Positions 1 through 64,000 of a DNA stretch of 64,000 nt are shown here, in pieces. Each line of letters begins with the position of its first letter. Position 1 is the stretch's first letter. The position numbers were made by a program, and so were the translations under genes. Below the pieces are notes generated by a model that saw only the letters and a list, made by a program, of their open reading frames with translations, ran no database searches and was not told where the DNA came from. Origin of the DNA: Dehalococcoidia bacterium (lineage in GTDB: Bacteria; Chloroflexota; Dehalococcoidia; Lucifugimonadales; UBA3495); NCBI GenBank assembly GCA_963668585.1, contig OY764869.1, positions 1,099,106 to 1,163,105 of the forward strand, in the 5' to 3' direction.

Positions 1-763
1 CCGGTTGGTCGCTGTCCATCCATTCGGCGTATGAGCCATCGTACAGGCGCACGTCGTAGCCCGCCTGTTGCATGGCCAGCCACGCCACGGATGCGCGCAC
101 GCCGCTGCGGCAGTATGCGATCACCGTATCGTTGTTGGCGACGCCCAGGTAGGCCAGCCGGTTCCGCAGTTCGTACTGGTCGATGAGCAGATTGCCGTCC
201 TCGCCGGTGGCGTCAGCGTGGGGCAGGTTGATGGCGCCGGGGATATGCCCGGGCCGATGGTCCATCTCCACCTCGCCGTTGAACTCCTCCACCGTGCGGG
301 TATCCAGCAATAAGGCGACGCCGGGGTTCGCCACATCGTCCAGGGTGGCCCGCAGCGTGGAGTTCAGATTCATGGTGAAGGGTTTGGCTGCCGCGGCAAC
401 GGGCCGGTACAGCACCTCGCGGCCCTCGTCCTTCCAGGACTCATACCGGAGGTCCATGATGTGTACGTCCTCGCGGCCCAGGTATTCCAGCGCCCAGGCT
501 GCCATCGCCGCGTTGCGTCCATCCTGGTGGTCGTAGAGAACCGGCGTAACGTCGTCGCCCAGGCCCGCGTCGCCAAACGCGGAGGCGAGTTGCGCCGGTT
601 CGCCCAGCCGTCCGTCGGGTCCCTGCAGTTTTTTGAAGGGCACGCTGACGGCGCCCCGCAGGTGGCCCATCAGGTAGCGCATCGCGGACCGGGGATCGAT
701 TACCAGGAACTCCGGGTTCCCGATGCGTTCAGCGACCCATTCGGCCGAAACAAAGGTCGCCAT
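1..763 (-). CDS. rhodanese-domain sulfurtransferase (tandem rhodanese domains); 3' end cut by the window edge
   Basis: The minus-strand frame is open from the ATG at 761-763 to the window edge, so it is absent from the ORF track (no stop in the window). My translation reads MATFVSAEWVAERIGNPEFLVIDPR...GHIPGAINLPH...VIAYCRSGVRASVAWLAMQQAGYDVRLYDGSYAEWMDSDQP. It has the CRSGxR active-site loop typical of thiosulfate/3-mercaptopyruvate sulfurtransferases. Its start overlaps the upstream OsmC stop as ATGA. Confidence 0.8.
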   Translation of the reverse strand, partial: MATFVSAEWVAERIGNPEFLVIDPRSAMRYLMGHLRGAVSVPFKKLQGPDGRLGEPAQLASAFGDAGLGDDVTPVLYDHQDGRNAAMAAWALEYLGREDVHIMDLRYESWKDEGREVLYRPVAAAAKPFTMNLNSTLRATLDDVANPGVALLLDTRTVEEFNGEVEMDHRPGHIPGAINLPHADATGEDGNLLIDQYELRNRLAYLGVANNDTVIAYCRSGVRASVAWLAMQQAGYDVRLYDGSYAEWMDSDQP

Positions 764-1296
764 CAGCCCACCATTTCAAAGTCGGTTTCGACCGCGGTGC
801 GATTGGCAACGGATTGCGTCACCGGGGACCCTTCCACCGCCAGACGCCAGATCTCCTTCAGTGTATCCTCGTCGGCGTCGGCGCGCACGAAGCACTTGGC
901 GGAAATCTGGCCGTAGCCCGGGTTCCCCTCGTCCTCCACGCCGGCCCACTTGCGGATGTTGTCGAAGTAGCCTTCCACGGCGATCTCAAGGTCGTGAATC
1001 CGCACGCCCTGCTTGGTGGCGTTGACCACGAATCCCACGGTCATGCAACTGCCGATGGCGGAGAGCAACTGCTCGTGAGCGCTGGCGGCCACGTCGGTGG
1101 CGGTCAGGTCGCCCGGTTCGTCCATGTCCACCTGGTGGTTGCGCATGTAGGCGCGGGCGCGCATCCCATCCTGCCACACCACGCGCGACTTCCACGGGCC
1201 GGTAACGGCGTTGAAAACGTCCGGGTCCCGGAAGGAATCGAGCACTTCGGCCAGTTTTTCCCGGGGCAAGCCATTCAGGTTTTCTTGTTCGGCCAT
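763..1296 (-). CDS. OsmC family protein (peroxiredoxin-like)
   Basis: 177-aa ORF with an OsmC-like layout, including ...LLSAIGSCMTVGFV... and ...ISAKCFVRAD... An AAAGGAG RBS lies upstream of the ATG. The stop overlaps the next gene's start. Confidence 0.85.
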   Translation of the reverse strand: MAEQENLNGLPREKLAEVLDSFRDPDVFNAVTGPWKSRVVWQDGMRARAYMRNHQVDMDEPGDLTATDVAASAHEQLLSAIGSCMTVGFVVNATKQGVRIHDLEIAVEGYFDNIRKWAGVEDEGNPGYGQISAKCFVRADADEDTLKEIWRLAVEGSPVTQSVANRTAVETDFEMVG

Positions 1297-1442
1297 GGTT
1301 CAGCTCCTTTCAATTGTTTCAATGGTGGCAAGATGGTTCAGCAGTCAGCCGGTTACACCAGCCGCTCCACCCGGTCCGGCAGTTAGCGAACACCGGCGCT
1401 GTAGGCTGTCTGCATATCGGGTTCAGTTTACCTTGCGCCCCG

Positions 1443-1793
1443 TTACGGCACGCGTTCCAGTTTATCCAACAGCAGGCCAACGTCTTCCAGGCCGGCCGCA
1501 ACGTCTGCGGGAGTGTCCAGATCTTCATAGAAATTGGTATGTAAATCGCTGGCTACCCGGTAGAGACGCCGGATTTCTGCATCCCCGGTTTCGTCGGATA
1601 ACTGGCTCGCCACACGTCGGATCTGCCGATGGCCGTGATGGTCCCAACCGCGACGTGCGGCGATGGACTTGAACATCTGCGCCGCTGCGCCCCAGCCCTT
1701 CTCCGATGCCTGTCGCGTATCTCCACGCGCCAGTTCCTCAAGCCCTTGCGTCAGCAATCTGCGGCTCGCTTCGTGGTAGGTTTGGGACACCAT
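1443..1793 (-). CDS. PaREP1 family (HEPN-like) protein
   Basis: Only the last 116 codons of track ORF 1443..2507 look real, starting at the ATG at 1791-1793. The sequence MVSQTYHEASRRLLTQGLEELARGDTRQASEKGWGAAAQMFKSIAARRGWDHHGHRQIRRVASQLSDETGDAEIRRLYRVASDLHTNFYED matches the PaREP1 signature as I recall it. It contains an RRGWDHH (Rx4H) motif. Confidence 0.75.
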   Translation of the reverse strand: MVSQTYHEASRRLLTQGLEELARGDTRQASEKGWGAAAQMFKSIAARRGWDHHGHRQIRRVASQLSDETGDAEIRRLYRVASDLHTNFYEDLDTPADVAAGLEDVGLLLDKLERVP

Positions 1794-1819
1794 GGTAGTA
1801 CCGGGTTTGATTACCCGCC

Positions 1820-2983
1820 TTACGCATACTCCGCGCGCAGGATCTGCGCGGCGTCCGTGATCACCTGCATCTTCCTGGCGGCCATCTCGTGCGTGTTCAC
1901 GTTGCGCTCCGCGAAGGTGCCGAAACCGCAGTCGGGATTCAGGTAAATCTTGTCGGCGTCGAAGTACTGCAGCAGTTCCTTCACCCGCTCCACGATCTGA
2001 CCCGCCGGCTCGATGTCGTCGGTGCGCGGATTCACCACGCCCAGGCCGATCTCCTTCTCGTTGCTGTATTCCTTGAACACTTCCATCTCGCCGGCGCGGG
2101 GCGTGGCGCACTCCAGCACCAGTTGGTCGATGTTCATCTGCACCAGGTACGGGAGCATCGGGCCGTAGTTGCCGGTCAGCAGCACCTCTTCCTTCTTGCT
2201 CCAGTTGCCCCGGCAGATGTGTACGCCGGTCTTGATGCCATCGATGCCGTCCAGCGTCTCGTTCATCAACCGCACGGCCATCTCGAGTTCGTCGGTGGGG
2301 TCGCGGCGGTTCGGCAGCGCGGCGCACATGAAGGTCTCGGTGGTCTCTTCGCCGAAAACCACCTGGGAGAGGGTGGGCTCGTCCAACTGCACGAAGTCGC
2401 AGCCCTGGTCGCGCAGGGCGATAATCTCCTCGCGCAGGATCTCGACCACGTCTTTGGCCAGGTCGTCGGGAGACGGATAGGCCTTGTCCGACAGGCCTTC
2501 GAACCAACTGGAACGGGTGAGCATGTAGGGGCCCGGCAGCGGGACCTTGATCTGGCGGTCGGTGTGTTCGCGCATGAAGGCCAGTTCATCCAGCGCCAGC
2601 CCCTGGCGCTTGCCGATGCGGTCAATCACAATCGGGCTCTTGATGGCGAATGACGGGACGTCCAGGGCGCGCAGCACCTCTTCCATGCGTGCGCGGTCCG
2701 TGGAATAGTCCAGCAACTCGGACACCTTCATCAGCTGCATTCCGGTGAGTTTGTCCACCGCGAACGAGTAGAAGTTGTCTCTACGCTGCTCGCCATCGCT
2801 GATGATGTCCACGCCCGCCTGTTCCTGGGCGCGGATGCAATCCAGGACCTCGCCGTCGGCCACTTCGTTGAACTGGGCCAGCGTGATTTCGCCAGCCTCC
2901 TTGCGCCGCAGGGCGCGGATCAACTCGGTCGAGCGGGGCCAACTTCCTACCACTGTCACTGGGAAAAGAGGGGCGTCCGGCAT
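1820..2983 (-). CDS. cobalamin-independent methionine synthase (MetE C-terminal domain) family methyltransferase
   Basis: Track ORF 1820..3052. The likely start is the internal ATG at 2981-2983 (MPDAPLFPVTVVGSWPRS...), which has GGAG 8 nt upstream. MetE catalytic-domain features are present: ...DIISDGEQRRDNFYSF..., ...VQLDEP..., ...GVHICRGN..., ...YLNPDCGFG... Confidence 0.85.
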   Translation of the reverse strand: MPDAPLFPVTVVGSWPRSTELIRALRRKEAGEITLAQFNEVADGEVLDCIRAQEQAGVDIISDGEQRRDNFYSFAVDKLTGMQLMKVSELLDYSTDRARMEEVLRALDVPSFAIKSPIVIDRIGKRQGLALDELAFMREHTDRQIKVPLPGPYMLTRSSWFEGLSDKAYPSPDDLAKDVVEILREEIIALRDQGCDFVQLDEPTLSQVVFGEETTETFMCAALPNRRDPTDELEMAVRLMNETLDGIDGIKTGVHICRGNWSKKEEVLLTGNYGPMLPYLVQMNIDQLVLECATPRAGEMEVFKEYSNEKEIGLGVVNPRTDDIEPAGQIVERVKELLQYFDADKIYLNPDCGFGTFAERNVNTHEMAARKMQVITDAAQILRAEYA

Positions 2984-3211
2984 TGGTTGTACTCCGGGGG
3001 CCGCGGCGTTGCCTGGTGTGCATTCGTAGGGCGCGCGTTGGTGCGCAGCCAATGAAATAACGGCCGCAAATAATCTACACCATAAACATGCGAGTGTCCA
3101 AATTAATTGAGCAGCGCCAACCGTTGAGACTTGAGGTGACTGCCCACGTCGAATCGGACGGCGCCGGGCGGGCGCCGTCTTTCCGGAGGGGCAGAGGGTT
3201 TCTCGCCCCTG

Positions 3212-3283
3212 CGGTTGGTGGTTCGTTGGTTGGCGGTTGGTTTTGTTTCGGAGGGTTTGGTTTTGGTGTGAGAGGCGGGATTC
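3212..3283 (+). repeat. G/T-only low-complexity tract (GGTTGG-type repeats; C/A-rich on the minus strand)
   Basis: Read directly: ggttggtggttcgttggttggcggttggttttgtttcggagggtttggttttggtgtgagagg. It is intergenic, between the MetE-like gene and the Type ISP gene. Confidence 0.6.
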
Positions 3284-3710
3284 CGGATCGTTGTCAGCGC
3301 ACGGCCGGTACGCAACTATTTGAACGGCAGTTCCGTGGTCGCAGGACTATTTGGTTGAGTCCCTACCACGCGGGCCCGAACAATCCCGGTGGGCCAGTGC
3401 GGCACCGCCGGTGAGTACGTTGGTCGGATATCGGCGAATTGCCACCTGGACCGGTTGCGATTTGTTGCTGACGGGGTTGGCCGTCGATCCGGAAATCTGC
3501 CTCTCTGGGGTTGGGGTGGAGCAGCTGCTTGATCTAGACAGTATTAGGATATACGTTCGTATTGGCGGTGTCAAGGGGGTTTTTTACAGGAGAGAATTGC
3601 ATATCTCGCGTTTTCGATGCGCGGCTCGTGAATTCGCAACACCGGTGACGGAAACCGGAATCGAGTTTTACTCGAGATGCGGTGCCCGGATTTGGCCGAG
3701 GGTGCCGCGA

Positions 3711-5930
3711 CTATGCGGGGTGGGTTGTTGAGGAGATGGCCGGTGCATCAGGCCACTCCTCCAGTTCGTCGGCGTATTGGTTGTAACCGAGGCCGCGGAC
3801 GTGGGGCTCTTGGTGCAGCAGGTGGCGTAGGCGGGCCAATTCATCGGCATCCCAGCCCATGGCCTCGGCGACGGCTTCGTCCCACAGGCGGCGCACTTCG
3901 CATTCGCCGTCTTGGAACTGTGGCACGGTCATGTCCTTGGTTCTTTCCCAGCAATATGCGAGGGTCTGACGGATGCTGGCGTCATCGACGTTGGGGATGC
4001 GGATGTTCTCGATTGGTTTGGGGTTGTATATTGGAAAAGCCAGTTTCCTGCCGGCGTTGCGGAGGAGTTGCAGCCGACCGGCGGTTGAGTTGATGAATAC
4101 GGCGACGGCTTTCGCTTCTTGGACGGTCGGGCCGGTGATGGGCAAGAAGCCGCGGCCAACGTATCGGTCTTCGCTTGCAGTTGCTGTCACTCTGGCAGTG
4201 GATGGGGCTTGGCCTGATGTGACAAGCAGGTGCCCAGCTTTTGCGAGTAGTTTGTCTACTTCGGGGTAGGTTCCCCCATTAGCTACTCGTCTTTCCTCGT
4301 CCAAGTTGGTCGGTTGCCATTGGGCATCTGGAGTGCTGCGGATAGTAGTTTGTCCGTCGGCACCCTTTGAGCTAATGATGGGGAAGCTTCCCGGTGTCTC
4401 TAGCGAGGTGGGCACAAAGCTTTCTTTGCTCAACGCGGAAGTTTTCCAGCAGTGGTATCTGTGCTCTCCGATGGTTCGCATAGCTGGGTGTTCGGCAAAC
4501 TGCCGTGCGGCTTCGGCCAGTTCGGGAGACCGCCAGATGGCAGGGGTCCAGTCCCCCGCTTCAATGCGTGGAGCTGGCCAATATGACACCTGGCCCCAGC
4601 CGTCGGATATTGGACCGTCCCGGCATTCCAGCAAGGCTTGGTGCAGTTTTGCAACGCTTTCTTCCTCGCGAGGCATCTGGTCCAAGTGGATGAACCGAGT
4701 TGGCGGTCGGCTACCCATGTGGCGTACAGCGATGACGATGCACTCATCAATTTCGACATTCTGGCTCAGGGTGAACTCTCGGGGCCAGCGGCCAGTAAGG
4801 ACGGTGTGGATGTGGTAGCGTTGTGCGAGTAGTTGGCGTTCTTTTAGGCCTGATGGAGTGGTGAGCGCGATAGTAGGCTCAATCATCGTCAAAACGCCAC
4901 TGTGAGGGTTGGCGCAGTAGTCAGCCAGTGCCACGAAAAGTGGCCTGATGGAATTCTTGTCGGCAAATTCCATGAGATCTGGATCTGCGTTGGTGAGCAT
5001 TCGCTCCATGGTGTCCGTGCGAGAGCGCAGGGCCCCCTGTATTCCTTTGGGGAACTTTTCTCCCATCTTGTTGCGGTTGGAAAAGGGTGGGTTCATGATG
5101 ACGATGCCTGCATTCCTGACCGCATCGACTGCATCTTCCAGTTCGGCGTCGTCGGGCTGGTTCCAGACAATTTGAGAGTTGATCTGGTTGTCGGGTATGT
5201 TCAGTTCGCCGTCCCTGGCGACGATGGCCTTCTGTCCCAGTAGTTCCAGTGTGCCCACGGATACCCGGGTCGGGTTGTCGGGGTTAGGGCCGTAGGGCAT
5301 CTGGTGCAGGCCCATGCGCCGGTAGCGGATGTCGTGATTGCCGGCGGTGAGTTGAGACGCGGCCAGTTGCAGCGAGACAGGGTTGATGTCCAACCCTTTG
5401 ATGGTTTCTTCTACCGCCAGTTTTTGTAGTTCGGTGATCTGTCTCTCGCTCGCACCCTGCTCTCGGGCGCGGCGTTTCATGTCCGTGAGCATCGCCGCCA
5501 GCAGAGTGCCGCTGCCGCAGGCTAGGTCAATGGTCTTGCGTTGACGCCACACTGACGCGTCGGTCCAGTCCACATCGCTGCAGGCATCCAGCGTCAGTCG
5601 GGCAGCAATGGAAGCGGCTACCGGACGGGTGAAAAAGGCACCGTCGGATGCTTGGTTTCCCATGACGCGGTTGAACAGGGGGCCTGCGTGGTCGGCGCCC
5701 ATGTCGGCGTAGGTCTCGGCGATGCGTTCCGCCTCCGCGGCTATGTGGCGTAGGGCCTTTTCTAGGCCCGCCAGCTTGCCGGTGTCCTCCACGGCGTCAA
5801 TGATACCCACGGCCGGCTCCAGCACGGGCCGGAAGTCGTGGGTCAGGATGCGGCCCCACTCACGACGCAGGCGGCGGACGACGTTGATGTCGTTTTTTCT
5901 GTGTCCAGGTCGCTGACGCCGGAGAGCCAT
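3711..5930 (-). pseudogene. Type ISP restriction-modification enzyme, C-terminal part (gamma-class N6-adenine DNA methyltransferase plus target-recognition region)
   Basis: 739-aa ORF with motif I DLACGSGTLL followed by motif IV NPPF. Its first ~30 codons overlap the end of the upstream helicase ORF in another frame. The two frames join cleanly at an A6 run (plus-strand T6, 5893-5898). Confidence 0.75.
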
Positions 5931-7960
5931 GTACCGTTGGCGATGCGCTGGTGGAGCATGGCGGCGTTCATCAGCAACAGGGCGGCGATGGTGCAGCCAT
6001 CGGCTTGGCTCTTTCGATTGTCGTCCTTCAGGTTGTCCAGGCCGAAGTGGTGGTCAAGGGCAGGCTGGAGTTCGTCATTCCGCAAAGCGTGAGCGGCTTC
6101 CCGGACACTGGTTTCCAGGACGTTGAGGTCTCTGACCACGCGGTTGTCCACTAGGCCAGATTTGGCGAGGAGGTTCATGCGGATGGCGTTGCCCTCGTCT
6201 TCCAGCTCGCTGAGGCGCAACTGCATGGCAATGTCCGCGCGTTCCGCGCGGGTGGGCCGTTTCGTCTTCTCCTTGCTGGAAGGGATGCGTTGGCCTTCGC
6301 CCTTGTTGATCATGTTCCGCGCCTTGTCCTTGGACTTGCGGACGTCCACCTTGCCGCGGATCTCATTGGCGGAGGGCTTGGCGCGGACGACGGTATCCCT
6401 GCGTAGTTCGTTGCTGCCGTCTTCGTTCTTTTTGCCAGCGATTATTTGGGTCGGCTCGCTTGGCTGCGTCTGGTAGGGCTGTGCTCGAACATCTGCGATA
6501 TTTCTGTCGCCGTCACCAGCGCATTGCCCATCCGCGGTGGTTGCCAGTGGTTGAACGTTGACCACCGGCTCGGTTGATGCCGTTTCGGTGATGGGGCCAA
6601 ATTCTCTGGCTAGAGTGCTCTTGTCGTCGAGCACCCGCTCCACAGCAAGTTCCGCTTCTCCCGGAGCACCCTCGTGTTCGCGGTAGTGGATGCGCTTGCT
6701 CTCGCCACCGGTGGCGACGGCCACGATGGTGCGCAGCGATTCCGGCGTTTTAGGAATGTACAGGTGCAGCAGTTCGGACAGGTTTTCCTCGATGCGCTGG
6801 TCGTGGGCGCGTAGGGCCAGCAGTATCTGGCCTAGTTCCTGCCAGCCCTCTTCCATGTTGCTGGAGCTGAGCCAGCTCTCGGGGTCGGCGTTGGGCGGGA
6901 TGAGGATGGGGCAAATGATGTAGCCCATGTCCTTGCCATCGGTGACGCGCATGGCTCTGCCCACGGCTTGGATCACGTCGATGGGGCTCTTGCGAGCTTC
7001 CAGGAAGGCTACAGCGTTCAGCGTGGGCGAGTCTGTTCCTTCGCCGAAGATGCCGACATTGATGATGCCATAAGGGTGGTCTTCAGTGGATTCGGCCAGG
7101 AGGCGCTTGGCATTGTCGCGGGCGGACACGTTGCTGGTGGCGTCCAGGTGCTCCAGTGTGTAGTTGGCGGCAGTCTGTCCTTCTTGGTGGTCGTCGAGCC
7201 AGCCCTGGAGCCAGTTGCGTACGGCGGGAGTTTGGAGGGCGTCGGCCATGTTCTTGGACTTGTCCACGGTATTCATGAAAGCGATGCAGGACTTGATTGG
7301 TACGGTCCCCTCACCGCGTTGCTGCGTGGCCCCACCCATGGCCAATGAGAAGGCCAGCCCGCGCAGGAAGTGGGAAGAGGTGAGGGGATTGCGTCCTTTG
7401 CTCTGGGTTTGGCCGGCGAGGGTGTTGGCGATGCGGTATTCATCAGGGCCGTTGACGCCCACGGCGATAATGCGGTAGTCGGCCAACCATTCGTTCTTGA
7501 CGGCTTCCACGTAGCTCTTGCGGTACAGTTCTATGCCGAAAGTGCCTTCGTCGTCCATGCTGCGGACTATCCAGTCGCTGGTTTGGTCTTGGTTGACTCG
7601 GCTGGTGTCATAGATGCGCGGTGTGGCGGTCTGATAGACGCGGTAGGTGGCGGGGAAGGCGTGGTTGTCGTGGCACAACGTGAAGTCGCGGATGCGCTGC
7701 TCCTCTTGGGACATCTCGGCTTTTTTGGCTTTGCCCTTGCGTCGCAAGCCGGCGGTGCGGTGGGCCTCGTCGCAGACCAGGACTTTGGCCGAGACGCTGG
7801 CTTCTTGCAGTGCCTCGGCGATGCGGCTGCCGCTCTGGTAGGTGCCGAAGATCACGCTGACTTGATCGGCGTGTTGCCCGCCGCGGATCCAATCGGAGAT
7901 TTCCGTCGGGTTGGTGGTGACCTTGCCTTTGACCTCGGAAGCGCTGACGTTGCTGTTGTC
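5843..7960 (-). pseudogene. Type ISP restriction-modification enzyme, middle part (SF2 helicase-like translocase, DEAH box)
   Basis: Track ORF 5843..7855 contains VCDEAHRTAG and a helicase C-terminal region (...GEGTDSPTLNAV...QAVGRAMR...). The frame stays open upstream to the IS630 junction at 7960 (LDNSNVSASEVKGKVTTNPTEISDWIRGGQHADQVSVIFGTYQSG). Confidence 0.75.
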
Positions 7961-8757
7961 TAGGGTAGGGTCCGCGGCCGTGTTTCGAGTGCTTTCTTTC
8001 TTGGGGTCGTAACCAGCCGTCTCGTCCGAGCAGACGGCCAGTGCTCGGATGTCAGTATCGGCCTGCTGGAGGTACTCGCGGCGATCTGGGCTACTAGTAC
8101 CCAGTCAACGTTGGAAAGGCAGGGGTAGAAGCGATGGAGTTTGGTTCTGGCGTGGGCGGTGCTGAAGCGCCAGTTGATCGGGACGCACGCGGTGTTGCGC
8201 CGCGTTTCGTAAGCCGTGATGGCGCGTTCCAGGGCGTCGGCATCGGGGTTTCTGCCTTTGAGACAGGCTCGGCTGAGCGCGCTGAATTCGATCTCAGCCA
8301 TGTTGAGCCAGCTGGCGTGCTTGGGGGTGTGGTGAAACTCCAGGCGTTTCACGATGCGTCGGGCCTCGGCCGCAGGGAAGGTTTCGTACAACGACGCCAT
8401 GCGGTGGGTGTTCAAATTGTCGAGAACCACGCGGATGACGGGCGCGTTGGGATACGCTGTGTCAACCAACCATTGCATCTGGTGGGCGAAGTCCACCATG
8501 GTGCGGCGCTGGGTGATGGCGATGTGGCGCCAGCCGGCCAGCGGCTCGCAGAACAGGAAGAGGTTGCGGGTGCCGCCGCGGCGGTACTCGTAGTCCTGGC
8601 GTCGGGGTCGTCCCGGCTGGGCGGGCAAGGGTTCTCGCACATCAGCCAGCAATTGAGTGGAAGTCTCGTCGAAGCACACCACCGGTCGGCTGGGGTCGTA
8701 AGGCTCGGCGTACAGGTCCAGCACGTCCTCCATGGCCGCCACAAACTCCCCGTTCAT
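7960..8757 (-). CDS. IS630-family transposase, DDE catalytic part (orfB)
   Basis: 265-aa ORF (...VVCFDETS..., ...VVLDNLNTH..., ...ASWLNMAEIEFS...). Upstream in this frame it reads NVLKPWQKRQWCISQ, the IS630 hallmark. The TAG stop (7960-7962) is built from the last IS base pairs plus the TA target. Confidence 0.85.
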   Translation of the reverse strand: MNGEFVAAMEDVLDLYAEPYDPSRPVVCFDETSTQLLADVREPLPAQPGRPRRQDYEYRRGGTRNLFLFCEPLAGWRHIAITQRRTMVDFAHQMQWLVDTAYPNAPVIRVVLDNLNTHRMASLYETFPAAEARRIVKRLEFHHTPKHASWLNMAEIEFSALSRACLKGRNPDADALERAITAYETRRNTACVPINWRFSTAHARTKLHRFYPCLSNVDWVLVAQIAASTSSRPILTSEHWPSARTRRLVTTPRKKALETRPRTLP

Positions 8758-9317
8758 CTGGGAGATGCACCACTGTCGCTTTTGCCAGGGCTTGAGGACG
8801 TTTTTTTGAGCCGTTGGCGCACCGTCTCGTATGACAGGCTCTCCACCACGCCCAACTCCACCACCTGGTCGGCCAGCAACCGCAGGGTCCAGTGGTCATG
8901 GCCTTCGGGCGCATCGCTGCACGCCAGGGCAATCAGGCTGGCTTCGCCGCGATCATCCAGCTTGCGGTACCGGTTGGCTTGAGGATGGTCGTGGAGTACG
9001 CCGTCCAATCCCTCCTCGGCGTACCGCCGCTTGGTGCGAAACACCGTGCGTGGCGAGGTGTCCAGGGCTGCCGCCACCTGGGACGCGCTCCAACCCTCGT
9101 CGGTCTTGAGCAGGATGCGAGCTCGATTGATGACCCGAGCCGAACTCCGGCCGCTGCGGATCAAACGCTCCAGCTGGGTCCGATCCTCCACCGACAACTG
9201 TACCGAATATTTCTCCTGAGCCATGCCTGCCGCACCTCCCGCACCGCTGTTTCCCACCACCGTAGCAACTATGGCCCATTACGTCCTTCATCTGCCAATA
9301 CAGGTTTGACTATATAC
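7963..9317 (-). mobile_element. IS630-family insertion sequence (1355 bp) flanked by a TA target duplication
   Basis: TA lies at 7961-7962 and again at 9318-9319. Removing 7963-9319 restores one continuous host frame (...VVLCPSIAL|DNSNVSAS...). The imperfect terminal inverted repeats are GGGTAGGGTCC and GTATATAGTCA. The element carries a two-ORF IS630 transposase. Confidence 0.85.
8754..9260 (-). CDS. IS630-family transposase, N-terminal HTH part (orfA)
   Basis: 168-aa ORF with helix-turn-helix regions (...RSGRSSARVINRARILLKTDEGWSASQVAAAL...). An A7 run (8801-8807) links it to orfB by a -1 shift. Confidence 0.85.
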   Translation of the reverse strand: MVGNSGAGGAAGMAQEKYSVQLSVEDRTQLERLIRSGRSSARVINRARILLKTDEGWSASQVAAALDTSPRTVFRTKRRYAEEGLDGVLHDHPQANRYRKLDDRGEASLIALACSDAPEGHDHWTLRLLADQVVELGVVESLSYETVRQRLKKTSSSPGKSDSGASPR

Positions 9318-10091
9318 TAGGGCAATGGACGGGCAGAGCACGACGGACAATTCGCCTGGGGGTGTTAGTTCCTCGACGATGCGCAGGGAGATACGGGTCT
9401 TGCCGGTGCCGCAGGGGAGGATGATTTTCCCGCGAGCTTGGCCTATAGGTAGGCCGCCGCTTTCAGATTGTTCGTGTTCCTTGAGAATTCGGACGCTTTC
9501 GGCAATGGCCTCTGCTTGCATGCAGGATTTGGTCTGGCGACGGATTTCGCCATCGGGGTTGGGTTCGCAGTGAGGACATTCCTCGAACGTGAACGCTGCT
9601 TGCTGCTGCAAAAGGTCGTTGGCGATGTTGATCACCTTGACCGGTTTGTCCGTCAGTGCTCCGATCTGCTGGAGGTTGGCGCTGATAGGGTTATCTCCGT
9701 TGGTGACGATCCAGCGTTCTGCCCAGAATGCTCCTGCGGAGGTGGATGCGAAACTGTCGACTTCACCCTTGTGGATAGGTTGGCCGTGGCCGCCGGCATC
9801 CAGCTGGCGGGACTTGCATTGGATGGCGATGTAGTGGTCGTCGCCACGGCGTTGGGCGACGCAATCGATTCCGATGTCTTGTTTGGTGACACCTGGAAAA
9901 TGAATCTCACGGTCGGGCCATTCTGCCCACGGCCAACACTGGGCAATGTCCCATTCCTTGACGTAGGGAGCTACTTGATAGGTGAGATCCTCAAGCCAAG
10001 TTCCGTCCGTGCTTTGAGGGTTCATCTCAGCAACTATGCTGATCCCTTGATCGATGATCTGTTGGTCGATGGAATGCTGCATCGTGTCCAT
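9288..10091 (-). pseudogene. Type ISP restriction-modification enzyme, N-terminal part (Mrr-like PD-(D/E)xK nuclease plus helicase motif I), truncated by IS630
   Basis: GIDCVAQRRGDDHYIAIQCK is a D...QxK nuclease core, and ILPCGTGKT is a Walker A motif. Host sequence ends at 9320. The last residues of the track ORF (VYSQTCIGR) are read from the IS end. Confidence 0.75.
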
Positions 10092-10241
10092 CCCGCGTTA
10101 CTCGTGACTTGGGGATGGCGGCGATTATACCGGGTCAAGCTGGTCCATGTATCTCAGGAATTGGTTCATCATCTGCACGAGGCAGATGGTGAGGATCGCC
10201 GGGTGCATCGGCGTGTTCGGTTTGATGGGTTTCGCCTTCAG

Positions 10242-11540
10242 TTATTTGGTGGTCATGTGGCGTATCTTGTCGAAGTTGCCCGTCCTCAAGCGGGCAATCA
10301 TGGTTGCTAGGTAAGCGATCCTGGACATCTTGGCGTGTAATCTTATTTTTGCGATACCGAGGGACTGGTGTCGATCGAGCAACCTGGAATGCTTGGCGCT
10401 GCGAAAAAAGCGTTCGACGGTCTGACGCATTTTGTATAACTGCTTCCACTCCACGGTGAATCGTGGAATGACGCCAACTACTCGGAGAGCAATCCCTTCT
10501 GGCTTTTCCCAGTAATCCGAATCGCAAGTGGTGAAGAGGCTGTCGCCGTTTTTGAGATGACAACCTTCTGGATCGCAACGGAACCTGTGGCCTTTGTCGG
10601 TGTCAGACTCCAAATATTGCATCGGGGCCCCGCCCACGCAAGTAGGAATTCCTTTTTCGGTGAATATGCCACCGTGCAGGTTCGTGTTCGATGGCGCCCT
10701 GAGAGGCGTAATCGGTATGGTCCCGTTATTCACCAGAGTTTGTTGGTGGTTCCGGCTATCGTAAGCCTTGTCGCACATGATGTATTTCAGCGGCATATGA
10801 GGGTGGCGTGTTCGAATGTGTTCAATGAGCGGAAGTAACTGCTTGACGTCGCTTTCGTTTGCCGGCAAGGTGATGCTGGCCAGCGGGACTCCGTATAGGG
10901 CGTCTACAATCGTGTGTTCCTTGTAACCGTAGAACGCCTCGGTTTTCCCCTGCTGCGGGCTGCTCCGCTTTCTGGTGCGGTGACCCCACTTGGCGTCAGG
11001 GTCGGTTGCGTCCCACTGTTCGCTTTTTCTGGGTGGACGACCGTATGCGGGGATATCGGTTGAATCGATGGCCAAATAAGTGCCGAGTTGTGGAGCATTC
11101 GGCGAGATGATGTGTTGAGCTTTGTGTTCCTCGATAAGTAGGTGGATCGACGTGGTGCATTCTGCGATGGCTTGGTCCACTATCGATTGCAGGTCTGGAT
11201 TCCGAGCGATGCGTGATTTGAAACGCGAATATGTAGCCTCGGTGAGCGGGCGGTCCAAACCGCAAATATCAGCCAAGCGTTGGTCGGCGTTGAGTGTGTC
11301 TAGGAACCTGTTTGCGTATCGTATGTTCAAGACGAACTGTAGCAGGAATGCGCGCCATAGCGCTTCGCTCGGGATCCCGTTGCGGCCATGATGACGGCCG
11401 TTTCTGCGAAGCGACTTAAGCTCTCGGAGCAGAGAGGCAGAGTGAACCGCATCGAGTATCGCTTCAATCAAAGCGTAGCCCGATTGGGGCGTTTGGGCTT
11501 GAGTTGCGGCTGTGGTCCGCTTAGAATGCGATGCGTCCAC
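10242..11540 (-). CDS. DDE transposase, IS4/IS5 superfamily (DDE_Tnp_1-like)
   Basis: 432-aa ORF with candidate catalytic residues in LAIDSTDIPAYG, YIMCDKAYDS and TVERFFRSAKH, plus FYGYKEHTIVD. GC is visibly lower than in the flanks. I could not define the IS ends. Confidence 0.75.
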   Translation of the reverse strand: MDASHSKRTTAATQAQTPQSGYALIEAILDAVHSASLLRELKSLRRNGRHHGRNGIPSEALWRAFLLQFVLNIRYANRFLDTLNADQRLADICGLDRPLTEATYSRFKSRIARNPDLQSIVDQAIAECTTSIHLLIEEHKAQHIISPNAPQLGTYLAIDSTDIPAYGRPPRKSEQWDATDPDAKWGHRTRKRSSPQQGKTEAFYGYKEHTIVDALYGVPLASITLPANESDVKQLLPLIEHIRTRHPHMPLKYIMCDKAYDSRNHQQTLVNNGTIPITPLRAPSNTNLHGGIFTEKGIPTCVGGAPMQYLESDTDKGHRFRCDPEGCHLKNGDSLFTTCDSDYWEKPEGIALRVVGVIPRFTVEWKQLYKMRQTVERFFRSAKHSRLLDRHQSLGIAKIRLHAKMSRIAYLATMIARLRTGNFDKIRHMTTK

Positions 11541-11822
11541 GTCGAGGTCGGAATCTCATGTGGCATAGCCGCCGGGAGGTGTCAGCTCCTGGCGGCGCTT
11601 TCGTTGAAGTAATTAGAACGAACGTATCAAATAATACTGATCCTTGCTGGCGCAGTTTTGGCGCGATCCGTAGCCGGCGTAGATTTCCTAGAACGGTCGT
11701 GAGTTGGGCAATCGCAGTGTCTCCGGACAGAGGACAACTCGTCCAACGGCTTTGCAGCTAAGTCGGTCTAAAAAATAGGAATATGCGACTTCTCCAGCTT
11801 GTGACCGTGTCCGGAACTGTGC

Positions 11823-11849
11823 AAAAAAACGGCGCCTGTTGATGGCGCC
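11823..11849 (-). terminator. intrinsic terminator-like hairpin (GGCGCC-ATCAACA-GGCGCC followed by GTTTTTTTG on the minus strand)
   Basis: The plus strand reads aaaaaaacggcgcctgttgatggcgcc. No annotated minus-strand gene ends just upstream of it. Confidence 0.5.
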
Positions 11850-12084
11850 GGGCTCTTGTGGGGTTGGCAGGTCCCGCGGTTTGTACCGGGACCCGCGCCG
11901 TGGCGAGAGGCTCAAGGCGGCTTCGCCAGCGAAATGGAAACTGCCGAATCTAGCACCGGTTGAAATCGGAGTGGGTGGCGTATTTCGTCACCCCGAAGCT
12001 CGCTTATCGTAGCGGCCTATCCCGTGCGACGAGATATGCAATTGTCTCTTACAGGGATGCACAGGATGTACAGGATGATGAGGT

Positions 12085-12176
12085 TGCCGGAACGGTTGCC
12101 TGCTCGCCGTCCGCTGATCCTGAGCCTGTCGAAGGATGGGCGGGATACCTTGTCTATTGTCGATAATCGAATGGCG
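12085..12176 (-). repeat. intergenic palindromic MITE/REP-like element, copy 1 (core 12111-12143)
   Basis: The core is ccgctgatcctgagcctgtcgaaggatgggcgg. The right flank ttgtcgataatcgaatggcg is the reverse complement of the L-arm seen in other copies. Confidence 0.7.
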
Positions 12177-12196
12177 CTCTGCCATCCCGGTGCGAC

Positions 12197-13705
12197 TTGT
12201 CGCGTCTGAGGTTCTTTGCTACGCTGGCGCGCACCCCCAAGAGCCCCCTGGATTGCGCCGTGAGTACGCCAGACCGATACCAGATCTACGACCTCGAAGA
12301 CGCCGTATTCGACGAGATGTTCCTCCCGGAAGGAGCGCCGCGTCCCCATTGCGAGCGACTCTTCAGCACGCTGTCCGACTATTCCGACGATCAGTTGACC
12401 GGAATCCAGGAGCGGGTCACCCGTTCCTTCTCCAACGAGGGAATCACCTTCACCGTGTATGGGGACGCCGAAGCGGAAGAACGCATCATCCCCATCGACT
12501 GCATACCCCGCCTGCTGCCCAAATCCGAGTGGGACTTCCTCGACGCCGGCCTCACCCAGCGGCTCAAAACCCTCAACCTGTTCATCCAGGACGTGTACGG
12601 CGATGCGCAAATCGTCGCCGATGGCGTGATTCCCGCCGAGGTGGTGTACGGATGCCCGCATTACCGGCCCGAGATGCGCGGGTTCACACCGCCCCAGGGA
12701 ACCTGGGTGGCAGTCTGCGGCACCGACATCGTCCGGACCAACGACGGCTTCCTCGTCCTTGAAGACAACCTCCGCGTACCCTCCGGCGTCTCCTACATGA
12801 TCGCCAACCGGAAGGCCACCAAGACCAGCCTGCGCCGCCTGTACCGCGACTCCCGCGTCTGCGAGGTGGAGCACTACGGACGCTTCCTCCAGGAGACGCT
12901 GCGGGAACTGGCGCCCGACGGCCGCGCGAACCCCAGGATCGCCCTGCTGACGCCCGGCGTGTACAACTCCGCCTTCTATGAGCACATGTTCCTTTCCCGC
13001 GAAATCGGCGCCGAGTTGGTGGAAGGCCGCGACCTGCTGGTGCGCGACGGCTTCGTGTACATGCGTACCACCACCGGACTGGAGCGGGTTGACGTAATCT
13101 ACCGACGGGTTGACGACGACTTCCTCGACCCTCTGGCGTTCCGGCCCGACTCCGTTCTCGGCGTCCCCGGCCTCATCGACGCCTATCGCGCCGGCAACGT
13201 GGCCCTGGCCAACGCTCCCGGCACCGGCGTGGCCGACGACAAGAGCGTCTATGCCTACGTGCCCGCCATGGTGCGGTACTACCTCAACGAGGAACCCCTG
13301 CTGCAAAACGTCGAGACCTACCTGTGCCGGAACCCGGAGGGTCTTGAGTACACGCTGGACAACCTCGACAAGCTTGTGGTCAAACGGGTCGGCGAGTCCG
13401 GCGGCTACGGTATGCTGGTGGGGGTTCAGGCCTCGCCGGCGGAGCGCGACGAGTACGCCCGGCAGATCCTGGCCGACCCCAGCGACTTCATCTCCCAGCC
13501 CACGCTGGACCTCTCCCGGTCGCCGTGCCTGATCGACGGCCGTTTCGAGCCGCGCCACGTTGACCTCCGCCCGTTCATCCTGCACGGGCAGACGACCCGC
13601 ATCGTCCCCGGCGCCTTCTGTCGCGTGGCGCTTCGCCGCGGCAGCATCGTCGTCAACTCCAGCCAGGGCGGCGGCGGCAAAGACGTCTGGGTGATTGAGG
13701 ACTGA
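12197..13705 (+). CDS. circularly permuted type 2 ATP-grasp protein
   Basis: 502-aa ORF with family-typical stretches (...IPIDCIPRLLPKSEWDFLDAGLTQRLKTLNLFIQDVYGD..., ...NAPGTGVADDKSVYAYVP...). The true start may be slightly downstream. Confidence 0.8.
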   Translation: MSRLRFFATLARTPKSPLDCAVSTPDRYQIYDLEDAVFDEMFLPEGAPRPHCERLFSTLSDYSDDQLTGIQERVTRSFSNEGITFTVYGDAEAEERIIPIDCIPRLLPKSEWDFLDAGLTQRLKTLNLFIQDVYGDAQIVADGVIPAEVVYGCPHYRPEMRGFTPPQGTWVAVCGTDIVRTNDGFLVLEDNLRVPSGVSYMIANRKATKTSLRRLYRDSRVCEVEHYGRFLQETLRELAPDGRANPRIALLTPGVYNSAFYEHMFLSREIGAELVEGRDLLVRDGFVYMRTTTGLERVDVIYRRVDDDFLDPLAFRPDSVLGVPGLIDAYRAGNVALANAPGTGVADDKSVYAYVPAMVRYYLNEEPLLQNVETYLCRNPEGLEYTLDNLDKLVVKRVGESGGYGMLVGVQASPAERDEYARQILADPSDFISQPTLDLSRSPCLIDGRFEPRHVDLRPFILHGQTTRIVPGAFCRVALRRGSIVVNSSQGGGGKDVWVIED

Positions 13706-13710
13706 CCGCC

Positions 13711-14769
13711 ATGCTTGCCCGCAGCGCCCAGGGACTCTACTGGATGGGCCGTTACCTGGAACGGGCCGACCACCTGTGCCGTCTGCTGCGGCTTCAAACC
13801 GAGGCGTTGGTTGACCGGCCCGTGGCCGAAATCTACAGCGGCTGGAACCGCATCTACTCATCGCTGGACCGCCAGCCGCCGGGCACGGGCCTCGACATGC
13901 TGCCCAACGCCGGCTTCGATCAGGCCCAGGCTCAGGGCGAGGGCGTGCTGCAGGTCATGGGCGTGCCCGGAACCCGGGCGTGGCAGATCAGCGGGGGCGA
14001 TGAGTACACCCTGGCCGATTCCTTCACGCTGGCCGACGACCTCACCTTTGAAAGCTCCAACCCCGGTTCGGTCTGGAGTTGCTTCGCCCAGGGCCGCGAA
14101 AACGCCCGGCAGATCCGCCATTGCATCAGCGCCGAGATGTGGCGGTCGCTCAACCTCGCCTACCTGCGCATCCAGCACATCAACATCCTGGAAATCTGGA
14201 ACTCATCGCCCGAAGCCTTCTACCTCGAAATTGACGCCGACATCGACAACTTCATGGGCGTGGCCGCCGCCACCATGTACCGCGATGAGGGGTGGCACTT
14301 CATGCAGTTGGGCCGGTTCATCGAGCGCGCCCAGTTGTCGGTGGCGCTCTACCTGGCCCAGATCGAACTCTTCCCCGTTGACTACTCGGGCCCCTACGAG
14401 GGTTCCGAGTCCGATTGGGTCACGCTGCTCCGCATGTATCACGCGGTGGAAGCCTACAACCGGGCGTACAGCGTGGAGGTCTCCCCGGTCCAGGTGCTGG
14501 AACTGCTGGTCACGGATCCACTGCTGCCGGACTCCCTGTGCCGGTCTCTGGAGGTCGTGGCCTCGGAACTCTCGTCCATCGCGCCCGGCCCCGACGCCGA
14601 GGCCGATGCTGCCGCGCGCCGCCTGGCCGGCCGGTTGACGGCCGTGGTCAACTACGATTGGCCCGATGCCTCCGACAAGCAGCGACTGCTGCTGCGCCTG
14701 AGAGAGCGCTGTTTCGAGTTGCACGGCCTGGTCTCCACCGCCTTCTTCGACTACGCCCTCACCGGCTAG
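13711..14769 (+). CDS. alpha-E domain-containing protein (usual partner of the permuted ATP-grasp)
   Basis: 352-aa ORF beginning MLARSAQGLYWMGRYLERADHLCRLLR..., the typical alpha-E N-terminus. It starts 5 nt after the ATP-grasp stop. Confidence 0.8.
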   Translation: MLARSAQGLYWMGRYLERADHLCRLLRLQTEALVDRPVAEIYSGWNRIYSSLDRQPPGTGLDMLPNAGFDQAQAQGEGVLQVMGVPGTRAWQISGGDEYTLADSFTLADDLTFESSNPGSVWSCFAQGRENARQIRHCISAEMWRSLNLAYLRIQHINILEIWNSSPEAFYLEIDADIDNFMGVAAATMYRDEGWHFMQLGRFIERAQLSVALYLAQIELFPVDYSGPYEGSESDWVTLLRMYHAVEAYNRAYSVEVSPVQVLELLVTDPLLPDSLCRSLEVVASELSSIAPGPDAEADAAARRLAGRLTAVVNYDWPDASDKQRLLLRLRERCFELHGLVSTAFFDYALTG

Positions 14770-14968
14770 CGCTCGGGGCGACCCGCGCGGAAATATCCCG
14801 CCGCACGACCTTGCGGTGTGCCGGGATGGCCGTATGTGATTGCCCAAGTAATCTGCGCCTGATAAAATGCGAACCACCTGGCGGGGCAGGGCTCGGCAAG
14901 GCAGGTGAGCGGTCCGTATGGGGCCGCTTAAGCATTTCAGCGCGTAGGCCCCAAAAGCAGGAGGCTCC

Positions 14969-15295
14969 ATGCCAGCAGCGCAAACATTGAGCCCCGAAGC
15001 GGAACAAAACGTTGCCCAGATCGTTCGGCTCGATCTTGAACCCATAACTGCAAAGGGGATATCGATCAGCGAGATCAGGATCATGCCGGGAGAGGACCAG
15101 GACGGGGACCCGTATCACCACATCATTGTCATCTACTCAGGGAACGACGACCTCCTGGACCCGTCGTGGCTCAACGGTTTCAAGAGACGGAACCGAGACG
15201 AGTTGGCCAAGTGGGGCGTCCACATCACAACAGAGTCATACGTCGAAGACGGCGAGTGGTCTCAAGTGTCGAACGGCTCGTCCTACGAAGGGTAA
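14969..15295 (+). CDS. hypothetical protein (upstream partner of the HEPN-like gene)
   Basis: 108-aa ORF with an AGGAGG RBS 5 nt upstream of the ATG. I recognised no family. Confidence 0.6.
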   Translation: MPAAQTLSPEAEQNVAQIVRLDLEPITAKGISISEIRIMPGEDQDGDPYHHIIVIYSGNDDLLDPSWLNGFKRRNRDELAKWGVHITTESYVEDGEWSQVSNGSSYEG

Positions 15296-15301
15296 AGAGG
15301 G

Positions 15302-15793
15302 GTGAACTGGGAGCAGTTGCTCGAGCTTGCCGAGATGCTGGCCGGGGCGCCGCAACACGGCGAGACCAGAGGCAGGCCGCAACAGACCTACCTCAGAAAA
15401 GCGAATAGCGCCGCATACTATGCCATGTTTCATGCCGTCGCCAACAGCAACGCGGACACACTGATCGGCACAACGCTGGCAGTCCGCCGAAGTGAAGAAT
15501 GGACCGCGACCCAACGGGCGCTCAATCACGGGATTGCGAAGAGCCAGATGCTCAACAAGAGCCGGATGTCAACCTTCCATGCCGACATACAGGACTTCAG
15601 CGAGACATTCATAGCGTTGCAGGTCCAGCGGCACGATGCGGACTACAACCCAAACCCGGATACACCCCCGACCAGAACGCAAACAATGCGCAATGTCCAA
15701 CGCGCTCGCGACGCAATCAAGGCCTTCTGGGCAGTATCACTGCAAGAACGTAAACGCTTCGCTACCCACCTCCTGTTTCCGAGACGAAACTGA
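15302..15793 (+). CDS. HEPN-like (UPF0332-type) protein
   Basis: 163-aa ORF with a GTG start 6 nt after the upstream stop. ...YLRKANSAAYYAMFHAVAN... and ...LQVQRHDADYNP... resemble the UPF0332/HEPN helices with the R..aDY motif. Confidence 0.55.
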   Translation: MNWEQLLELAEMLAGAPQHGETRGRPQQTYLRKANSAAYYAMFHAVANSNADTLIGTTLAVRRSEEWTATQRALNHGIAKSQMLNKSRMSTFHADIQDFSETFIALQVQRHDADYNPNPDTPPTRTQTMRNVQRARDAIKAFWAVSLQERKRFATHLLFPRRN

Positions 15794-15884
15794 GGGATAC
15801 TGTGCCAAGGTCCGCTAGCCGTGCAGATGCGGGCGGGTTACCCTGCCGCCGACCGGAGTGGCGAAATCGTCTCGCTCCATCCAT

Positions 15885-16011
15885 GGCCATTTGATTATTG
15901 GTGATCGATGACGTAGTCGGCTCATCCTGAGCGTGTCTAAGGACGAGCGGACGGTGAGCAGGGGGCGTTCTGGCAACGGCAATTGCCTGTTGCCAGGATA
16001 ATCGAATGGCC
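15885..16011 (+). repeat. intergenic palindromic MITE/REP-like element, copy 2, full length (core 15917-15950)
   Basis: The terminal inverted repeats are ggccatttgattatt and aggataatcgaatggcc. The core is tcggctcatcctgagcgtgtctaaggacgagcgg. The R-arm is gttctggcaacggcaattgcctgttgccagg. Confidence 0.8.
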
Positions 16012-16129
16012 GGGACCAGCAACCCTCCGGCATTGCGGAAGTTGACATATCCCTTTATCATTGAAATTCAGGTTCGGGCCGCCGCGGCGCCTTGGCAATC
16101 CACGTCCGAACAATCCGAGGAGTATTCAA

Positions 16130-16555
16130 TTGGCTGACCAGCCCAGCGAAAAAGCCATCCAGCGGATGCGCCTGTTTGTCGAGCGTTACTGCGAAAAATC
16201 GGGTACCCACACCCACCCTGAAGAAGGGGTCGCAGAATCCGTAATCCTGGGCCTGGCCCAGAACGTGGATGAAATCGGCCGGCCGCTCTGCCCCTGCCGC
16301 TTCTATCCCAGCAAGGAAGAAGAGGTCAAGCATCGCACGTGGATTTGCGCCTGCGATGATATGCAGATCTACAAGTACTGCCATTGACTGCTCTTCGTAA
16401 CTGAGGGCGGTCTGCCCATCACCGAACATCTTCCCGAAGACCACGAAGGCCGCGCCATCTACGGCGAGGTGAAAGACCCGACGCCCGACAAGGGCCGGCC
16501 CCTGCGCCACAAGGCGGAGGAACGCGAACAGGAGCGCAGGGATCGACCTTCCTGA
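16130..16555 (+). CDS. ferredoxin:thioredoxin reductase catalytic subunit with an in-frame TGA (candidate selenocysteine) at 16385-16387
   Basis: The start is TTG at 16130, with a GAGGAG RBS upstream. The pattern CPC-x16-CAC-x8-CH[TGA]LLFVT matches the FTR CPC/CPC/CHC signature. The same frame continues to the TGA at 16553-16555. A hairpin lies at 16394-16426. Confidence 0.7.
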
Positions 16556-16671
16556 CGCCTCACGCGACGCCGCGCCTCACCCGTGGCAAGATTCAAAGAG
16601 GGCCGCTCCCGCATGATTGGGGGAGCGGCCCTTCTGCGATGCAACGTTGTCTCCCATCCGCGCCAACATAG

Positions 16672-16720
16672 ACGCAGTCCGCTCATCCTGAGCCTGTCGA
16701 AGGACGAGCGGCCGGCGAAC
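16672..16720. repeat. intergenic palindromic element, copy 3 (core 16679-16711, arms degenerate)
   Basis: The core is ccgctcatcctgagcctgtcgaaggacgagcgg. Confidence 0.7.
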
Positions 16721-16740
16721 GACAAACCGTTCCGGCCGCC

Positions 16741-18171
16741 TCACCGGGCCGGTTGCCGCGCCCGCAGGCCGAACCACACCGAGCCCATCGCCGCCGTCAC
16801 CGATCCGATGCGGAAAACGTCCCGGTACGCCAGCAGGAACGCTTCACCCGCCGGCCGCGACGCTGCGTAGTGGTCGCTCAACCCCGAGAACACCGCGCCC
16901 ACAATCGCCACGCACAGCACCGTTCCCGACGCCTGCGCCAGAGACATCGCGCCCGATGCCGTGCCGAACCGCTCCGATGGCACGGTGCCCAGCATCAGCG
17001 CGTAGGCCGCCGACTGGAACCAGCCCACGCCCAGGCCCACGATGGCGATGGCGGCCGCGGGATGCCAGATTGCCGATCCGCCGTCCAACTCCGACATCAC
17101 CAGCAGGCCGGTGGCTGTGAGTCCCAGGCCCACCGTGCCGACCGGCCTCACGCCCCACCGGTCGCAGAGCCATCCGCCCACCGGCGACGACAGGATGTTG
17201 CACGTTGACATGATCGCGAACAGTATGCCCAGCGTGACCGGACTGCGGCCCAGCGAATCGGTGATGTAGAACGGGAAGATGAACCAGATGACAAACTGGG
17301 AAAAGTGTCCCAGGAACATGGACGCCGTGGCCGTCTGGAATCCGCTCAGCCTAGAAAGCGCGCCGGGCAGCACCGGCGATTCGGCCCGCCGTTCCACCCA
17401 TACCAGCGCGGCCAGGGCCACCGGCGCGGCCGCCAGCAGCGCCAGCACCACCGTGGAGGTCCAGCCGATGGCCTGTCCCAGCCGCAGCCCGATCATCAGG
17501 CACCACAGCAGCGACAGCACCAGCGCCGCGCCCGCCAGGTCGAAACGCTGGCCTCGCTGCGCCTCCGACCCGCCCATCGAACTCGGCACCGCCACCAGGC
17601 CAACCACCAGCGCCAGCGCCGTCAGCGGAATCCGCCCCCAGAACACCGAGGGCCAGTCGAATAGCTGAACCAGCGGTCCTGCCGCCAGCGTGGACATCAC
17701 CATCCCCGACGCCAGGCTGGCCGACGTGAACCCCATGGACAGGCCCCGTCGGTGCGGCGGGAAAACCGTGGCTGCAATCGCCGGCGCCGTGCTGTAGAGG
17801 CACCCCGTTCCCAACGCCTGCAACACGCGAAAACCCACCAGGTATTCCAGCGTGGGCGACAGCGACATGCACACCATCGACACCAGGTAGGTCACCGTCC
17901 CGAACAGGTACACGATGCGCAGCCCGAACCGGTCGGCGAAGGCTCCCGCGCCCAGCGCCAGCCCGGCCCGCGTCGCGATGAACACCACGATCACCCACTG
18001 CACCGCCGCCAGGTCCGTCTGGAATGCGTCCCGCATGGCCGGCAAACCCACGTTCACCGAAAAGTCGAGCGACGCCAGCACCATCCCCAGCGCCGATGCC
18101 GCCGCCAGCGCAATCGTCCGCCAGGTTACGCGGACGTCGGCGGCGGGCGTCATTTCGGGGGCGGCGGCCAT
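16741..18171 (-). CDS. MFS transporter (drug:H+ antiporter-like)
   Basis: 476-aa ORF that is hydrophobic throughout with many predicted TM segments. It starts MAAAPEMTP...LASLDFSVNVGLPAM... Confidence 0.8.
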   Translation of the reverse strand: MAAAPEMTPAADVRVTWRTIALAAASALGMVLASLDFSVNVGLPAMRDAFQTDLAAVQWVIVVFIATRAGLALGAGAFADRFGLRIVYLFGTVTYLVSMVCMSLSPTLEYLVGFRVLQALGTGCLYSTAPAIAATVFPPHRRGLSMGFTSASLASGMVMSTLAAGPLVQLFDWPSVFWGRIPLTALALVVGLVAVPSSMGGSEAQRGQRFDLAGAALVLSLLWCLMIGLRLGQAIGWTSTVVLALLAAAPVALAALVWVERRAESPVLPGALSRLSGFQTATASMFLGHFSQFVIWFIFPFYITDSLGRSPVTLGILFAIMSTCNILSSPVGGWLCDRWGVRPVGTVGLGLTATGLLVMSELDGGSAIWHPAAAIAIVGLGVGWFQSAAYALMLGTVPSERFGTASGAMSLAQASGTVLCVAIVGAVFSGLSDHYAASRPAGEAFLLAYRDVFRIGSVTAAMGSVWFGLRARQPAR

Positions 18172-18233
18172 GGCCGTTGATTGTACGGCATTGACCCCTC
18201 CGCTGCCCGTCCGCCGTCACCGCTCATCAGGGT

Positions 18234-18325
18234 CTTCCGATTATTGACGATAGTTGAGGTAGTCCGCTCATCCTGAGCCTGTCGAAGGGCGAGCGGACGG
18301 TGGTCGAAGAACCGACAATAGCGCT
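18234..18325 (+). repeat. intergenic palindromic element, copy 4 (core 18264-18296)
   Basis: The L-arm ccgattattgacgatagttgaggtagt precedes the core ccgctcatcctgagcctgtcgaagggcgagcgg. Confidence 0.75.
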
Positions 18326-18435
18326 GCAACCTCATGCCCACCCCATCTCTCTGTGCGCAGACAACCCACGGTCGCCGCCGGCGATTTTGATTATACTGGC
18401 CGCCGACAACCAACACTGCCCAAAGGAGGCCCACC

Positions 18436-19206
18436 ATGGCCCGGCTTGAAGACTACCAGGACCGATTCCAGTACGTCCGGTTCCAGCGCGAGGACGGCAT
18501 CCTGCAGATGACTCTCCACAGCGACGGCGACACCCTGCAGTGGGGCGCTGGCCCGCACACCGAACTGCCCGAGGTGTTCCACACCGTGGGAACCGACACC
18601 GAGAACAAGGTCATCATCATGACCGGCGCGGGCGACGGGTTCACCGGCCCCGCCGGCAGCAGCGACACCGTCCCGCGCCGCACTCCCGAGCAGTGGGACG
18701 CCACCTTCTGGGAGGGCAAGCACCTGTTGGGCAACCTGCTCAACATCGAGGTGCCCATCATCGCCGCCATCAACGGCCCCGCGCTGCGGCACTCCGAACT
18801 GCCCCTGATGAGCGACATCGTGCTGGCCGCGCCGCACACCACCTTCCAGGACTCCGGACACTTCATGAGCGGGCTGACCCCCGGCGATGGGATGCACATC
18901 ATCTATCCGCTGCTCATGGGTCTCAACCGGGGACGCTATTTCCTGCTCACCGGCCAGATGCTGGATGCCGAAAAGGCGCAGGAGTTGGGCCTGGTGGCCG
19001 AGGTGCTGCCCTCCGACGAACTGCTGCCGCGAGCCTGGGAACTGGCCCGCCAACTGGCCCAACAGCCGCGCCTGGTGCTGCGCTATTCCCGCGTCCTGCT
19101 GACCCAGAAACTCAAGGGGGAACTGCACGACCTGCTGGGCTACGGCCTTGCCCTCGAAGGTCTGGGCTCCGGCCAGGACTACCTCGACCGCGGCCAGGGC
19201 CGCTGA
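18436..19206 (+). CDS. enoyl-CoA hydratase/isomerase (crotonase) family protein
   Basis: 256-aa ORF with a crotonase-fold pattern (...VIIMTGAGDGF..., ...PIIAAINGPA...). Confidence 0.8.
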   Translation: MARLEDYQDRFQYVRFQREDGILQMTLHSDGDTLQWGAGPHTELPEVFHTVGTDTENKVIIMTGAGDGFTGPAGSSDTVPRRTPEQWDATFWEGKHLLGNLLNIEVPIIAAINGPALRHSELPLMSDIVLAAPHTTFQDSGHFMSGLTPGDGMHIIYPLLMGLNRGRYFLLTGQMLDAEKAQELGLVAEVLPSDELLPRAWELARQLAQQPRLVLRYSRVLLTQKLKGELHDLLGYGLALEGLGSGQDYLDRGQGR

Positions 19207-19213
19207 TCCGGTT

Positions 19214-19588
19214 TTACAAGGGTGCGGCCAGCGCGTCGATCCTGACGATGCCGCCGGGAATCATATCAATTTCGATGTGGCTCCCGGCGAGCAGATCGGC
19301 GCTTGCCAAATAGGAGCTTTCCGATTCCAGCACGTTTACCGGCCTGAAACCGTCGTGCCAGATCACTTCCCCGGTGTAACTCGAGATGCGAACGACTCGC
19401 TCGTTAGCCAGCCGGATGCGCACCGTCCCTTTCCGTGTTAATCCGAGCGCCTCGATGACGACTTTCGGCAGCATCAAGTGTGAACCCTGGAATCCGGTGT
19501 CAATGACTACCTCGATTTCGCGAGCGCTGCCGCGCATTTGAACTGGAATGATTGCCTCGTGTCGTTCATTAACCCTTCCGGCAATCAT
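19214..19588 (-). CDS. retropepsin-like (clan AA) aspartic protease
   Basis: 124-aa ORF with a VIDTGF active-site motif. Its start overlaps the upstream ORF's stop by 4 nt. Confidence 0.7.
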   Translation of the reverse strand: MIAGRVNERHEAIIPVQMRGSAREIEVVIDTGFQGSHLMLPKVVIEALGLTRKGTVRIRLANERVVRISSYTGEVIWHDGFRPVNVLESESSYLASADLLAGSHIEIDMIPGGIVRIDALAAPL

Positions 19589-19863
19589 GACTCAATGATA
19601 TCTACGCTGCGCCCCAGCGTAACGACGGACGGATAGCCGATGCGGAAAGCGAATTCAATAGCTCCAGGGCGGCGATATTGCAGGCGGTCGGATGCTGCCA
19701 ACCAGTCCGCGTCAACCTCATAATCGTAGGATTCAATGTCCAGCACCAGAATCTTACCCTTTGCAGTAGGAAGCAGTTTGGGCAAAAGTTCCTTCTCGTA
19801 GAATTCCTCCGCCAAGTCCAATTGCTCCGCTTCTGCGGCATTGGTTCGGTCAGAGTCCATCAT
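19585..19863 (-). CDS. small hypothetical protein, translationally coupled partner of the aspartic protease
   Basis: 92-aa ORF whose stop overlaps the start of 19214..19588 as ATGA. Confidence 0.55.
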   Translation of the reverse strand: MMDSDRTNAAEAEQLDLAEEFYEKELLPKLLPTAKGKILVLDIESYDYEVDADWLAASDRLQYRRPGAIEFAFRIGYPSVVTLGRSVDIIES

Positions 19864-19904
19864 CGTGTTACCCCCATCGTATGATTATGCTAGCGTACCG
19901 TGTG

Positions 19905-21212
19905 TCAATCGGCAACTTGGGCTGCGCCGCCACTCCTCCCCGGCGGCAGCGCCGTCAGCATCAAGGCCGAGCAGGCGCCGTAGATGACCAGGATCGTCCA
20001 CCACGCCGGCAGGTACGACCCCGCGTAGTCGTGCAGGTATCCCACCAGCGGCGCGCCCAGCCCCGCGCTCAGCAGGTTGATCGGCATCACGATGCCCCGT
20101 ATCGCACCCAGGAACGCGCGCCCGTAGTATGCCGCGAAAATGTACGTGTGCACGATCATGCCGATGCCCACCGACGCCCCGAAAACGATCGTTGACAGAA
20201 ACATCATCTCCGCCGAAGCCACGTAGATCATCAGCAGCACGGCCAGGATGAAACCGGAAAACGACGCCGCAGCCAGAAACCGTATCGGTATCCGGTCGGC
20301 CAGCCAGCCCGCCACCAGCGCCAGCGCCGCCGCGCCGCCGGCGTCCGCCGCAAAGGACCAGGACACCAGCAGCGGGTCGTAGGATTTCTCCACGAAATAC
20401 GGGATGCGGTGAAAGCTGGCCCCGCCCTGCGCCACGCCCGCCAGCGCGAACACGGCCACCAACTTCCACATGGTGAACGTGCGGAACGCCTGGCGGACCG
20501 TCCATACCGGTTCCTCTGCCGTTGGCGGTTGGCGCGACGGCGCTGTGGATTCGTCGGCCGGCGCGTCCGGCGGGTCGCCGTCCACCCGCAGGCCCATGTC
20601 CTCCGGCTGCCGGCGCAGGAATATCGCCGCCAGCGGCGCCGAGATCAGCACGAACATCACGGCCAGAATCTGCCACGCGCTGCGCCATCCGTAAGCGTCA
20701 ATCAGCCACTGCGTCACCGGGAGAAACACGATGCCGCTGATGCCCAGCCCTGCCGTCGAGAAGGCCAGCGCGCGACCGCGTCTCCGCACGAACCACTTCG
20801 CCACCGGCACCGAGGTCACCAGCCCGTTGGGAGCCGCCAGCCCCGATACGCCCACCAGTCCGAACAGCAGGATGAACTGCCACGCATGGTCGCTCAGCCC
20901 CACCAGGATCAGGCAGCCGCCGATCATCAGCGCGGCCACGGGAATGTACACCCGCGACCCGTAGCGGTCGATGAGTTGTCCCACCGCAAAGCTCAGGACC
21001 CCCGCCGACAGCCGACGCGTGGTCTGCATCCACCCGAACGTGGCCCGCGACAGTTCCAGTTCACGCTGCATCGGCAGCACGAACAGGCCGTAGTTCAGCG
21101 TCCCCGTCGCCATCGTCGAAAAATTGACGGCGAACATCGTCGCCACGATCACCCAGCCGTAGAAAAACCGCTGGGGTTCGGCCGCGCTCTCGGATTCAGG
21201 TGTGGTGGCCAT
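19905..21212 (-). CDS. MFS transporter (oxalate/formate antiporter-like)
   Basis: 435-aa polytopic ORF with a central hydrophilic loop. Confidence 0.8.
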   Translation of the reverse strand: MATTPESESAAEPQRFFYGWVIVATMFAVNFSTMATGTLNYGLFVLPMQRELELSRATFGWMQTTRRLSAGVLSFAVGQLIDRYGSRVYIPVAALMIGGCLILVGLSDHAWQFILLFGLVGVSGLAAPNGLVTSVPVAKWFVRRRGRALAFSTAGLGISGIVFLPVTQWLIDAYGWRSAWQILAVMFVLISAPLAAIFLRRQPEDMGLRVDGDPPDAPADESTAPSRQPPTAEEPVWTVRQAFRTFTMWKLVAVFALAGVAQGGASFHRIPYFVEKSYDPLLVSWSFAADAGGAAALALVAGWLADRIPIRFLAAASFSGFILAVLLMIYVASAEMMFLSTIVFGASVGIGMIVHTYIFAAYYGRAFLGAIRGIVMPINLLSAGLGAPLVGYLHDYAGSYLPAWWTILVIYGACSALMLTALPPGRSGGAAQVAD

Positions 21213-21292
21213 ATTGAAAACAAACGTAGGGGCGAATCATCATTCGCCCCTACCCGCCCTGGCGTTGCAAACGCAGACGTGTGCCGGTTGGA

Positions 21293-22129
21293 TCAGATCG
21301 CCTGCCAGTACCGCTTGCCCTGCAGCCGCACGATCTTGCCGAAGCCGGGCGCTGGCAGATGCACCGCCGCCACCGGAAGGTTCTCGCTTTCCAGTCGGTC
21401 CAGCACGCTCTGCCGCGTCGCGATGGCCTGTTCGGGGATGATGTCGGCCCGCGATGCCCAGTCCGTCTGCTGGATCTGCGCGGTATTGTGCAGCACGTCG
21501 CCCAGTATCAGCCCCCGCTCGCCGCCGGAGTTGATCATGATGCTCATGTGCCCGGGGGTATGCCCCGGCGTCGGCAGCGTGGTCAGTTCGCCGGTGATGC
21601 TGAACTCGCCCTCCATCCATTCCACCAGTCCCATCTCGGCAATCGGCCACACGCAGTCCGGCGCGTTGGGGAACCGGTCGGGCTGCAATGCCGGGTCATG
21701 GCTGGCGTCATAGTCAACCCTGCTGAAGTAGTAGCGGGCGTTGGGGAACGTCGGTTTCAGCGTTCCGCCGTCGTCCCGCACGGTGTTCCAGCCCACGTGG
21801 TCCCGGTGCAGGTGGGTCATCACCACGGCGTCGATGTCATTGGGGGAAACGCCGTTCCGCGCCATGTCATCCAGCAGTTCGCCCCACGGAGTTTCCGGCG
21901 TGTCCTTCGCGCCCAGCCCCGTGTCAATGGCGATGGTCTTGCCCTCCGAGCGCACCAGGAAACAAGCCAGGTTGAAGCTCACCTTGCGGTCCGGCGTCAG
22001 GTGGTCGTGGAAAGGCTCCCAGTTTTCTGCGGGAATGTCGGGAAAGAAATTGCAGATGTCAAACTCCAGTAGCCCGTCGGAAAGCGAGGCAATCTCCACG
22101 TTCCCGATGGTCATCTTGCTGGCGGCCAT
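21293..22129 (-). CDS. MBL-fold metallo-hydrolase
   Basis: Contains the THLHRDHVGW motif. The chosen start is the ATG at 22127-22129 (MAASKMTIGN...), which has an AGGAGG RBS. The track ORF's extra N-terminus runs through repeat copy 5. Confidence 0.8.
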   Translation of the reverse strand: MAASKMTIGNVEIASLSDGLLEFDICNFFPDIPAENWEPFHDHLTPDRKVSFNLACFLVRSEGKTIAIDTGLGAKDTPETPWGELLDDMARNGVSPNDIDAVVMTHLHRDHVGWNTVRDDGGTLKPTFPNARYYFSRVDYDASHDPALQPDRFPNAPDCVWPIAEMGLVEWMEGEFSITGELTTLPTPGHTPGHMSIMINSGGERGLILGDVLHNTAQIQQTDWASRADIIPEQAIATRQSVLDRLESENLPVAAVHLPAPGFGKIVRLQGKRYWQAI

Positions 22130-22152
22130 AGTCCCTCCTGAATCCGTCAAGT

Positions 22153-22250
22153 GCGCCATTCTACCACCTGCGCCGCTGGCAATCCGCCCATACCGGCCAG
22201 TCCGCTCATGGTGAGCCTGTCGAACGGCCAGCGGACGGCAATTGCAGAAA
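22153..22250. repeat. intergenic palindromic element, copy 5 (variant core 22202-22234)
   Basis: The core is ccgctcatggtgagcctgtcgaacggccagcgg. Confidence 0.65.
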
Positions 22251-22418
22251 CGCAAATCGCGCCGGCGTTATCTGAACCCGTCCGCATCGCTTATGCAAAT
22301 AAATAGTATTGCTAAATGCTATAATGTTGGTGCGCCCGCCTGAATAACTGACGCTGGCGTGGATAACGGAACAGTCCGCAATAGGACGAGTGGCGGCGAT
22401 ACCGCCAGGAGGCGAAAT

Positions 22419-23786
22419 ATGAAGCAACGATCTCCAATTTTCGGATGGAAGCCCGGTATGCGGGCTGCGAGCAGGATATGCGCAGCGGCGCTTGTTGTCG
22501 TGATTGGCGCCGTCGCGATGGCAGCGGGTTTCGCCCATGCCGCCAGCGATGGAACCCAGCCAGTCCACGCTGAACCGTCCCTCACCGGCGCGTCGGCTGA
22601 CCCCGATATGCTCGCCAACACGATGATCCTGGACCACGGCGATGCCAACGGCGGCCAGGGCCAGGACCCCGGCGGGATGGGGCAGGAAATCGGCGCGCCC
22701 GGCGTTACCACTTCCACCGGGTCGCTGGTTATCCCCGAGGGTGAGCAGGCGACCTACACCGTGCGGCTCAACGCGCGGCCCGCAGATATGATCACAGTCG
22801 CTATCGTGGTGGACGGCAACCAGGAAGTGGTGGCGGACCCCATTTTGTTGAACTTCGCGCCCGACGAATGGAACGATCCGCAAATGGTTACGCTGACCAC
22901 CCAGGCGGACGCTGACGACCAACCTCATTACGGCTCAATCAGTCACATCAGCCCGGGCGCTGAGGGCGTGTTGGCAGTGGTGGCCGAGGTGGCAGTGGTG
23001 GTCACCGACGGGTGTGATGCCATCTGGTGCGGCGTGATGGAAATGACCAAAACCCTCCCCTACGAGATGGAATTTGTGAGTCTTGATGACGGTGAATTCA
23101 CGGATGCGGGGACCACCCACCGGGTCAGGGCTTCTCATCTGCACTCGCGGGTTCTGCCCCGAGAGGAGGCCCGACCGCCCTTCTCGATACCGGAACGGAC
23201 TTCCCTGCGGCTCTGGCTGGAGGGCGGACTGGCCGGGACGGATTACTACTCAAACTGGACGCTGTACCTCAATGGTATTGAACTGCCTTTCCACCTGGCT
23301 CGCGTCGTCTTTGACGACCTGCCGGACAACCGCTCGCTGCTGTTCAAATGGTATGCGCCCGGGCTCCACAGGCTGCTGCCCGCAGGTATCGGCGAACAGG
23401 CCGCGTCCTGGTATCTGAGGATCGAGGATACCGGCGCACCGGTGGCGCAACCGCCCGGCCCGCCGCTGTACCTGAGGTTGCTGGAAGCGCGTCCCCAACC
23501 GCAGGAGTTGAGCCTGCTCTGGAACCGGCCCCACACCATGGATGACTACTACCACGAGTTGACCGAATTCAAGGTGCAGTGGAAGCGGTCCGACGGCAGT
23601 TGGGATACTCCGGCCGACGTCTCGGAAGCCAGCGTCGAACCGCTTGACCAATCCACCCATGGCCACCGTATCCAGGGGCTTGAAGGTGGGGTCGGATACG
23701 ACCTGAGAGTGGTTGCGGTCAACGCTGTCGGCGCCGGTGAGCCTTCGGAGGTGTTGAGCGCGGTGGCGCCCGACGCAACGCCGTAG
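22419..23786 (+). CDS. secreted protein with a C-terminal fibronectin type III domain
   Basis: The ATG at 22419 has an AGGAGG RBS. The signal peptide reads MKQRSPIFGWKPGMRAASRICAAALVVVIGAVAMAAGFAHA. The C-terminal FN3-like stretch reads ...LSLLWNRP...FKVQWKRSDGSW...YDLRVVAVNAVGAGEPS. Confidence 0.7.
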   Translation: MKQRSPIFGWKPGMRAASRICAAALVVVIGAVAMAAGFAHAASDGTQPVHAEPSLTGASADPDMLANTMILDHGDANGGQGQDPGGMGQEIGAPGVTTSTGSLVIPEGEQATYTVRLNARPADMITVAIVVDGNQEVVADPILLNFAPDEWNDPQMVTLTTQADADDQPHYGSISHISPGAEGVLAVVAEVAVVVTDGCDAIWCGVMEMTKTLPYEMEFVSLDDGEFTDAGTTHRVRASHLHSRVLPREEARPPFSIPERTSLRLWLEGGLAGTDYYSNWTLYLNGIELPFHLARVVFDDLPDNRSLLFKWYAPGLHRLLPAGIGEQAASWYLRIEDTGAPVAQPPGPPLYLRLLEARPQPQELSLLWNRPHTMDDYYHELTEFKVQWKRSDGSWDTPADVSEASVEPLDQSTHGHRIQGLEGGVGYDLRVVAVNAVGAGEPSEVLSAVAPDATP

Positions 23787-23892
23787 GCGATATTGCGACC
23801 GGGCAAGCGGCCAACCCCCTCGTTGGCCCGCCAACCCACCGACGACGCAGTTTCGGCTCCCCCGGCAGACGGGGGAGCCGACCGTGTCCCAC

Positions 23893-24015
23893 GCCGAATC
23901 GCTTATCCCTCGCGCCAGGCATCGGAATCAACCGCTCACCGTTCGCTCATGGTGTGCCTGTCGAACCACGAGCGGACTACCTCGTCTATCTTCAACAATC
24001 GAAAGGTTCCGGTCA
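23893..24015 (-). repeat. intergenic palindromic MITE/REP-like element, copy 6, full length and reversed (core 23943-23975)
   Basis: The core tcgctcatggtgtgcctgtcgaaccacgagcgg carries a compensatory CC/GG to GG/CC swap in the stem. Confidence 0.75.
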
Positions 24016-24089
24016 GGCGACCGTGCCGAACCATTTCCGCTTGCGGACAATGTACAATGCACGGTGAACCGCGAGGCGTTGAGGCAGTA

Positions 24090-24599
24090 ATGGGAGCATA
24101 CACCGGCGCACAACTGATGACCCGCCTGCTGGCGCTGGCCCTGGGCCTCGCCGGCGGCCTCTCCGAGACCGTGTGGTCGCACGTTGTCGGTATGCGTTGC
24201 GGCGCCGTCAAGGTTGGTGAATATGTGCTGTACACCGACTGCCTGCCCTGGACCGAACTGTTCCTGCGGTTCCCTGAGCACCTGGGTTCGCAGATGGTCA
24301 GCCTGCTCATGGCCGGCGCAATCGCCGGTCTGGTCGCGGGATTCGTAGGGATGTGGCGGCCGCTCTGGGCTGCCGTCCTGTTCCTGCTGCTGGCCCTGTT
24401 GAACCTGGGGCTGTCGGCATTCGCCGCCGCCACCGTCGAGCAGAAGGGCATCGCGCTGGGGCTGGCCGTATTGGCCGTCGTCGTGCCGGCCGTGTGCGCC
24501 ATCATCCTCTGGTGGCGGGGCGAGTACAGAGTACGCCGCCGGCCGGCCACGCTCACCGGCGAAACAGATTCATTCGGCTATCGCCCAAACGCCAGATAG
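24090..24599 (+). CDS. hypothetical membrane protein
   Basis: The internal ATG at 24090 of track ORF 23793..24599 is the likely start, because the upstream part covers repeat copy 6. The product is 169 aa with several hydrophobic segments. Confidence 0.55.
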   Translation: MGAYTGAQLMTRLLALALGLAGGLSETVWSHVVGMRCGAVKVGEYVLYTDCLPWTELFLRFPEHLGSQMVSLLMAGAIAGLVAGFVGMWRPLWAAVLFLLLALLNLGLSAFAAATVEQKGIALGLAVLAVVVPAVCAIILWWRGEYRVRRRPATLTGETDSFGYRPNAR

Positions 24600-24629
24600 G
24601 CCCCCAATCCACCAGCGCTGAGGCATCCC

Positions 24630-24685
24630 GCCCATCCAGTCCGCTCATGGTGAGCCTGTCGAATCGCCAGCGGATGGTCACACGG
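24630..24685. repeat. intergenic palindromic element, copy 7 (core 24641-24673)
   Basis: The core is ccgctcatggtgagcctgtcgaatcgccagcgg. Confidence 0.65.
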
Positions 24686-24725
24686 AACCGAGCCCGGGCG
24701 TCAGGACTGCCAAAGGCCGTCATGG

Positions 24726-26078
24726 GTGACATTCGCCCATAGACGCGCCATAGCCGGGGATGCTACACCTGCTGTCAGGTGCATCCCCATGAATCCCCCT
24801 CGCCAGAATCGCCCCCAACGCAACAACCCCCGCCGGCCGGCCGAACCGGACCCAATCGCCCCCATCAGCGAGAAGCAGTTGGCCCGTTTGTGGGAGCGTC
24901 GCGCCGCCCTTCAAGAGGCGTTCCGCAGCGAGGCCGGCGTCCGGGTGCGGGTGCTGTATCCCGGCCGGCCCGGCGTGACCGCCGGCCCCGACTTTCGGGA
25001 CGCCCTGCTGCTGGTCGAAGGTGAGGGTCTGGTGCAGGGCGACGTTGAGGTACACCTGGACCAACGGGACTGGAACGCCCACGGCCACGCCGGTGACCCC
25101 AACTACAACGGCGTCGTGCTGCACGTCGCGCTCGATACGGACGGGCAACCCTCCCGCACCGTGAGCGGAGCCACGCCGCCGCTGGTCAACCTGGCATCCC
25201 TGCTCGACCAACCACCGGACAACGCCGCCGCCGCCGCTGCAATCCGCCATCAGTTGTGGCGCGTGCTGGGGCATCACGGCTACCGCCGTCCCGAAACCCC
25301 CGACCGGATGCGCGCCCTGCTCAACCGCGCCGGCGATGAGCGGTTCCTTTCGCACAGCCGCCGTTTCCAGACCCTGATGTGCCACCAGTCACCCCAGCAG
25401 ACCCTCTGGGAATCGGTCTGCGATGCGCTGGGATACCGCCACAATCGCCACCCCTTCCTGCGCCTGGCCGTGGCCGCTCCCTTCGGCGCGTTGGCCTCAG
25501 CCGCCCGACGGATGCCGGTTGCGCAGCGCGATGCGACACTGACCGCATGGCTGCATCGCATCGCCGGGTTTGAATCCGGCCCCACGCCGCCGGGACTCGG
25601 CCCGCCGCTGGATGCCGGAGAATGGCGACTGTTCAGGGTGCGGCCGCCCAATCACCCCCGGCGTCGCATGATGGGCGCGGCGTCCCTGGCATCCCGCTAT
25701 TGTGAAGGGGGATTGATCGCCGGCATGGCACGCGCCGCGGCCTCGGGAAACCCGTCCCTGCTCGACCGCGCCCTCACCGTGCCCGGCGTCGATGGCAAAG
25801 CCGCCCCCGTCGGCGCATCGCGCGCCCGCGACATCGCGGTCAACGTGGTCCTGCCCTTCCTGCACGGCCACAGCACGCTGGCCGGCGACCCGGACCGCGC
25901 CGGGTCAATCATGGCCCTGTACCGGGACTACGGCCCGCTCTCTGACAACGAGATCACCCGCGAACTCGCTGCCGCCCTGCACGAACCCTCGTGGGGACGC
26001 CTCGCCGACAACGCGCGCCGTCAGCAGGGCCTCATCCACCTGCAACGCCTGCTCTGCGGCGCATCGCCTGTGGGATGA
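24726..26078 (+). CDS. DUF2851 family protein
   Basis: ...VRVLYPGRPGVTAGPDFRDALLLVEGEGLVQGDVEVHLDQRDWNAHGHAGDPNYNGVVLHVAL matches the DUF2851 N-terminal signature as I recall it. The start may be the internal ATG near 24789. Confidence 0.7.
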   Translation: MTFAHRRAIAGDATPAVRCIPMNPPRQNRPQRNNPRRPAEPDPIAPISEKQLARLWERRAALQEAFRSEAGVRVRVLYPGRPGVTAGPDFRDALLLVEGEGLVQGDVEVHLDQRDWNAHGHAGDPNYNGVVLHVALDTDGQPSRTVSGATPPLVNLASLLDQPPDNAAAAAAIRHQLWRVLGHHGYRRPETPDRMRALLNRAGDERFLSHSRRFQTLMCHQSPQQTLWESVCDALGYRHNRHPFLRLAVAAPFGALASAARRMPVAQRDATLTAWLHRIAGFESGPTPPGLGPPLDAGEWRLFRVRPPNHPRRRMMGAASLASRYCEGGLIAGMARAAASGNPSLLDRALTVPGVDGKAAPVGASRARDIAVNVVLPFLHGHSTLAGDPDRAGSIMALYRDYGPLSDNEITRELAAALHEPSWGRLADNARRQQGLIHLQRLLCGASPVG

Positions 26079-26096
26079 CCCTCGGCGCGTTGACGG

Positions 26097-26507
26097 CTAA
26101 TAGAATCTCAGCAATTCGTCGCTTCGGTCGTAGTGCAGTCGCCGGTAATTGATGAAGTCTCGGCCCAGCAACGACGGCAGTTCATTGACCACGGCCTTCG
26201 GGTCATCATCCGGGAGGACAATATCTATCGCCAGGGAAAAAGCGTATTCGCCATCATCATCCGCGAATACGATGATCGCCTCTTCCGGGTAGCATATCTG
26301 AGTGCCGCCAATCCCAAGAACGGTTTCCGGTTCTCCCGAAAGCCGGTCGAACCTGCAACCAACCCGTACCCCATCCATGGGATGCAGCACGGTTGAGTAT
26401 GCCCCGGTGTCCACAAGAAACTCGACGAAGTCCTCGACCCCCAGTTGCTCAATGATCAGGCGCCCCTGAACAAAGGGTTCATCCCCGTCAAAATAGCCGG
26501 TGATCAC
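26097..26507 (-). CDS. retropepsin-like (clan AA) aspartic protease, second copy
   Basis: Contains an LVDTGA motif. The GTG start at 26505-26507 overlaps the upstream stop as GTGA. The longer N-terminus of the track ORF overlaps the upstream gene. Confidence 0.65.
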   Translation of the reverse strand: MITGYFDGDEPFVQGRLIIEQLGVEDFVEFLVDTGAYSTVLHPMDGVRVGCRFDRLSGEPETVLGIGGTQICYPEEAIIVFADDDGEYAFSLAIDIVLPDDDPKAVVNELPSLLGRDFINYRRLHYDRSDELLRFY

Positions 26508-26851
26508 AGAATCATCCGGCGAGGCTTGGTGGACATCAACTTCACCGCGAGACCTCTCTTGCCGAGTCCCTTCCCTTCCAGTTTGCCAATCACTCCCGCA
26601 ACGGTCGGGGCTGCGACCAACGTCCAATTTGAGGAAATCCCAACCCACTGGTCGGGATACCTACGCGTCAGTTCGGCACGGTGAGCGCTCAAAAAGACCG
26701 TCCTCTTTTTGTACTGGCGCATCTCGTCGCTGAGTGGCGCAACAGCAATGGGCTGCAGGTCGTGAGGACGTTCCTCAACCAGCATCTCGGTGGCTAATTC
26801 CGCCAAAATATTCTCCGGTTCCAGCTGTGCAGGGCAAACTGTGACAGTCAA
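26504..26851 (-). CDS. small hypothetical protein, translationally coupled partner of the second aspartic protease
   Basis: 115-aa ORF containing ...HRAELTRRYPDQWVGISSNWTLVAAPTVAGVIGKLE... Confidence 0.55.
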   Translation of the reverse strand: MTVTVCPAQLEPENILAELATEMLVEERPHDLQPIAVAPLSDEMRQYKKRTVFLSAHRAELTRRYPDQWVGISSNWTLVAAPTVAGVIGKLEGKGLGKRGLAVKLMSTKPRRMIL

Positions 26852-26952
26852 GTCAGGCGCCGAGCAGGTGATTGCCGGCGCCTGGAATACCTGTTGCCAT
26901 TATAACTTGGCGTATGTGTGCCCCGACCATGGGCGCGGGAAGGTCGAACCCG

Positions 26953-27294
26953 CTATTTCAACGGCACTGCCAGCGACACGCGTGGCTCCTCGCCCGTGTT
27001 CCGGATGATGTGCCCGTGCCCGGTCAGGTCCTCGGCCACCAGCACGTCCCCGGGACCAAACTGCCGTTTGTCCCCGCTGGCGACCTCGATTTCCGCGCCG
27101 CCCGACATGAACACCACGTACTGATGCCGCGGCGCGGTGTGGTAGTCCTGCCACCAGCCGGCCGGCCGCTGACCCACCGTGATGTCGCCATCACCAACCT
27201 CGTTGGCAATGTCCGCGAACTGGTCGGCGGTCAACTCCTGGAAATGCGATTCACCGTCGTCGCCGGCGTAAATTCGTACAATCATGCACTGCAT
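26953..27294 (-). CDS. cupin domain protein (paralog 1 of 3)
   Basis: 113-aa ORF containing ...PRHQYVVFMSGGAEIEVASGDKRQFGPGDVLVAEDLTGHGHIIRN... Confidence 0.7.
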   Translation of the reverse strand: MQCMIVRIYAGDDGESHFQELTADQFADIANEVGDGDITVGQRPAGWWQDYHTAPRHQYVVFMSGGAEIEVASGDKRQFGPGDVLVAEDLTGHGHIIRNTGEEPRVSLAVPLK

Positions 27295-27296
27295 CC

Positions 27297-27641
27297 TTAT
27301 TCTTCGGCCAGGGGCACGGCCAGCGAAACCCTGAACTCGTCGCCGATGCTGCGCGCGATGTGACCGTGTCCGGTCAGGTCTTCCGCCACCAGCACGTCGC
27401 CGGGGAACATCCGGACCGTGGTGCCGTCCGCGACCTCAAATTCGGCGATGCCGTTCATGTTCACCACGTACTGCCGGCGCGGCGCGTTGTGGTAGTCGGA
27501 AAAGCTCGGAGATTCCCGCCGGCCCACCGTGATGTCGCCGGGCCCCACGTTGTTCGCGATGTCGGCAAACTGGTCGGGGGTCAGGTTCTCAAAATGGCTT
27601 TCGCCGTCGCTGCCGGTATAAACCCTCACTATCTGTCCCAT
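27297..27641 (-). CDS. cupin domain protein (paralog 2 of 3)
   Basis: The internal ATG at 27639-27641 (MGQIVRVYTGSDGESHFENL...) is colinear with paralog 1. The upstream part of the track ORF is Arg/Gly-rich and unlikely to be coding. Confidence 0.7.
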   Translation of the reverse strand: MGQIVRVYTGSDGESHFENLTPDQFADIANNVGPGDITVGRRESPSFSDYHNAPRRQYVVNMNGIAEFEVADGTTVRMFPGDVLVAEDLTGHGHIARSIGDEFRVSLAVPLAEE

Positions 27642-27682
27642 GAAATGACCTCCTGTGTGGTCGCGCGAATTTTGACAGCGGT

Positions 27683-28021
27683 TCAGCCCGCCAGTGGGAT
27701 GACCGCGGTGAGACTGGGCGCATCGCCAATGACGCGGGTGGTGTGACCCTGCCCCGAGGTGTCCTCCACCAGCCGGGCGTCGCCCGGGCCGTAGCGGAAC
27801 GTGGTCCCGTCGCCCAGGCCGATTTCGATCTCGCCCCGCAGCGATATGATGTACTGCCGTCGGGGCGCCGGATGCCAGTCGATGAAATGGCCCGGCGGCC
27901 ATTCCCGGAACATGATGGATTGCGCGGCCTGCGCTTCGCCCAGTTCAGGGTGCGCGGCCAGGCTGGTCTCCTCGATGTGCGATTGTCCGTCGTCGCCTGC
28001 GTACAGTCGGTAAATAGCCAT
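27683..28021 (-). CDS. cupin domain protein (paralog 3 of 3, more divergent)
   Basis: 112-aa ORF beginning MAIYRLYAGDDGQSHIEE and containing ...PRRQYIISLRGEIEIGLGDGTTFRYGPGDARLVEDTSGQGH... Confidence 0.7.
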   Translation of the reverse strand: MAIYRLYAGDDGQSHIEETSLAAHPELGEAQAAQSIMFREWPPGHFIDWHPAPRRQYIISLRGEIEIGLGDGTTFRYGPGDARLVEDTSGQGHTTRVIGDAPSLTAVIPLAG

Positions 28022-28110
28022 ATTTCACCTGCGGTGTTGGGCTCCAGCCCGAACTGCGGCCATCTTACCGTGCGCTTGCCGGTGCGGCAACACTTGCGCC
28101 GCCGCCACCC

Positions 28111-28212
28111 GGGGCCATTCGATGATCGACGACAGGCAAGGAAGCCCGCCATACAGGGCAAACAACGCACTCCGCTCATCCTGAGCCTGTCGAAGGACGA
28201 GCGGATGGTGGT
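28111..28212 (+). repeat. intergenic palindromic element, copy 8 (core 28172-28204)
   Basis: The L-arm starts ggggccattcgatgatcgac. The core is ccgctcatcctgagcctgtcgaaggacgagcgg. Confidence 0.75.
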
Positions 28213-28227
28213 TGTGTTGTGCGCCGG

Positions 28228-28845
28228 TCAGCTTTTGGCGCGCGCCGACAGCAGTCCCTGTTCGTTCAAATACCCCATGGCGATTTGCGCGCACTCCGAC
28301 GGGGACATCCGGCTGGTGTCAATCGTCAGTTCAGGGTCGGTCGGTTGTTCAAATGGAGAGTCAATGCCGGTGAAGTCCCGAATCTCGCCGGCGCGCGCCC
28401 GGCGGTAGAGACCCTTGGCGTCGCGCCGCTCGCACACTTCCAGCGGAGTGTTGACGAACACCTCGATGAATTTGCCCGCCGGGATGAGGCTGCGCGCGAA
28501 GTCCCGCTCCGACTTGAACGGCGAGATGCACGCGGCCAGCGTCACCAGGCCCGCGTCATACATCAAACCCGCCACCTCGGCCATGCGCCGGACGTTTTCG
28601 TGGCGCGCCGTCTCGTCGAAACCCAGATCGCGATTCAGCCCGTGCCGGAGATTGTCGCCGTCCAGCACGTACACGAAATAACCGCCTTCAAACAGGCATC
28701 GGGCCAGTGAGTTGGCCAGGGTGGTTTTGCCGGCCCCCGACAATCCGGTCAGCCACATCACCAGCGGTTCCTGATGCAGCAGCGCGGTGCGGTCGGCGCG
28801 GTCAATGGAATAATCCTGCCAGAATACATTGGTGGAAGTGGTCAT
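28228..28845 (-). CDS. cysC: adenylyl-sulfate (APS) kinase
   Basis: 205-aa ORF with the P-loop WLTGLSGAGKTT and ...YVLDGDNLRHGLN.DLGF... typical of CysC. Confidence 0.9.
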   Translation of the reverse strand: MTTSTNVFWQDYSIDRADRTALLHQEPLVMWLTGLSGAGKTTLANSLARCLFEGGYFVYVLDGDNLRHGLNRDLGFDETARHENVRRMAEVAGLMYDAGLVTLAACISPFKSERDFARSLIPAGKFIEVFVNTPLEVCERRDAKGLYRRARAGEIRDFTGIDSPFEQPTDPELTIDTSRMSPSECAQIAMGYLNEQGLLSARAKS

Positions 28846-29351
28846 CCGTATATGCTCCGTGGTAATGATGATATAACGCCGTGACTCCGGACTTTACTAT
28901 GTCAGTCAACATCCGCGCCCGCCTCACGCGTGCCAGTTTTTGACGGCGAGGAAACGTCAGAATCAGGATTTTCAAGATTTGGGGAGTATCAGGATTGGAG
29001 TCGTCTGCGGAGGAGCGTACCCGGTCCTGCCGTCCATCGGCTTGTCGGGCCGGCGCAGGGGTGGTACAACCGCAGGGGAAGCACGCCGGCCGGCGCATCC
29101 CTGCCGCCCTGGGGAGGATGGATGCCGCCGACGCCATCCCGGTTGGGAGCGCCGGGTCCGGCCCGTCGCCGCAGAAACGTGAAGCGGAGGTGTCGCTCCC
29201 GCGAAAGCAGGAGCCAAGAAACCGAATGGCGACCAGACTCGGCACGGTGTCTGGTGTGCAAGGTGACCGGGTTCGCGGGAATGACGAAAGGTGAATTGGA
29301 GCTGCAATGATTGCAGACAATGAAACTGGGTACGCGTGAGGAGGTATCGCC

Positions 29352-30506
29352 ATGGCGGAAAGTCCGAACAGCATTGTGCAGGATGCGATTGACGTCGCAA
29401 TCGGAGAGCGCGGAGAAATCGGAGTCCAGGTTGCCGCCTACCTGGACGACCAGTTGGTCATCGACCAGTGGGGCGGCCTCGCCGACGACACCACCGGCCA
29501 GCAGGTCGATGGCGACACCCTGTTCCCGGTGTTTTCCAACATCAAGGCGGTGACGGCCACCGCGCTGCACATCCAGGCGGAACGCGGGCTGGTGGACTAT
29601 TACCAGCCGGTGGCGAAATACTGGCCCGAATTTGGGAAACACGGCAAGGACAAGGGCACCGTCTTCGACGCCCTGACCCACCGCATCGGCGTTCCCCTCA
29701 TGCCGGTGGGCGTAACCCCCGAGTTGATGTGCGACTGGGACTGGATGGTGGGGCAGATCGCGGAGATGCACCCCCTCTTCGAGCCGGGCACCCGCAGCGG
29801 CTACATGGCCTACACCTTCGGCTGGGTGGTGGGCGAGGTCGTGCGCCGCACCGACCCGCAGCAACGGCCCCTGGGCCGGTTCATCCAGCAGGAAATCTGT
29901 GAACCCCTGGGCATCACCGGCCTGTGGGCGGGCATCCCGCCGGAGGTCGAACCCCGGGTGGCCAGGCTCACCAACATGCCGCCGCTTCCGCCCGGCGCTC
30001 CGGGACTGCCCCCGGACTCCCTGCGATTCCGCGCGACTCCGCCCGAAGTCGGCACCACCCAGGAGGTTTTCGGCCGCTCCGATGTGCGCCAGGCCTGCAT
30101 CCCCGGCGCGCAGGGCATCATGAACGCCCGCAGCCAGGCCCGGTTCTATGCCATGCTCGCCAACGGCGGCGAACTGGACGGGGTGCGGCTGCTTTCGGAG
30201 GATCGCGTGCGCACCTTCCACATACCCCGTCCGCCCAGCGATTACGACCCCGTGCATGGCGTGCCGCATCACGGAACCATCGGCGGTTTCCACTTCGCCG
30301 GCAGTCCCGGCATGGGCGCAATGGGCAGCCACCCCCTGGCTTTCGGACACAACGGAGCCGGCGGCTCGCTGGGCTGGGCAGACCCCCGGCATCGGCTGGC
30401 GGTCGCCATCCACCACAACCGCATGGTCCCCCACGGCCCGCCCGCGGAAAGCCCGCTGACACCCATCGGCGCAGCGGTGCGAACCGCCCTGGGCCTACCC
30501 GAGTAA
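29352..30506 (+). CDS. serine hydrolase / beta-lactamase family protein
   Basis: 384-aa ORF with the S-x-x-K motif FSNIKAVT near the N-terminus. A GAGGAGG RBS lies upstream. Confidence 0.8.
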   Translation: MAESPNSIVQDAIDVAIGERGEIGVQVAAYLDDQLVIDQWGGLADDTTGQQVDGDTLFPVFSNIKAVTATALHIQAERGLVDYYQPVAKYWPEFGKHGKDKGTVFDALTHRIGVPLMPVGVTPELMCDWDWMVGQIAEMHPLFEPGTRSGYMAYTFGWVVGEVVRRTDPQQRPLGRFIQQEICEPLGITGLWAGIPPEVEPRVARLTNMPPLPPGAPGLPPDSLRFRATPPEVGTTQEVFGRSDVRQACIPGAQGIMNARSQARFYAMLANGGELDGVRLLSEDRVRTFHIPRPPSDYDPVHGVPHHGTIGGFHFAGSPGMGAMGSHPLAFGHNGAGGSLGWADPRHRLAVAIHHNRMVPHGPPAESPLTPIGAAVRTALGLPE

Positions 30507-30926
30507 CCCCACACCCCGCCCTGTGGCCGCAGTATTCCGCCAACGGCCAGGGCAATCAGTCCGCTCCAGGCCACGGGTTCGTGTTGTGGTATGATTTATG
30601 CCGGCGATTGCGCCCGACGCAGTCACCGGCGCAGTCTTACATGGCTCGGACGGTGAATTCGTGGCGTTGGAAGCGGCGCTCGTCAGCGACGCGGCCGTGC
30701 AGTTGCAGCGCCGCGCAAAACAGGAACGGGTGGAGCGCCGCCGCATGCGTTTCGGGAAAGCTTGCGAGAGAAGAATGGCCGATATGGGCAGGGATCCCCC
30801 GGCTGGTTCCGGGGAATCACGGCACACTCTGCAATGGATCCCGGGTCGCGGCTTCCAACCGGGGCGCCCCCGGCAGACACCTTCGGGTAAGATCCTACAG
30901 TAATCCACGATTTTGAGGTTTGGCAA

Positions 30927-31949
30927 ATGAGTTACAAGGCAGAATACATTTGGATCGACGGTCAGCAGCCCACCGCCAAGATGCGGTCAAAGGCCAAGAT
31001 CGTTCCGGACGGCGAGGACCCGCCCGTCTGGGGATTCGACGGCTCCAGCACCAACCAGGCCCCCGGCGAAAACTCGGACTGCGTGCTGAACCCGGTGCTG
31101 ACGGTCCCGGACCCCATACGCGGCGGCAACCACAAGTTGGTGATGTGCGAAGTGCTGCTCACCGACATGTCGCCCCATCCGTCCAACACCCGCGCCGCCT
31201 GCGCCGCCGCCGCCGCCCAGTACGCCTCGATGGACTTCTGGTTCGGCATCGAGCAGGAGTACACCTTCTTCGACGGCATCAAGCCCCTGGGCTGGCCGGA
31301 CAACGGCTTCCCCGCCCCCCAGGGCGGTTACTACTGCGGCGTCGGCTCCGACGAGGTTTTCGGCCGCCCCGTGGTTGAGCAGCACATGGACGCCTGCCTG
31401 TATGCCGGCCTGGCGTTTTCCGGCATCAACGGCGAGGTAATGCCCGCCCAGTGGGAGTTCCAGATTGGCCCCATCGGCTCTCCGGCCGCCGGCGACCACC
31501 TGTGGCTTGCCCGCTGGCTCCTGTACCGCATCGGCGAGGACGTCCTGACCGTTGACGGACGCCGCGGCATCAGCGCCACCCTGGACCCCAAGCCGGTCAA
31601 GGGCGACTGGAACGGCGCCGGAGCCCACACCAACTTCTCCACCAACCGGATGCGGGAGAACTACGACGCATGCGTCGCCGCCGCACAGGCCCTTGAGACC
31701 CGCCACGACCTGCACATCGCCAACTACGGCGACCGCATCGAAGAGCGTCTCACCGGCCTCCACGAGACCTGCTCCTACCGCGAATTTCGCTATGGCGTGT
31801 CCGACCGGGGCGCCTCGGTTCGCATTCCGTGGCAGGTTGCCCGCGACGGCATGGGTTACATCGAAGACCGGCGTCCCAACGCCAACTGCGACCCCTACAC
31901 CGTGACCCGCCTGATCATCGAAACCGTGGGCGCTGCGGCTTCAGCCTAG
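30927..31949 (+). CDS. glnII: glutamine synthetase, type II
   Basis: 340-aa ORF whose N-terminus MSYKAEYIWIDGQQPTAKMRSKAKIV is characteristic of GSII. It also contains ...FGIEQEYTFF... and ...NGAGAHTNFS... Confidence 0.9.
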   Translation: MSYKAEYIWIDGQQPTAKMRSKAKIVPDGEDPPVWGFDGSSTNQAPGENSDCVLNPVLTVPDPIRGGNHKLVMCEVLLTDMSPHPSNTRAACAAAAAQYASMDFWFGIEQEYTFFDGIKPLGWPDNGFPAPQGGYYCGVGSDEVFGRPVVEQHMDACLYAGLAFSGINGEVMPAQWEFQIGPIGSPAAGDHLWLARWLLYRIGEDVLTVDGRRGISATLDPKPVKGDWNGAGAHTNFSTNRMRENYDACVAAAQALETRHDLHIANYGDRIEERLTGLHETCSYREFRYGVSDRGASVRIPWQVARDGMGYIEDRRPNANCDPYTVTRLIIETVGAAASA

Positions 31950-32151
31950 CGATTCCAGCGTCTCAAAGCGGGACAATAAGCGGCGGAACCGATGGACCGG
32001 TTCCGCCGCTTGCGCATTTGCCAATAGCCGGCAAACCGTTCGCCGGCCGGGTTCGGCAACCCCCGCCAGCAACAGCAATCGCCTTGCCGAGACTTTTCCG
32101 GGTTCCTGCCTGCGCAGGAACGACGTATGGTTTTCAGAGGGTGAACACGCC

Positions 32152-33216
32152 CTAGTCCCAGACCCTCACCAGTTTCTGCATCGAGCGAAGCTCGCGGGGC
32201 GGGTCCATGTGCCGGCCGTAGTCGGTCCAGGACACCTCCGCCACGTAAAGGTCGCCGTTGGAGTCGATGGCGATCCCGTGGGGAGAATAGAACCGGCCGG
32301 ACTGGTCGCCGTAGCTTTCGCGACCCACCCTGGCCAATACCTTGCCCCTGGTATTCATCACCGTTACGCGGGGGCCGAGGTCGGTGCCGATGTCGTTGGT
32401 GCCGATTCCGCAGAAGTATTCGCCGATGTAGATCAGTTCCTCGCCTGAGCGGTCGTCGATGCAGATGGCGGCGGCGCGCGACAGGTTGCCCCACTGCGTC
32501 TCGTACTTCCCGTCGGAACTGAATACCTGGATGCGATGGTTCTCGCGGTCGGCGATGTACACCCAGCCATCGTTGTCCACGATCACGTTGTGAACGATGT
32601 TGAACTGGCCGTCGCCGGTGCCCGATTCGCCCCATGAGAACAGGAGCCTGCCGTCCGGCGTGTACTTGTGGACCCTCGCGTTCGAGTACCCGTCGGCCAC
32701 GTAGAATTCCCCCGTGCGCTTGTCGAAGGCCACGTGGGCCGGCACGCAGAACGGGTCGCCGCTCATGCGGGGACTGGGCTGGTGCGGCGTGCCCATGGTC
32801 ATCAGCAGTTCGCCGTCCGGCGTGAACTTCCGCACCGTGCTGTCGCCGTTGTCCACGCAGAAGACGCTGCCGTCCGGCGCGATGGTCACGCCGTGCGGGT
32901 TGGCAAACACCCCTTCGCCCCAACTGCGCAGCAGGTTGCCCTCCGTGTCGAACACCAGCATCGGTATTGTCCCGCGATTGAACACGTACACCTGGTCATT
33001 GGCATCCACGGCCACGGCGGTGCCTTCCTGGTAAACGCACCCGTCGGGCAGATTGCCCCAGTTCTCGCCGGATACCCGGTAGTGAAAACCGTTCTCTCCG
33101 ATGACAACCGGCCCGACCCGTTCGCCGTCGGCGCCGTGCCCGTCAACGCGCAGGCCGTATTCCCAGTCCTGTTCCTTATCGATGTCCTGATCGATGTCCT
33201 GTTCCCTATCGACCAT
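32152..33216 (-). CDS. NHL-repeat beta-propeller protein
   Basis: The start is the ATG at 33214-33216, with a GAGGAGG RBS. The upstream part of the track ORF covers repeat copy 9. Repeated ...P.GV.I..DG.V.V.D... blades run throughout. Confidence 0.75.
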   Translation of the reverse strand: MVDREQDIDQDIDKEQDWEYGLRVDGHGADGERVGPVVIGENGFHYRVSGENWGNLPDGCVYQEGTAVAVDANDQVYVFNRGTIPMLVFDTEGNLLRSWGEGVFANPHGVTIAPDGSVFCVDNGDSTVRKFTPDGELLMTMGTPHQPSPRMSGDPFCVPAHVAFDKRTGEFYVADGYSNARVHKYTPDGRLLFSWGESGTGDGQFNIVHNVIVDNDGWVYIADRENHRIQVFSSDGKYETQWGNLSRAAAICIDDRSGEELIYIGEYFCGIGTNDIGTDLGPRVTVMNTRGKVLARVGRESYGDQSGRFYSPHGIAIDSNGDLYVAEVSWTDYGRHMDPPRELRSMQKLVRVWD

Positions 33217-33282
33217 ATTCCTGACCTCCTCGAATCCGCGCCGGCTTGGGCCGAGGCATGGTGGAAATATATCACGCGAGAT

Positions 33283-33386
33283 GAGGCAGTCCGCTCGTCC
33301 TTCGACAGGCTCAGGATGAGCGGACGGTGGAGGAGAAGCCGTTCTGGCAGCGGCAACGGCCTTTCGCCAGGATAATCGAATGGCCC
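33283..33386 (+). repeat. intergenic palindromic element, copy 9 (core 33291-33323, flipped core plus R-arm)
   Basis: The core is ccgctcgtccttcgacaggctcaggatgagcgg. The R-arm is gccgttctggcagcggcaacggcctttcgccaggataatcgaatggcc. Confidence 0.8.
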
Positions 33387-33421
33387 TGGGGCCGCGCCGC
33401 GCAGTCGTCAGCGCTCCGGCG

Positions 33422-34999
33422 TCACTGGTCCTGGAAATAAACCTCGGTATCGGGATGGTATTGGAACCACCCGAACCAGAACGACGTGAGGCTGGGAATG
33501 CGCGCAAGTTGACGCGACGAGTCGGCGGCGTTGATCAGTCCTTCCTCGGTAACCGTCCACCGTTCGCCGGCGTTGTCCAGCAACGCGGTGGGCGGCAGGT
33601 TGTCATTGTCGCCATCCGCGGGGCCGAAGGTCAGATCGCCGCGCTCGTAGATGCGGCCGGCGCGGGATTCGGGAGAGGCCACCACCACCACGTTCATGCC
33701 GCCCACGGTGTCGTTGACGATGCGAACGTCCTGCAGGTCGCGCACCGCGTAGGCCTTCGCGGACTCCCCGACGGTGAGGCCGACCACCACCGCCTTGGGG
33801 TCGAAGGTCTCATCGCGCAGCCACACCGGGAACATCACCTGTCCCGACGTGAAGTAGGAGTAGTAGATCGCGCTGGGGTCGTCCTCGGGGACGTAGAACT
33901 CGGCCGGATAAATGCCGGTGTCCTGGGACAGCACCGTGGTGTCGGGGTGTTCGTCCACCCACTCGCCCCAGGTGGTCACCACGGATGGGAAGAAGGGCTG
34001 CCGGATGCCGGAATCGGCCAGCGGCCCGATCACCGGTTCGCCGATGAACTGGTTCCACAGTGACCGGGTGGCCCGGTCGTACATCACCTTGTTGCTGCGG
34101 TATAGCATCCCCGATGTCCCGAACGTGGTGGCTTCTCCGTTGACGATGCCGGAATACACGATTCCGGTGCCGCACAGGGTTCAATACACCAGGGATATTG
34201 GCTCGCCGCCCAGCGTGTCGTTGGCCAGTTCATGGGCGTTCATCACCCGCAGCGGGTAGGCCCGATGCTCGCCGTTTATCGAAACGCCGAACACCCGGTC
34301 ATCGGGCCACAGGTAGGTGGCCTGCTCGGGAAGAATGTACGGCGCGTGTTCCAGCGGAGGAATGCCGTCCAGCCGGACGCCGCCCCATACCACCTCGGTG
34401 AGGTTCACCCTGGAATGTTCGATGCCCGGTTCCAGCAGTGCGGCCATGTCCGGGTCTATCACCGCCAGGGCGTTGACCTTCCAGCGCCCGTAGTCCGAGG
34501 GCGGAGCGAACTCGGCTTCGCGCGCGCCCACCCATTCGCGCCAACGCCGCCGGTCAAAATCAAAGTCCTCTCCGGTGAGTTGCGTGAGGGCATAAACCGC
34601 GCTGCTGGCGACATCCAGGTTGAAGAACTTCATCGCCTCCAGGATCACGTAGGCCTGGGACTTGTCCTTGTGGAATATGGTGTCTTCCAGCCCGAGCAGG
34701 GAGTCGCCGTTGTCGTGCCCCAGTCCGTCCCAGATGCGGTACATGGTGCGGTTGGGGTCATAGGCCGGCTGCGAACCGGCGGGGGCGGTCGCGCCGGGCG
34801 ACGCGCCGGCAGACGTGGGGGTGGCGGCCGGCTCCGTTGACTCTGCAGCCGTGCCCGTCGTGGGCGATGGCGGTGGCGTCAATATGGACGATGCCGCGCG
34901 ATTCTCCGCAGGTTGGCCGCACGACAGCATGGCCGCCACGGCCAGCAGGACGACAACCCACGCGACGCCGCGCCGCGACACTATTTGCGCTGGACCCAT
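33422..34999 (-). CDS. DUF3179 domain lipoprotein with an in-frame TGA (candidate selenocysteine, UxxC) at 34181-34183
   Basis: Track ORFs 34181..34999 and 33422..34159 share a frame. Joined, they read ...EPISLVY[TGA]TLCGTGIVYSG...FGTSGMLYRSNKVMYDRATRSLWNQ, which matches the DUF3179 CPLC region. The lipobox-like N-terminus is ...AVAAMLSCGQ. A hairpin lies at 34149-34167. Confidence 0.7.
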
Positions 35000-35070
35000 C
35001 CCTGCCTCCGGGAACGACTGAACTCTAACCTGGGCCTGTACACAGAGTACGTCCGGCCGGCGGCAGAGGA

Positions 35071-35841
35071 TTAATCGAACTGGTAGGGGTAGATCACCTG
35101 GACGACCCTGCCGTCGCGCAGGGCCTCAAAGTAGCTGTGGGCGCCGCCGGGCTGCTGGAGCCAGCGCCGGACGAAGTAGGCGCAGAAGTTGACCAACTGC
35201 GCGCCCACGCTGGTTGCCGGCGGCGCGACAATCAGGTCGTCGTAGATGGACGGCGACACCGTGTCGGACTCAGCGCTGAGAAACTCGGCCAGCGCCGTCG
35301 ATATCGACGACGATTCCGCGCCGGCCATCAGCAAGGCGTAGTCGCTGACGGTCCACGCCGACTCCATGATGTCGTCGGGGTTCATCTGAGACATCACGTT
35401 CTCGTCAAGGAACATGGTGAGGGCCAGCAGGAACCGGCTGAAGGCCAGGCGTGAAGGGTCGTCGTCGCCGTGCAGGGTACTGCCTTCGGTGGACCGGGCG
35501 TTCACGTAGTCTTCCTTGTTGATGTACGACACCAGCAGGGGGGTTTCCCGCCGTATGAGGATGCTGAGGCAGTCCTGGATGAGTTCGGCGCGCTGTTCGG
35601 GTCGCCAGGCGCGGAAGGGTCCGGTGCCCTGGTAAGCGTGGCGCGGATTGATTTCGGCCGGCACGCCGTCTGTGCCGGGAGGGTTGCCGAAGTGGCGGCG
35701 GACCAGCGCGTCGTACTCTCCGGTCATGGAGATGTACTGGTTTTCCTGGACGAGGAGGCCGGCGTGGATGTGGTGCGGCTGGTTGGGGTCATTGGCGCTG
35801 ACGCCGGTCAGGCCGGATTCGCTCAGAAAAACCAGGTACAT
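35071..35841 (-). CDS. DUF3800 domain protein
   Basis: The start MYLVFLSESG has an AGGAGG RBS. This is the DUF3800-type N-terminus (Y.DESG). Confidence 0.65.
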   Translation of the reverse strand: MYLVFLSESGLTGVSANDPNQPHHIHAGLLVQENQYISMTGEYDALVRRHFGNPPGTDGVPAEINPRHAYQGTGPFRAWRPEQRAELIQDCLSILIRRETPLLVSYINKEDYVNARSTEGSTLHGDDDPSRLAFSRFLLALTMFLDENVMSQMNPDDIMESAWTVSDYALLMAGAESSSISTALAEFLSAESDTVSPSIYDDLIVAPPATSVGAQLVNFCAYFVRRWLQQPGGAHSYFEALRDGRVVQVIYPYQFD

Positions 35842-35920
35842 CGGAAGCCTCCTGGGCCGGGTGCGAATAGCGGCAGGGGCGGGTATCAAACCCGCCCCTG
35901 GTGAATCATAACGGTGATGT

Positions 35921-36229
35921 TCAGGACGCGACAGTACGAAAATCGACGTGCAGCACGTTGCCGGTGCGAGGATCCCACTGGATTTCCGAGGTCTCCACGT
36001 TGTATTCGCCGGACTCGCCGGCGATGGTGACGGTCATGGGATTTCCAAACTCGCCGCCCGCGGCGCTGATGGCGAGCAGCAACGCGCGCACCTCGCACTG
36101 CAGGGAACGGGAGTCAACGCCGCGTCCGTAAAGATGAACGGGCACGATGCCGCCGCGACGCAGGTTTTTCACCTTCTTGCCGACGGTGGCGCGAGTTTCA
36201 AGTTCGAGGGAAGCCGCCTGGGTGGTCAT
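35921..36229 (-). CDS. rplY: 50S ribosomal protein L25 (short form)
   Basis: 102-aa ORF containing ...RATVGKKVKNLRRGGIVPVHLYGRG..., the typical L25 N-terminal domain. Confidence 0.8.
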   Translation of the reverse strand: MTTQAASLELETRATVGKKVKNLRRGGIVPVHLYGRGVDSRSLQCEVRALLLAISAAGGEFGNPMTVTIAGESGEYNVETSEIQWDPRTGNVLHVDFRTVAS

Positions 36230-36592
36230 TGTTGCTGGAACTCCTGGGTGCTGATGGCGTGAAGCAGCCCGCAGGGGCCGCCAAGTGAGGCCATATCATA
36301 GCACATACACCACAGCAGCAATGACGGCGGCTGTGGTGTCACGGCGCGAAGAGGTTCAGGTCACGCCGGAGGCGCATCGGCAGACATTCGGGTGACCTCC
36401 GCCTGCGGAGTTTTGGAGATGATGTGGCCGATCTCCAGGCAGCAGAACCGGGCGGGGGAACGCGATACCGTTGTAGCGAACTTCTTGCAGAGATGACAAA
36501 CACGTGCTTGACATCGAGGATGGCGATCGGCGCAGCGACGACAGTAGGGTTGGCAATGGCAATCGATTTTGGAAGAAGACGAAATCGTCCTT

Positions 36593-36928
36593 CTAGGATT
36601 CTAAGGCTTTGGCGAGTTTTGCCAGGGTTGATTGGACATCGAGCGCGGAGTGGCGCGCGAGTATGTACAAACGCCCCACTTGCTGAGTTCGGTTGTTGCT
36701 TTCTTCGCCCGGCCCTATTACTTCAATGGTTTCGCCCATTTCATCAAGGATCTCAAGCCGATAGCTAGTCGGAATCACCCAACCCCCAACCGGCAACTCA
36801 CGCACTACGACTGAAATTGTATCGACGGACGTGACGAATTGGTTGCTCTCCACCGTGCGGCTCCATTTCAATGTGCCATTGGTGGTTCGCTCGATGAGTC
36901 CCTCCAATATGTTGTCCAATTGACTCAT
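36593..36928 (-). CDS. hypothetical protein (downstream gene of a two-gene cassette)
   Basis: 111-aa ORF whose start overlaps the upstream stop by 4 nt. GC is visibly lower than in the neighbours. Confidence 0.55.
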   Translation of the reverse strand: MSQLDNILEGLIERTTNGTLKWSRTVESNQFVTSVDTISVVVRELPVGGWVIPTSYRLEILDEMGETIEVIGPGEESNNRTQQVGRLYILARHSALDVQSTLAKLAKALES

Positions 36929-37440
36929 TTCGTCTCCCCTTGCGAATCGCCAAAGCCCATTGCGCTGGCCAATTCCTCCAAGTCGCTCTGGATATTGTTC
37001 AGGTTCTGATTTAGCCGAGATCGATCGTGTTCGGTGATCCCCGCTACGAAACGTTCTCTGACAAAGTCTTCCATCAGCCTGATCTCTGTTCTGGCAGTTG
37101 TGAGTCTCTCCCGAAACTCAGTCTGGTGCTCCGGACAACGGACGATAATGCCAGTGAGCATCTCTCGCAACGTTTGGTAATGCTCCCTGGCGGCCTCCCA
37201 TTGGCTATTGTCATGCAATGTTTTGACAAGTTGGATCAATCCGATGGCGCGCTGCAAATCTACGGTCTGCAAATGGCGGGCGATTTGGTCCCGAGTCTCG
37301 TCGGCTGCAGTTTGCGCCGCTTGGGATGCGGATCTGGCGCCGCGAGCCTCCGTGATCGCCCAGCCGAGGCCACCCAACGAGACGAGAATTCCAACTACGG
37401 TGGCAGCATCGCCCCAAGTGGCCGACCAAAACTCCATCAT
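36925..37440 (-). CDS. hypothetical membrane-anchored helical protein (upstream gene of a two-gene cassette)
   Basis: 171-aa ORF with one N-terminal hydrophobic segment (AATVVGILVSLGGLGWAI) followed by a long charged helical region. A TATAAT box lies about 11 nt upstream of the ATG. Confidence 0.55.
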   Translation of the reverse strand: MMEFWSATWGDAATVVGILVSLGGLGWAITEARGARSASQAAQTAADETRDQIARHLQTVDLQRAIGLIQLVKTLHDNSQWEAAREHYQTLREMLTGIIVRCPEHQTEFRERLTTARTEIRLMEDFVRERFVAGITEHDRSRLNQNLNNIQSDLEELASAMGFGDSQGETK

Positions 37441-37575
37441 ATGTCGTGATTATAGCCCTTTACCAGATCATTGGCGAAGCGGCGAAATTGCCCAGCTGAC
37501 CAACTCGCATTCTAGGGGGTGTCGTCAAAACCATGTGAGGGTGATAGATTGGAGTGAGTTGGGAGAGTTTGGAGG

Positions 37576-37959
37576 GTGGGGAGTATGCGAGCAGCGCACC
37601 GGCGCCACGATATGACTGATGATGTTTGGGAGCGATTGAGGCCGCATCTGCCCGGGGGAGAGGGCAAGCAGGGCAGACCGGCCCATGACAACCGTCGGTT
37701 TATCGACGCCGTGTGCTGGATTTTGCGTACCGGAGCGCCCTGGCGGGATTTGCCGCCGGACTACGGAGACTGGAAGAACACCCACCGGCGGTTCTGCCGC
37801 TGGCGGGACCGTGGAGTGTGGTCCGGACTGCTGGAGGCGGTGATGGATGACCCTGATTTCGAATGGCTGATGATCGACGCCAGCTATATCAAGGCCCATC
37901 CCCATAGCGCTGGGGCCCGGGGCGGCAACCAGGCCATGGGCCGCACCAAAGGGGGCTGA
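37576..37959 (+). CDS. IS5-family transposase, orfA
   Basis: ...MTDDVWERLRPHLPG...RFIDAVCWILRTGAPWRDLP...W..THRRFCRWRDRGVW is the typical IS5/IS427 N-terminus. Confidence 0.85.
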   Translation: MGSMRAAHRRHDMTDDVWERLRPHLPGGEGKQGRPAHDNRRFIDAVCWILRTGAPWRDLPPDYGDWKNTHRRFCRWRDRGVWSGLLEAVMDDPDFEWLMIDASYIKAHPHSAGARGGNQAMGRTKGG

Positions 37960-37979
37960 ACAGCAAGCTGCACCTGGCG

Positions 37980-38348
37980 GTGGACTCCCACGGGATGCCG
38001 GTCAGGCTGGCCGTTACCGAGGGCACGGAGGCCGACTCCTCCCAGGCATTGCGTCTGATCCAGGGGATCGAGGCCCAGTGCCTGCTGGCGGACAAAGCCT
38101 ACGACACCAATGAAATCATAGCCACGGCCCGGGAATTGGGCATGGACCCAGTGATACCACCGAAGAGGAACCGGAGGGAGCAGCGGGACTATGACCCGGC
38201 GCTGTACCGGTTGAGACACCTGGTGGAGAACGGTTTCCTGGAGTTCAAGCAGTGGCGCGGCGTGGCGACCCGTTATGCCAAGAGAGCCGCGTCTTACCTG
38301 GCCATCTGCCAACTCCGGGCAGTGATGGTCTGGAGCAAACTCTTTTGA
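37980..38348 (+). CDS. IS5-family transposase, orfB (DDE part)
   Basis: The frame is open from about 37956 (LNSKLHLAVDSHGMP...LLADKAYD...VENGFLEFKQWRGVATRY). It joins orfA by a -1 shift at AAAGGGGG (37948-37955). Confidence 0.85.
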   Translation: MDSHGMPVRLAVTEGTEADSSQALRLIQGIEAQCLLADKAYDTNEIIATARELGMDPVIPPKRNRREQRDYDPALYRLRHLVENGFLEFKQWRGVATRYAKRAASYLAICQLRAVMVWSKLF

Positions 38349-38510
38349 CGACACCCCCTAGGATGTCGAGTCTGATGCCTGTCGGATGGTCTTCTCGGCG
38401 AAGTCGGTGCGATGTCGGTGGCCATGGGGAAAGTTCAACACCCATCGACAAACTCAGAATCCACATCAGGCGGACACGTCCACCACAAGACGTAGCGGCA
38501 GGCAACCAAT

Positions 38511-38608
38511 GCCATTCGATTGTCAACGGCAGACTACGCAACCACGCTAATGGCAAACCACGCAGTCCGCTCATCCTGAGCCTGTCGAAGGACGAGCGGA
38601 CGGTGACG
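38511..38608 (+). repeat. intergenic palindromic element, copy 10 (core 38567-38599)
   Basis: The L-arm is gccattcgattgtcaacggcag. The core is ccgctcatcctgagcctgtcgaaggacgagcgg. Confidence 0.75.
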
Positions 38609-38697
38609 CCATGTCGTTGACGCCGCGCTGCGCCCACCGCTAACCTGTACATACGTTCGCCTAAACCGGCGGATGAATTTTTTTGAGGCCGCGCCGA

Positions 38698-38949
38698 ATG
38701 GCGCGCGAGGTGTTCGTGTTGAATTGTCGTCGATGTGGATCGGAGGCTTTGCTCGAATTGGGCGGCCTCGACGGGGCGGATCATACGGTGTTCCGCTGTC
38801 GCGATTGCGGGTTCCTGTTCAGCCCGCCGGCCGAGGCGGCGCGGGCGCCCGGCGTTGTGCAGTCCCCGCTGCGTCCGGATGGATTGGCGGTCGGTCGCCG
38901 CACCGGTTACGTGGCCCCGGCGCGCCGCCGTCCGGCGAGGGATCGGTAG
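38698..38949 (+). CDS. small zinc-ribbon protein (CxxC...CxxC), phage-associated by position
   Basis: MAREVFVLNCRRCGSEALLELGGLDGADHTVFRCRDCGFLFSPP..., lying directly upstream of the terminase. Confidence 0.45.
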   Translation: MAREVFVLNCRRCGSEALLELGGLDGADHTVFRCRDCGFLFSPPAEAARAPGVVQSPLRPDGLAVGRRTGYVAPARRRPARDR

Positions 38950-39066
38950 TCCCTGGCCCGGCCGGGGACTGACGGCACGCAAGCCCCCAATGATGACGCC
39001 GGAGCCTGCGCCGATAAACCCGACGGAGCAAAGGAGACCATCGATCCCACGCGGTTCGCCGTTGAG

Positions 39067-40539
39067 GTGCTGGGAGTCGCCCTGTGGGACAAGCAGATGG
39101 AGGTGTTGAACGCGGTGCAGCGCGAGCGTCGTGTGGCGGTCAAGTCGGGCAATGGCCTGGGCAAGGATTTCACCGCTGCGGTGGCCGTGCTCTGGTACCT
39201 GTACTGCCACGACCCCGGCATCGTCCTCAGCACCGCGCCCACCTTCCGGCAGGTGAGGCACGTCCTGTGGCGGCAGATTCACGCGCTGCACCGCCGCGCC
39301 AAGGACACCCTGGGCGGCAGGCTCTTGGATACTCGGTGGGAACTGGCGGAAGACCGGTACGCCCTGGGCCTGTCGGCGGACGGCGCCGACCAGTTCCAGG
39401 GTTTCCACTCCGAAAACGTTCTGGTGGTGGTGGACGAAGCCGAGGGCGTGGACGAGGAAATCTACGAAGCCATCGACTCGGTGATGACCTCGGGCAACTC
39501 CACCCTGCTGCTCATCGGCAACCCCACCACCACGTCGGGCCCCTTTTACCGCGCCTTTCACGAGGAGAGCGGCATCTACACCACCATCACGATCTCCGCG
39601 CTGGAGTCGCCCAACGTGCGGGCCGGCAGCGTGGAGGTGGCGGGCCTGACCACCGCGGAATGGGTGGCGGAACGGCGAATCGTCTGGGGCGAGGACAGCG
39701 ACCTGTTCCGCGCCCGCGTCCTGGGACAGTTCCCGGAGAGAGGAGAGGACACGTTGATCTCCATGAGAGACATCCAGGCGGCAGTTTATGAGCCGACCGG
39801 GGACGCTTTTACAGAGATAAACAGGATGAACAGGATGAACGGGATGCCCGGCTTTGATCCGGAGGTTGCCTCAGAAACCGGGCAGTCTCCGGATGGCAGC
39901 GCAGGGGCGGACGATCATTCGCCCCCACCCGAGCGAGAAGGCCGATTTCAGGCGGCTGATCCCTTCGGTATGTTCCAGCCCATGATGAGCCGGGCGCTTG
40001 GTCGGGCGGCCGGCCCGGTGGTCATCGGCGTTGACATCGCCCGCTTCGGCAGCGACCGCACCGTCGTGCTGGTGCGGCGCGGCGACACCGTCGAATCCAT
40101 CCGCACGTTCTCCCGCCTCGACACCATGGCCTCGGTGGGCCAGGTGATGGCGGCGATACGGGAGCACAGTCCGGATCGGGTCAACGTGGACTCCATCGGC
40201 ATCGGCGCGGGAGTGGTGGATCGGCTGCGCGAGTTGGGAATGCGGGTATCGGCAATCAACGTTGCCATGAAACCGAAGCGGGACCCGACCTGCGCCAACC
40301 TCCGCGCCGAAGGCTACCAGTCCCTGGTCCGGCGGTTCCGCGACCGGCGCATCAGAATACCCAACGATGCCGGCCTGATCTCCGAACTCGCTTCGCTGCG
40401 CTACGGCTACGACAGCAGGGGCAGGCTGCTGCTGATCGGCAAGCGAAATCTGCGCAGTCGCGGCATCAAGTCCCCGGACAAGGCCGACGCGCTCATGCTG
40501 GCGTTCCTCGACGAAGGTCCCGAAGAGCCCTACCCGTAA
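39067..40539 (+). CDS. phage terminase large subunit
   Basis: The Walker A-like motif is VKSGNGLGKD and the Walker B is VLVVVDEAEG. The nuclease half contains ...VIGVDIARFGSDRTVV... The conserved-looking upstream peptide IDPTRFAVEVLG has no in-frame ATG or GTG, so the true start is uncertain. Confidence 0.8.
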   Translation: MLGVALWDKQMEVLNAVQRERRVAVKSGNGLGKDFTAAVAVLWYLYCHDPGIVLSTAPTFRQVRHVLWRQIHALHRRAKDTLGGRLLDTRWELAEDRYALGLSADGADQFQGFHSENVLVVVDEAEGVDEEIYEAIDSVMTSGNSTLLLIGNPTTTSGPFYRAFHEESGIYTTITISALESPNVRAGSVEVAGLTTAEWVAERRIVWGEDSDLFRARVLGQFPERGEDTLISMRDIQAAVYEPTGDAFTEINRMNRMNGMPGFDPEVASETGQSPDGSAGADDHSPPPEREGRFQAADPFGMFQPMMSRALGRAAGPVVIGVDIARFGSDRTVVLVRRGDTVESIRTFSRLDTMASVGQVMAAIREHSPDRVNVDSIGIGAGVVDRLRELGMRVSAINVAMKPKRDPTCANLRAEGYQSLVRRFRDRRIRIPNDAGLISELASLRYGYDSRGRLLLIGKRNLRSRGIKSPDKADALMLAFLDEGPEEPYP

Positions 40540-40668
40540 CCCCCGCGCCGGCGCGGGAACTGCACCTGCCCACCGCCGCCGGACACAGGGCCCCACCACC
40601 GAAACCGCAGGGGGGAATGTTCATTCGCCCCGCATCACAATGCACAAACCTCATGGAGTTATCAGGCG

Positions 40669-41982
40669 ATGAAAGACATAACGAAGATGCTGCGCGCATC
40701 CTTCGGCAGACTCGGAATGAACGGGGAATCGGTTGACGGCGGGACGAGTCGGGGTTCCGTGGTGCAGCGCGCCAACCGCGCGGCGGCCGCCAACCGCCTG
40801 CCGGGAGAGCAGTCGGACACCTTCGGCGCCGGCGGCGAGGGTTGGGCGCGTCCGGAATACGGGCGCTACATGGCGACGTCGCCGTCGGTGTACGCTGCGG
40901 TCAGGCTGCGCGCCGAAGCGGTTACGCGCCCGCCGCTGCGCGTGTACCGAACGGAGGCCGCCACTCGCCGCGCGCCAGTGGAGCCGACCCATCCGGTGGC
41001 GCGCCTGCTGGAGCGCGTCAACCCGTGGTACACCCGCGCCGACCTCTGGCGGGCCACGGAAATCTACCTGTGCCTGTGGGGGTCGGCGTTCTGGGCCATT
41101 GAGCGGGGCGAGGACGGACAACCGGAGTTGTGGCCCCTGCGCCCCGACCGCATGGCGATCATACCCGACCGCCGCCGCTACGTGCGCGGCTTCGTGTATC
41201 GCGGCGCGGTGGAGCAGGTGGCCTACACCCCCGACGAGGTGGTGTGGCTGCGCTATTTCAACCCGTTGGAGGAGATGGCGGGACTGTCTCCGCTGGCCCC
41301 GGCCCGGCTGTCGGCGGATATGGGACACGAGGGGCTGCAATTCAACCGACACCTGCTCCGCAACTCCGCCCGTCCCGATTTTCTGCTGCTCACCAACCAG
41401 GAGATGAACGACGCGGAGTTGGAGGACTTCTACGCCCGTTGGGAACAGCGCTATCAGGGTCCCGACAACGCCCACCGTCCCGCCGTGGCGTCGGCCGTGC
41501 GCGACGTCAAGACGCTGGGCCTCTCCCACCGCGACATCGATTTCATCCAGGGCCTGCGCTGGAGCCTGGAGGAGGTCAGCCGCACTTACGGCGTGCCCAA
41601 ACTGCTGCTGGGCGATTTCGAGCGCGCCACCTACGCCAACGTGCAGGCGTCCGACAGGATGTTCTGGCGCAATACCGTCGTGCCCGAGGTGCGGTTCCTG
41701 GAGGACCAGATGAACCGCGCGCTGCTGCCCAAACTGGGGTATCCGGACCTGACGGTTGAGTTCGACCTGTCGGCCGTCGAGGCGTTGCAGGAGGACGAGA
41801 ACAGCCGCGTCCAGCGCGAAACGGCCCTGCTGGATCGCGGGGTCCTCACCATCAACGAGGTACGCCGGGACCACAACCTCCCAGAGGTGCCCTGGGGGGA
41901 GGCGCCAACCCGGCGCGGGCCGGGATCAGCGTCGCAGGGCTCCGACCATCTCCGCATTAACGCCAGTCATTCCCGGGCATGA
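40669..41982 (+). CDS. phage portal protein (HK97-like)
   Basis: 437-aa ORF containing ...LWGSAFWAIERGEDGQPELWPLRPDRM... and ...FLLLTNQEM..., typical of portal proteins. Confidence 0.8.
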   Translation: MKDITKMLRASFGRLGMNGESVDGGTSRGSVVQRANRAAAANRLPGEQSDTFGAGGEGWARPEYGRYMATSPSVYAAVRLRAEAVTRPPLRVYRTEAATRRAPVEPTHPVARLLERVNPWYTRADLWRATEIYLCLWGSAFWAIERGEDGQPELWPLRPDRMAIIPDRRRYVRGFVYRGAVEQVAYTPDEVVWLRYFNPLEEMAGLSPLAPARLSADMGHEGLQFNRHLLRNSARPDFLLLTNQEMNDAELEDFYARWEQRYQGPDNAHRPAVASAVRDVKTLGLSHRDIDFIQGLRWSLEEVSRTYGVPKLLLGDFERATYANVQASDRMFWRNTVVPEVRFLEDQMNRALLPKLGYPDLTVEFDLSAVEALQEDENSRVQRETALLDRGVLTINEVRRDHNLPEVPWGEAPTRRGPGSASQGSDHLRINASHSRA

Positions 41983-43144
41983 TGCGGAGCATGAACTCAT
42001 CGAACATTGGCACGGTGAAGTCGGTATCCCCGTGACTGGGACTCCAGATCATGCCCTTGTTGATGAGTTGCGCGCGCGTTGGAGCCAGCGACCTCACTGA
42101 ACGACCAAGCTCGTGAGCGATGTCGCCGGATCGATGCGGGCCCGCTCCAAGTCCTGCCATCGCTCTGACATAGCGCTTCTCCGAGGGGGTGAGTCGGTCG
42201 AACCGGACCAGGAAAAAACTTTGATCGAGGGCGGCCAGCGCCTGTTGGGCCGCGACTTCAACGTAAGGAAGAATGATGGGAGAAGATTCGGCAACGTCCC
42301 AGAGATGCTTTCCCCACTCCTGCAAAAAGTAGGGATAGCAGCGTGTTTGGGCGATTACGGCGTCGAGGGATGCATCGTCGATATCGACCCCTTCGTCCCG
42401 AGCGGGTTTGCTGATGGCGATGCGGGCGTCCTCGGGGGTCAACGCGCCTATTTCCGGAAACTCAAAAAGCCTTTCAGCATAGGATTTGGCCCTACCCATT
42501 TTGCCGCGCACCTGGGGAAGGCCGGCGCCGAGCATAACGATCGGACTCTGCCGCTGCGATGCGCGGTGCAAGGCGACTATCAGGGCGGCCAGTTCGTCTT
42601 CATCCACGTATTGGAGTTCGTCAATGAAAATGGCTACACAGGTGTTGTCCGCCGCTGCGGCTTCTCCAACCACCTCAAACAGCGCTTGCAAGTCGGTTTC
42701 CAGGTCCCCGTTGTCAGCAAGCCCGGGCTCAGGATCGAAGTCCAAAGCGACCTCGATGTCCTGGAACTTCACCTTGAGAGCCCCGACCAGACCGGCCAGC
42801 CCCCTCAGGGCTCGTTGCGCTTTGTCTTTTGCCGCTTCCCTGCGAGAGAGCCGCAGTAACGCGGCCCGCAACTGGGGCGCCAGCAGGGACGGCAGAGAAC
42901 GATTTTCTGGGGATTCGATGCTGAGGGTATATATGCCGCTCGCCTCTGCGTCTTGGCGAATGCGTTCCAACAGGACGGTCTTGCCGACACCGCGCAAACC
43001 AACCAACAGCAGACTTTTGCTGGAGCGCCCGATTCGGGTGCGCTCCAAAGCCACCCGCGCCGAGTCTCGGATGGTGTCACGACCAGCCAACTCGGGTGGG
43101 GGAGTTCCTGCGCCGGGAGCGTAGGGATTGCGGATGGGATCCAT
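41957..43144 (-). CDS. AAA ATPase (archaeal-ATPase/ORC-like) with a C-terminal winged-helix domain
   Basis: The Walker A is GLRGVGKT and the Walker B is AIFIDELQYV. The C-terminal region ...LTPSEKRYVRAMAGLG...IAHELGRS... looks like a winged helix. It is convergent with the portal gene and overlaps its 3' end by 26 nt. Confidence 0.7.
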   Translation of the reverse strand: MDPIRNPYAPGAGTPPPELAGRDTIRDSARVALERTRIGRSSKSLLLVGLRGVGKTVLLERIRQDAEASGIYTLSIESPENRSLPSLLAPQLRAALLRLSRREAAKDKAQRALRGLAGLVGALKVKFQDIEVALDFDPEPGLADNGDLETDLQALFEVVGEAAAADNTCVAIFIDELQYVDEDELAALIVALHRASQRQSPIVMLGAGLPQVRGKMGRAKSYAERLFEFPEIGALTPEDARIAISKPARDEGVDIDDASLDAVIAQTRCYPYFLQEWGKHLWDVAESSPIILPYVEVAAQQALAALDQSFFLVRFDRLTPSEKRYVRAMAGLGAGPHRSGDIAHELGRSVRSLAPTRAQLINKGMIWSPSHGDTDFTVPMFDEFMLRIMPGNDWR

Positions 43145-43156
43145 AGCACAATGTTA

Positions 43157-43223
43157 TAGCAAAGTTAGCAAAGTTACAAGTTTTTTATAAACCATAGTAA
43201 CTTGAGATAAATTGCAGTAACTT
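43157..43223. promoter_or_regulatory. AT-rich iteron-like region upstream of the AAA ATPase gene
   Basis: tagcaaagt occurs twice in tandem (43157-43174). AAGTTAC (43171-43177) faces two GTAACTT copies (43197-43203 and 43217-43223). Confidence 0.4.
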
Positions 43224-43308
43224 CGCTATACATCGCCTCAAACCCTGCCCGCGCTGGGTACGTCGGAGGGCATCGCAGGGTCATTCGATTGTGGCGTATC
43301 CCCAACCG

Positions 43309-43470
43309 TCATGCCGGCGAAAGCCGGTAGATGGATTCACATTTCAAGTGCAACATATCATTGGCGAATATTTCCGTGGCGAATATTTCCGTCGGCGTCC
43401 GATAGCCCAAGCACTTCCGAGGAGTGTTGTGGTACTCCTGCACCAACTGGGTGAACCGTTCCGGCAACAG
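43309..43470 (-). pseudogene. C-terminal fragment of an IS30-family transposase
   Basis: ...FTQLVQEYHNTPRKCLGYRTPTEIF matches the IS30 C-terminal N.RPRK.LGY.TP.E.F signature. No upstream catalytic domain is present. It contains a 15-bp tandem duplication at 43363-43392. Confidence 0.6.
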
Positions 43471-43503
43471 CAATTGCCTTTTGCCGGGTGAATCGAAACA
43501 CCA
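43452..43503 (+). repeat. R-arm-only copy of the palindromic MITE/REP-like element
   Basis: gaaccgttccggcaacagcaattgccttttgccgggtgaatcgaaacacc compares with the R-arm gaaccgttctggcaacggcaattgcctgttgccaggataatcgaatggcc. Confidence 0.6.
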
Positions 43504-43597
43504 TGACAAAACCATGCCCTGCTTGAATATCCTCCGCGCGGGACAGATAATGCCCTCGGGTCTCATACCTTTTTCATAACGGGGGCTCGATAACTTT

Positions 43598-45199
43598 ATG
43601 TTTGAAGTTCTGGGCGGCATCCTCGGCGGCGTTGGTCTGCTCTTCTTCGGGATGTGGCTGCTCTCCGAGAATCTGAAAACGGTGGTGGGCCCACGCCTGC
43701 GCGTGCTGGCCAGTAGGCTGGCCGACAACCGCTTTTCCGGATTCGCCTGGGGGACCCTGGCCGGCGCCATCACCCAGAGTTCGCCGGCCGTAACCTTCAT
43801 CACCATCAGCATGCTGCGGTCGGGGCTGATCTCGGCCCGCCAGGCCTACCCCATCGCCCTCGGCGCGCAGATGGGCGTCGGCCTGATCCTGTTCATCGTC
43901 ACCGTGGACATCCGCGTGGCCGCCCTGTTCGGCATCGGCATCGGCGGCGTCATCATCACGCGGTTCAGCCGGGGCAACTACCGCGAGGGCGGCGCCATGC
44001 TGTTCGGCGTGGCCGCGCTGCTGTTCGGACTCGTCCTGATCAAGGAATCGGCGGCGCCCCTGTCCGAGCAGACCTGGTTCCGCGCCGGCCTGGACATATC
44101 GGCCGGTTCCATCCTGTTGTCCTTCATCGTCGGCGCCCTGCTGACCTTCATCGTGCAGGCGCTGGTGCCTGTTGTCGCCTTCGGCATCGGCCTGGCCGCC
44201 GCTGGCCTCGTCGGCGTCGAGCAGGTGCTGATGTACGTGTACGGCTCCTATGTCGGCCTGGCCATCAGCGTCATGATCGTGTCCTACGGACTCAGCGGCA
44301 CCGCCCGGCAGTTGGGAATGTTCTGGGCAGTCCAGGTAATCTTTTCGGCGGTGATCATGGTCGGTCTGCTGTACATTGAAGTGTATGCCAACGTGCCGCT
44401 GGTCAACGCGCTGATCACCTGGCCCGACATCGGGTTGGGGCCGCAGATGGCGCTGGCGGTCATCATCTTCGGCATGCCGTCGCGCATCGTTGTCCTCGCC
44501 GCCCCCGACTGGACCATGCGCATCTTCTCCCGCTTCTGGCCGGCCAGCATCGCGGAGCAGCAGTCCCGCCCCTGGTACATCCACGACCAGGCCATGGACG
44601 ACGTGGAAACCGCGCTCGACCTCACCCACCTGGAGCAGCGGCGCGTGCTGGCGATGTTCTCCGGCTATCTCGATCAGGCCCGCGACGGACAGCCCGCCGG
44701 CGCAATCCGCGACTGGGCGCGCGAGGTCAACGCCCGCATCGACGAGTTCCTCAACGAACTGGGACGGCTGCGTCCCGGCCAGAGCAGCGAACGACGCAAT
44801 TCCGTCCTCAGCCGCCAGAAGCTCATCACCTGGCTCGAAGAGCAGTTCTCCACCATCCCCGAATCCCTCCGCCAACTTCCCGAGGACCCCGACCTCGACA
44901 TGTTCCGCATCAGCGTCGTCGAGGGCACCGACGCCGCCTTCCTCATCTTCCTCGACGCCGTGGAGGAGGACGACCCCGACACCTGGGCCTTCACCGAACA
45001 ACTCATGGGCGACCGCCGCGTCCTCATGCAGGACGTTCGCGCCCGCTACCTCGCCCTCACCCCCGATGACGCTGGAGACCAGCAGCGCATCATCGTCGAG
45101 GCCACCAACGCCGTCGAAAACATCTTCTTCCTCCTCGCTCAACTCACCCGCGATTTCAGGGAGTCCGGCAGCCCGGCGGCCGTTCCGGCAGAGGTGTGA
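43598..45199 (+). CDS. Na/Pi cotransporter family protein with a PhoU-like C-terminal region
   Basis: The N-terminus MFEVLGGILGGVGLLFFGMWLLSENLK...GAITQSSPAVTFI is typical of the NptA-like family. The C-terminal part is helical. Confidence 0.8.
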   Translation: MFEVLGGILGGVGLLFFGMWLLSENLKTVVGPRLRVLASRLADNRFSGFAWGTLAGAITQSSPAVTFITISMLRSGLISARQAYPIALGAQMGVGLILFIVTVDIRVAALFGIGIGGVIITRFSRGNYREGGAMLFGVAALLFGLVLIKESAAPLSEQTWFRAGLDISAGSILLSFIVGALLTFIVQALVPVVAFGIGLAAAGLVGVEQVLMYVYGSYVGLAISVMIVSYGLSGTARQLGMFWAVQVIFSAVIMVGLLYIEVYANVPLVNALITWPDIGLGPQMALAVIIFGMPSRIVVLAAPDWTMRIFSRFWPASIAEQQSRPWYIHDQAMDDVETALDLTHLEQRRVLAMFSGYLDQARDGQPAGAIRDWAREVNARIDEFLNELGRLRPGQSSERRNSVLSRQKLITWLEEQFSTIPESLRQLPEDPDLDMFRISVVEGTDAAFLIFLDAVEEDDPDTWAFTEQLMGDRRVLMQDVRARYLALTPDDAGDQQRIIVEATNAVENIFFLLAQLTRDFRESGSPAAVPAEV

Positions 45200-45355
45200 G
45201 GCAGGACGTGTAACAGGCGTACCCACCCAACATTGCGCGAAACCATTTGAGTGTCGAAAATGACTTCGACAAGTTGGTTGTTGCGCGGTTCGCATCGGGT
45301 GCAAGCGCTTGCCTGCCGTCCCTCCCGCGATGGGACACCTGCTTATCCCCAAAAG

Positions 45356-45386
45356 AAGCCCCCAGATGTGGGGGCTTGACGTTTTT
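45356..45386. terminator. bidirectional intrinsic terminator between convergent genes
   Basis: AAGCCCCCA-gatg-TGGGGGCTT is followed by gacgttttta on the plus strand and by cttttgggg on the minus strand. Confidence 0.7.
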
Positions 45387-45799
45387 ATCGACGGTTACGC
45401 GTACCTGCTGATGCCGTGCCGGCGGTACCGCCATGCAATATTCTAAAACCCGCAACAGCGGGAGGAGAGCGCCGGATGCAAAAAAGGACCGCCCCAAAGC
45501 AATATTGTTCGCATTTTGACCGTCCTGCGATGCGATTCAGGACAATCCTGTATTGGGGTTGTGAGCGAAACGAGCGTGTCAATCTTTGGAAATCACGTAA
45601 ACCGTCGAAAGATTCCGCCAAAATGGACGCCATGCGCCCGCCCACGCCGTCTGTGTAGCGCAAATGCAACCCTGTGGGCAGCGTCCCCGCAGCCCGTTGG
45701 CGGGAAGCAGCCCGCGTCGCCGGAGACACCTCGAACCCCTCGCGTCGGGAACGCGAGCCATTGGGGGCGGTCGCCCGTTTGATCGCCCTCCTGACCCCG

Positions 45800-48700
45800 T
45801 TAGGGCTCCTTGGTCTCCACGGTGAATATGTTGGAAGCGGTATTGCCCCTGGTGTAGATGTTCTCGCCGTCGGCCGTCAGGTCCTCGCCCACCCCGGTCA
45901 CCCGGTTCGCGGGCAGGCTGATGGTCACCGGTTGACCCAGCGTCGTCGGTTCGATGGTGATCACGTACACGCCACCGGAGGATACCTGGATGGCGGTAGC
46001 GCCGCCGTTGGTCACCTCGAAATCGGAGAGTTCCAGGTCCTTCACCGCCTCCACCATGACCCCTGACACTTCGGGGTCGGTTAGCTCGAGGTCGGAGCGG
46101 AACGTCCCGGTGGCCACCCGGTCGGGGTATGACTCCAGCTTGTGCGGCAGGAGGACGGCGGACAGTTTCGCGTTCAACGGAGAGTCATTCTTGTTTGGAG
46201 CCTGGGTCCTGAGCCGTGGCGATCTGGACAGCACGGTGTCGCCGCGGCGGATGCGCAGGTCATAGGTTAAAGGCGCGCCCCGGAAGATGTCGCCGTGCGA
46301 AAACTTGATGCAGGAGGTGTCCATGTCGGCGCACCGGACGTAGTTGTTCCCGCGCGCAATTATCTTCCAGCGTGGGGCAGGTTCCTGGACCGGCAGGTCG
46401 AAATCGACCGTCCATTCCCACAGGTACCGGCTTGACGCTTCTATGACCACGTCCGCATCGGTGGGCACAGCCCGCCCCAGGTCCCAGCAGATATCCAGGC
46501 GCGCCCTGCGGTCGATCACCTCGGCTCCGCACGCCCTGATCGTTTTAGTTTCGAGGCTTCCATCAACCTTGTGCCCCTCGAAAGTCGTGATGGACCCCTG
46601 CAGCCGGTAATGCAAGCTTGCCGAATGACCCGTGGAAGCATGCATGATCTTGCCGCCGTTCGCCATCAGTTGATCTTCGCGCAACTGGATGCCATCGCTG
46701 TCCCGGTCCCCGGCCTGCACGAGGTATGCGAACTCCAGCGTGCTGGTCCCCGAGCCGCCCACATAATGGAACTCCCGGTTTGCCACCGAGTTATCCGAGT
46801 CGCCCACCTCAATCAGGAGTCCTGGGTTACCGAAGGTGGTATCCACAACGACCTCCGTGTCGTACGTCACTGTGATTGTGATGGCGTCCCCTAACCCGTA
46901 CGTGTCCCCATTGTTTTTCGGTTCAGAAATTATGGATATACCATGAAGCCAAATAATTTGAGGAACCTGGTTGACCAGGTGCTTGGGGTCTGCATCCACC
47001 GCATCGTGGGCCAGATCAGCATCAAAGTCCGTGCCCTGCTGCTTGATCGTCCCGCCGTTCAGCATCAGGGAGTCGGCCGCGATTGCGATCCCTTCCTGGT
47101 CGTTGTCGCCGGCAGTAACGGTATAGGAGAAGGTGAGAGTCAGGTTGGTGGCGTCCACTGCCGAGTATTCGGCCCGCTTCACGGAGTCACCAATTGCAAC
47201 CTTGATGTACGGTGTACCGTCGGTTGTATCCACCACAACGGGCGCCCCGAATGTAACGGAGACCTCGATCACGTCGCCGGCAACATACACGTTATCGGCG
47301 CCGGCGTCGCTGGTGAACGCGACGCCGGTGACATCAGCCCAGATGCGGTCGATGGTGACCGTGTAGGTCTGAGTCATCAAACCCCTCTTGCTCACGCTGA
47401 TCGTGATCTCGTTGGCCCCTCGGGACAGGGCAACCTGGTGCCCGGCGGCGGCGGTGTCGGCGTCGGCAGGCAGGATGCTGGCGGTGGCGCCGGTTTCCGC
47501 CGTGACGCTCACGGTTGTTTCGGTGGTGTCCCGCCCGACCGTGGCCGTGTAGTCCACAACATCGGACGTGAACGCGGGCGACAGCGTGATGCCGGCCAGC
47601 GACAGGGCGGTGAGCGTGGCGCGCTCCTCGCTGTTGTGAACCAGGTGTCCGCCCTGGTCGGCCAACGCATCATGGGTCAGCAGGGCGTCGTCGCCGGTGG
47701 TGCGGTTCGTGATGGAACCGCCGTTCAGGGCAAGGGCGTCGGCCGCGATGGACACGCCGTTGGAGTCATCGTCGTCGAGAACCACGGTATAGGAGAAGGT
47801 CAGCGCCTTGCCGGCGGCGTCTGCGCTCGAATACTCTGCGTTGCGCGTTGTGGTCCCGATGGTGAGGGCCACGTGTGGCGTGCCCATGGTCGTATCAACC
47901 TGCACTGCCCTGTCGAAAGTGACCAGGACCTCGATGGCGTCGCCGGCCACGTAGGTGTCGTCGCTGACGGGGTCGCTGCCGAGCGCGATGCTCTCGATGC
48001 GGGGACGGTGATCCTCGAGTTGGAGTGGCGTCGATGAGGACAACGACAGCCGGTAACCGTCATGCTGGTTGGGCGTCCCGGGCACACTGGGGATTGTCGC
48101 CGTGGGGTTGCTTGACGCGCTGGCGGGCTCAACCGTCAGGATTGCGCTGGCCACTTCCCCGGCACGGATGGTGACGCCGGTGGCGCCGCCGGAGATGCTG
48201 GCGTCAGTTACAGTCAGGCGCAGCCACATATTGAAGGGCGCACCCTTTGGCGCAACGGCCCTGAACTGTAAAGTGCCCACGGATTCCAGGCCCACCGGCA
48301 GCAGGATCGGGTTCGTTGCATTGTTGCGCAGGTCAAGTTGGGTCAGCGGACTGCTCAGGTTGGCGAACATGCCATCGGGCAGTTCGTCAAGCTGGTTTTG
48401 GTGAAGGGACAATATTTCCAGGGCCGTCAGATCGTCAATAACACCGACCGGGAGTGAGGTCAGTTGGTTGCGGTCCAGGTGCAGACGCGTCAATGCCGAG
48501 AGGCCGTCAAAGACCCCAGCCGGGAGCCCGGTGAGCTCGTTGATCTCCAGCCAAAGGCTCGTCAGGCTGGTCAGACCATCAAACACATTCTCGGGCAACT
48601 CGGTGAGTCCGTTTGTTCCCAGTTCAAGTACCGACAACGATGACAGGCCGTTGAACAGGTCCTCCGGCAGTGTGGTGAACCGGTTTGCAACCAGGTAAAG

Positions 48701-51700
48701 CTCGGTCAGCGTGGGCACGGGCGCGAATATATCCTCCGGCAATTCGCCGTCGACGCCTTCAATTGTCAAGCGAGTGAGCGCCGGCAGTCCCGCAAAAATC
48801 CGGTTGGGCAAGCTGGTGAGGCGGTCCGGGGACGAGATGTCCAAAGCGGTCATGGCCGTCAGGCTGCTGAAGTCGTCCACCTTCAGTTCCGCTTCCTCTG
48901 TTGGCACGTACAGGTCAAGTATGGTGGACAGGTCCGCTGACGTGACGTCCGAGCAGTCCTGGGTCTCGGTCAATTCTTTGATCTCTGCCAATTCCTCGAG
49001 AATGGCAAGCTGCACCGTTCGCGTCCGGTCGCAGATGCCCAGGCCCTCGCCCACCAGGACGGTCGCCTCGTCCGACGGGTCGCTGGCGCCCTCCGAGTTG
49101 ACGGCCCTCACCTGGAAGAAGTGGGACACTCCGTTGGCAAGGCTTTCGACCGTGAAACCATCCTCGTTGTCCTCACCGACCGCGCTGTCGGCAATCGCGG
49201 TCCAGGCTTCGGGATAATCGGCATCGGATGATGACTTGTAGCGGTATTCGTGGCCGGTTACCGCCGGGAATGCCGCCGGCGTGGCCCACGCCAGAGTGGC
49301 CGCCTCATCCCCCGTCGTTGCCGTGAGGTTCGTGGGTTTGGAAGGGGGATCCATCGACTTGCTCACCGTGACGGTGTAGGTGACGGTGAGCCGCCCTGCC
49401 CTCATCACCTGAATTTCGATTGTGGCCGACTCCGTCGCCAGCGATACCTGGTGGCCGGCGGTGTTGCCATCGGCGTCGGCTGGCTCGATGCCGCCGATGT
49501 GCCCCACCAGCACCGTGGCGGTGACGGTGGTCTGCGTGACGGTCGGCCCGACCTCTGCCGTGTATTCGGTGGTCGCGGAATCGAACGCCGGTGCCAGCGT
49601 GGCGTCGCTCAGGTACAGGCTGTTGAGCTTGGCCCTGGGAGGATCCAGCCTGCCGTTCACCTTGTGCCCGATGATTTCGGGTTCGGCGTGGTTGAGGTCC
49701 GCGTCCCGCCCCGTGGTCTCGTGTTTGATGCTGCCGCCGTTGAGTCGCAGGCGGTTGGGCTCCAATGCGATGCCGGTGTTGTCCCGGTCGCCGGGCTGGA
49801 CCACGTATTGAAACTCCAGCGTGCTGCTTTCGGAACCCCCAACGTAGGACAGTTGTCGGGTCTCCAGAGTAATGCCGGGATGCCAGAAGTCCATCTCCAG
49901 GATCGGGATGCCGTCGGTGGTGTCCACCACCACTTTGGAATCGAAGGTGACGGTGAACGTGATGGTTTCGCCTTCGCCGTAGGTCTCGACGCCAGCCAGC
50001 GGTGAGGACATGATGGCAACGCCGTTGGCCACGATACTGGGTACCTTGTTGACGATGTGGCCGGCCTGGCTGGCAAGGGCGGAATGGTCGAGGACGGCAT
50101 CTGCGCCGCCCACCTGGGCCGTGATGGACCCGCCGTCCAGCGTCAACGCGTCGGCGGCGATGGAGATGCCGTCCTGGTCGCTGTCGTCCTCCACAACGGT
50201 GTAGGAGAAGGTCAGCACCTTGTTGGTGGCGTCGATGGAGGCGTAGGCAGCATTGCGGCTGTTATCGCCCACCGAGACGGCCACGTAGGGAGTGCCGTCC
50301 GTCGTGTCCACCGTCACGGGCCGGTTGAATGTCACCGCGACGCTGATCACGTCGCCGGTGGCATAGGTGCCGTCGGCGCCGGGGTCGCTGGAAATGGCGA
50401 CACTGTCCACCATGACCATGCCGATTTCCAGGGTTACCGTGTACTCGGTTGAGATCGTGGCCGTCCCGGATGCGGTGATGGTGATGACGGCGCCGTCGCT
50501 GACGGCCACCTGGTGTCCGGAGGCGCTGGAATCGGCATCGGCCGGCTGGATGCTGGCGGTATTGCCCGCCTGGACTGTGGCAGTGGCCGTGGTCTCGGTG
50601 ACGCCCGGGGCCACCACGGCGGTGTATTCGGTGATCGCGGGATCGAAGGCAGGCGACAGCGTGGCGTCGCTCAGGGACAGGGTGTTCAGTTCCGCGCGCG
50701 GCGGTGTCAGCCTGCCGTTCACCTTGTGCTCCCCTCCTCTGAAATTGGGGCGCGGGTGTTCGAGGTTAGCATCTCGGCCGGTGGTGGCGTGCTTGATGGA
50801 ACCGCCGTTCAGGCGCAGCCGGTTCTGCTTGATGGCGATGCCGGAGTTGTCCCGGTCCCCCTGCTGCACCACGTAATTGAACACCAGAGACCTGCTGCCG
50901 GAACCGGGGATAAATCCCAGCTCCTTGATCGCGAAGTTCCCGCCTGGATGCCAGAATTCCATCTCCAGGGTCGGGATGCCGTCGGTGGTGTCCACCACCA
51001 CGTCGGAATCGAAGGTGACGGTGAACGTGATGGTTTCGCCTTCGCCGTAGGTCTCGACGCCAGCCAGCGGTGAGGACATGATGGCAACGCCGTTTGACAC
51101 GATTCTGGGTACCTTGTTGACGATGTGGCCGGCCTGGCTGGCCAGGGCGGAATGGTCGAGGACGGCATCTGCGCCGCCCACCTGGGCCGTGATGGACCCG
51201 CCGTCCAGCGTCAACGCGTCGGCGGCGATGGAGATGCCGTCCTGGTCGCCGTCGTCCTCCACAACGGTGTAGGAGAATGTCAGTACCTTGCCGGTGGCGT
51301 CGATGCCGGTATAGGCGGCGTTGCGGAGATTGTCTCCCACCGAGACGGCCACGTAGGGAGTGCCATCCGTCGTGTCCACCGTCACGGGCCGGTTGAAGGT
51401 CACCGCGACGCTGATCACGTCGCCGGTGGCATAGGTGCCGTGGGCGCCGGGGTCGCTGGAAATGGCGACACTGTCCACCATGACCATGCCGATATCCAGG
51501 GTTACGGTGTACTCGGTCGAGATCTTGGCCGTCCCGGATGCGGTGATGGTGATGGCCGCGCCGTCGCTGACGGCCACCTGGTGTCCGGAGGCGCTGGAAT
51601 CGGAGTCGTCCGGCTGGATGCTGGCGGTATTGCCCGCCTGGACTGTGGCAGTGGCCGTGGTCTCGGTGACGCCCGGGGCCACCACGGCGGTGTATTCGGT

Positions 51701-53587
51701 GGTCGCGGGATCGAAGGCAGGCGACAGGGTGGCGTCGCTCAGGGACAGGGTGTTCAGTTCCGCGCGCGGCGGCGTCAGCCGGCCATCCACCTTGTGGTCC
51801 CCTCCAAAGACAGGGCGGGAGTGGTCGAGAACGGCATCGCGCCCCGTGGTGGCGTGTTGGATGCTGCCCCCTTTGAGTCGCAGCCGATTCCGCTTGACGA
51901 CGATGCCGGAGTTGTCCCGATCCCCCTGTTGGACTACGTACTCGAACTCCAGGGTCGTGCTGCCGGAACCGCGGACGAAGCCCATCTCCTTGATCGCGTA
52001 GTTCCCGCCTGGATGCCAGAACTCCATGGACAGGGTGGGTATCCCGTCGGTGGTGTCCACCACCACGTCGGAATCGAAGGTCACGGTGAACGTGATGGTC
52101 TCGCCCTTGCCGTAGGTGTCGCTATTAGCCAATGGCGTGGAGGTAATCTTCACGCCGCCGGTTACGATCTCGGGTACCTTGTTGACGATGTGGCCCGCCT
52201 GGCTGACCAGGGCGTCATGATCCAGGACGGCATCCGTACTGCTGGCCTGGCCCGTGATGGACCCGCCGTCCAGCGTCAACGCGTCGGCGGCGATGGAGAT
52301 GCCGTCCTGATCGCTGTCGTCCTCCACAACGGTGTAGGAGAATGTCAGTACCTTGCCGGTGGCGTCGATGCCGGTATAAGCGGCGTTGCGGAGATTGTCT
52401 CCCACCGAGATGCCCACATACGGGACGCCGTTGGTGGTGTCCACCGCGACTGAGACGTTGAAGGTTGCCGCGACGTTGATGACATCGGCGGTGGCGTAGG
52501 TGCCGTCGGCGCCGGGGTCGCTGGTGACGGCCACAGTGTCCACCACCGTACTGACCATGATGGTCACGGTGTACTGAGTGGGGAGTTTGCCCGCTTCCGC
52601 GACGGTGATGGTGATGACGGCGCCGTCGCTGACGGCCACCTGGTGTCCGGAGGCGCTGGAATCGGCATCGGCCGGCTGGATGCTGGCGGTATTGCCCGCC
52701 TGGACTGTGGCAGTGGCGGTAATCTCGGTGACGCCCGGGGCCACCACGGCGGTGTATTCGGTGGTGGCTGGGTCGAAGGCAGGCGACAGGGTGGCGTTGC
52801 TCAGGGACAGGCTGTTGAGTTCGGCCTTCGGCGGCTCCAGCCTGCCGTCCACCTTGTGCCTGTTGAGGTTGGGTTTCGCGTGGTCGAGGTTCGCGTCCCG
52901 CTCCGTGGTGTGGTGTTTGATGCTGCCCCCGTTGAGTCGCAGGCGGTTGGCCTCCACCGAGATACCGGTGTTGTCCCGGTCGCCGGCCTGGACCACGTAT
53001 TGAAACTCCAGCGTGTTGCTCCCGGAACCTCCGACGTAGGGCACTTCCCTGGTGTGTCCGGTGATGCCCGGATGCCAGAAATCCACCCCCAGGGTCGGGA
53101 TTCCGTCGGTGGTGTCCACCACCACGTCGGAATCGAAGGTCACGGTGAACGCGATGGTCTCACCCCTGCCGTAGGTGTCGGCAGCCGCCAGCGGGGACGA
53201 GATCACGGCGACACCGTCGGCAACGATGTTGGGAACCTCGTCCACTTGGCCCGACTGGCTGGCCGGAGCGTCGTGTTCCAGGTTCGCATCAACGCCGCTG
53301 GCCAGGCTCGTGATGGATCCGCCGCCCAGCGTGAACTCATCGGCGGCGATGGAGATGGCGTCTGCGCCCGGATCGCTGGTCAATCGCATCTCGGTGATGC
53401 CATCGCGCAGATTGACCTGGCGGCCCTCGTTGTTAAACGGGGCGGCCAGCCTGTCATCAATCTTGTGGCCGGGGTGGTGGCCAACGACAGGATGCTTTGG
53501 GATCGCGGGCAGGTCTCCGGAGACCTCCTCTGCCTGGTCAACGGTGCCGATCGGTTTCTGCGTCGATGCGGCCTGCGCGCCGGACAC
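45800..53587 (-). CDS. giant repeat protein: cadherin-like / Ig-like beta-sandwich modules, FN3, leucine-rich repeats
   Basis: 2595-aa ORF. Modules of about 355 aa repeat (...SDPGADGTYA.GDVI.VAVTF...; ...DTYG.GETITFTVTFDSDVVVDTTDGIPTL...; ...LSLSDATLSPAFDPATTEYTAVV...). One FN3 domain is present (PSKPTNLTATTGDEAATLAWA...). An LRR block reads (LTSLPNRIFAGLPALTRL...LTELPENVFDGLTSL...). Confidence 0.85.
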   Translation of the reverse strand: MSGAQAASTQKPIGTVDQAEEVSGDLPAIPKHPVVGHHPGHKIDDRLAAPFNNEGRQVNLRDGITEMRLTSDPGADAISIAADEFTLGGGSITSLASGVDANLEHDAPASQSGQVDEVPNIVADGVAVISSPLAAADTYGRGETIAFTVTFDSDVVVDTTDGIPTLGVDFWHPGITGHTREVPYVGGSGSNTLEFQYVVQAGDRDNTGISVEANRLRLNGGSIKHHTTERDANLDHAKPNLNRHKVDGRLEPPKAELNSLSLSNATLSPAFDPATTEYTAVVAPGVTEITATATVQAGNTASIQPADADSSASGHQVAVSDGAVITITVAEAGKLPTQYTVTIMVSTVVDTVAVTSDPGADGTYATADVINVAATFNVSVAVDTTNGVPYVGISVGDNLRNAAYTGIDATGKVLTFSYTVVEDDSDQDGISIAADALTLDGGSITGQASSTDAVLDHDALVSQAGHIVNKVPEIVTGGVKITSTPLANSDTYGKGETITFTVTFDSDVVVDTTDGIPTLSMEFWHPGGNYAIKEMGFVRGSGSTTLEFEYVVQQGDRDNSGIVVKRNRLRLKGGSIQHATTGRDAVLDHSRPVFGGDHKVDGRLTPPRAELNTLSLSDATLSPAFDPATTEYTAVVAPGVTETTATATVQAGNTASIQPDDSDSSASGHQVAVSDGAAITITASGTAKISTEYTVTLDIGMVMVDSVAISSDPGAHGTYATGDVISVAVTFNRPVTVDTTDGTPYVAVSVGDNLRNAAYTGIDATGKVLTFSYTVVEDDGDQDGISIAADALTLDGGSITAQVGGADAVLDHSALASQAGHIVNKVPRIVSNGVAIMSSPLAGVETYGEGETITFTVTFDSDVVVDTTDGIPTLEMEFWHPGGNFAIKELGFIPGSGSRSLVFNYVVQQGDRDNSGIAIKQNRLRLNGGSIKHATTGRDANLEHPRPNFRGGEHKVNGRLTPPRAELNTLSLSDATLSPAFDPAITEYTAVVAPGVTETTATATVQAGNTASIQPADADSSASGHQVAVSDGAVITITASGTATISTEYTVTLEIGMVMVDSVAISSDPGADGTYATGDVISVAVTFNRPVTVDTTDGTPYVAVSVGDNSRNAAYASIDATNKVLTFSYTVVEDDSDQDGISIAADALTLDGGSITAQVGGADAVLDHSALASQAGHIVNKVPSIVANGVAIMSSPLAGVETYGEGETITFTVTFDSKVVVDTTDGIPILEMDFWHPGITLETRQLSYVGGSESSTLEFQYVVQPGDRDNTGIALEPNRLRLNGGSIKHETTGRDADLNHAEPEIIGHKVNGRLDPPRAKLNSLYLSDATLAPAFDSATTEYTAEVGPTVTQTTVTATVLVGHIGGIEPADADGNTAGHQVSLATESATIEIQVMRAGRLTVTYTVTVSKSMDPPSKPTNLTATTGDEAATLAWATPAAFPAVTGHEYRYKSSSDADYPEAWTAIADSAVGEDNEDGFTVESLANGVSHFFQVRAVNSEGASDPSDEATVLVGEGLGICDRTRTVQLAILEELAEIKELTETQDCSDVTSADLSTILDLYVPTEEAELKVDDFSSLTAMTALDISSPDRLTSLPNRIFAGLPALTRLTIEGVDGELPEDIFAPVPTLTELYLVANRFTTLPEDLFNGLSSLSVLELGTNGLTELPENVFDGLTSLTSLWLEINELTGLPAGVFDGLSALTRLHLDRNQLTSLPVGVIDDLTALEILSLHQNQLDELPDGMFANLSSPLTQLDLRNNATNPILLPVGLESVGTLQFRAVAPKGAPFNMWLRLTVTDASISGGATGVTIRAGEVASAILTVEPASASSNPTATIPSVPGTPNQHDGYRLSLSSSTPLQLEDHRPRIESIALGSDPVSDDTYVAGDAIEVLVTFDRAVQVDTTMGTPHVALTIGTTTRNAEYSSADAAGKALTFSYTVVLDDDDSNGVSIAADALALNGGSITNRTTGDDALLTHDALADQGGHLVHNSEERATLTALSLAGITLSPAFTSDVVDYTATVGRDTTETTVSVTAETGATASILPADADTAAAGHQVALSRGANEITISVSKRGLMTQTYTVTIDRIWADVTGVAFTSDAGADNVYVAGDVIEVSVTFGAPVVVDTTDGTPYIKVAIGDSVKRAEYSAVDATNLTLTFSYTVTAGDNDQEGIAIAADSLMLNGGTIKQQGTDFDADLAHDAVDADPKHLVNQVPQIIWLHGISIISEPKNNGDTYGLGDAITITVTYDTEVVVDTTFGNPGLLIEVGDSDNSVANREFHYVGGSGTSTLEFAYLVQAGDRDSDGIQLREDQLMANGGKIMHASTGHSASLHYRLQGSITTFEGHKVDGSLETKTIRACGAEVIDRRARLDICWDLGRAVPTDADVVIEASSRYLWEWTVDFDLPVQEPAPRWKIIARGNNYVRCADMDTSCIKFSHGDIFRGAPLTYDLRIRRGDTVLSRSPRLRTQAPNKNDSPLNAKLSAVLLPHKLESYPDRVATGTFRSDLELTDPEVSGVMVEAVKDLELSDFEVTNGGATAIQVSSGGVYVITIEPTTLGQPVTISLPANRVTGVGEDLTADGENIYTRGNTASNIFTVETKEP
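49300..53350 (-). repeat. tandem in-gene DNA repeats of about 1.07 kb (about 4 units)
   Basis: The marker tgtccaccaccac recurs at 49921, 50989, 52054 and 53113, giving spacings of 1068, 1065 and 1059 bp. Shadow ORFs 50010..50204 and 51078..51272 are near-identical. Confidence 0.85.
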
Positions 53588-53590
53588 CGT

Positions 53591-53725
53591 TCAGGCCAGG
53601 ATCCCAATCACCGCCAGACTGACGGCCGCAGCGGCAAGCGAGACCCGCAGGTGGACACGCCACCGGGCGATGAGTCGAAATATGTTGGAGTTGTTCGTTA
53701 TGTTGGAGTTGTTCGTCCGGAACAT
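53591..53725 (-). other. signal-peptide-encoding segment in frame with the giant ORF, separated from it by TGA 53591-53593
   Basis: MFRTNNSNITNNSNIFRLIARWRVHLRVSLAAAAVSLAVIGILA[TGA]TVSGAQAAST... It has a positive n-region, a hydrophobic core and an AQA-type cleavage site that lies downstream of the TGA. Confidence 0.55.
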
Positions 53726-54558
53726 GGCGCCTGCATCCGCGGTGTAGAGGTCCACAGGCATCGGCCATCGCCTTGATACCCGAGGATGACCGGGCGGCGT
53801 GGGCCCTGCCTGCCGAAAAAGCGACAAGATGCTGGCACGTTGCCGCCACGAACTCTATGACGGGACATCTGGGCACGAAATCTTGTTTACGGTGTTCACG
53901 CCCCGGGAGCGCCAGCGGACACCGCAAGCAGCGCTTTGCACTCGTTGTCTTTCTAAAAACGCCACGTTTGATGCGGAATCGCCGGTTGCGGTGAATGTGC
54001 AAATGGGGTGCTTTCCGGCGCGCCAATCCGGCGGAGTGCCGAACGGTGCCAGCCTGGCGTCGGCAGGTTGGTTGTCCACGAGTCCATCTCGCTGAGTGCA
54101 TGTACTTGCGGTTCAACGGCACACGCGGCGCTAACCGTGTGCAGATAGGCTGGCCACAACAGCGACACGCACAAACGATGCACAATCACCGTACGGTCGC
54201 CCCACGAACAAATGCGAGGCTCGGGAAACCCCGCTTGTCTCGCCACCGCAACAAAGGACTGCGCTCATGCGCACCCGGTTTGTCACGGCGATGTACCCGG
54301 TTGAATCCGCAACCCCGTCACTCTCCAGAAAAACCCGTCGCTCCTGCGAAAGCAGGAACCCAGGAACCGAACGATGAGGAGATTTGGCGGGGTGTTTGAC
54401 GCCTATGATTACCGGCTTCTCGCTTTCGCGAGAATGGCGGTTGGCAAATGGGAGTTGTGGTGGTGGCCGGCTATGAAACAGGGTTACGCATGAACGGCGG
54501 CCACACCCGCAGTCCGTCGCCTGTCCCTACCGCGCCTGTGATTGCGCCGGTGCGGCAG

Positions 54559-54686
54559 GGCCATTCGATTATTGACCGCAGTTGAGGTGGTCCGCTCGTC
54601 CTTCGACAGGCTCAGGGTGAGCGGACGGTTAGCAGGGAACCGTTCTGATAACAGCAATTGCCTGCGGCCAGGATAATCGAATGGGC
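54559..54686 (+). repeat. intergenic palindromic MITE/REP-like element, copy 11, full length (flipped core 54592-54624)
   Basis: The element reads gggccattcgattattgaccgcagttgaggtggt, then ccgctcgtccttcgacaggctcagggtgagcgg, then acggttagcagggaaccgttctgataacagcaattgcctgcggccaggataatcgaatgggcc. Confidence 0.85.
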
Positions 54687-54870
54687 CTGGCCGTCGCCGC
54701 CCTCCCGATACACAAAAGCGCATCAACTGCACGTATAATGTCAAGCCATCAACACGCTCCATGGATCGCATCCCGGCCCTATTGGGCCAGTCAACCGCAC
54801 GGCGTCGGTGGATGGCGCCCGAATCGAAATCGGTTTCGTTGCGCAAGACATTTGAGGTTGTTAACGCATC

Positions 54871-56319
54871 GTGGTTACAGAGCGCGAATTCCAGAAAGCC
54901 AGACACGCCCAGGTCGGATTCGTTATGCGCGCTTACCGTGAATCCTACGTGGATGAAAACGGCAGGCTGGGGCTGTCCCAAGAGGGATTGCTACGGCGCA
55001 TGGCATCCGTGGACGGGAGTTTTGGCGAACGGTTCAGCCATGCCACCGTGTCGCGCTGGGAAGCCGGGACCGTCCGACCCAGAATTGACCGCATCAAGAC
55101 ATTCGGCGCGGCGCTCAACCTGTCGGACATGGAGACCGCCGGCCTCATACTGCTGGCGGGACTGGCCCCTGACATCGCTTCCGCAGGCAGAGAAGTCGGG
55201 ATGGGCGTCGCGGGGCCGGAGGCCGACGAGGCCACCGACGCCAGAAACCGAGCAGCCACAAACGAAGCGCCGGCGGCTCCAGGCACGGATGACGCAGGCT
55301 CGATCCTGAGTTCACTTGGCCACCTGCTGCTGCTGCGGATCCTTCCCATCGCCGTGTTCATCGTTGGCGCGGGATACGGCCTGGGCGCGCTGGGTTGGGA
55401 CGCCGACTGGATGCCAACCGCCTTTGTGTGCGCGACCACCGCGTTGGTCCTGGCGCAAGGGCTGCTCAGGCCCGACCGGGCCGCGGGGTTGCGCGATTTC
55501 TTCTGGGTATCCCTGTTTTTCGCCCTGGCGGTTCCCACTTTGCAGTTCGCGCCACTGGACATGGACCATTTCGGGTTCTACGTCATGCGCGATTTCTACG
55601 GCACTCACATGCCCTATATGTTGACCCTGCTGGTGTGCCTCGCCACCGCCGGGCTGGCCGGCGTGATGTTTCACCTGCTGGGATGGTGGACAGATCGGGG
55701 AAACCGGGCCAGGGACGGAGTTGTGGGGCGGACGGTCTGGGCGATGCTACCGCCACTCCTGGCGTCCTACGTGGTGGTGATGGTCCTCTCCAACATCTCG
55801 GTCTGGATCCAGTCGGCCGTGGTATTTGCGGTGTTGGGCGGGATAATGGGCGCAGTCATGGCGCTGCAGGACCCTGTGGTCAACCCGACCCGGGGTCAGC
55901 GCCGTTTCCTTTTGCCCGCAACCTTCGCCTCCGCCCTGGTGTTGAGCATCGCGGGGATGTTCACCATCTTCATAATGTACGTCTCGCCGGACGTGCCCAG
56001 GATATTGCCCGACCACAACCTGCTGGGATCCTGGGAGATCGACTTCGATGCCCTGGGTTACACCCGGGAGGAAGTGATGGCGCGTCTCGACGCCGGCTAT
56101 GTGTGGCACGCCATGTTCCTGTTCGTGTACATGGTGTTCTGCGTGGGCGGCAAATTGCTCAAGGTGGTGTACGTCCTGGCCGGCGATGATTCCGCCGGCC
56201 CCGACGCGGTTGTTTCGGACGCCTCCGAGCCGGCCGCCACGGACAGTTCGCCCCAGCCTCAAGGGTTGCGCTTCACGTTGCCAGCGAAGCCGTGGCCCAA
56301 CCTGCCGCGCGTAACCTGA
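54871..56319 (+). CDS. XRE-type HTH domain fused to a polytopic membrane domain
   Basis: The N-terminus ...GLSQEGLLRRMASVDGSFGERFSHATVSRWEAGTVRP... is HTH_XRE-like. An Ala/Pro linker and many hydrophobic segments follow. Confidence 0.65.
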   Translation: MVTEREFQKARHAQVGFVMRAYRESYVDENGRLGLSQEGLLRRMASVDGSFGERFSHATVSRWEAGTVRPRIDRIKTFGAALNLSDMETAGLILLAGLAPDIASAGREVGMGVAGPEADEATDARNRAATNEAPAAPGTDDAGSILSSLGHLLLLRILPIAVFIVGAGYGLGALGWDADWMPTAFVCATTALVLAQGLLRPDRAAGLRDFFWVSLFFALAVPTLQFAPLDMDHFGFYVMRDFYGTHMPYMLTLLVCLATAGLAGVMFHLLGWWTDRGNRARDGVVGRTVWAMLPPLLASYVVVMVLSNISVWIQSAVVFAVLGGIMGAVMALQDPVVNPTRGQRRFLLPATFASALVLSIAGMFTIFIMYVSPDVPRILPDHNLLGSWEIDFDALGYTREEVMARLDAGYVWHAMFLFVYMVFCVGGKLLKVVYVLAGDDSAGPDAVVSDASEPAATDSSPQPQGLRFTLPAKPWPNLPRVT

Positions 56320-56350
56320 CACCACAATGCGTAACCTGACACGGCGACGC

Positions 56351-56415
56351 GGAATCTATTGACGGTAGATGAGGTAGTACGCTCATCCTGAGCCCGTCGA
56401 AGGACGCGCTCGCTA
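56351..56415 (+). repeat. intergenic palindromic element, copy 12 (degenerate core 56379-56410)
   Basis: The sequence is ggaatctattgacggtagatgaggtagtacgctcatcctgagcccgtcgaaggacgcgct. Confidence 0.6.
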
Positions 56416-56596
56416 CTCGGCAGTCTTGCCATGAGCGCAATGCGTGGCGACTTTGGAAAGCCCTGTGACGGTTTTCGGATCCCACCGATTGAATCGCAAT
56501 GACAAACTGGGTGCGCACCGGCGTAAGCGCTGGTTGAGAGCCCAATCGGCCCTGTGCTATCATCCGGCGACACGTTCTCTGTCGGTTCGTGTCCGG

Positions 56597-56671
56597 GCGG
56601 GCGTAACTCAGTGGTAGAGTGTTTGCTTCCCAAGCAAAAAGTCGTGGGTTCGAATCCCATCGCCCGCTCCA
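56597..56671 (+). tRNA. tRNA-Gly (anticodon CCC), CCA encoded
   Basis: I folded the cloverleaf by hand. The acceptor stem is gcgggcg/cgcccgc and the D arm is actc-agtggta-gagt. The anticodon stem is tttgc/gcaaa with loop ttCCCaa. The T arm is gtggg-ttcgaat-cccat, followed by discriminator t and cca. Confidence 0.9.
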
Positions 56672-56846
56672 GCAATTATGGGCTGTCTATGAACAAAGTG
56701 CGGGCGCGTCCGAGCCCGGCCCCCCGGCGGTGGTTACATCCTCACCGTAGATGACGCAATCGAATGGGTGTGGGACCATCCGCGAAAACCGTGGCGCAAT
56801 AAGTCTGTAATATCTTGATGAGTCCGTAGCATCTACGTTGCGTTCA

Positions 56847-56876
56847 CCTCCGCCAGAGTTTCGGCGGAGGTTTTTT
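56847..56876 (+). terminator. intrinsic terminator downstream of tRNA-Gly
   Basis: CCTCCGCC-agagtttc-GGCGGAGG is followed by TTTTTT. Confidence 0.7.
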
Positions 56877-57129
56877 ATGAGCTGCGCCAAGTGCGGGCTG
56901 GAGATCGCGGGCGAGCCAAGCGGCGACAACGCGATCGTCGTCAAGCACCACTGGTCGGGCACTACTTGCGGGTCGGCCTGGCCACGTTTTGGACCTGCAT
57001 CGCGGTGTGGCAGACGCTTCAGAACGGGTTCCTGCAACTGCATATGCTGCTCTGGTGGGCGACTGCAACTCGGCCGTCGTCTTGCCCTCGACGTCGCCGT
57101 AGAGGGCGTGCGGATCCGGCGCAGGCAGG

Positions 57130-57315
57130 ATGAATGAGATGTGGCCCAAGATCAACATCGCCGACGCCTGGTACATCGGCGCGGTCATGGCCTGCGGGTT
57201 CATTACGTTCTACTCGCTTCCGGAGATCATCCCGTTCCTGGGCAGGCTAACGATGATGGCGCTGGTGGAGGGATCCATCGGATTCGCATTCAGAGAGACG
57301 AAACAGGAGCCGTAA
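57130..57315 (+). CDS. small hypothetical membrane protein
   Basis: 61-aa ORF with two hydrophobic stretches. There is no family assignment and support is weak. Confidence 0.3.
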   Translation: MNEMWPKINIADAWYIGAVMACGFITFYSLPEIIPFLGRLTMMALVEGSIGFAFRETKQEP

Positions 57316-57510
57316 GATGAACCCCAACGCCCGACCAACCGCGCCTGCCACCGTTGTTGACGGATTGGAACTTGGCAGAATACCGCCTGGCATACGATTG
57401 ACGGCTGGTATGACGCTGTGGATACTCGGCGACCAACCGGGGCCTGTGGCCTGGTTCGAGGGGATCTGTTCTTCGGCCGTCTGCCGGTGTCAGGAAAGGG
57501 AGGTGAGGGA

Positions 57511-58608
57511 ATGTTTGCCCAGTTTTCTCAGGTGTCGCAAGTGTCGCGGAGGCGCATACGCCTTCTGGTGTCTCTGGCGGTGGCGGTCGGCCTGCTGGTG
57601 GTTGCCTGGCACCTGCTGGTAGTGATGATACCGCTCATGATCAGCGCCGTCGCGGCCGCGATGCTGATGCCCGTCATGAGGTTGGGCGAGCGTTCGCCGC
57701 TGGCGCGGAGATGGCCCAGGGTGAACCGGCTGTCGTTGGCGGTGGCGGCGTCGCTGCTGGCGGTGGTGGCCGCGCTGGGTGTGCTGGGACTGGCGACTTA
57801 TGCGCTGGTCGGCGGCGCCAGGACCTTCACGGAGTCGATTCCCGGCCTTGCTGAGGAGAGCCGGGGGGTGTTCCAGCAGATCGAGGCGTCGTATCAAGAC
57901 CGGGTGCCGCCAAGGATTCAGGAAGTTCTGAACCCGCGTCTGGAAGAGTATCGTGCGGCTCTACTGGACGCCGGCTTGTCCTCGCTGGAGGGGGCGGCGG
58001 GCGCGCTGCAGAGCAACATCCCGCAGATGATCGCCATCATCGCGACTCCGGTGGCGATCTTCCAGATGCTGTACCAGCCCAGGGCGTTGACAGACGCGCT
58101 GCGCCAACTGGTGCCGGGGCCGATGCAGGAGGATCTTTCCGAGATGGGGAGACTGGCGGGCAGGACGGTGATCGCCTACGTTCGCGTGCAATTATTCGGA
58201 GCCCTGTTCGTTGGCGGGTTGATCTGGCTGCTCTACTGGTCGGTGGGCATCAAGTTGGCGTTGCCGCTGGCGCTGCTGGCTGCCTTCACCGAGTTGGTGC
58301 CCATCATCGGGGCGACGATTTTCATCCTGGCGGCGGGGGTGGCGGTGGCGCTCACCGACTTTGACCGGTTGCCGCTGGCGGTCGCGTTTTTCGTCCTGGT
58401 TCAAGTCATCCAGAACGGCGTCGTTGCCCCGAGGTTGCAGGGTCAGGCGCTGGGGCTGCACCCGGTGCTGATCGTGTTTGCGCTGGCCGTTTTCAGCGTG
58501 TTTTTCGGTATCGTGGGCGCCCTGGTGGCGGCGCCGGTTGCGGGCGTCGCCTTCCGGGTTCTGCAGTACGTGCGCGAGGAATGGAACAACGCGGAAACGA
58601 TTGCCTGA
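57511..58608 (+). CDS. AI-2E family transporter (PerM/UPF0118)
   Basis: The ATG at 57511 follows a GGGAGGTGAGGG RBS. The protein is polytopic, with ...FTELVPIIGATIF... and ...VIQNGVVAPRLQG..., as in the AI-2E family. Confidence 0.8.
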   Translation: MFAQFSQVSQVSRRRIRLLVSLAVAVGLLVVAWHLLVVMIPLMISAVAAAMLMPVMRLGERSPLARRWPRVNRLSLAVAASLLAVVAALGVLGLATYALVGGARTFTESIPGLAEESRGVFQQIEASYQDRVPPRIQEVLNPRLEEYRAALLDAGLSSLEGAAGALQSNIPQMIAIIATPVAIFQMLYQPRALTDALRQLVPGPMQEDLSEMGRLAGRTVIAYVRVQLFGALFVGGLIWLLYWSVGIKLALPLALLAAFTELVPIIGATIFILAAGVAVALTDFDRLPLAVAFFVLVQVIQNGVVAPRLQGQALGLHPVLIVFALAVFSVFFGIVGALVAAPVAGVAFRVLQYVREEWNNAETIA

Positions 58609-58689
58609 GCTGACGGAAATAGATTAAGAAGGGACCTGCAAATGTTGCGTCGGGCTCGGCGGAGTCTGGGCGATGTTGCGGCTCCACGT

Positions 58690-58828
58690 TCACGAAGTTG
58701 GACTGTGGCCCCGCGCCGTCGTCGTTGATGGCCTTGATGCGGTGGACGTACAGGTCTTCGGTGGCCACGCTGTCGCTTGGGGCCGCCCACGTGAGGCCGA
58801 TGGCAGAGTTGCTAATGAACCCTGCCAT
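58690..58828 (-). pseudogene. possible fragment of an FN3-domain gene
   Basis: The N-terminal part of track ORF 58493..58828 (...GLTWAAPSDSVATEDLYVHRIKAINDDGAGPQSNFVNV) looks like an isolated FN3 C-terminal half. The remainder overlaps the AI-2E gene antisense. Confidence 0.3.
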
Positions 58829-58857
58829 GGCTAGACTGATTTGGAGATGTGCCGATC

Positions 58858-59031
58858 ATGACCAACTTTGCCGACCGAACCATCTGGACCGGGGACAACC
58901 TGGACATCCTGCGCGGCATCAACTCCACGTCGGTTGATCTCATCTACCTGGACCCGCCGTTCAATTCCAACCGCAACTACGCCGCGCCGGTGGGCAGCGC
59001 TGCGGGAACTGGGGATTGCAGAGTGACATGA
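58858..59031 (+). pseudogene. N-terminal fragment of a DNA methyltransferase (DPPF/DPPY motif IV)
   Basis: MTNFADRTIWTGDNLDILRGINSTSVDLIYLDPPFNSNRNYAAPVGSAA is a typical beta-class N4/N6 MTase N-terminus. Family-like sequence ends near 59005, and no remainder is present downstream. Confidence 0.7.
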
Positions 59032-60113
59032 AGCAACTCTTTCAGAAGTTCTGGCCGGCAGCAAGTACGGCGAGAATTGTGATCGTGGTCGCGGCCCTAT
59101 TGATCTTAGGAAGCGTCCTTTCGTGGCTGGGTTGGGATTGGTTGCGTGAGGAGCAGCCCATGACTGCGTCCAACGGAGAAACGGCCAGGAACGTGGGATT
59201 TCTGATTGCTGGTAGCTTGGCTTTGGTCTTTGCTGTGTGGCGAGCGATAGTTGCAGAACAGCAAGCGATGGCCTCGCGAGGCCAAACCGAAACCGCCCAG
59301 CAAGGGTTATTAAACGAACGCTACCAACGAGGAGCCGAGATGCTCGGCAGTGAAGTCCTTGCAGTTCGGCTTGGTGGAGTGTACGCGTTACAACGACTCG
59401 CTTCCGGACACCCAGATGGGTATCACCTACAAATCATGCGACTACTCTGTGCATTTGTTCGAACGCCTACCAAGGACGAGCCTTTGGACCGCCCTATTTT
59501 TTTCGAAGGTGAGCAATACGATCCTCTGATACGTGACGACGTCCAAGCTGCTATGTCCGCCATAGGTGAGCGTGATTTACATCGCATCGAACTAGAGAAC
59601 GCAAAGCGCTTCACGTTGGATCTACGTAGGTCCAATTTGTCTAGAGGGGTTTTTGGCGGGTTCCTCCTGGATGGCGCAGATCTATCCGACGCCAATTTAG
59701 AGGGAGCTCAGTTGGAAACAGCGTCCGTAAAAGGCGGAAAACTGTTACGCGCAAGATTGGCCAGTGCCAAAATCAACGGAGCTGACTTTCACATGGCAAA
59801 CCTCGAAGGTGCTCTCTGTTTCAATACAGATCTTCGGGATGCTCGGCTAACATTCGCCACATTGAAGGGAGCGGATCTAAGGGGTGCGAATCTCGAGGGT
59901 GCTGACGTGTCGGGCACGGTCTTCGGCCAAGCTGGGCGTCGTGGGGATCACCCAGAGTATGGCATGTACATCAGCACTGCTTACACGTCATTGACTCAGA
60001 AGCAACTCGAGCAGGCGACAGCCGCCATTGACTGCCCGCCGGTCATCGAGGATGGAACCATCGATGCGGAAACCGGCGTCGGGTTAGCTCTCCCAGGTGG
60101 GATGGACAAGTGA
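59016..60113 (+). CDS. pentapeptide-repeat protein with an N-terminal two-TM anchor
   Basis: TM segments are ARIVIVVAALLILGSVLSWLG and VGFLIAGSLALVFAVW. The C-terminal pentapeptide repeats read ADLSDANLEGAQLETASVKGGKLLRARLASAKINGADFHMANLEGALCFNTDLRDARLTFATLKGADLRGANLEGADVSG. GC is lower than in the flanks. Confidence 0.75.
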   Translation: MQSDMKQLFQKFWPAASTARIVIVVAALLILGSVLSWLGWDWLREEQPMTASNGETARNVGFLIAGSLALVFAVWRAIVAEQQAMASRGQTETAQQGLLNERYQRGAEMLGSEVLAVRLGGVYALQRLASGHPDGYHLQIMRLLCAFVRTPTKDEPLDRPIFFEGEQYDPLIRDDVQAAMSAIGERDLHRIELENAKRFTLDLRRSNLSRGVFGGFLLDGADLSDANLEGAQLETASVKGGKLLRARLASAKINGADFHMANLEGALCFNTDLRDARLTFATLKGADLRGANLEGADVSGTVFGQAGRRGDHPEYGMYISTAYTSLTQKQLEQATAAIDCPPVIEDGTIDAETGVGLALPGGMDK

Positions 60114-61027
60114 TAGTTGGTCTAAATTGATACCCGAATTGCTTCACACAATTAAGCTTGCGTAAACCGGTTTGTTCGGGGAGATCGGCGCGCGCCGGAA
60201 TTCCGAAACTCGCACCCCGCCTGATCGGGAATCGCCGCCGAAACCGAGCAATCCCAAAGAGATTGCGACTGAGTCCGTCGCTCCCCGTCCGCTGACCGAT
60301 ATTGAGAGGTCGACGGTGGTATTGATACCACAATATCCTTCAATCTCAGACGGTTTCCAATGCTCCCGGCAGGCCCGTCATGGGACCAGCAGCGGTAATT
60401 TCTGGAGCCGATGTACGAGAATCTTTCGCCTGAGGAGACTGACGATCCGGGAAACGGGCCGACAGTTTTTGCTGGATTGGTCGTTTCAATTCGACGTATC
60501 TGACCAATCGGCGACCCGAGTTGATGTCGGCCGTGGTTTTCGTGGGGACCGCCGATCCGACGCCGACCCCTACGGCACTGCCGACGCCTCGATACCGACT
60601 GTACGGTGCATTGCGACACCGTTTGATTCAGATAATTAATCGTACGTTTGCCACTGGCCTCCCGCTATGGAACGTCCAATTGTGGTTTGCGAACACAATC
60701 TGGTGTTTGCTGGTACGCGGTCGGACGACCTTCAAGGTCCCCAACAGAGGCGTGCCCCATGGTACACTGTGCCCCGCGACCGCTGCTGACATAAATCTGT
60801 TATTGGCCTCTGCACTGATCCTGGCGCGCTGATGATCCCACCAGCAGATCGGAGTTTTCTTTGTACTCTATCCTGCTGACTCGAAGAACCCGCGACGCTC
60901 GAATTCGCTTGAAGCGTGCCCGTGGCCCTGTTTGGGAAATACGCACCGGAAAGCGCCGATGCGCCTCAGTTTCCCGTAGCTGTTCCGGCCAGCAACTCTT
61001 GATCCGTACTCGACCCTGGTGAAGGAC

Positions 61028-64000
61028 ATGAAGATCGTCAGGCCAGTCTCGGCAGCATTGTTGGCTGCCGTCCTTTTGTTGGCTGCGTCCGGTTTCAGCG
61101 GGTCCGGTCAAACGCCGTTGCCGTCGGCGGAACCGACTTTCGTCGGCCCCGTCAATGGCGTGGAGGCCGATTCGGCCAGTCAGGAACCTGGGGCGGTGCG
61201 CGTGTCATGGACGCCCGCCGAAAACGCCCAGGTTCATTTCGTGGTGTACGTCGAGTCCGAAGACGTGGCCGCAGGCAATTACAGCAGAGCGCAGATGGTG
61301 CCTTTCACCGGGTCTGAGGGAGTGGTCACCGGCCTGGACGGCGGTACGCCCTACAATTTTATAGTCATCGGGATGCGCTGGAACTTCGTCCAGTTCGGCA
61401 CAGTTTGGGGCGGTTGGTCCGATTGGGCGTCGGCCACGCCGGCAGGAGATCCACAATCCCAGCCTGACGTCCCGTCGTCGTCGGTTGAACCTGCTTCCGT
61501 CGGGAGTGTCACAAACCTGGCCGTCAGGCCCGATGACCATGAACCTGGCTCCGTCCGGGTCACCTGGACCGAAGCCAGCAACGCCCAGGTTCACTTTGTG
61601 GTTTACGTTGAATCGGAGGATTACCGGGCAGGCGATTTCAGCGGGATCAGGATGGCGCCGTTTCGGGGCGCTGAAGGTTTGGTCAGCGGTTTGGAGGCTG
61701 GCAAGTCATACGACTTCATAGCCATCGGGATGCGGTGGAATTTTGTTGACTTTGAGACTGTCTGGGGCGGTTGGTCTCAATGGGTATCCGGTATTCCGAG
61801 CGAGGGCACGACCATTCCGGTCACCCCAACCAATCAGCGTTATCAATGGAGTGGGTCCGTCATCAATTTGAGCTGGGATGGTGTTGCGGGAGCGGTTGAC
61901 TATGAGATTTTCCACTCCAATTCCTTCAGTTCCGGCTGCCGAATTGCCGGCAACGGCGAGTTATTGTCCTGCGAACTCCTGGCCCGCGGTGTCTCCGCAA
62001 CCAGCTATACTCACACCAATCCCGATCCAGATCGCAACTACTACTGGGTGGCTGCCTGCAACAGCGTCGGATGCTCCGAAATAGACAGCGCGAATCCAGC
62101 GCAACAAATTGACGCCACCCCAGAACCCGGTCCCGAAACCCTCGCACCCACTGACGAACCAGCGTTTCATCGCGTCGTGGTCGGCAACCGGTTGAATGCG
62201 GGAACGTATTACCTGGATTTCCGTTCCGCTGGGCGATTTGTCGAATCGGGGAGATATCCGGGCGGATACAGTTATTCCAACACCGGTCAGAACACGGGCA
62301 CCCTGACGCTGGACTATGACAGCGATGTGTACGGCGGCAGTTGCACGGTGCTGCTTACCTTCGATTCGGTATCCAACGGAACGTGGAGTTACACCTGCGC
62401 GTCAGGGATACGGGATCAGGGAACCTGGACCATTCTGCTGATCGGTCTCGCGTTCGTTGAAGGCGAGAACACGTCGCGGCTGATCCCCGAAAATACCGCC
62501 GGCGGGATCAACGTGGGTCGCCCAGTCACCGCCACCGGCGGCAAGGATGCGTTGACCTATTCCATGGATGGACCTGACGCCGACAGTTTCGTGATCCTCC
62601 CAGACACCGGACAGATTCGCACCAGGTCTGGAGTCAACTACGATTACGAAACCAGGAATAGATACCAGGTCACGGTCATGGTATCCGACGGGACGGGACG
62701 TACCGACAGCATCGACGTCACGATCGAGATCGGAAACTTGAGCCCTGGGTGCGAACGCCTGGAGAATCTCCGTGCCAACCGCGGCGACGGCCGCCTGACG
62801 GTCAGATGGAACATCGCCGGCGAAACTCCGCGAATGGCCGGAGTTTTGGGTTACCAGGCGGAAATACGGCGCGGCAGCGGGACCTGGACCGACCGCAGGA
62901 CTCTATTGGGCCGAAGCGTCGGCACGACGGTGTTCGAAGACCTGGACAATGGGATCGAGTATCAGGTCCGTGTGAGCGCCATAACCACGGAAGGAGACTG
63001 CGCATGGTCGGAGACCGTCTCCGGGACCCCCAACTCTGACATCGCGCCCGACGACTCACAAGAAATGATCGACCGCTTCGGACGACAACCGGTGGGCGCG
63101 CCGGACCACAATTTCCGCCTGCTCACCCCCGAGCGATGCCGGCACACTGTTGGCGGCGCCACCAGGGATGCCACCTGCCGCTATGAAAACACCGGACCCG
63201 ACACCGGCCGCATCTTCCTGGAATTCGACGACCCCGCCCTGGCGTCTTGTGAGGTGACTCTGGCTTATTCGTCGTTGACCGCTGGCTCTTTCGTCGACGA
63301 GTGCTTCGATGCCGGCGTCAACACCGGAGTTCCCTTCGACCGCAGTTTCATGATGCCTGCCACCATGGGGCCCGCGGGCGGTGGTTCCGATTCCCAGCAG
63401 ACGACAACTGACCCCCAACGTGCGCCGCGAAACCAGGATGAGTTTGTGTCCCTGGTACACGGCAGGGACGATTTCATTCCCGGGTTGTCGTTCGGGATTG
63501 TCTGCCGCTACTGTGCATCCGGAAACGTGGATTTCGGACCCGGCTGGGCATCTCGAACAGAGTATGACACCGAACGACGGGCCATACGCGAATTCCCAGG
63601 CACCTACTCCTATCAAAGCGCCGGGCCCTCCAAAAACGGCGGCGCCATTCACGTATTCGATCTCGAATTCGAGGCCTCGGGCAACGTCAGGGCAACCATC
63701 ACCGACCCCGACGGCAATGTCGTCAATTGGCCGGGAATGCTTCATGCTACCCTGGAACTCGGAGCGCAACCGATACTGCTCCCGGTCCCGCCCTCGTGGT
63801 CAGCCGCGATTGCCATCGAAACCGACTTCGCGCCGGCGGATTATCTAGGATTCCGTCGTCAACTCCGGTCGCTGAACCCCGACAACGATTCCGACATCGT
63901 TTGGCAGACCCTCTTCGGCGAACAACTGATGGCCGCGGTGGATGAGGTTGCCCGCTATGGGAACTCCTCGCGGTACGAGAAGATCGGGCATAATCGCGCT
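61028..64000 (+). CDS. large secreted protein with duplicated FN3-like domains, a cadherin repeat and further FN3; 3' end beyond the window
   Basis: The frame is open from the ATG at 61028 to the window end, 991 codons, so it is absent from the ORF track. The signal peptide is MKIVRPVSAALLAAVLLLAAS. Two copies of ...VHFVVYVESED...IGMRWNF.F.TVWGGWS.W... are present. The cadherin-like block is ENTAGGINVGRPVTATGGKDALTYSMDGPDADSFVILPDTGQIRTRSGVNYDYETRNRYQVTVMVSDG. Confidence 0.8.
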   Translation, partial: MKIVRPVSAALLAAVLLLAASGFSGSGQTPLPSAEPTFVGPVNGVEADSASQEPGAVRVSWTPAENAQVHFVVYVESEDVAAGNYSRAQMVPFTGSEGVVTGLDGGTPYNFIVIGMRWNFVQFGTVWGGWSDWASATPAGDPQSQPDVPSSSVEPASVGSVTNLAVRPDDHEPGSVRVTWTEASNAQVHFVVYVESEDYRAGDFSGIRMAPFRGAEGLVSGLEAGKSYDFIAIGMRWNFVDFETVWGGWSQWVSGIPSEGTTIPVTPTNQRYQWSGSVINLSWDGVAGAVDYEIFHSNSFSSGCRIAGNGELLSCELLARGVSATSYTHTNPDPDRNYYWVAACNSVGCSEIDSANPAQQIDATPEPGPETLAPTDEPAFHRVVVGNRLNAGTYYLDFRSAGRFVESGRYPGGYSYSNTGQNTGTLTLDYDSDVYGGSCTVLLTFDSVSNGTWSYTCASGIRDQGTWTILLIGLAFVEGENTSRLIPENTAGGINVGRPVTATGGKDALTYSMDGPDADSFVILPDTGQIRTRSGVNYDYETRNRYQVTVMVSDGTGRTDSIDVTIEIGNLSPGCERLENLRANRGDGRLTVRWNIAGETPRMAGVLGYQAEIRRGSGTWTDRRTLLGRSVGTTVFEDLDNGIEYQVRVSAITTEGDCAWSETVSGTPNSDIAPDDSQEMIDRFGRQPVGAPDHNFRLLTPERCRHTVGGATRDATCRYENTGPDTGRIFLEFDDPALASCEVTLAYSSLTAGSFVDECFDAGVNTGVPFDRSFMMPATMGPAGGGSDSQQTTTDPQRAPRNQDEFVSLVHGRDDFIPGLSFGIVCRYCASGNVDFGPGWASRTEYDTERRAIREFPGTYSYQSAGPSKNGGAIHVFDLEFEASGNVRATITDPDGNVVNWPGMLHATLELGAQPILLPVPPSWSAAIAIETDFAPADYLGFRRQLRSLNPDNDSDIVWQTLFGEQLMAAVDEVARYGNSSRYEKIGHNRA

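Follow-up and report, generated by a model that had tools for sequence, protein, structure and literature searches.

A predicted selenocysteine-containing homolog of the ferredoxin:thioredoxin reductase catalytic chain in a Dehalococcoidia bacterium

The region 16130-16555 (+) very probably constitutes one intact gene encoding a 141-residue selenoprotein, a single-subunit homolog of the catalytic chain of ferredoxin:thioredoxin reductase (FTR), a reading that we hold with high confidence on the basis of comparative sequence analysis. The gene is part of the window, i.e., the whole 64-kb stretch of DNA from a marine Dehalococcoidia bacterium analyzed here, and carries an in-frame TGA at 16385-16387 that the preliminary description of this DNA had read as selenocysteine (Sec). 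That reading is now supported by the recurrence of the TGA in related genomes, by the conservation of the frame downstream of it, and by a hairpin that accompanies the Sec forms of the gene.

Results

Gene structure and protein family

The TGA at 16385-16387 is the sole interruption in the 141 codons of 16130-16555 (+). Frame 1 from 16130 reads LADQPSEK...CPCRFYPSKEEEVKHRTWICACDDMQIYKYCH up to this TGA (the product of this part can also be written L(M)ADQPSEK...RPLCPCRFYPSKEEEVKHRTWICACDDMQIYKYCH) and continues as LLFVTEGGLPITEHLPEDHEGRAIYGEVKDPTPDKGRPLRHKAEEREQERRDRPS to a second TGA at 16553-16555, so that the residue of interest, Sec86, would lie within ...YCH-U-LLFVTEGGLPITEHLPEDHEGR. Translation thus confirmed the original observation that the open reading frame listed for this region ends at the first TGA and that its frame runs on to the second; automatic gene calls likewise stop the FTR gene at the first TGA. 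Relatives begin at the equivalent site with L/V-ADQPSEK, that is, with TTG or GTG starts. The inverted repeat that follows the gene (Table 1) is a possible terminator, which the terminator scan did not call because no T-run follows the repeat.

Table 1. Features of the FTR locus, the second TGA-interrupted gene of the window, and stems of the hairpin in groups of TGA-containing sequences
Feature	Position	Strand	Evidence or remarks
Shine-Dalgarno-like GAGGAG	16117-16122	+	7 nt 5' of TTG start; read from sequence
CDS part 1, residues 1-85	16130-16384	+	Translation, PF02943, gapless alignment to 1DJ7/2PU9/7BZK
Predicted Sec-decoded UGA, residue 86	16385-16387	+	Cys in more than 100 homologs; TGA recurs; PDB alignment
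Predicted CDS part 2, residues 87-141	16388-16552	+	LLFVT and conserved C-terminal extension
SECIS-like hairpin	16394-16426	+	MFE fold of the 33-mer, -9.4 kcal/mol
Predicted true stop TGA	16553-16555	+	Same-clade homologs also finish at ...ERPS, with TAA, TAG or TGA
11-bp G+C-rich inverted repeat GGGCCGCTCCC / GGGAGCGGCCC	16600-16631	.	Between convergent FTR and MFS genes
TGA-interrupted DUF3179 gene (lipoprotein-like)	34999-33422 (TGA 34183-34181)	-	PF11376
Hairpin stem, window group			GGGC/GCCC
Hairpin stem, NEAG group			GGCA/UGCC
Hairpin stem, L030/L033 group			CGGAA/UUCCG
Hairpin stem, L001 group			GGGGA/UCCCC
Hairpin stem, L002 group			GGAC/GUCC
Hairpin stem, L003/L051 group			GUAAACCC/GGGUUUAC
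Hairpin stem, L037			GAUGG/CCAUC

With Cys put in at the TGA, the product matched the family PF02943 (FeThRed_B) over residues 10-92, i.e., across the TGA (E 3.5e-22; 78.9 bits against a cut-off of 22). Alignment to the FTR catalytic chain of Synechocystis (1DJ7_A) was gapless, query residue n corresponding to residue n+1 of the structure. Cys54, Cys73, Cys75 and Cys84 fall on the cluster ligands Cys55, Cys74, Cys76 and Cys85 of 1DJ7, Cys56 falls on Cys57, His85 on His86, and the TGA (residue 86) on Cys87 of CHCMLFLT. The spacing CPC-x16-CAC-x8-CH(U) that had been claimed at the outset proved exact, including the hydrophobic strand that follows the motif (the solved structures read CHCMLFLT); as in the Cys homologs, CAC stands in place of CPC in the middle. 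The same alignment, together with the Cys present in more than 100 homologs, places the TGA on the last Cys of CHC as proposed, and its equivalence to Synechocystis Cys87 agrees with the further proposal that the residue would be a partner in the active-site disulfide beside the 4Fe-4S cluster.

The Pfam match and the alignments with FTR chains in the PDB both stop at about residue 92. Beyond that point the family lacks the C-terminal portion known from the plant enzyme and has a conserved 50-residue tail of its own; this extension is absent from the catalytic chains of plants and cyanobacteria and is conserved in Sec and Cys forms alike. The variable subunit (FTRV), which is reported to be restricted to oxygenic phototrophs (PMC9025218) and is consequently not expected to accompany single-subunit homologs, had no match among the ~30 ORFs of the window scanned with Pfam.

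Recurrence of the TGA and selection on the downstream frame

Cys occupies the TGA column (CHC) in more than 100 homologs that are 141 aa long and 74-84% identical to the window protein, and these continue past it to a common C-terminus. There were no Sec forms among the best 120 database matches. At the DNA level, a search with a back-translated pattern recovered the YKYCH-TGA-LLFV junction in 51 GTDB species-representative genomes, mostly Dehalococcoidia/SAR202 metagenome-assembled genomes (MAGs), several of them from sponges, with a few labelled Anaerolineae, Entotheonellaceae, Actinomycetota or Proteobacteria. In those loci that are long enough (the sequence of L042 ends before the frame does), the frame stays open for 52-63 codons past the TGA (55 in most) and its C-terminus resembles that of the Cys forms. 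Among 120 metagenome loci listed in a search for the TGH pattern, 116 had TGC or TGT and four had TGA. Orthologs with Cys and orthologs with TGA, both of which the preliminary description had suggested looking for, were consequently found, and the presence of the TGA in 51 genomes and four metagenome contigs shows that it is no read error. The CPC motif is retained in the window and in all 51 genome loci, TGA occurring solely at the CHU position.

In a neighbor-joining tree of 157 sequences, admittedly a crude one, the TGA forms were distributed in six clades amid the Cys forms, with a Fitch minimum of seven changes. This pattern clearly points to several independent switches between Cys and Sec. 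When the window sequence was compared with 46 other Sec forms, the 80 codons preceding the TGA gave a pN/pS of 0.145 and the 55 codons following it gave 0.156. The similarity of these values on both sides of the TGA argues that the downstream part is translated, under constraint of the kind seen in the remainder of the gene. Conservation downstream of the TGA, on which the initial reading had been made to depend, is indeed kept at protein level among relatives, the changes being mostly synonymous.

A hairpin immediately downstream of the UGA

The stem-loop with apical loop GGTCT described earlier at 16394-16426 was recovered as the minimum free energy (MFE) fold of the 33-mer. Its core stem pairs 16402-16408 with 16414-16421, leaving A16418 bulged and GGUCU (16409-16413) as apical loop, and below the core lies an outer stem, UCG/CGA (16395-16397 with 16423-25), that closes the structure. 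The structure occupies positions +10 to +42, and its loop begins 21 nt past the UGA. Criteria of the bSECISearch type call for a stem-loop that follows the UGA directly and has G in its apical loop, and both the position and the G-rich loop of the window hairpin fit them. Furthermore, the window sequence GGUCUGC is similar to the apex of the SECIS of Escherichia coli fdhF.

Taken by itself, the window hairpin is no better than shuffled sequence (z = -1.1, with 28 of 200 shuffles equally stable; z = -0.8 for the fold of the 61-nt context), and its significance derives solely from comparison with homologs. Rfam searches for SECIS elements, run over the whole window at gathering scores and over the region at E values up to 10, returned only chance matches. 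RNAalifold gave no consensus hairpin for 15 representatives or for 47 unique sequences, and fixed-register pair counts in two candidate registers revealed no covariation beyond that of shuffled or slid controls. A hairpin is nevertheless found within +13 to +42 in nearly all TGA forms, its sequence and register varying (Table 1), and the absence of both a consensus and a fixed-column signal follows from the difference in registers among clades. The structural support is therefore one of per-sequence stability, and column covariation is not claimed.

We compared stabilities in sliding windows of 30 nt moved from -150 to +140 in 3-nt steps, with clades (six Sec, seven Cys) as units. In windows starting at +7 to +13, every Sec clade exceeded all seven Cys clades in stability (U = 0, p = 0.0006); at +16 the separation was almost complete (U = 2, p = 0.002), and p fell below 0.005 nowhere else. 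The hairpin is thus linked to the TGA forms at this position only, in agreement with the earlier statement that it sits where bacterial SECIS elements lie. A Mann-Whitney test of hairpin energy between Sec and Cys forms at the level of sequences was also highly significant at +13 to +42; it was set aside in favor of the clade-level test, given that similar differences appeared at the unrelated stretches +58 to +87 and -140 to -111. This lack of specificity arises because one clade dominates the Sec set. Note that the G+C content of the hairpin stretch is lower in the Sec set than in the Cys set, and composition consequently does not explain the difference in stability. Synonymous sites show a corresponding bias: for the Gly of the loop, GGT is used by 40 of 53 Sec forms as compared to 17 of 104 Cys forms, and for the Pro of the 3' arm, CCC is used by 42 of 53 as compared to 25 of 104, a bias that fits the stem and the loop.

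Selenocysteine decoding and a second TGA-interrupted gene

None of selA, selB, selD and selC was found within the 64-kb window, itself part of a 3.73-Mb contig, by Pfam analysis of ~30 ORFs, tRNA scan and motif searches, and scans for SelA, SelB and SelD signature motifs yielded nothing in the window or in all 171 loci. The sole tRNA of the window is a tRNA-Gly. In five related loci (L011, L025, L040, L050 and L064), ARAGORN and the Rfam family RF01852 (66-72 bits; cut-off 47) place a tRNA-Sec with anticodon TCA no more than 8 kb from the TGA-containing FTR gene.

The DUF3179 gene listed in Table 1 is, as judged from its sequence, the second predicted selenoprotein gene of the window (U-x-x-C). 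PF11376 matches across its TGA (E 3.9e-73), which stands where homologs of full length (~540 aa) have the first Cys of CTLC (U-T-L-C versus C-T-L-C). Its closest relatives (78-85% identical) have all been called as C-terminal fragments of 243-245 aa, and the DNA of one chromosome that also has the FTR TGA (OZ220699.1, locus L006) reads ...PISLVY-TGA-TLCGTG... at this site. DUF3179 (UxxC/T) figures among the listed selenoprotein families (PMC13188914), and BSepDB records Dehalococcoidia MAGs with 46-49 selenoprotein genes each, among the most selenoprotein-rich bacteria (PMC13326102). The tRNA-Sec of related loci, the second selenoprotein gene and the Sec-rich nature of Dehalococcoidia indirectly support Sec decoding in the source organism.

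Two other candidates were discarded in the course of this survey. A third in-frame-TGA candidate, the stretch 26094-26684 (+), was dropped for want of a Pfam match, and ORF 3088-3414, considered as an OsmC selenoprotein, is not OsmC; the real OsmC gene at 763-1296 (-) is complete and has a normal TGA end. Ordinary TGA stops also terminate the genes for a circularly permuted ATP-grasp protein (12197-13705) and an enoyl-CoA hydratase (18436-19206). These three genes and the end of the FTR gene itself bear out the previous remark that TGA is used as a normal stop elsewhere in the window. Since TGA ends complete genes of the window, a reassigned code is excluded.

Gene neighborhood

In the window the FTR gene stands alone among unrelated genes, with a cluster of circularly permuted ATP-grasp and Alpha-E genes and two small ORFs on its 5' side and a convergent MFS transporter gene on its 3' side. 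This arrangement is syntenic with that of loci L006, L007, L028 and L032, at ~80-86% DNA identity. In some clades thioredoxin genes lie nearby: a thioredoxin gene adjoins FTR in L030 and L033, accompanied in L033 by a gene for a thioredoxin-reductase-like flavoprotein, and in L040 a thioredoxin gene and tRNA-Sec lie 4 kb from the FTR gene. It is this neighborhood in some clades that suggests thioredoxin as the substrate.

Discussion

Alternative explanations of the in-frame TGA

An internal TGA naturally raises the suspicion of a pseudogene or of a sequencing or assembly error, in which a recent change of TGC or TGT to TGA would have truncated the protein at His85. The codons for Cys found in close homologs are indeed one base away, and the window hairpin is by itself statistically ordinary. 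Neither decay nor error, however, accounts for a TGA shared by 51 species genomes and four metagenome contigs in six clades, with a downstream frame that is intact wherever it can be read and evolves under purifying selection as strong as that upstream; moreover, the truncated product would be deprived of one of the two redox-active residues. We consider this explanation extremely unlikely. A further alternative is a gene in which termination is normal, the 85-residue N-terminal fragment is functional, and the downstream frame owes its conservation to something else, such as a peptide translated on its own. There is neither a start codon nor a ribosome-binding site between the two parts, which jointly match single-chain Cys homologs from end to end, and the fragment is without the equivalent of Cys87 and the hydrophobic strand LLFV seen in structures. 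That automatic gene calls end at the TGA favors such a gene, as does the fact that some termination competes with insertion in any Sec system, yet the balance makes it exceedingly improbable.

The conservation data strictly prove read-through alone, which leaves room for a UGA that is read without Sec, either through genome-wide reassignment or by a near-cognate tRNA inserting Cys or Trp; that the Sec machinery was not seen in the 64-kb window could be taken in the same sense. Reassignment is at odds with the many complete genes of the window that end in TGA, the FTR gene included. Against Sec-free reading in general, both in-frame TGAs, those of FTR and DUF3179, fall exactly on redox Cys columns in two families that are both listed as selenoproteins, tRNA-Sec is near the gene in five relatives, and a hairpin sits where bacterial SECIS elements do. 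Read-through of this kind is in our judgment very unlikely, and we continue with Sec insertion as the preferred reading of the TGA.

Proposed translation and catalysis

Under Sec insertion, translation would start at TTG 16130 and proceed to UGA 16385-16387, where the downstream hairpin (core 16402-16421, loop GGUCU) would recruit SelB and Sec-tRNA(Sec). Insertion of Sec would then replace termination, and translation would continue to TGA 16553. Both SelB binding and the incorporation of selenium are predictions.

Alignment to solved FTR structures suggests that Cys54, Cys73, Cys75 and Cys84 bind the [4Fe-4S] cluster. The redox-active pair would be formed by Cys56 and Sec86, with a selenenylsulfide in place of the disulfide and with His85 adjoining the pair. 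By analogy with the FTR mechanism, an electron from ferredoxin would split the Se-S bond, and Cys56 would attack the disulfide of thioredoxin while the selenolate of Sec86 is bound to the cluster's unique iron. With the arrival of a second electron Sec86 would be freed, and it could then resolve the mixed disulfide and release reduced thioredoxin. Ferredoxin and thioredoxin are in both cases predicted partners.

The assignment of roles within the pair derives from chloroplast FTR, in which the nucleophile Cys87 of Arabidopsis (equivalent to Synechocystis Cys57) forms the mixed disulfide with thioredoxin and the Cys of CHC is the intramolecular partner of the CPC Cys (bioRxiv 10.1101/2022.10.17.512470). 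The CHC partner binds cluster iron in the one-electron intermediate, according to Dai et al. 2000 and 2007 as these are cited in PMC2398784 and PMC9025218. Because the CPC Cys attacks thioredoxin and the CHC Cys is the partner that binds cluster iron, Sec86 would occupy the cluster-proximal, resolving position and not the substrate-attacking one. The putative gain from Sec86 is likely to be an improved nucleophile and leaving group together with a shifted potential.

Relationship to known FTR systems

FTR was first predicted as a selenoprotein family from two GOS reads (Zhang & Gladyshev 2008, PMC2398784). Reviews of 2022 and 2026 list an FTR selenoprotein with CxU, the latter giving two Sec and the model NF041072. 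The system as such is therefore not of a new kind, since Sec has been predicted for FTR homologs from 2008 on. The window protein resembles the double-Sec form of NF041072 and GOS in being a homolog of the FTR catalytic chain with Sec for Cys in the cluster-side C-x-U, and it shares with the GOS form an occurrence in marine metagenomes, bacterial-type recoding, and a hairpin just past the UGA. There are marked differences, however. The GOS sequences of Dataset S2 (...YCPU...CPC...FCIU...) have two Sec and no motif His, and the one complete sequence measures ~104 aa. The window protein, in contrast, has a single predicted Sec (CPC...CAC...CHU) and retains the His; it comprises 141 aa, including a C-terminal extension, and is only 33% identical to the GOS form.

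In line with these differences, the window protein scored 50 bits against a cut-off of 160 for NF041072 (FtrB family double-selenoprotein), which is defined by Sec at both redox-active Cys (CPU, CxU), and its CPC is intact. None of the other NCBIfam models reached its cut-off either. The window protein is accordingly placed, on sequence criteria, within the FTR catalytic-chain family and the FTR selenoprotein class and outside the double-Sec equivalog. No description of a single-Sec CHU form was found in the literature searched; the representatives that the reviews cite are MBG54406.1 and MCS5647748.1. We regard the window protein as a new member of an already known selenoprotein family, and arguably of a new subfamily within it. 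The 2026 inventory lists solely the double-Sec NF041072, and no NCBIfam model matches at cut-off. We propose tentatively, and with slightly less than even confidence, that single-Sec CPC...CHU proteins make up an uncatalogued FTR subfamily, widespread among marine and sponge-associated Dehalococcoidia/SAR202, with at least six Cys/Sec switches and with selenium in the cluster-proximal position only.

Close relatives of the window protein are single-subunit FTR homologs with Cys (PF02943), which share its length, its six-residue Cys/His pattern and its C-terminal extension at 74-84% identity and differ in having Cys at position 86 and no stabilized hairpin after that codon. Single-subunit homologs of the catalytic chain occur in non-photosynthetic bacteria (Balsera et al. 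2013, as cited in PMC9025218). Comparison with cyanobacterial and chloroplast FTR (1DJ7, 2PU9, 7BZK) shows ~90 gapless residues with the same ligands, redox pair and His. These enzymes, however, are heterodimers with a variable subunit, have Cys throughout, and differ in the C-terminus after residue ~92, and their supply of ferredoxin from photosystem I is inapplicable to a Dehalococcoidia heterotroph. Ferredoxin:disulfide reductase of Methanosarcina (4TPU) also has an FTR-like catalytic domain in a non-phototroph, though it is far more distant (E 1e-6), is fused to rubredoxin, and has no Sec.

Implications

Automatic calls end the FTR gene at its TGA, the best 120 matches are without Sec forms, and the DUF3179 gene is split alike. 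Consequently, current counts of selenoproteins and thioredoxin systems in the abundant Dehalococcoidia of the ocean are probably too low. FTR is the standard example of an enzyme whose iron-sulfur cluster cleaves a disulfide, and the Sec variant and its ~80% identical Cys orthologs constitute matched pairs that allow asking what selenium changes in potential, kinetics and oxygen tolerance. Should the single-Sec subfamily be real, its catalytic cycle would pass through an intermediate in which selenium is transiently bonded to the [4Fe-4S] cluster (Fe-Se) and the nucleophile that attacks thioredoxin is still sulfur, and the subfamily would represent a natural experiment on the contribution of Sec at the resolving position. 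Overall, the analysis corrects the annotation of a widespread marine group and adds a predicted one-Sec form of FTR, and maybe a second subfamily, in a lineage that is rich in selenoproteins.

A second selenoprotein gene in the window

Besides the FTR gene, the window holds a second gene that, from its sequence, is a predicted selenoprotein gene; its product belongs to DUF3179 (PF11376) and carries a signal of the lipoprotein type (…LSCG). The gene's in-frame TGA occupies the position of the first Cys of the DUF3179 CTLC motif, giving U-T-L-C, and is followed 17-35 nt 3' by a 7-bp hairpin (CCGGAAU/AUUCCGG). The TGA is common to close relatives, among them chromosome OZ220699.1 (locus L172), and the database entries for relatives that carry it are split or truncated genes. 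DUF3179 is among the listed selenoprotein families (PMC13188914).

Features of the window and of related loci (L-numbers)
Feature	Location	Strand	Remark
DUF3179 selenoprotein gene	window 34999-33422	-	TGA 34183-34181
DDE_3 transposase gene	window 7960-8757	-	
DDE_Tnp_1 transposase gene	window 10242-11540	-	
Phage portal protein gene	window 40669-41982	+	
GCTCATCCTGAGCCTGTCGAAGGACGAGCG copies	window 12113, 15920, 16681, 18266, 28174, 33292(-), 38569, 54593(-), 56381		
Inverted repeat GGGCCGCTCCC...GGGAGCGGCCC	window 16600-16631		perfect, 11 bp, G+C-rich; between convergent FTR and MFS transporter genes
Thioredoxin gene	L030 6476-6799		neighbour of FTR-Sec gene, CNFYEDKQ clade
Thioredoxin gene	L033 5884-6207		neighbour of FTR-Sec gene, CNFYEDKQ clade
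Pyr_redox_2 flavoprotein gene	L033 7012-7986		thioredoxin-reductase size; neighbour of FTR-Sec gene

Repeats, mobile elements and large ORFs

The 30-nt sequence GCTCATCCTGAGCCTGTCGAAGGACGAGCG is a dispersed intergenic repeat with nine copies in the window (0-3 mismatches), where none are expected by chance, and it resembles REP or MITE elements. Two direct copies bracket the FTR gene (15920-15949 and 16681-16710), and translation of the repeat is the source of the 'LILSLSKDER' and 'RQAQDER' strings in spurious ORFs. The terminator scan made no call at the inverted repeat downstream of the FTR gene because this repeat lacks a T-run.

The transposase and portal genes point to insertion sequences and to the remains of a prophage; a 490-aa ORF upstream of the portal gene (39067-40539) had no Pfam match. 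A single ORF of 2595 codons (45800-53587, minus strand) has a strong coding signal, with a GC3 of 0.82.

Gene starts and thioredoxin-system neighbours of FTR selenoprotein genes

A TTG or GTG start, not ATG, is consistent in the clade of the window's FTR gene (16130; loci L004-L050), whose proteins begin L/V-ADQPSEK.

FTR-Sec genes (homologs with the same YKYCH-TGA-LLFV junction) lie less than 8 kb from tRNA-Sec in five related loci (L011, L025, L040, L050 and L064), the distance being only ~1 kb in L064. In L040 (3006-3444), a thioredoxin gene (WCGPC) is followed directly downstream by tRNA-Sec. The selC, thioredoxin and FTR selenoprotein genes may be loosely linked. Where thioredoxin and the flavoprotein neighbour FTR-Sec genes of the CNFYEDKQ clade, two alternative thioredoxin-reducing systems appear to stand side by side.

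Follow-up and report, generated by a model that had tools for sequence, protein, structure and literature searches.

Results

A TGA codon interrupts a DUF3179 gene

The minus strand of the window (the whole 64-kb stretch of Dehalococcoidia DNA analysed here) carries, at 33422-34999, a single frame of 525 codons whose sole internal stop is a TGA at 34181-34183. Read conventionally, the frame falls into two ORFs, one at 34181..34999(-) that ends at this TGA and one at 33422..34159(-) that starts at a GTG (34157-34159); the two are in frame with each other and are separated by the TGA and seven sense codons (ACC CTG TGC GGC ACC GGA ATC, encoding TLCGTGI), an arrangement that the first-pass annotation of this DNA had described and that we confirmed from the sequence. 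The joined frame reads ...GGEPISLVY[TGA]TLCGTGIVYSG...FGTSGMLYRSNKVMYDRATRSLWNQ. GC3 in the two halves is 0.77 and 0.87, values that are high and typical of real genes in the window. The complete candidate selenoprotein gene (33422..34999, minus strand), whose 525 codons include that of the proposed Sec273, closes with an ordinary TGA terminator at 33422-33424, and a putative Shine-Dalgarno-like GGAGG (35005..35009, minus strand) lies 5 nt upstream of its ATG at 34997-34999. A scan for promoters and terminators around the gene gave no match, and looking up the protein of this gene by identity yielded no entry.

When Cys is put for the internal stop, the joined protein matches the Pfam family DUF3179 (PF11376) across the TGA with an E-value of 3.9e-73 and a score of 246.9 bits, against a gathering cutoff of 27, over profile positions 2-292 of 292. 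This profile comparison upholds the family membership proposed at the first pass. The domain occupies residues 211-518 (33446..34369, minus strand) and contains an internal duplication of a beta-beta-alpha-beta-beta module. In a homolog search that covered about 5.8 billion proteins, the closest relatives (75-85% identity) were all of 243-246 aa and correspond to the piece after the TGA, with the same GTG start as in the window; public records hold this downstream piece alone, under the name "DUF3179 domain-containing protein" (e.g. MXZ92497.1). More distant relatives, of about 61% identity, are complete proteins of 534-552 aa, with lipobox, linker, helical domain and DUF3179 all present, and they read ...SLAYCTLCGAG... 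(AYCTLCG) where the window has ...SLVY[TGA]TLCGTG.... Since these homologs carry a conserved Cys at the site aligned with codon 273 (34181..34183, minus strand), the TGA stands in place of the first Cys in a conserved CxxC, as had been claimed; the motif itself had been given as C-P-L-C, and here the claim needs correction, as the retrieved homologs show C-T-L-C, which is conserved at 90% or more in alignments A5 and A6. With Sec at the TGA, the window protein would carry U273-T-L-C276 (34172..34183, minus strand), predicted at the turn of a beta-hairpin, at the position of the conserved CxxC and in the U-x-x-C/T form of the DUF3179 selenoprotein subfamily.

The N-terminus, MGPAQIVSRRGVAWVVVLLAVAAMLSC27GQ, has the form of a lipoprotein signal peptide (residues 1-27; 34919..34999, minus strand), with RR in the n-region, a hydrophobic core and the lipobox A-M-L-S-C27 (RR...VAWVVVLLAVAAMLS-C27). 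By a strict rule that asks for K or R in the n-region, a hydrophobic core free of charges and a lipobox, the last described by a regular expression patterned on PROSITE PS51257, a lipoprotein signal is found in the window protein and in 61/74 of the TGA forms described below, and among the other TGA forms nearly all show a signal-anchor helix, a relaxed lipobox or a signal peptide of the A-x-A type. The lipoprotein signal suspected earlier is therefore present in the window, and nearly all homologs carry export signals. Such signals suggest, at the level of sequence, that the DUF3179 domain and hence the Sec would be extracytoplasmic. Following a Pro/Thr/Ala-rich linker comes an all-helical domain (approximately residues 80-205; 34385..34762, minus strand) that is conserved in the full-length Cys homologs and matches no Pfam family; the AF2 model of the full-length protein P0017 places helices at H89-207, with low to moderate confidence.

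The TGA is conserved across species

We compared the gene at 80 loci taken from a one-genome-per-species collection, nearly all of them from Dehalococcoidia MAGs and a few from Limnocylindria, Methylomirabilota, Rokubacteria and others. At the aligned codon, TGA is found in 74 gene copies (the window and 73 copies from other species' genomes), TGC in 10 and TGT in one, so that 73 TGA copies stand against 11 with a Cys codon; no copy has TAA or TAG. The recurrence of an in-frame TGA at one alignment column in 73 other copies is far beyond chance. The TGA is kept though protein identity to the window drops to about 38%, and four loci (L009, L025, L031 and L040) each carry two TGA-containing paralogs. 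Values of dN/dS (Nei-Gojobori) are 0.11-0.59 on both sides of the TGA, pointing to purifying selection, with the downstream half usually more constrained (0.11-0.41) and its frames intact. These are the marks by which a Sec UGA is recognised: alignment with Cys, conservation in orthologs and coding constraint downstream.

The stretch between the TGA and the GTG bears directly on the possibility that the locus encodes two polypeptides, the first a lipoprotein that stops at the TGA and holds the helical domain and one fourth of DUF3179, the second, of 245 aa, restarting at the GTG (34157-34159). Both ORFs are long and conserved, the GTG lies only 7 codons past the TGA, and public gene calls agree with such a start. 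However, the seven intervening codons are kept as T-L-C-G/N... and vary only synonymously, at third positions and the like (ACC/ACG/ACT/ACA, CTG/CTC/CTT/TTG, TGC/TGT), and are therefore translated; moreover, a break at this point would cut the beta-hairpin and the CxxC of one compact domain (model pLDDT 91). The downstream piece also has no signal peptide though its partner is exported, the Cys-form orthologs are single chains, and no Shine-Dalgarno sequence precedes the GTG because the sequence at that place is the hairpin described below. We consider two separate products very improbable.

A SECIS-type hairpin follows the TGA

A SECIS-type hairpin, CCGGAAU-CGUGU-AUUCCGG, lies at 34149..34167 (minus strand), with a 7-bp stem, a 5-nt loop and a G at loop position 2; the sequence thus contains the perfect 7-bp hairpin reported at the first pass (CCGGAAT-CGTGT-ATTCCGG). 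Counted from the TGA, the hairpin begins at the 14th nt, and its loop starts 20 nt after the UGA; folded alone it has a dG of -7.7 kcal/mol, and the 60-nt region has an MFE of -15.3. The published bSECIS model, as set out in PMC13188914, has an apical loop of 3-9 nt and an upper stem of 4-16 bp (Fig. 2 legend), a G in the first two loop positions, a UGA-loop distance of 16-37 nt and an MFE of -7.5 kcal/mol or lower. The hairpin lies within all of these limits and, in addition, is supported by covariation (below). An automated version of the bSECIS test was passed by 53/74 TGA forms, window included, and by 0/11 Cys forms; the other 21/74 TGA forms failed this strict test. Three of these 21 (L069, L073 and L075) keep the TGA and lack the hairpin in register, and presumably use a different SECIS.

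Alignment A2, built from 60-nt segments of the 74 TGA copies, has a core, GGAAUCGUGUAUUCC, that is invariant in TGA forms even at synonymous sites (GGA, AUC, GUG, UAU, UCC). The Cys-form genes encode a similar peptide (G-I-A-Y-S/D) with other codons and have no hairpin: all six core pairs are formed in 65/74 TGA forms, and 1-5 pairs in Cys forms. Covariation was seen at pair 18/34 (CG 51, UA 11, AU 1, GC 1), pair 20/32 (GC 64, CG 7), pair 21/31 (AU 60, GC 9, GU 4) and pair 17/35 (GC 16, CG 15), with an observed score that was reached by 0/500 shuffles, and sliding the 3' arm by 1-3 columns lowered pairing from 79% to 23-56%. In the subclade formed by L044, L045, L047, L050, L056, L076 and L080 the helix is fully compensated (GCGCGAU-CGGGU-AUCGCGC). 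Folding of the single sequence revealed no extra stability over shuffled sequences (z = 0), so that it is covariation and the invariance of synonymous sites that carry the evidence for the RNA element. Most stem pairs are nearly invariant; because of this, and because the hairpin overlaps the conserved peptide GIVYS, part of its conservation could be protein-driven.

A hairpin next to a UGA may also promote decoding of another kind, in which the UGA is read as Trp, Gly or Cys without selenium, either through reassignment or through hairpin-stimulated near-cognate read-through. Hairpin-stimulated read-through exists in other systems. Against it, the window uses standard stops, TGA being the terminator of 13/26 of its most confident high-GC3 long ORFs and thus the commonest; it also ends the DUF3179 gene itself, and we therefore see no reassignment of the code. 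Furthermore, the site is aligned strictly with Cys within a UxxC motif, the hairpin fits the SelB-type bSECIS model, and use of Sec is documented for family and lineage alike in PMC9312934 and PMC13326102. Insertion of a standard amino acid therefore appears scarcely probable.

The remaining possibility, a pseudogene left by a Cys-to-TGA nonsense mutation, or else a mistake in sequencing or assembly, could draw on the facts that one transversion turns TGC or TGT into TGA, that Sec machinery is not seen in the window and that gene callers and GenBank give the downstream part as a separate protein of 243-246 aa, yet it is effectively refuted by the cross-species conservation of the TGA in independently assembled copies, never as TAA or TAG, with the downstream frames intact and constrained and with the conserved, covarying hairpin accompanying TGA forms only. 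Taken together, the TGA shared across species, the constraint and the translated intervening codons lead us to set aside a sequencing error or a pseudogene as well as a pair of genes with stop and restart. We conclude that the in-frame TGA is almost certainly (with a probability of about 0.92) a genuine Sec codon in an exported DUF3179 lipoprotein.

Sec machinery and a second TGA-for-Cys gene

ARAGORN and Rfam detected no tRNA-Sec in the 64-kb window, whose only tRNA is tRNA-Gly(CCC), and ARAGORN found none in the 80 loci; motif searches found no SelA, SelB or SelD signatures in the window, and overall neither tRNA-Sec nor selA, selB or selD turned up in the window or among the related loci, which amount to about 1 Mb. 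An upstream neighbour at about 10 loci that matched PF03841 ('SelA') was rejected, as it is a DgaE-family 'selA_rel' PLP lyase that scores 44 bits with TIGR00474 against a cutoff of 268. For related genomes, BSepDB catalogues selenoproteins only where at least two Sec-pathway genes are present (PMC13326102), and it lists 49 selenoprotein genes for Dehalococcoidia bacterium UBA1141, the genome of our TGA-form locus L079, and 46 for another, UUID-named Dehalococcoidia MAG (PMC13326102). The Dehalococcoidia lineage is documented as selenoprotein-rich (PMC13326102). For the organism of the window, we only infer that the machinery is present, with indirect support from the UBA1141 entry and from the second gene described next.

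About 18 kb from the DUF3179 gene, the window has another gene with TGA in place of Cys. The candidate put forward at the first pass proved real at the sequence level: it is a homolog of the ferredoxin-thioredoxin-reductase (FTR) catalytic subunit (PF02943, E 5.3e-22, residues 33-115) with the motif CPC...CAC...CH[TGA], the TGA being at 16385-16387. A generic scan for ORF pairs joined by a TGA gave too much noise in this GC-rich window to be informative, and the FTR-like gene alone was chosen, by eye.

Fold and gene context

The AF2 model of full-length P0017, built from a shallow alignment, is poor (pLDDT 63). For the domain-only Cys homolog P0131, with an alignment of 86 sequences, the model reaches a pLDDT of 90.9 and a pTM of 0.90, and places C117-T-L-C120 between strands 110-117 and 122-127. 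The internal duplication is also detectable by BLASTP of repeat 1 against repeat 2 (E 6e-6), and the C/U-T-L-C motif is present only in repeat 1, at the turn between two strands in the P0131 model. A comparison of this model with 350,542 PDB chains yielded nothing significant (best E 0.08), and a sequence-profile search of the PDB gave no match. In the model the motif thus sits between two beta-strands, and a thioredoxin fold is found among neither the PDB nor the Pfam matches; DUF3179 is therefore not placed in the thioredoxin-fold family, although a redox role would be compatible with the model.

Rieske/NirD-type beta domains (PDB 3c0d, 4aiv, 5cxm and 1fqt) recur as weak matches that cover part of the DUF3179 model, some 100 residues, with TM-scores normalised to the target of 0.52-0.60; with the confident model, the Rieske-type matches have E 0.08-1 and probabilities of at most 0.54. 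The Rieske ligand set CxH...CxxH is absent from the DUF3179 protein and there is no sequence similarity, so that the modelled likeness would amount at most to a shared beta-sandwich topology. The idea that the CxxC is a Rieske box II, prompted by matches of this kind to the poor model, was dropped because the confident P0131 model had no significant match in the PDB.

All-against-all clustering of ORFs and a Pfam scan of 142 flanking genes revealed no conserved gene partner and hence no hint of function: the flanking genes fall into 100 Pfam families, each represented in six or fewer of them. The NHL-repeat gene that follows the DUF3179 gene downstream has counterparts in only 11/81 loci, and an ABC ATPase is a neighbour in 18/81.

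Discussion

Our results point to a single gene encoding a 525-residue Sec-containing DUF3179 lipoprotein of Dehalococcoidia (Chloroflexota). By the standard bacterial mechanism, the hairpin 13 nt downstream of UGA-273 would act as a bacterial SECIS during translation and recruit SelB-GTP-Sec-tRNA(Sec), so that the UGA is decoded as Sec instead of ending translation. The prelipoprotein would then be exported through its N-terminal signal peptide and lipid-anchored at Cys27, which would leave the helical and DUF3179 domains on the outer face of the cytoplasmic membrane. There, U273-T-L-C276, on the beta-hairpin turn of the first duplicated beta-module, may form the reactive centre, and U273 and C276 would most likely cycle between a selenol/thiol pair and a selenenylsulfide.

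The gene is a further member of an already catalogued selenoprotein family, and represents neither a new family nor a new mechanism. The tables of selenoprotein families in two reviews, PMC9312934 (2022) and PMC13188914 (2026), list "DUF3179 domain-containing protein, pfam11376, UxxC/T" and credit the family to Zhang & Gladyshev 2007 (NAR 35:4952, PMC1976440), from the metagenome of Olavius algarvensis symbionts. As far as the entries in these tables go, the catalogued proteins share with the window gene the Pfam domain, the position of Sec, the UxxC with Cys homologs and the downstream SECIS hairpin, and they differ in host, the catalogued selenoprotein being from a deltaproteobacterial symbiont and the window gene from a Dehalococcoidia MAG. 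The window gene differs further, though incrementally, by its lipobox, its extra N-terminal helical domain and a SECIS core, GGAAUCGUGUAUUCC, that is almost invariant in the clade; lipobox, helical domain and invariant core go unmentioned in the family tables of PMC9312934 and PMC13188914. Because DUF3179 is already in the selenoprotein catalogues, current understanding is unchanged.

The function of the Sec site can be approached by comparison with other selenoproteins. A search of the literature found no characterisation of DUF3179 function. From its position between two strands of the P0131 model, U/C-T-L-C would form a reactive Sec-Cys pair on an exposed knuckle, and the C-x-x-C-G 'knuckle' of DUF3179 is one that we take to resemble metal-binding knuckles. 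Among the selenoproteins tabulated in the literature, the exported families with UxxC or CxxU motifs, such as the thiol:disulfide interchange, DsbA-like and DsbG-like proteins, share with the window protein a putative extracytoplasmic site, Sec and Cys two residues apart and a likely selenenylsulfide redox role; they have, however, a thioredoxin fold that places the motif at the N-terminus of a helix, whereas the DUF3179 model has it at a beta-hairpin turn in an all-beta duplicated module. The metal-handling selenoproteins in the tables of PMC9312934 (cation-transporting P-type ATPase, MerT-like, putative mercuric reductase and CobW-like proteins), which have UxxC or UxxU, resemble DUF3179 in carrying the motif on an exposed loop. 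In contrast to them, DUF3179 has no detected metal-binding domain and one knuckle only, metal-related genes are not consistently adjacent to it, and its UxxT variants, listed alongside UxxC in the tables of PMC9312934 and PMC13188914, fit chelation poorly. A redox role through a selenenylsulfide is therefore the most likely, favoured over chelation because of the reported UxxT variants, and binding of soft metals or metalloids by the knuckle is a second possibility.

What may be new is modest: the combination of lipoprotein and helical domain in Dehalococcoidia, with multiple paralogs per genome; a near-invariant SECIS core with its compensated variant; an internal duplication within an orphan fold; and the systematic splitting of a DUF3179 selenoprotein gene in public records. 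The main value of the finding lies in annotation, since the true product would be about 525 aa long, a lipoprotein whose conserved CxxC carries Sec. NCBIfam has no model for this protein, and automated pipelines will therefore go on splitting the gene. The cross-species signal, made up of the 74 conserved TGAs, the synonymous-invariant SECIS core with one fully compensated variant and the hairpin-less Cys forms, could be used for a covariance model or an HMM with which to annotate the whole clade correctly.

The analysis supports decoding of UGA as Sec in the Dehalococcoidia genome, to which it adds a well-supported, predicted exported selenoprotein. A broader reading, which we offer tentatively and hold to be rather unlikely, is that DUF3179 represents a family of selenium-dependent, membrane-anchored extracytoplasmic enzymes, a family that marine and sponge-associated Dehalococcoidia would have amplified to several paralogs per genome and that has a fold without solved relatives; its Sec-Cys beta-hairpin knuckle would carry out extracellular redox chemistry or the handling of metals or metalloids. 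Such a reading concerns function and not a new mechanism of recoding; if it is true, the extracellular reaction of DUF3179 would be relevant to the ecology of an abundant Dehalococcoidia lineage.

Domain architecture and variants of the stem-loop

The DUF3179 domain of the lipoprotein gene (window 33446-34369, minus strand) is composed of an internally duplicated beta-beta-alpha-beta-beta module, as seen when its halves were compared by BLASTP (E = 6e-6), with the U/CxxC motif confined to repeat 1. No PDB relative was found for a confident AF2 model of P0131, a domain-only Cys homolog.

Among the homologous loci, seven (L044, L045, L047, L050, L056, L076 and L080) form a subclade with the TGA at ~6715-6838 and the motif U-T-L-C-N, in which the SECIS stem is fully compensated (GCGCGAU-CGGGU-AUCGCGC) and a signal-anchor helix replaces the lipobox. 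Upstream, at a distance of a few kb, this subclade has a glutaredoxin-like gene and one for a P-type heavy-metal ATPase. The TGA is also retained in Limnocylindria, Methylomirabilota and Rokubacteria homologs (L069:6490, L073:6478 and L075:1591), where the clade's hairpin is missing from its register. Different stem-loops are predicted at these three loci, which therefore probably use another SECIS.

Neighboring genes and a second TGA-containing gene

A PLP enzyme matching Pfam SelA adjoins the DUF3179 Sec gene upstream in L010 (4559-5698), L029 (4590-5822), L032 (4645-5778) and about seven other loci. This enzyme is a DgaE-family 'selA_rel' protein, scoring ~206-225 bits against TIGR01437, under the cutoff of 385. 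Its identification as SelA was rejected, with TIGR00474 giving only ~44 bits versus a cutoff of 268. Immediately downstream of the window's DUF3179 gene, on the same strand, lies an NHL-repeat beta-propeller protein (32152-33225, minus strand), a neighbor that recurs in 11 of the 81 loci. The window further encodes a GlnII-type glutamine synthetase (30927-31949, plus strand; NF041605, E = 2.7e-173, over cutoff) and contains a very long 2595-aa ORF (45800-53587, minus strand; GC3 0.82).

A homolog of the ferredoxin-thioredoxin-reductase catalytic subunit (window 16061-16555, plus strand; PF02943, E = 5.3e-22) carries an in-frame TGA at 16385-16387 (plus strand), followed by 55 further codons of open frame. 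The TGA falls in the third Cys motif, YCH[TGA]LLF, converting CHC to CHU. The first-pass annotation counted the DUF3179 gene as its second candidate selenoprotein, and this homolog is presumably the first.

Annotation and possible expansion of the family

Public records for the protein homolog P0201 and for the clusters of P0008, P0016, P0119 and P0023 annotate the downstream 243-246 aa fragment alone, labeled 'DUF3179 domain-containing protein' (e.g. MXZ92497.1 and MYD48165.1); this is a systematic mis-annotation of the clade.

Two TGA-containing DUF3179 paralogs, frequently less than 13 kb apart, occur in the genomes of L009 (1216 and 6733), L025 (460 and 6676), L031 (2441 and 6919) and L040 (6850 and 8768); L007 and L055 likewise represent two such paralogs on the same chromosome. 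These pairs suggest that the DUF3179 family has expanded in Dehalococcoidia.
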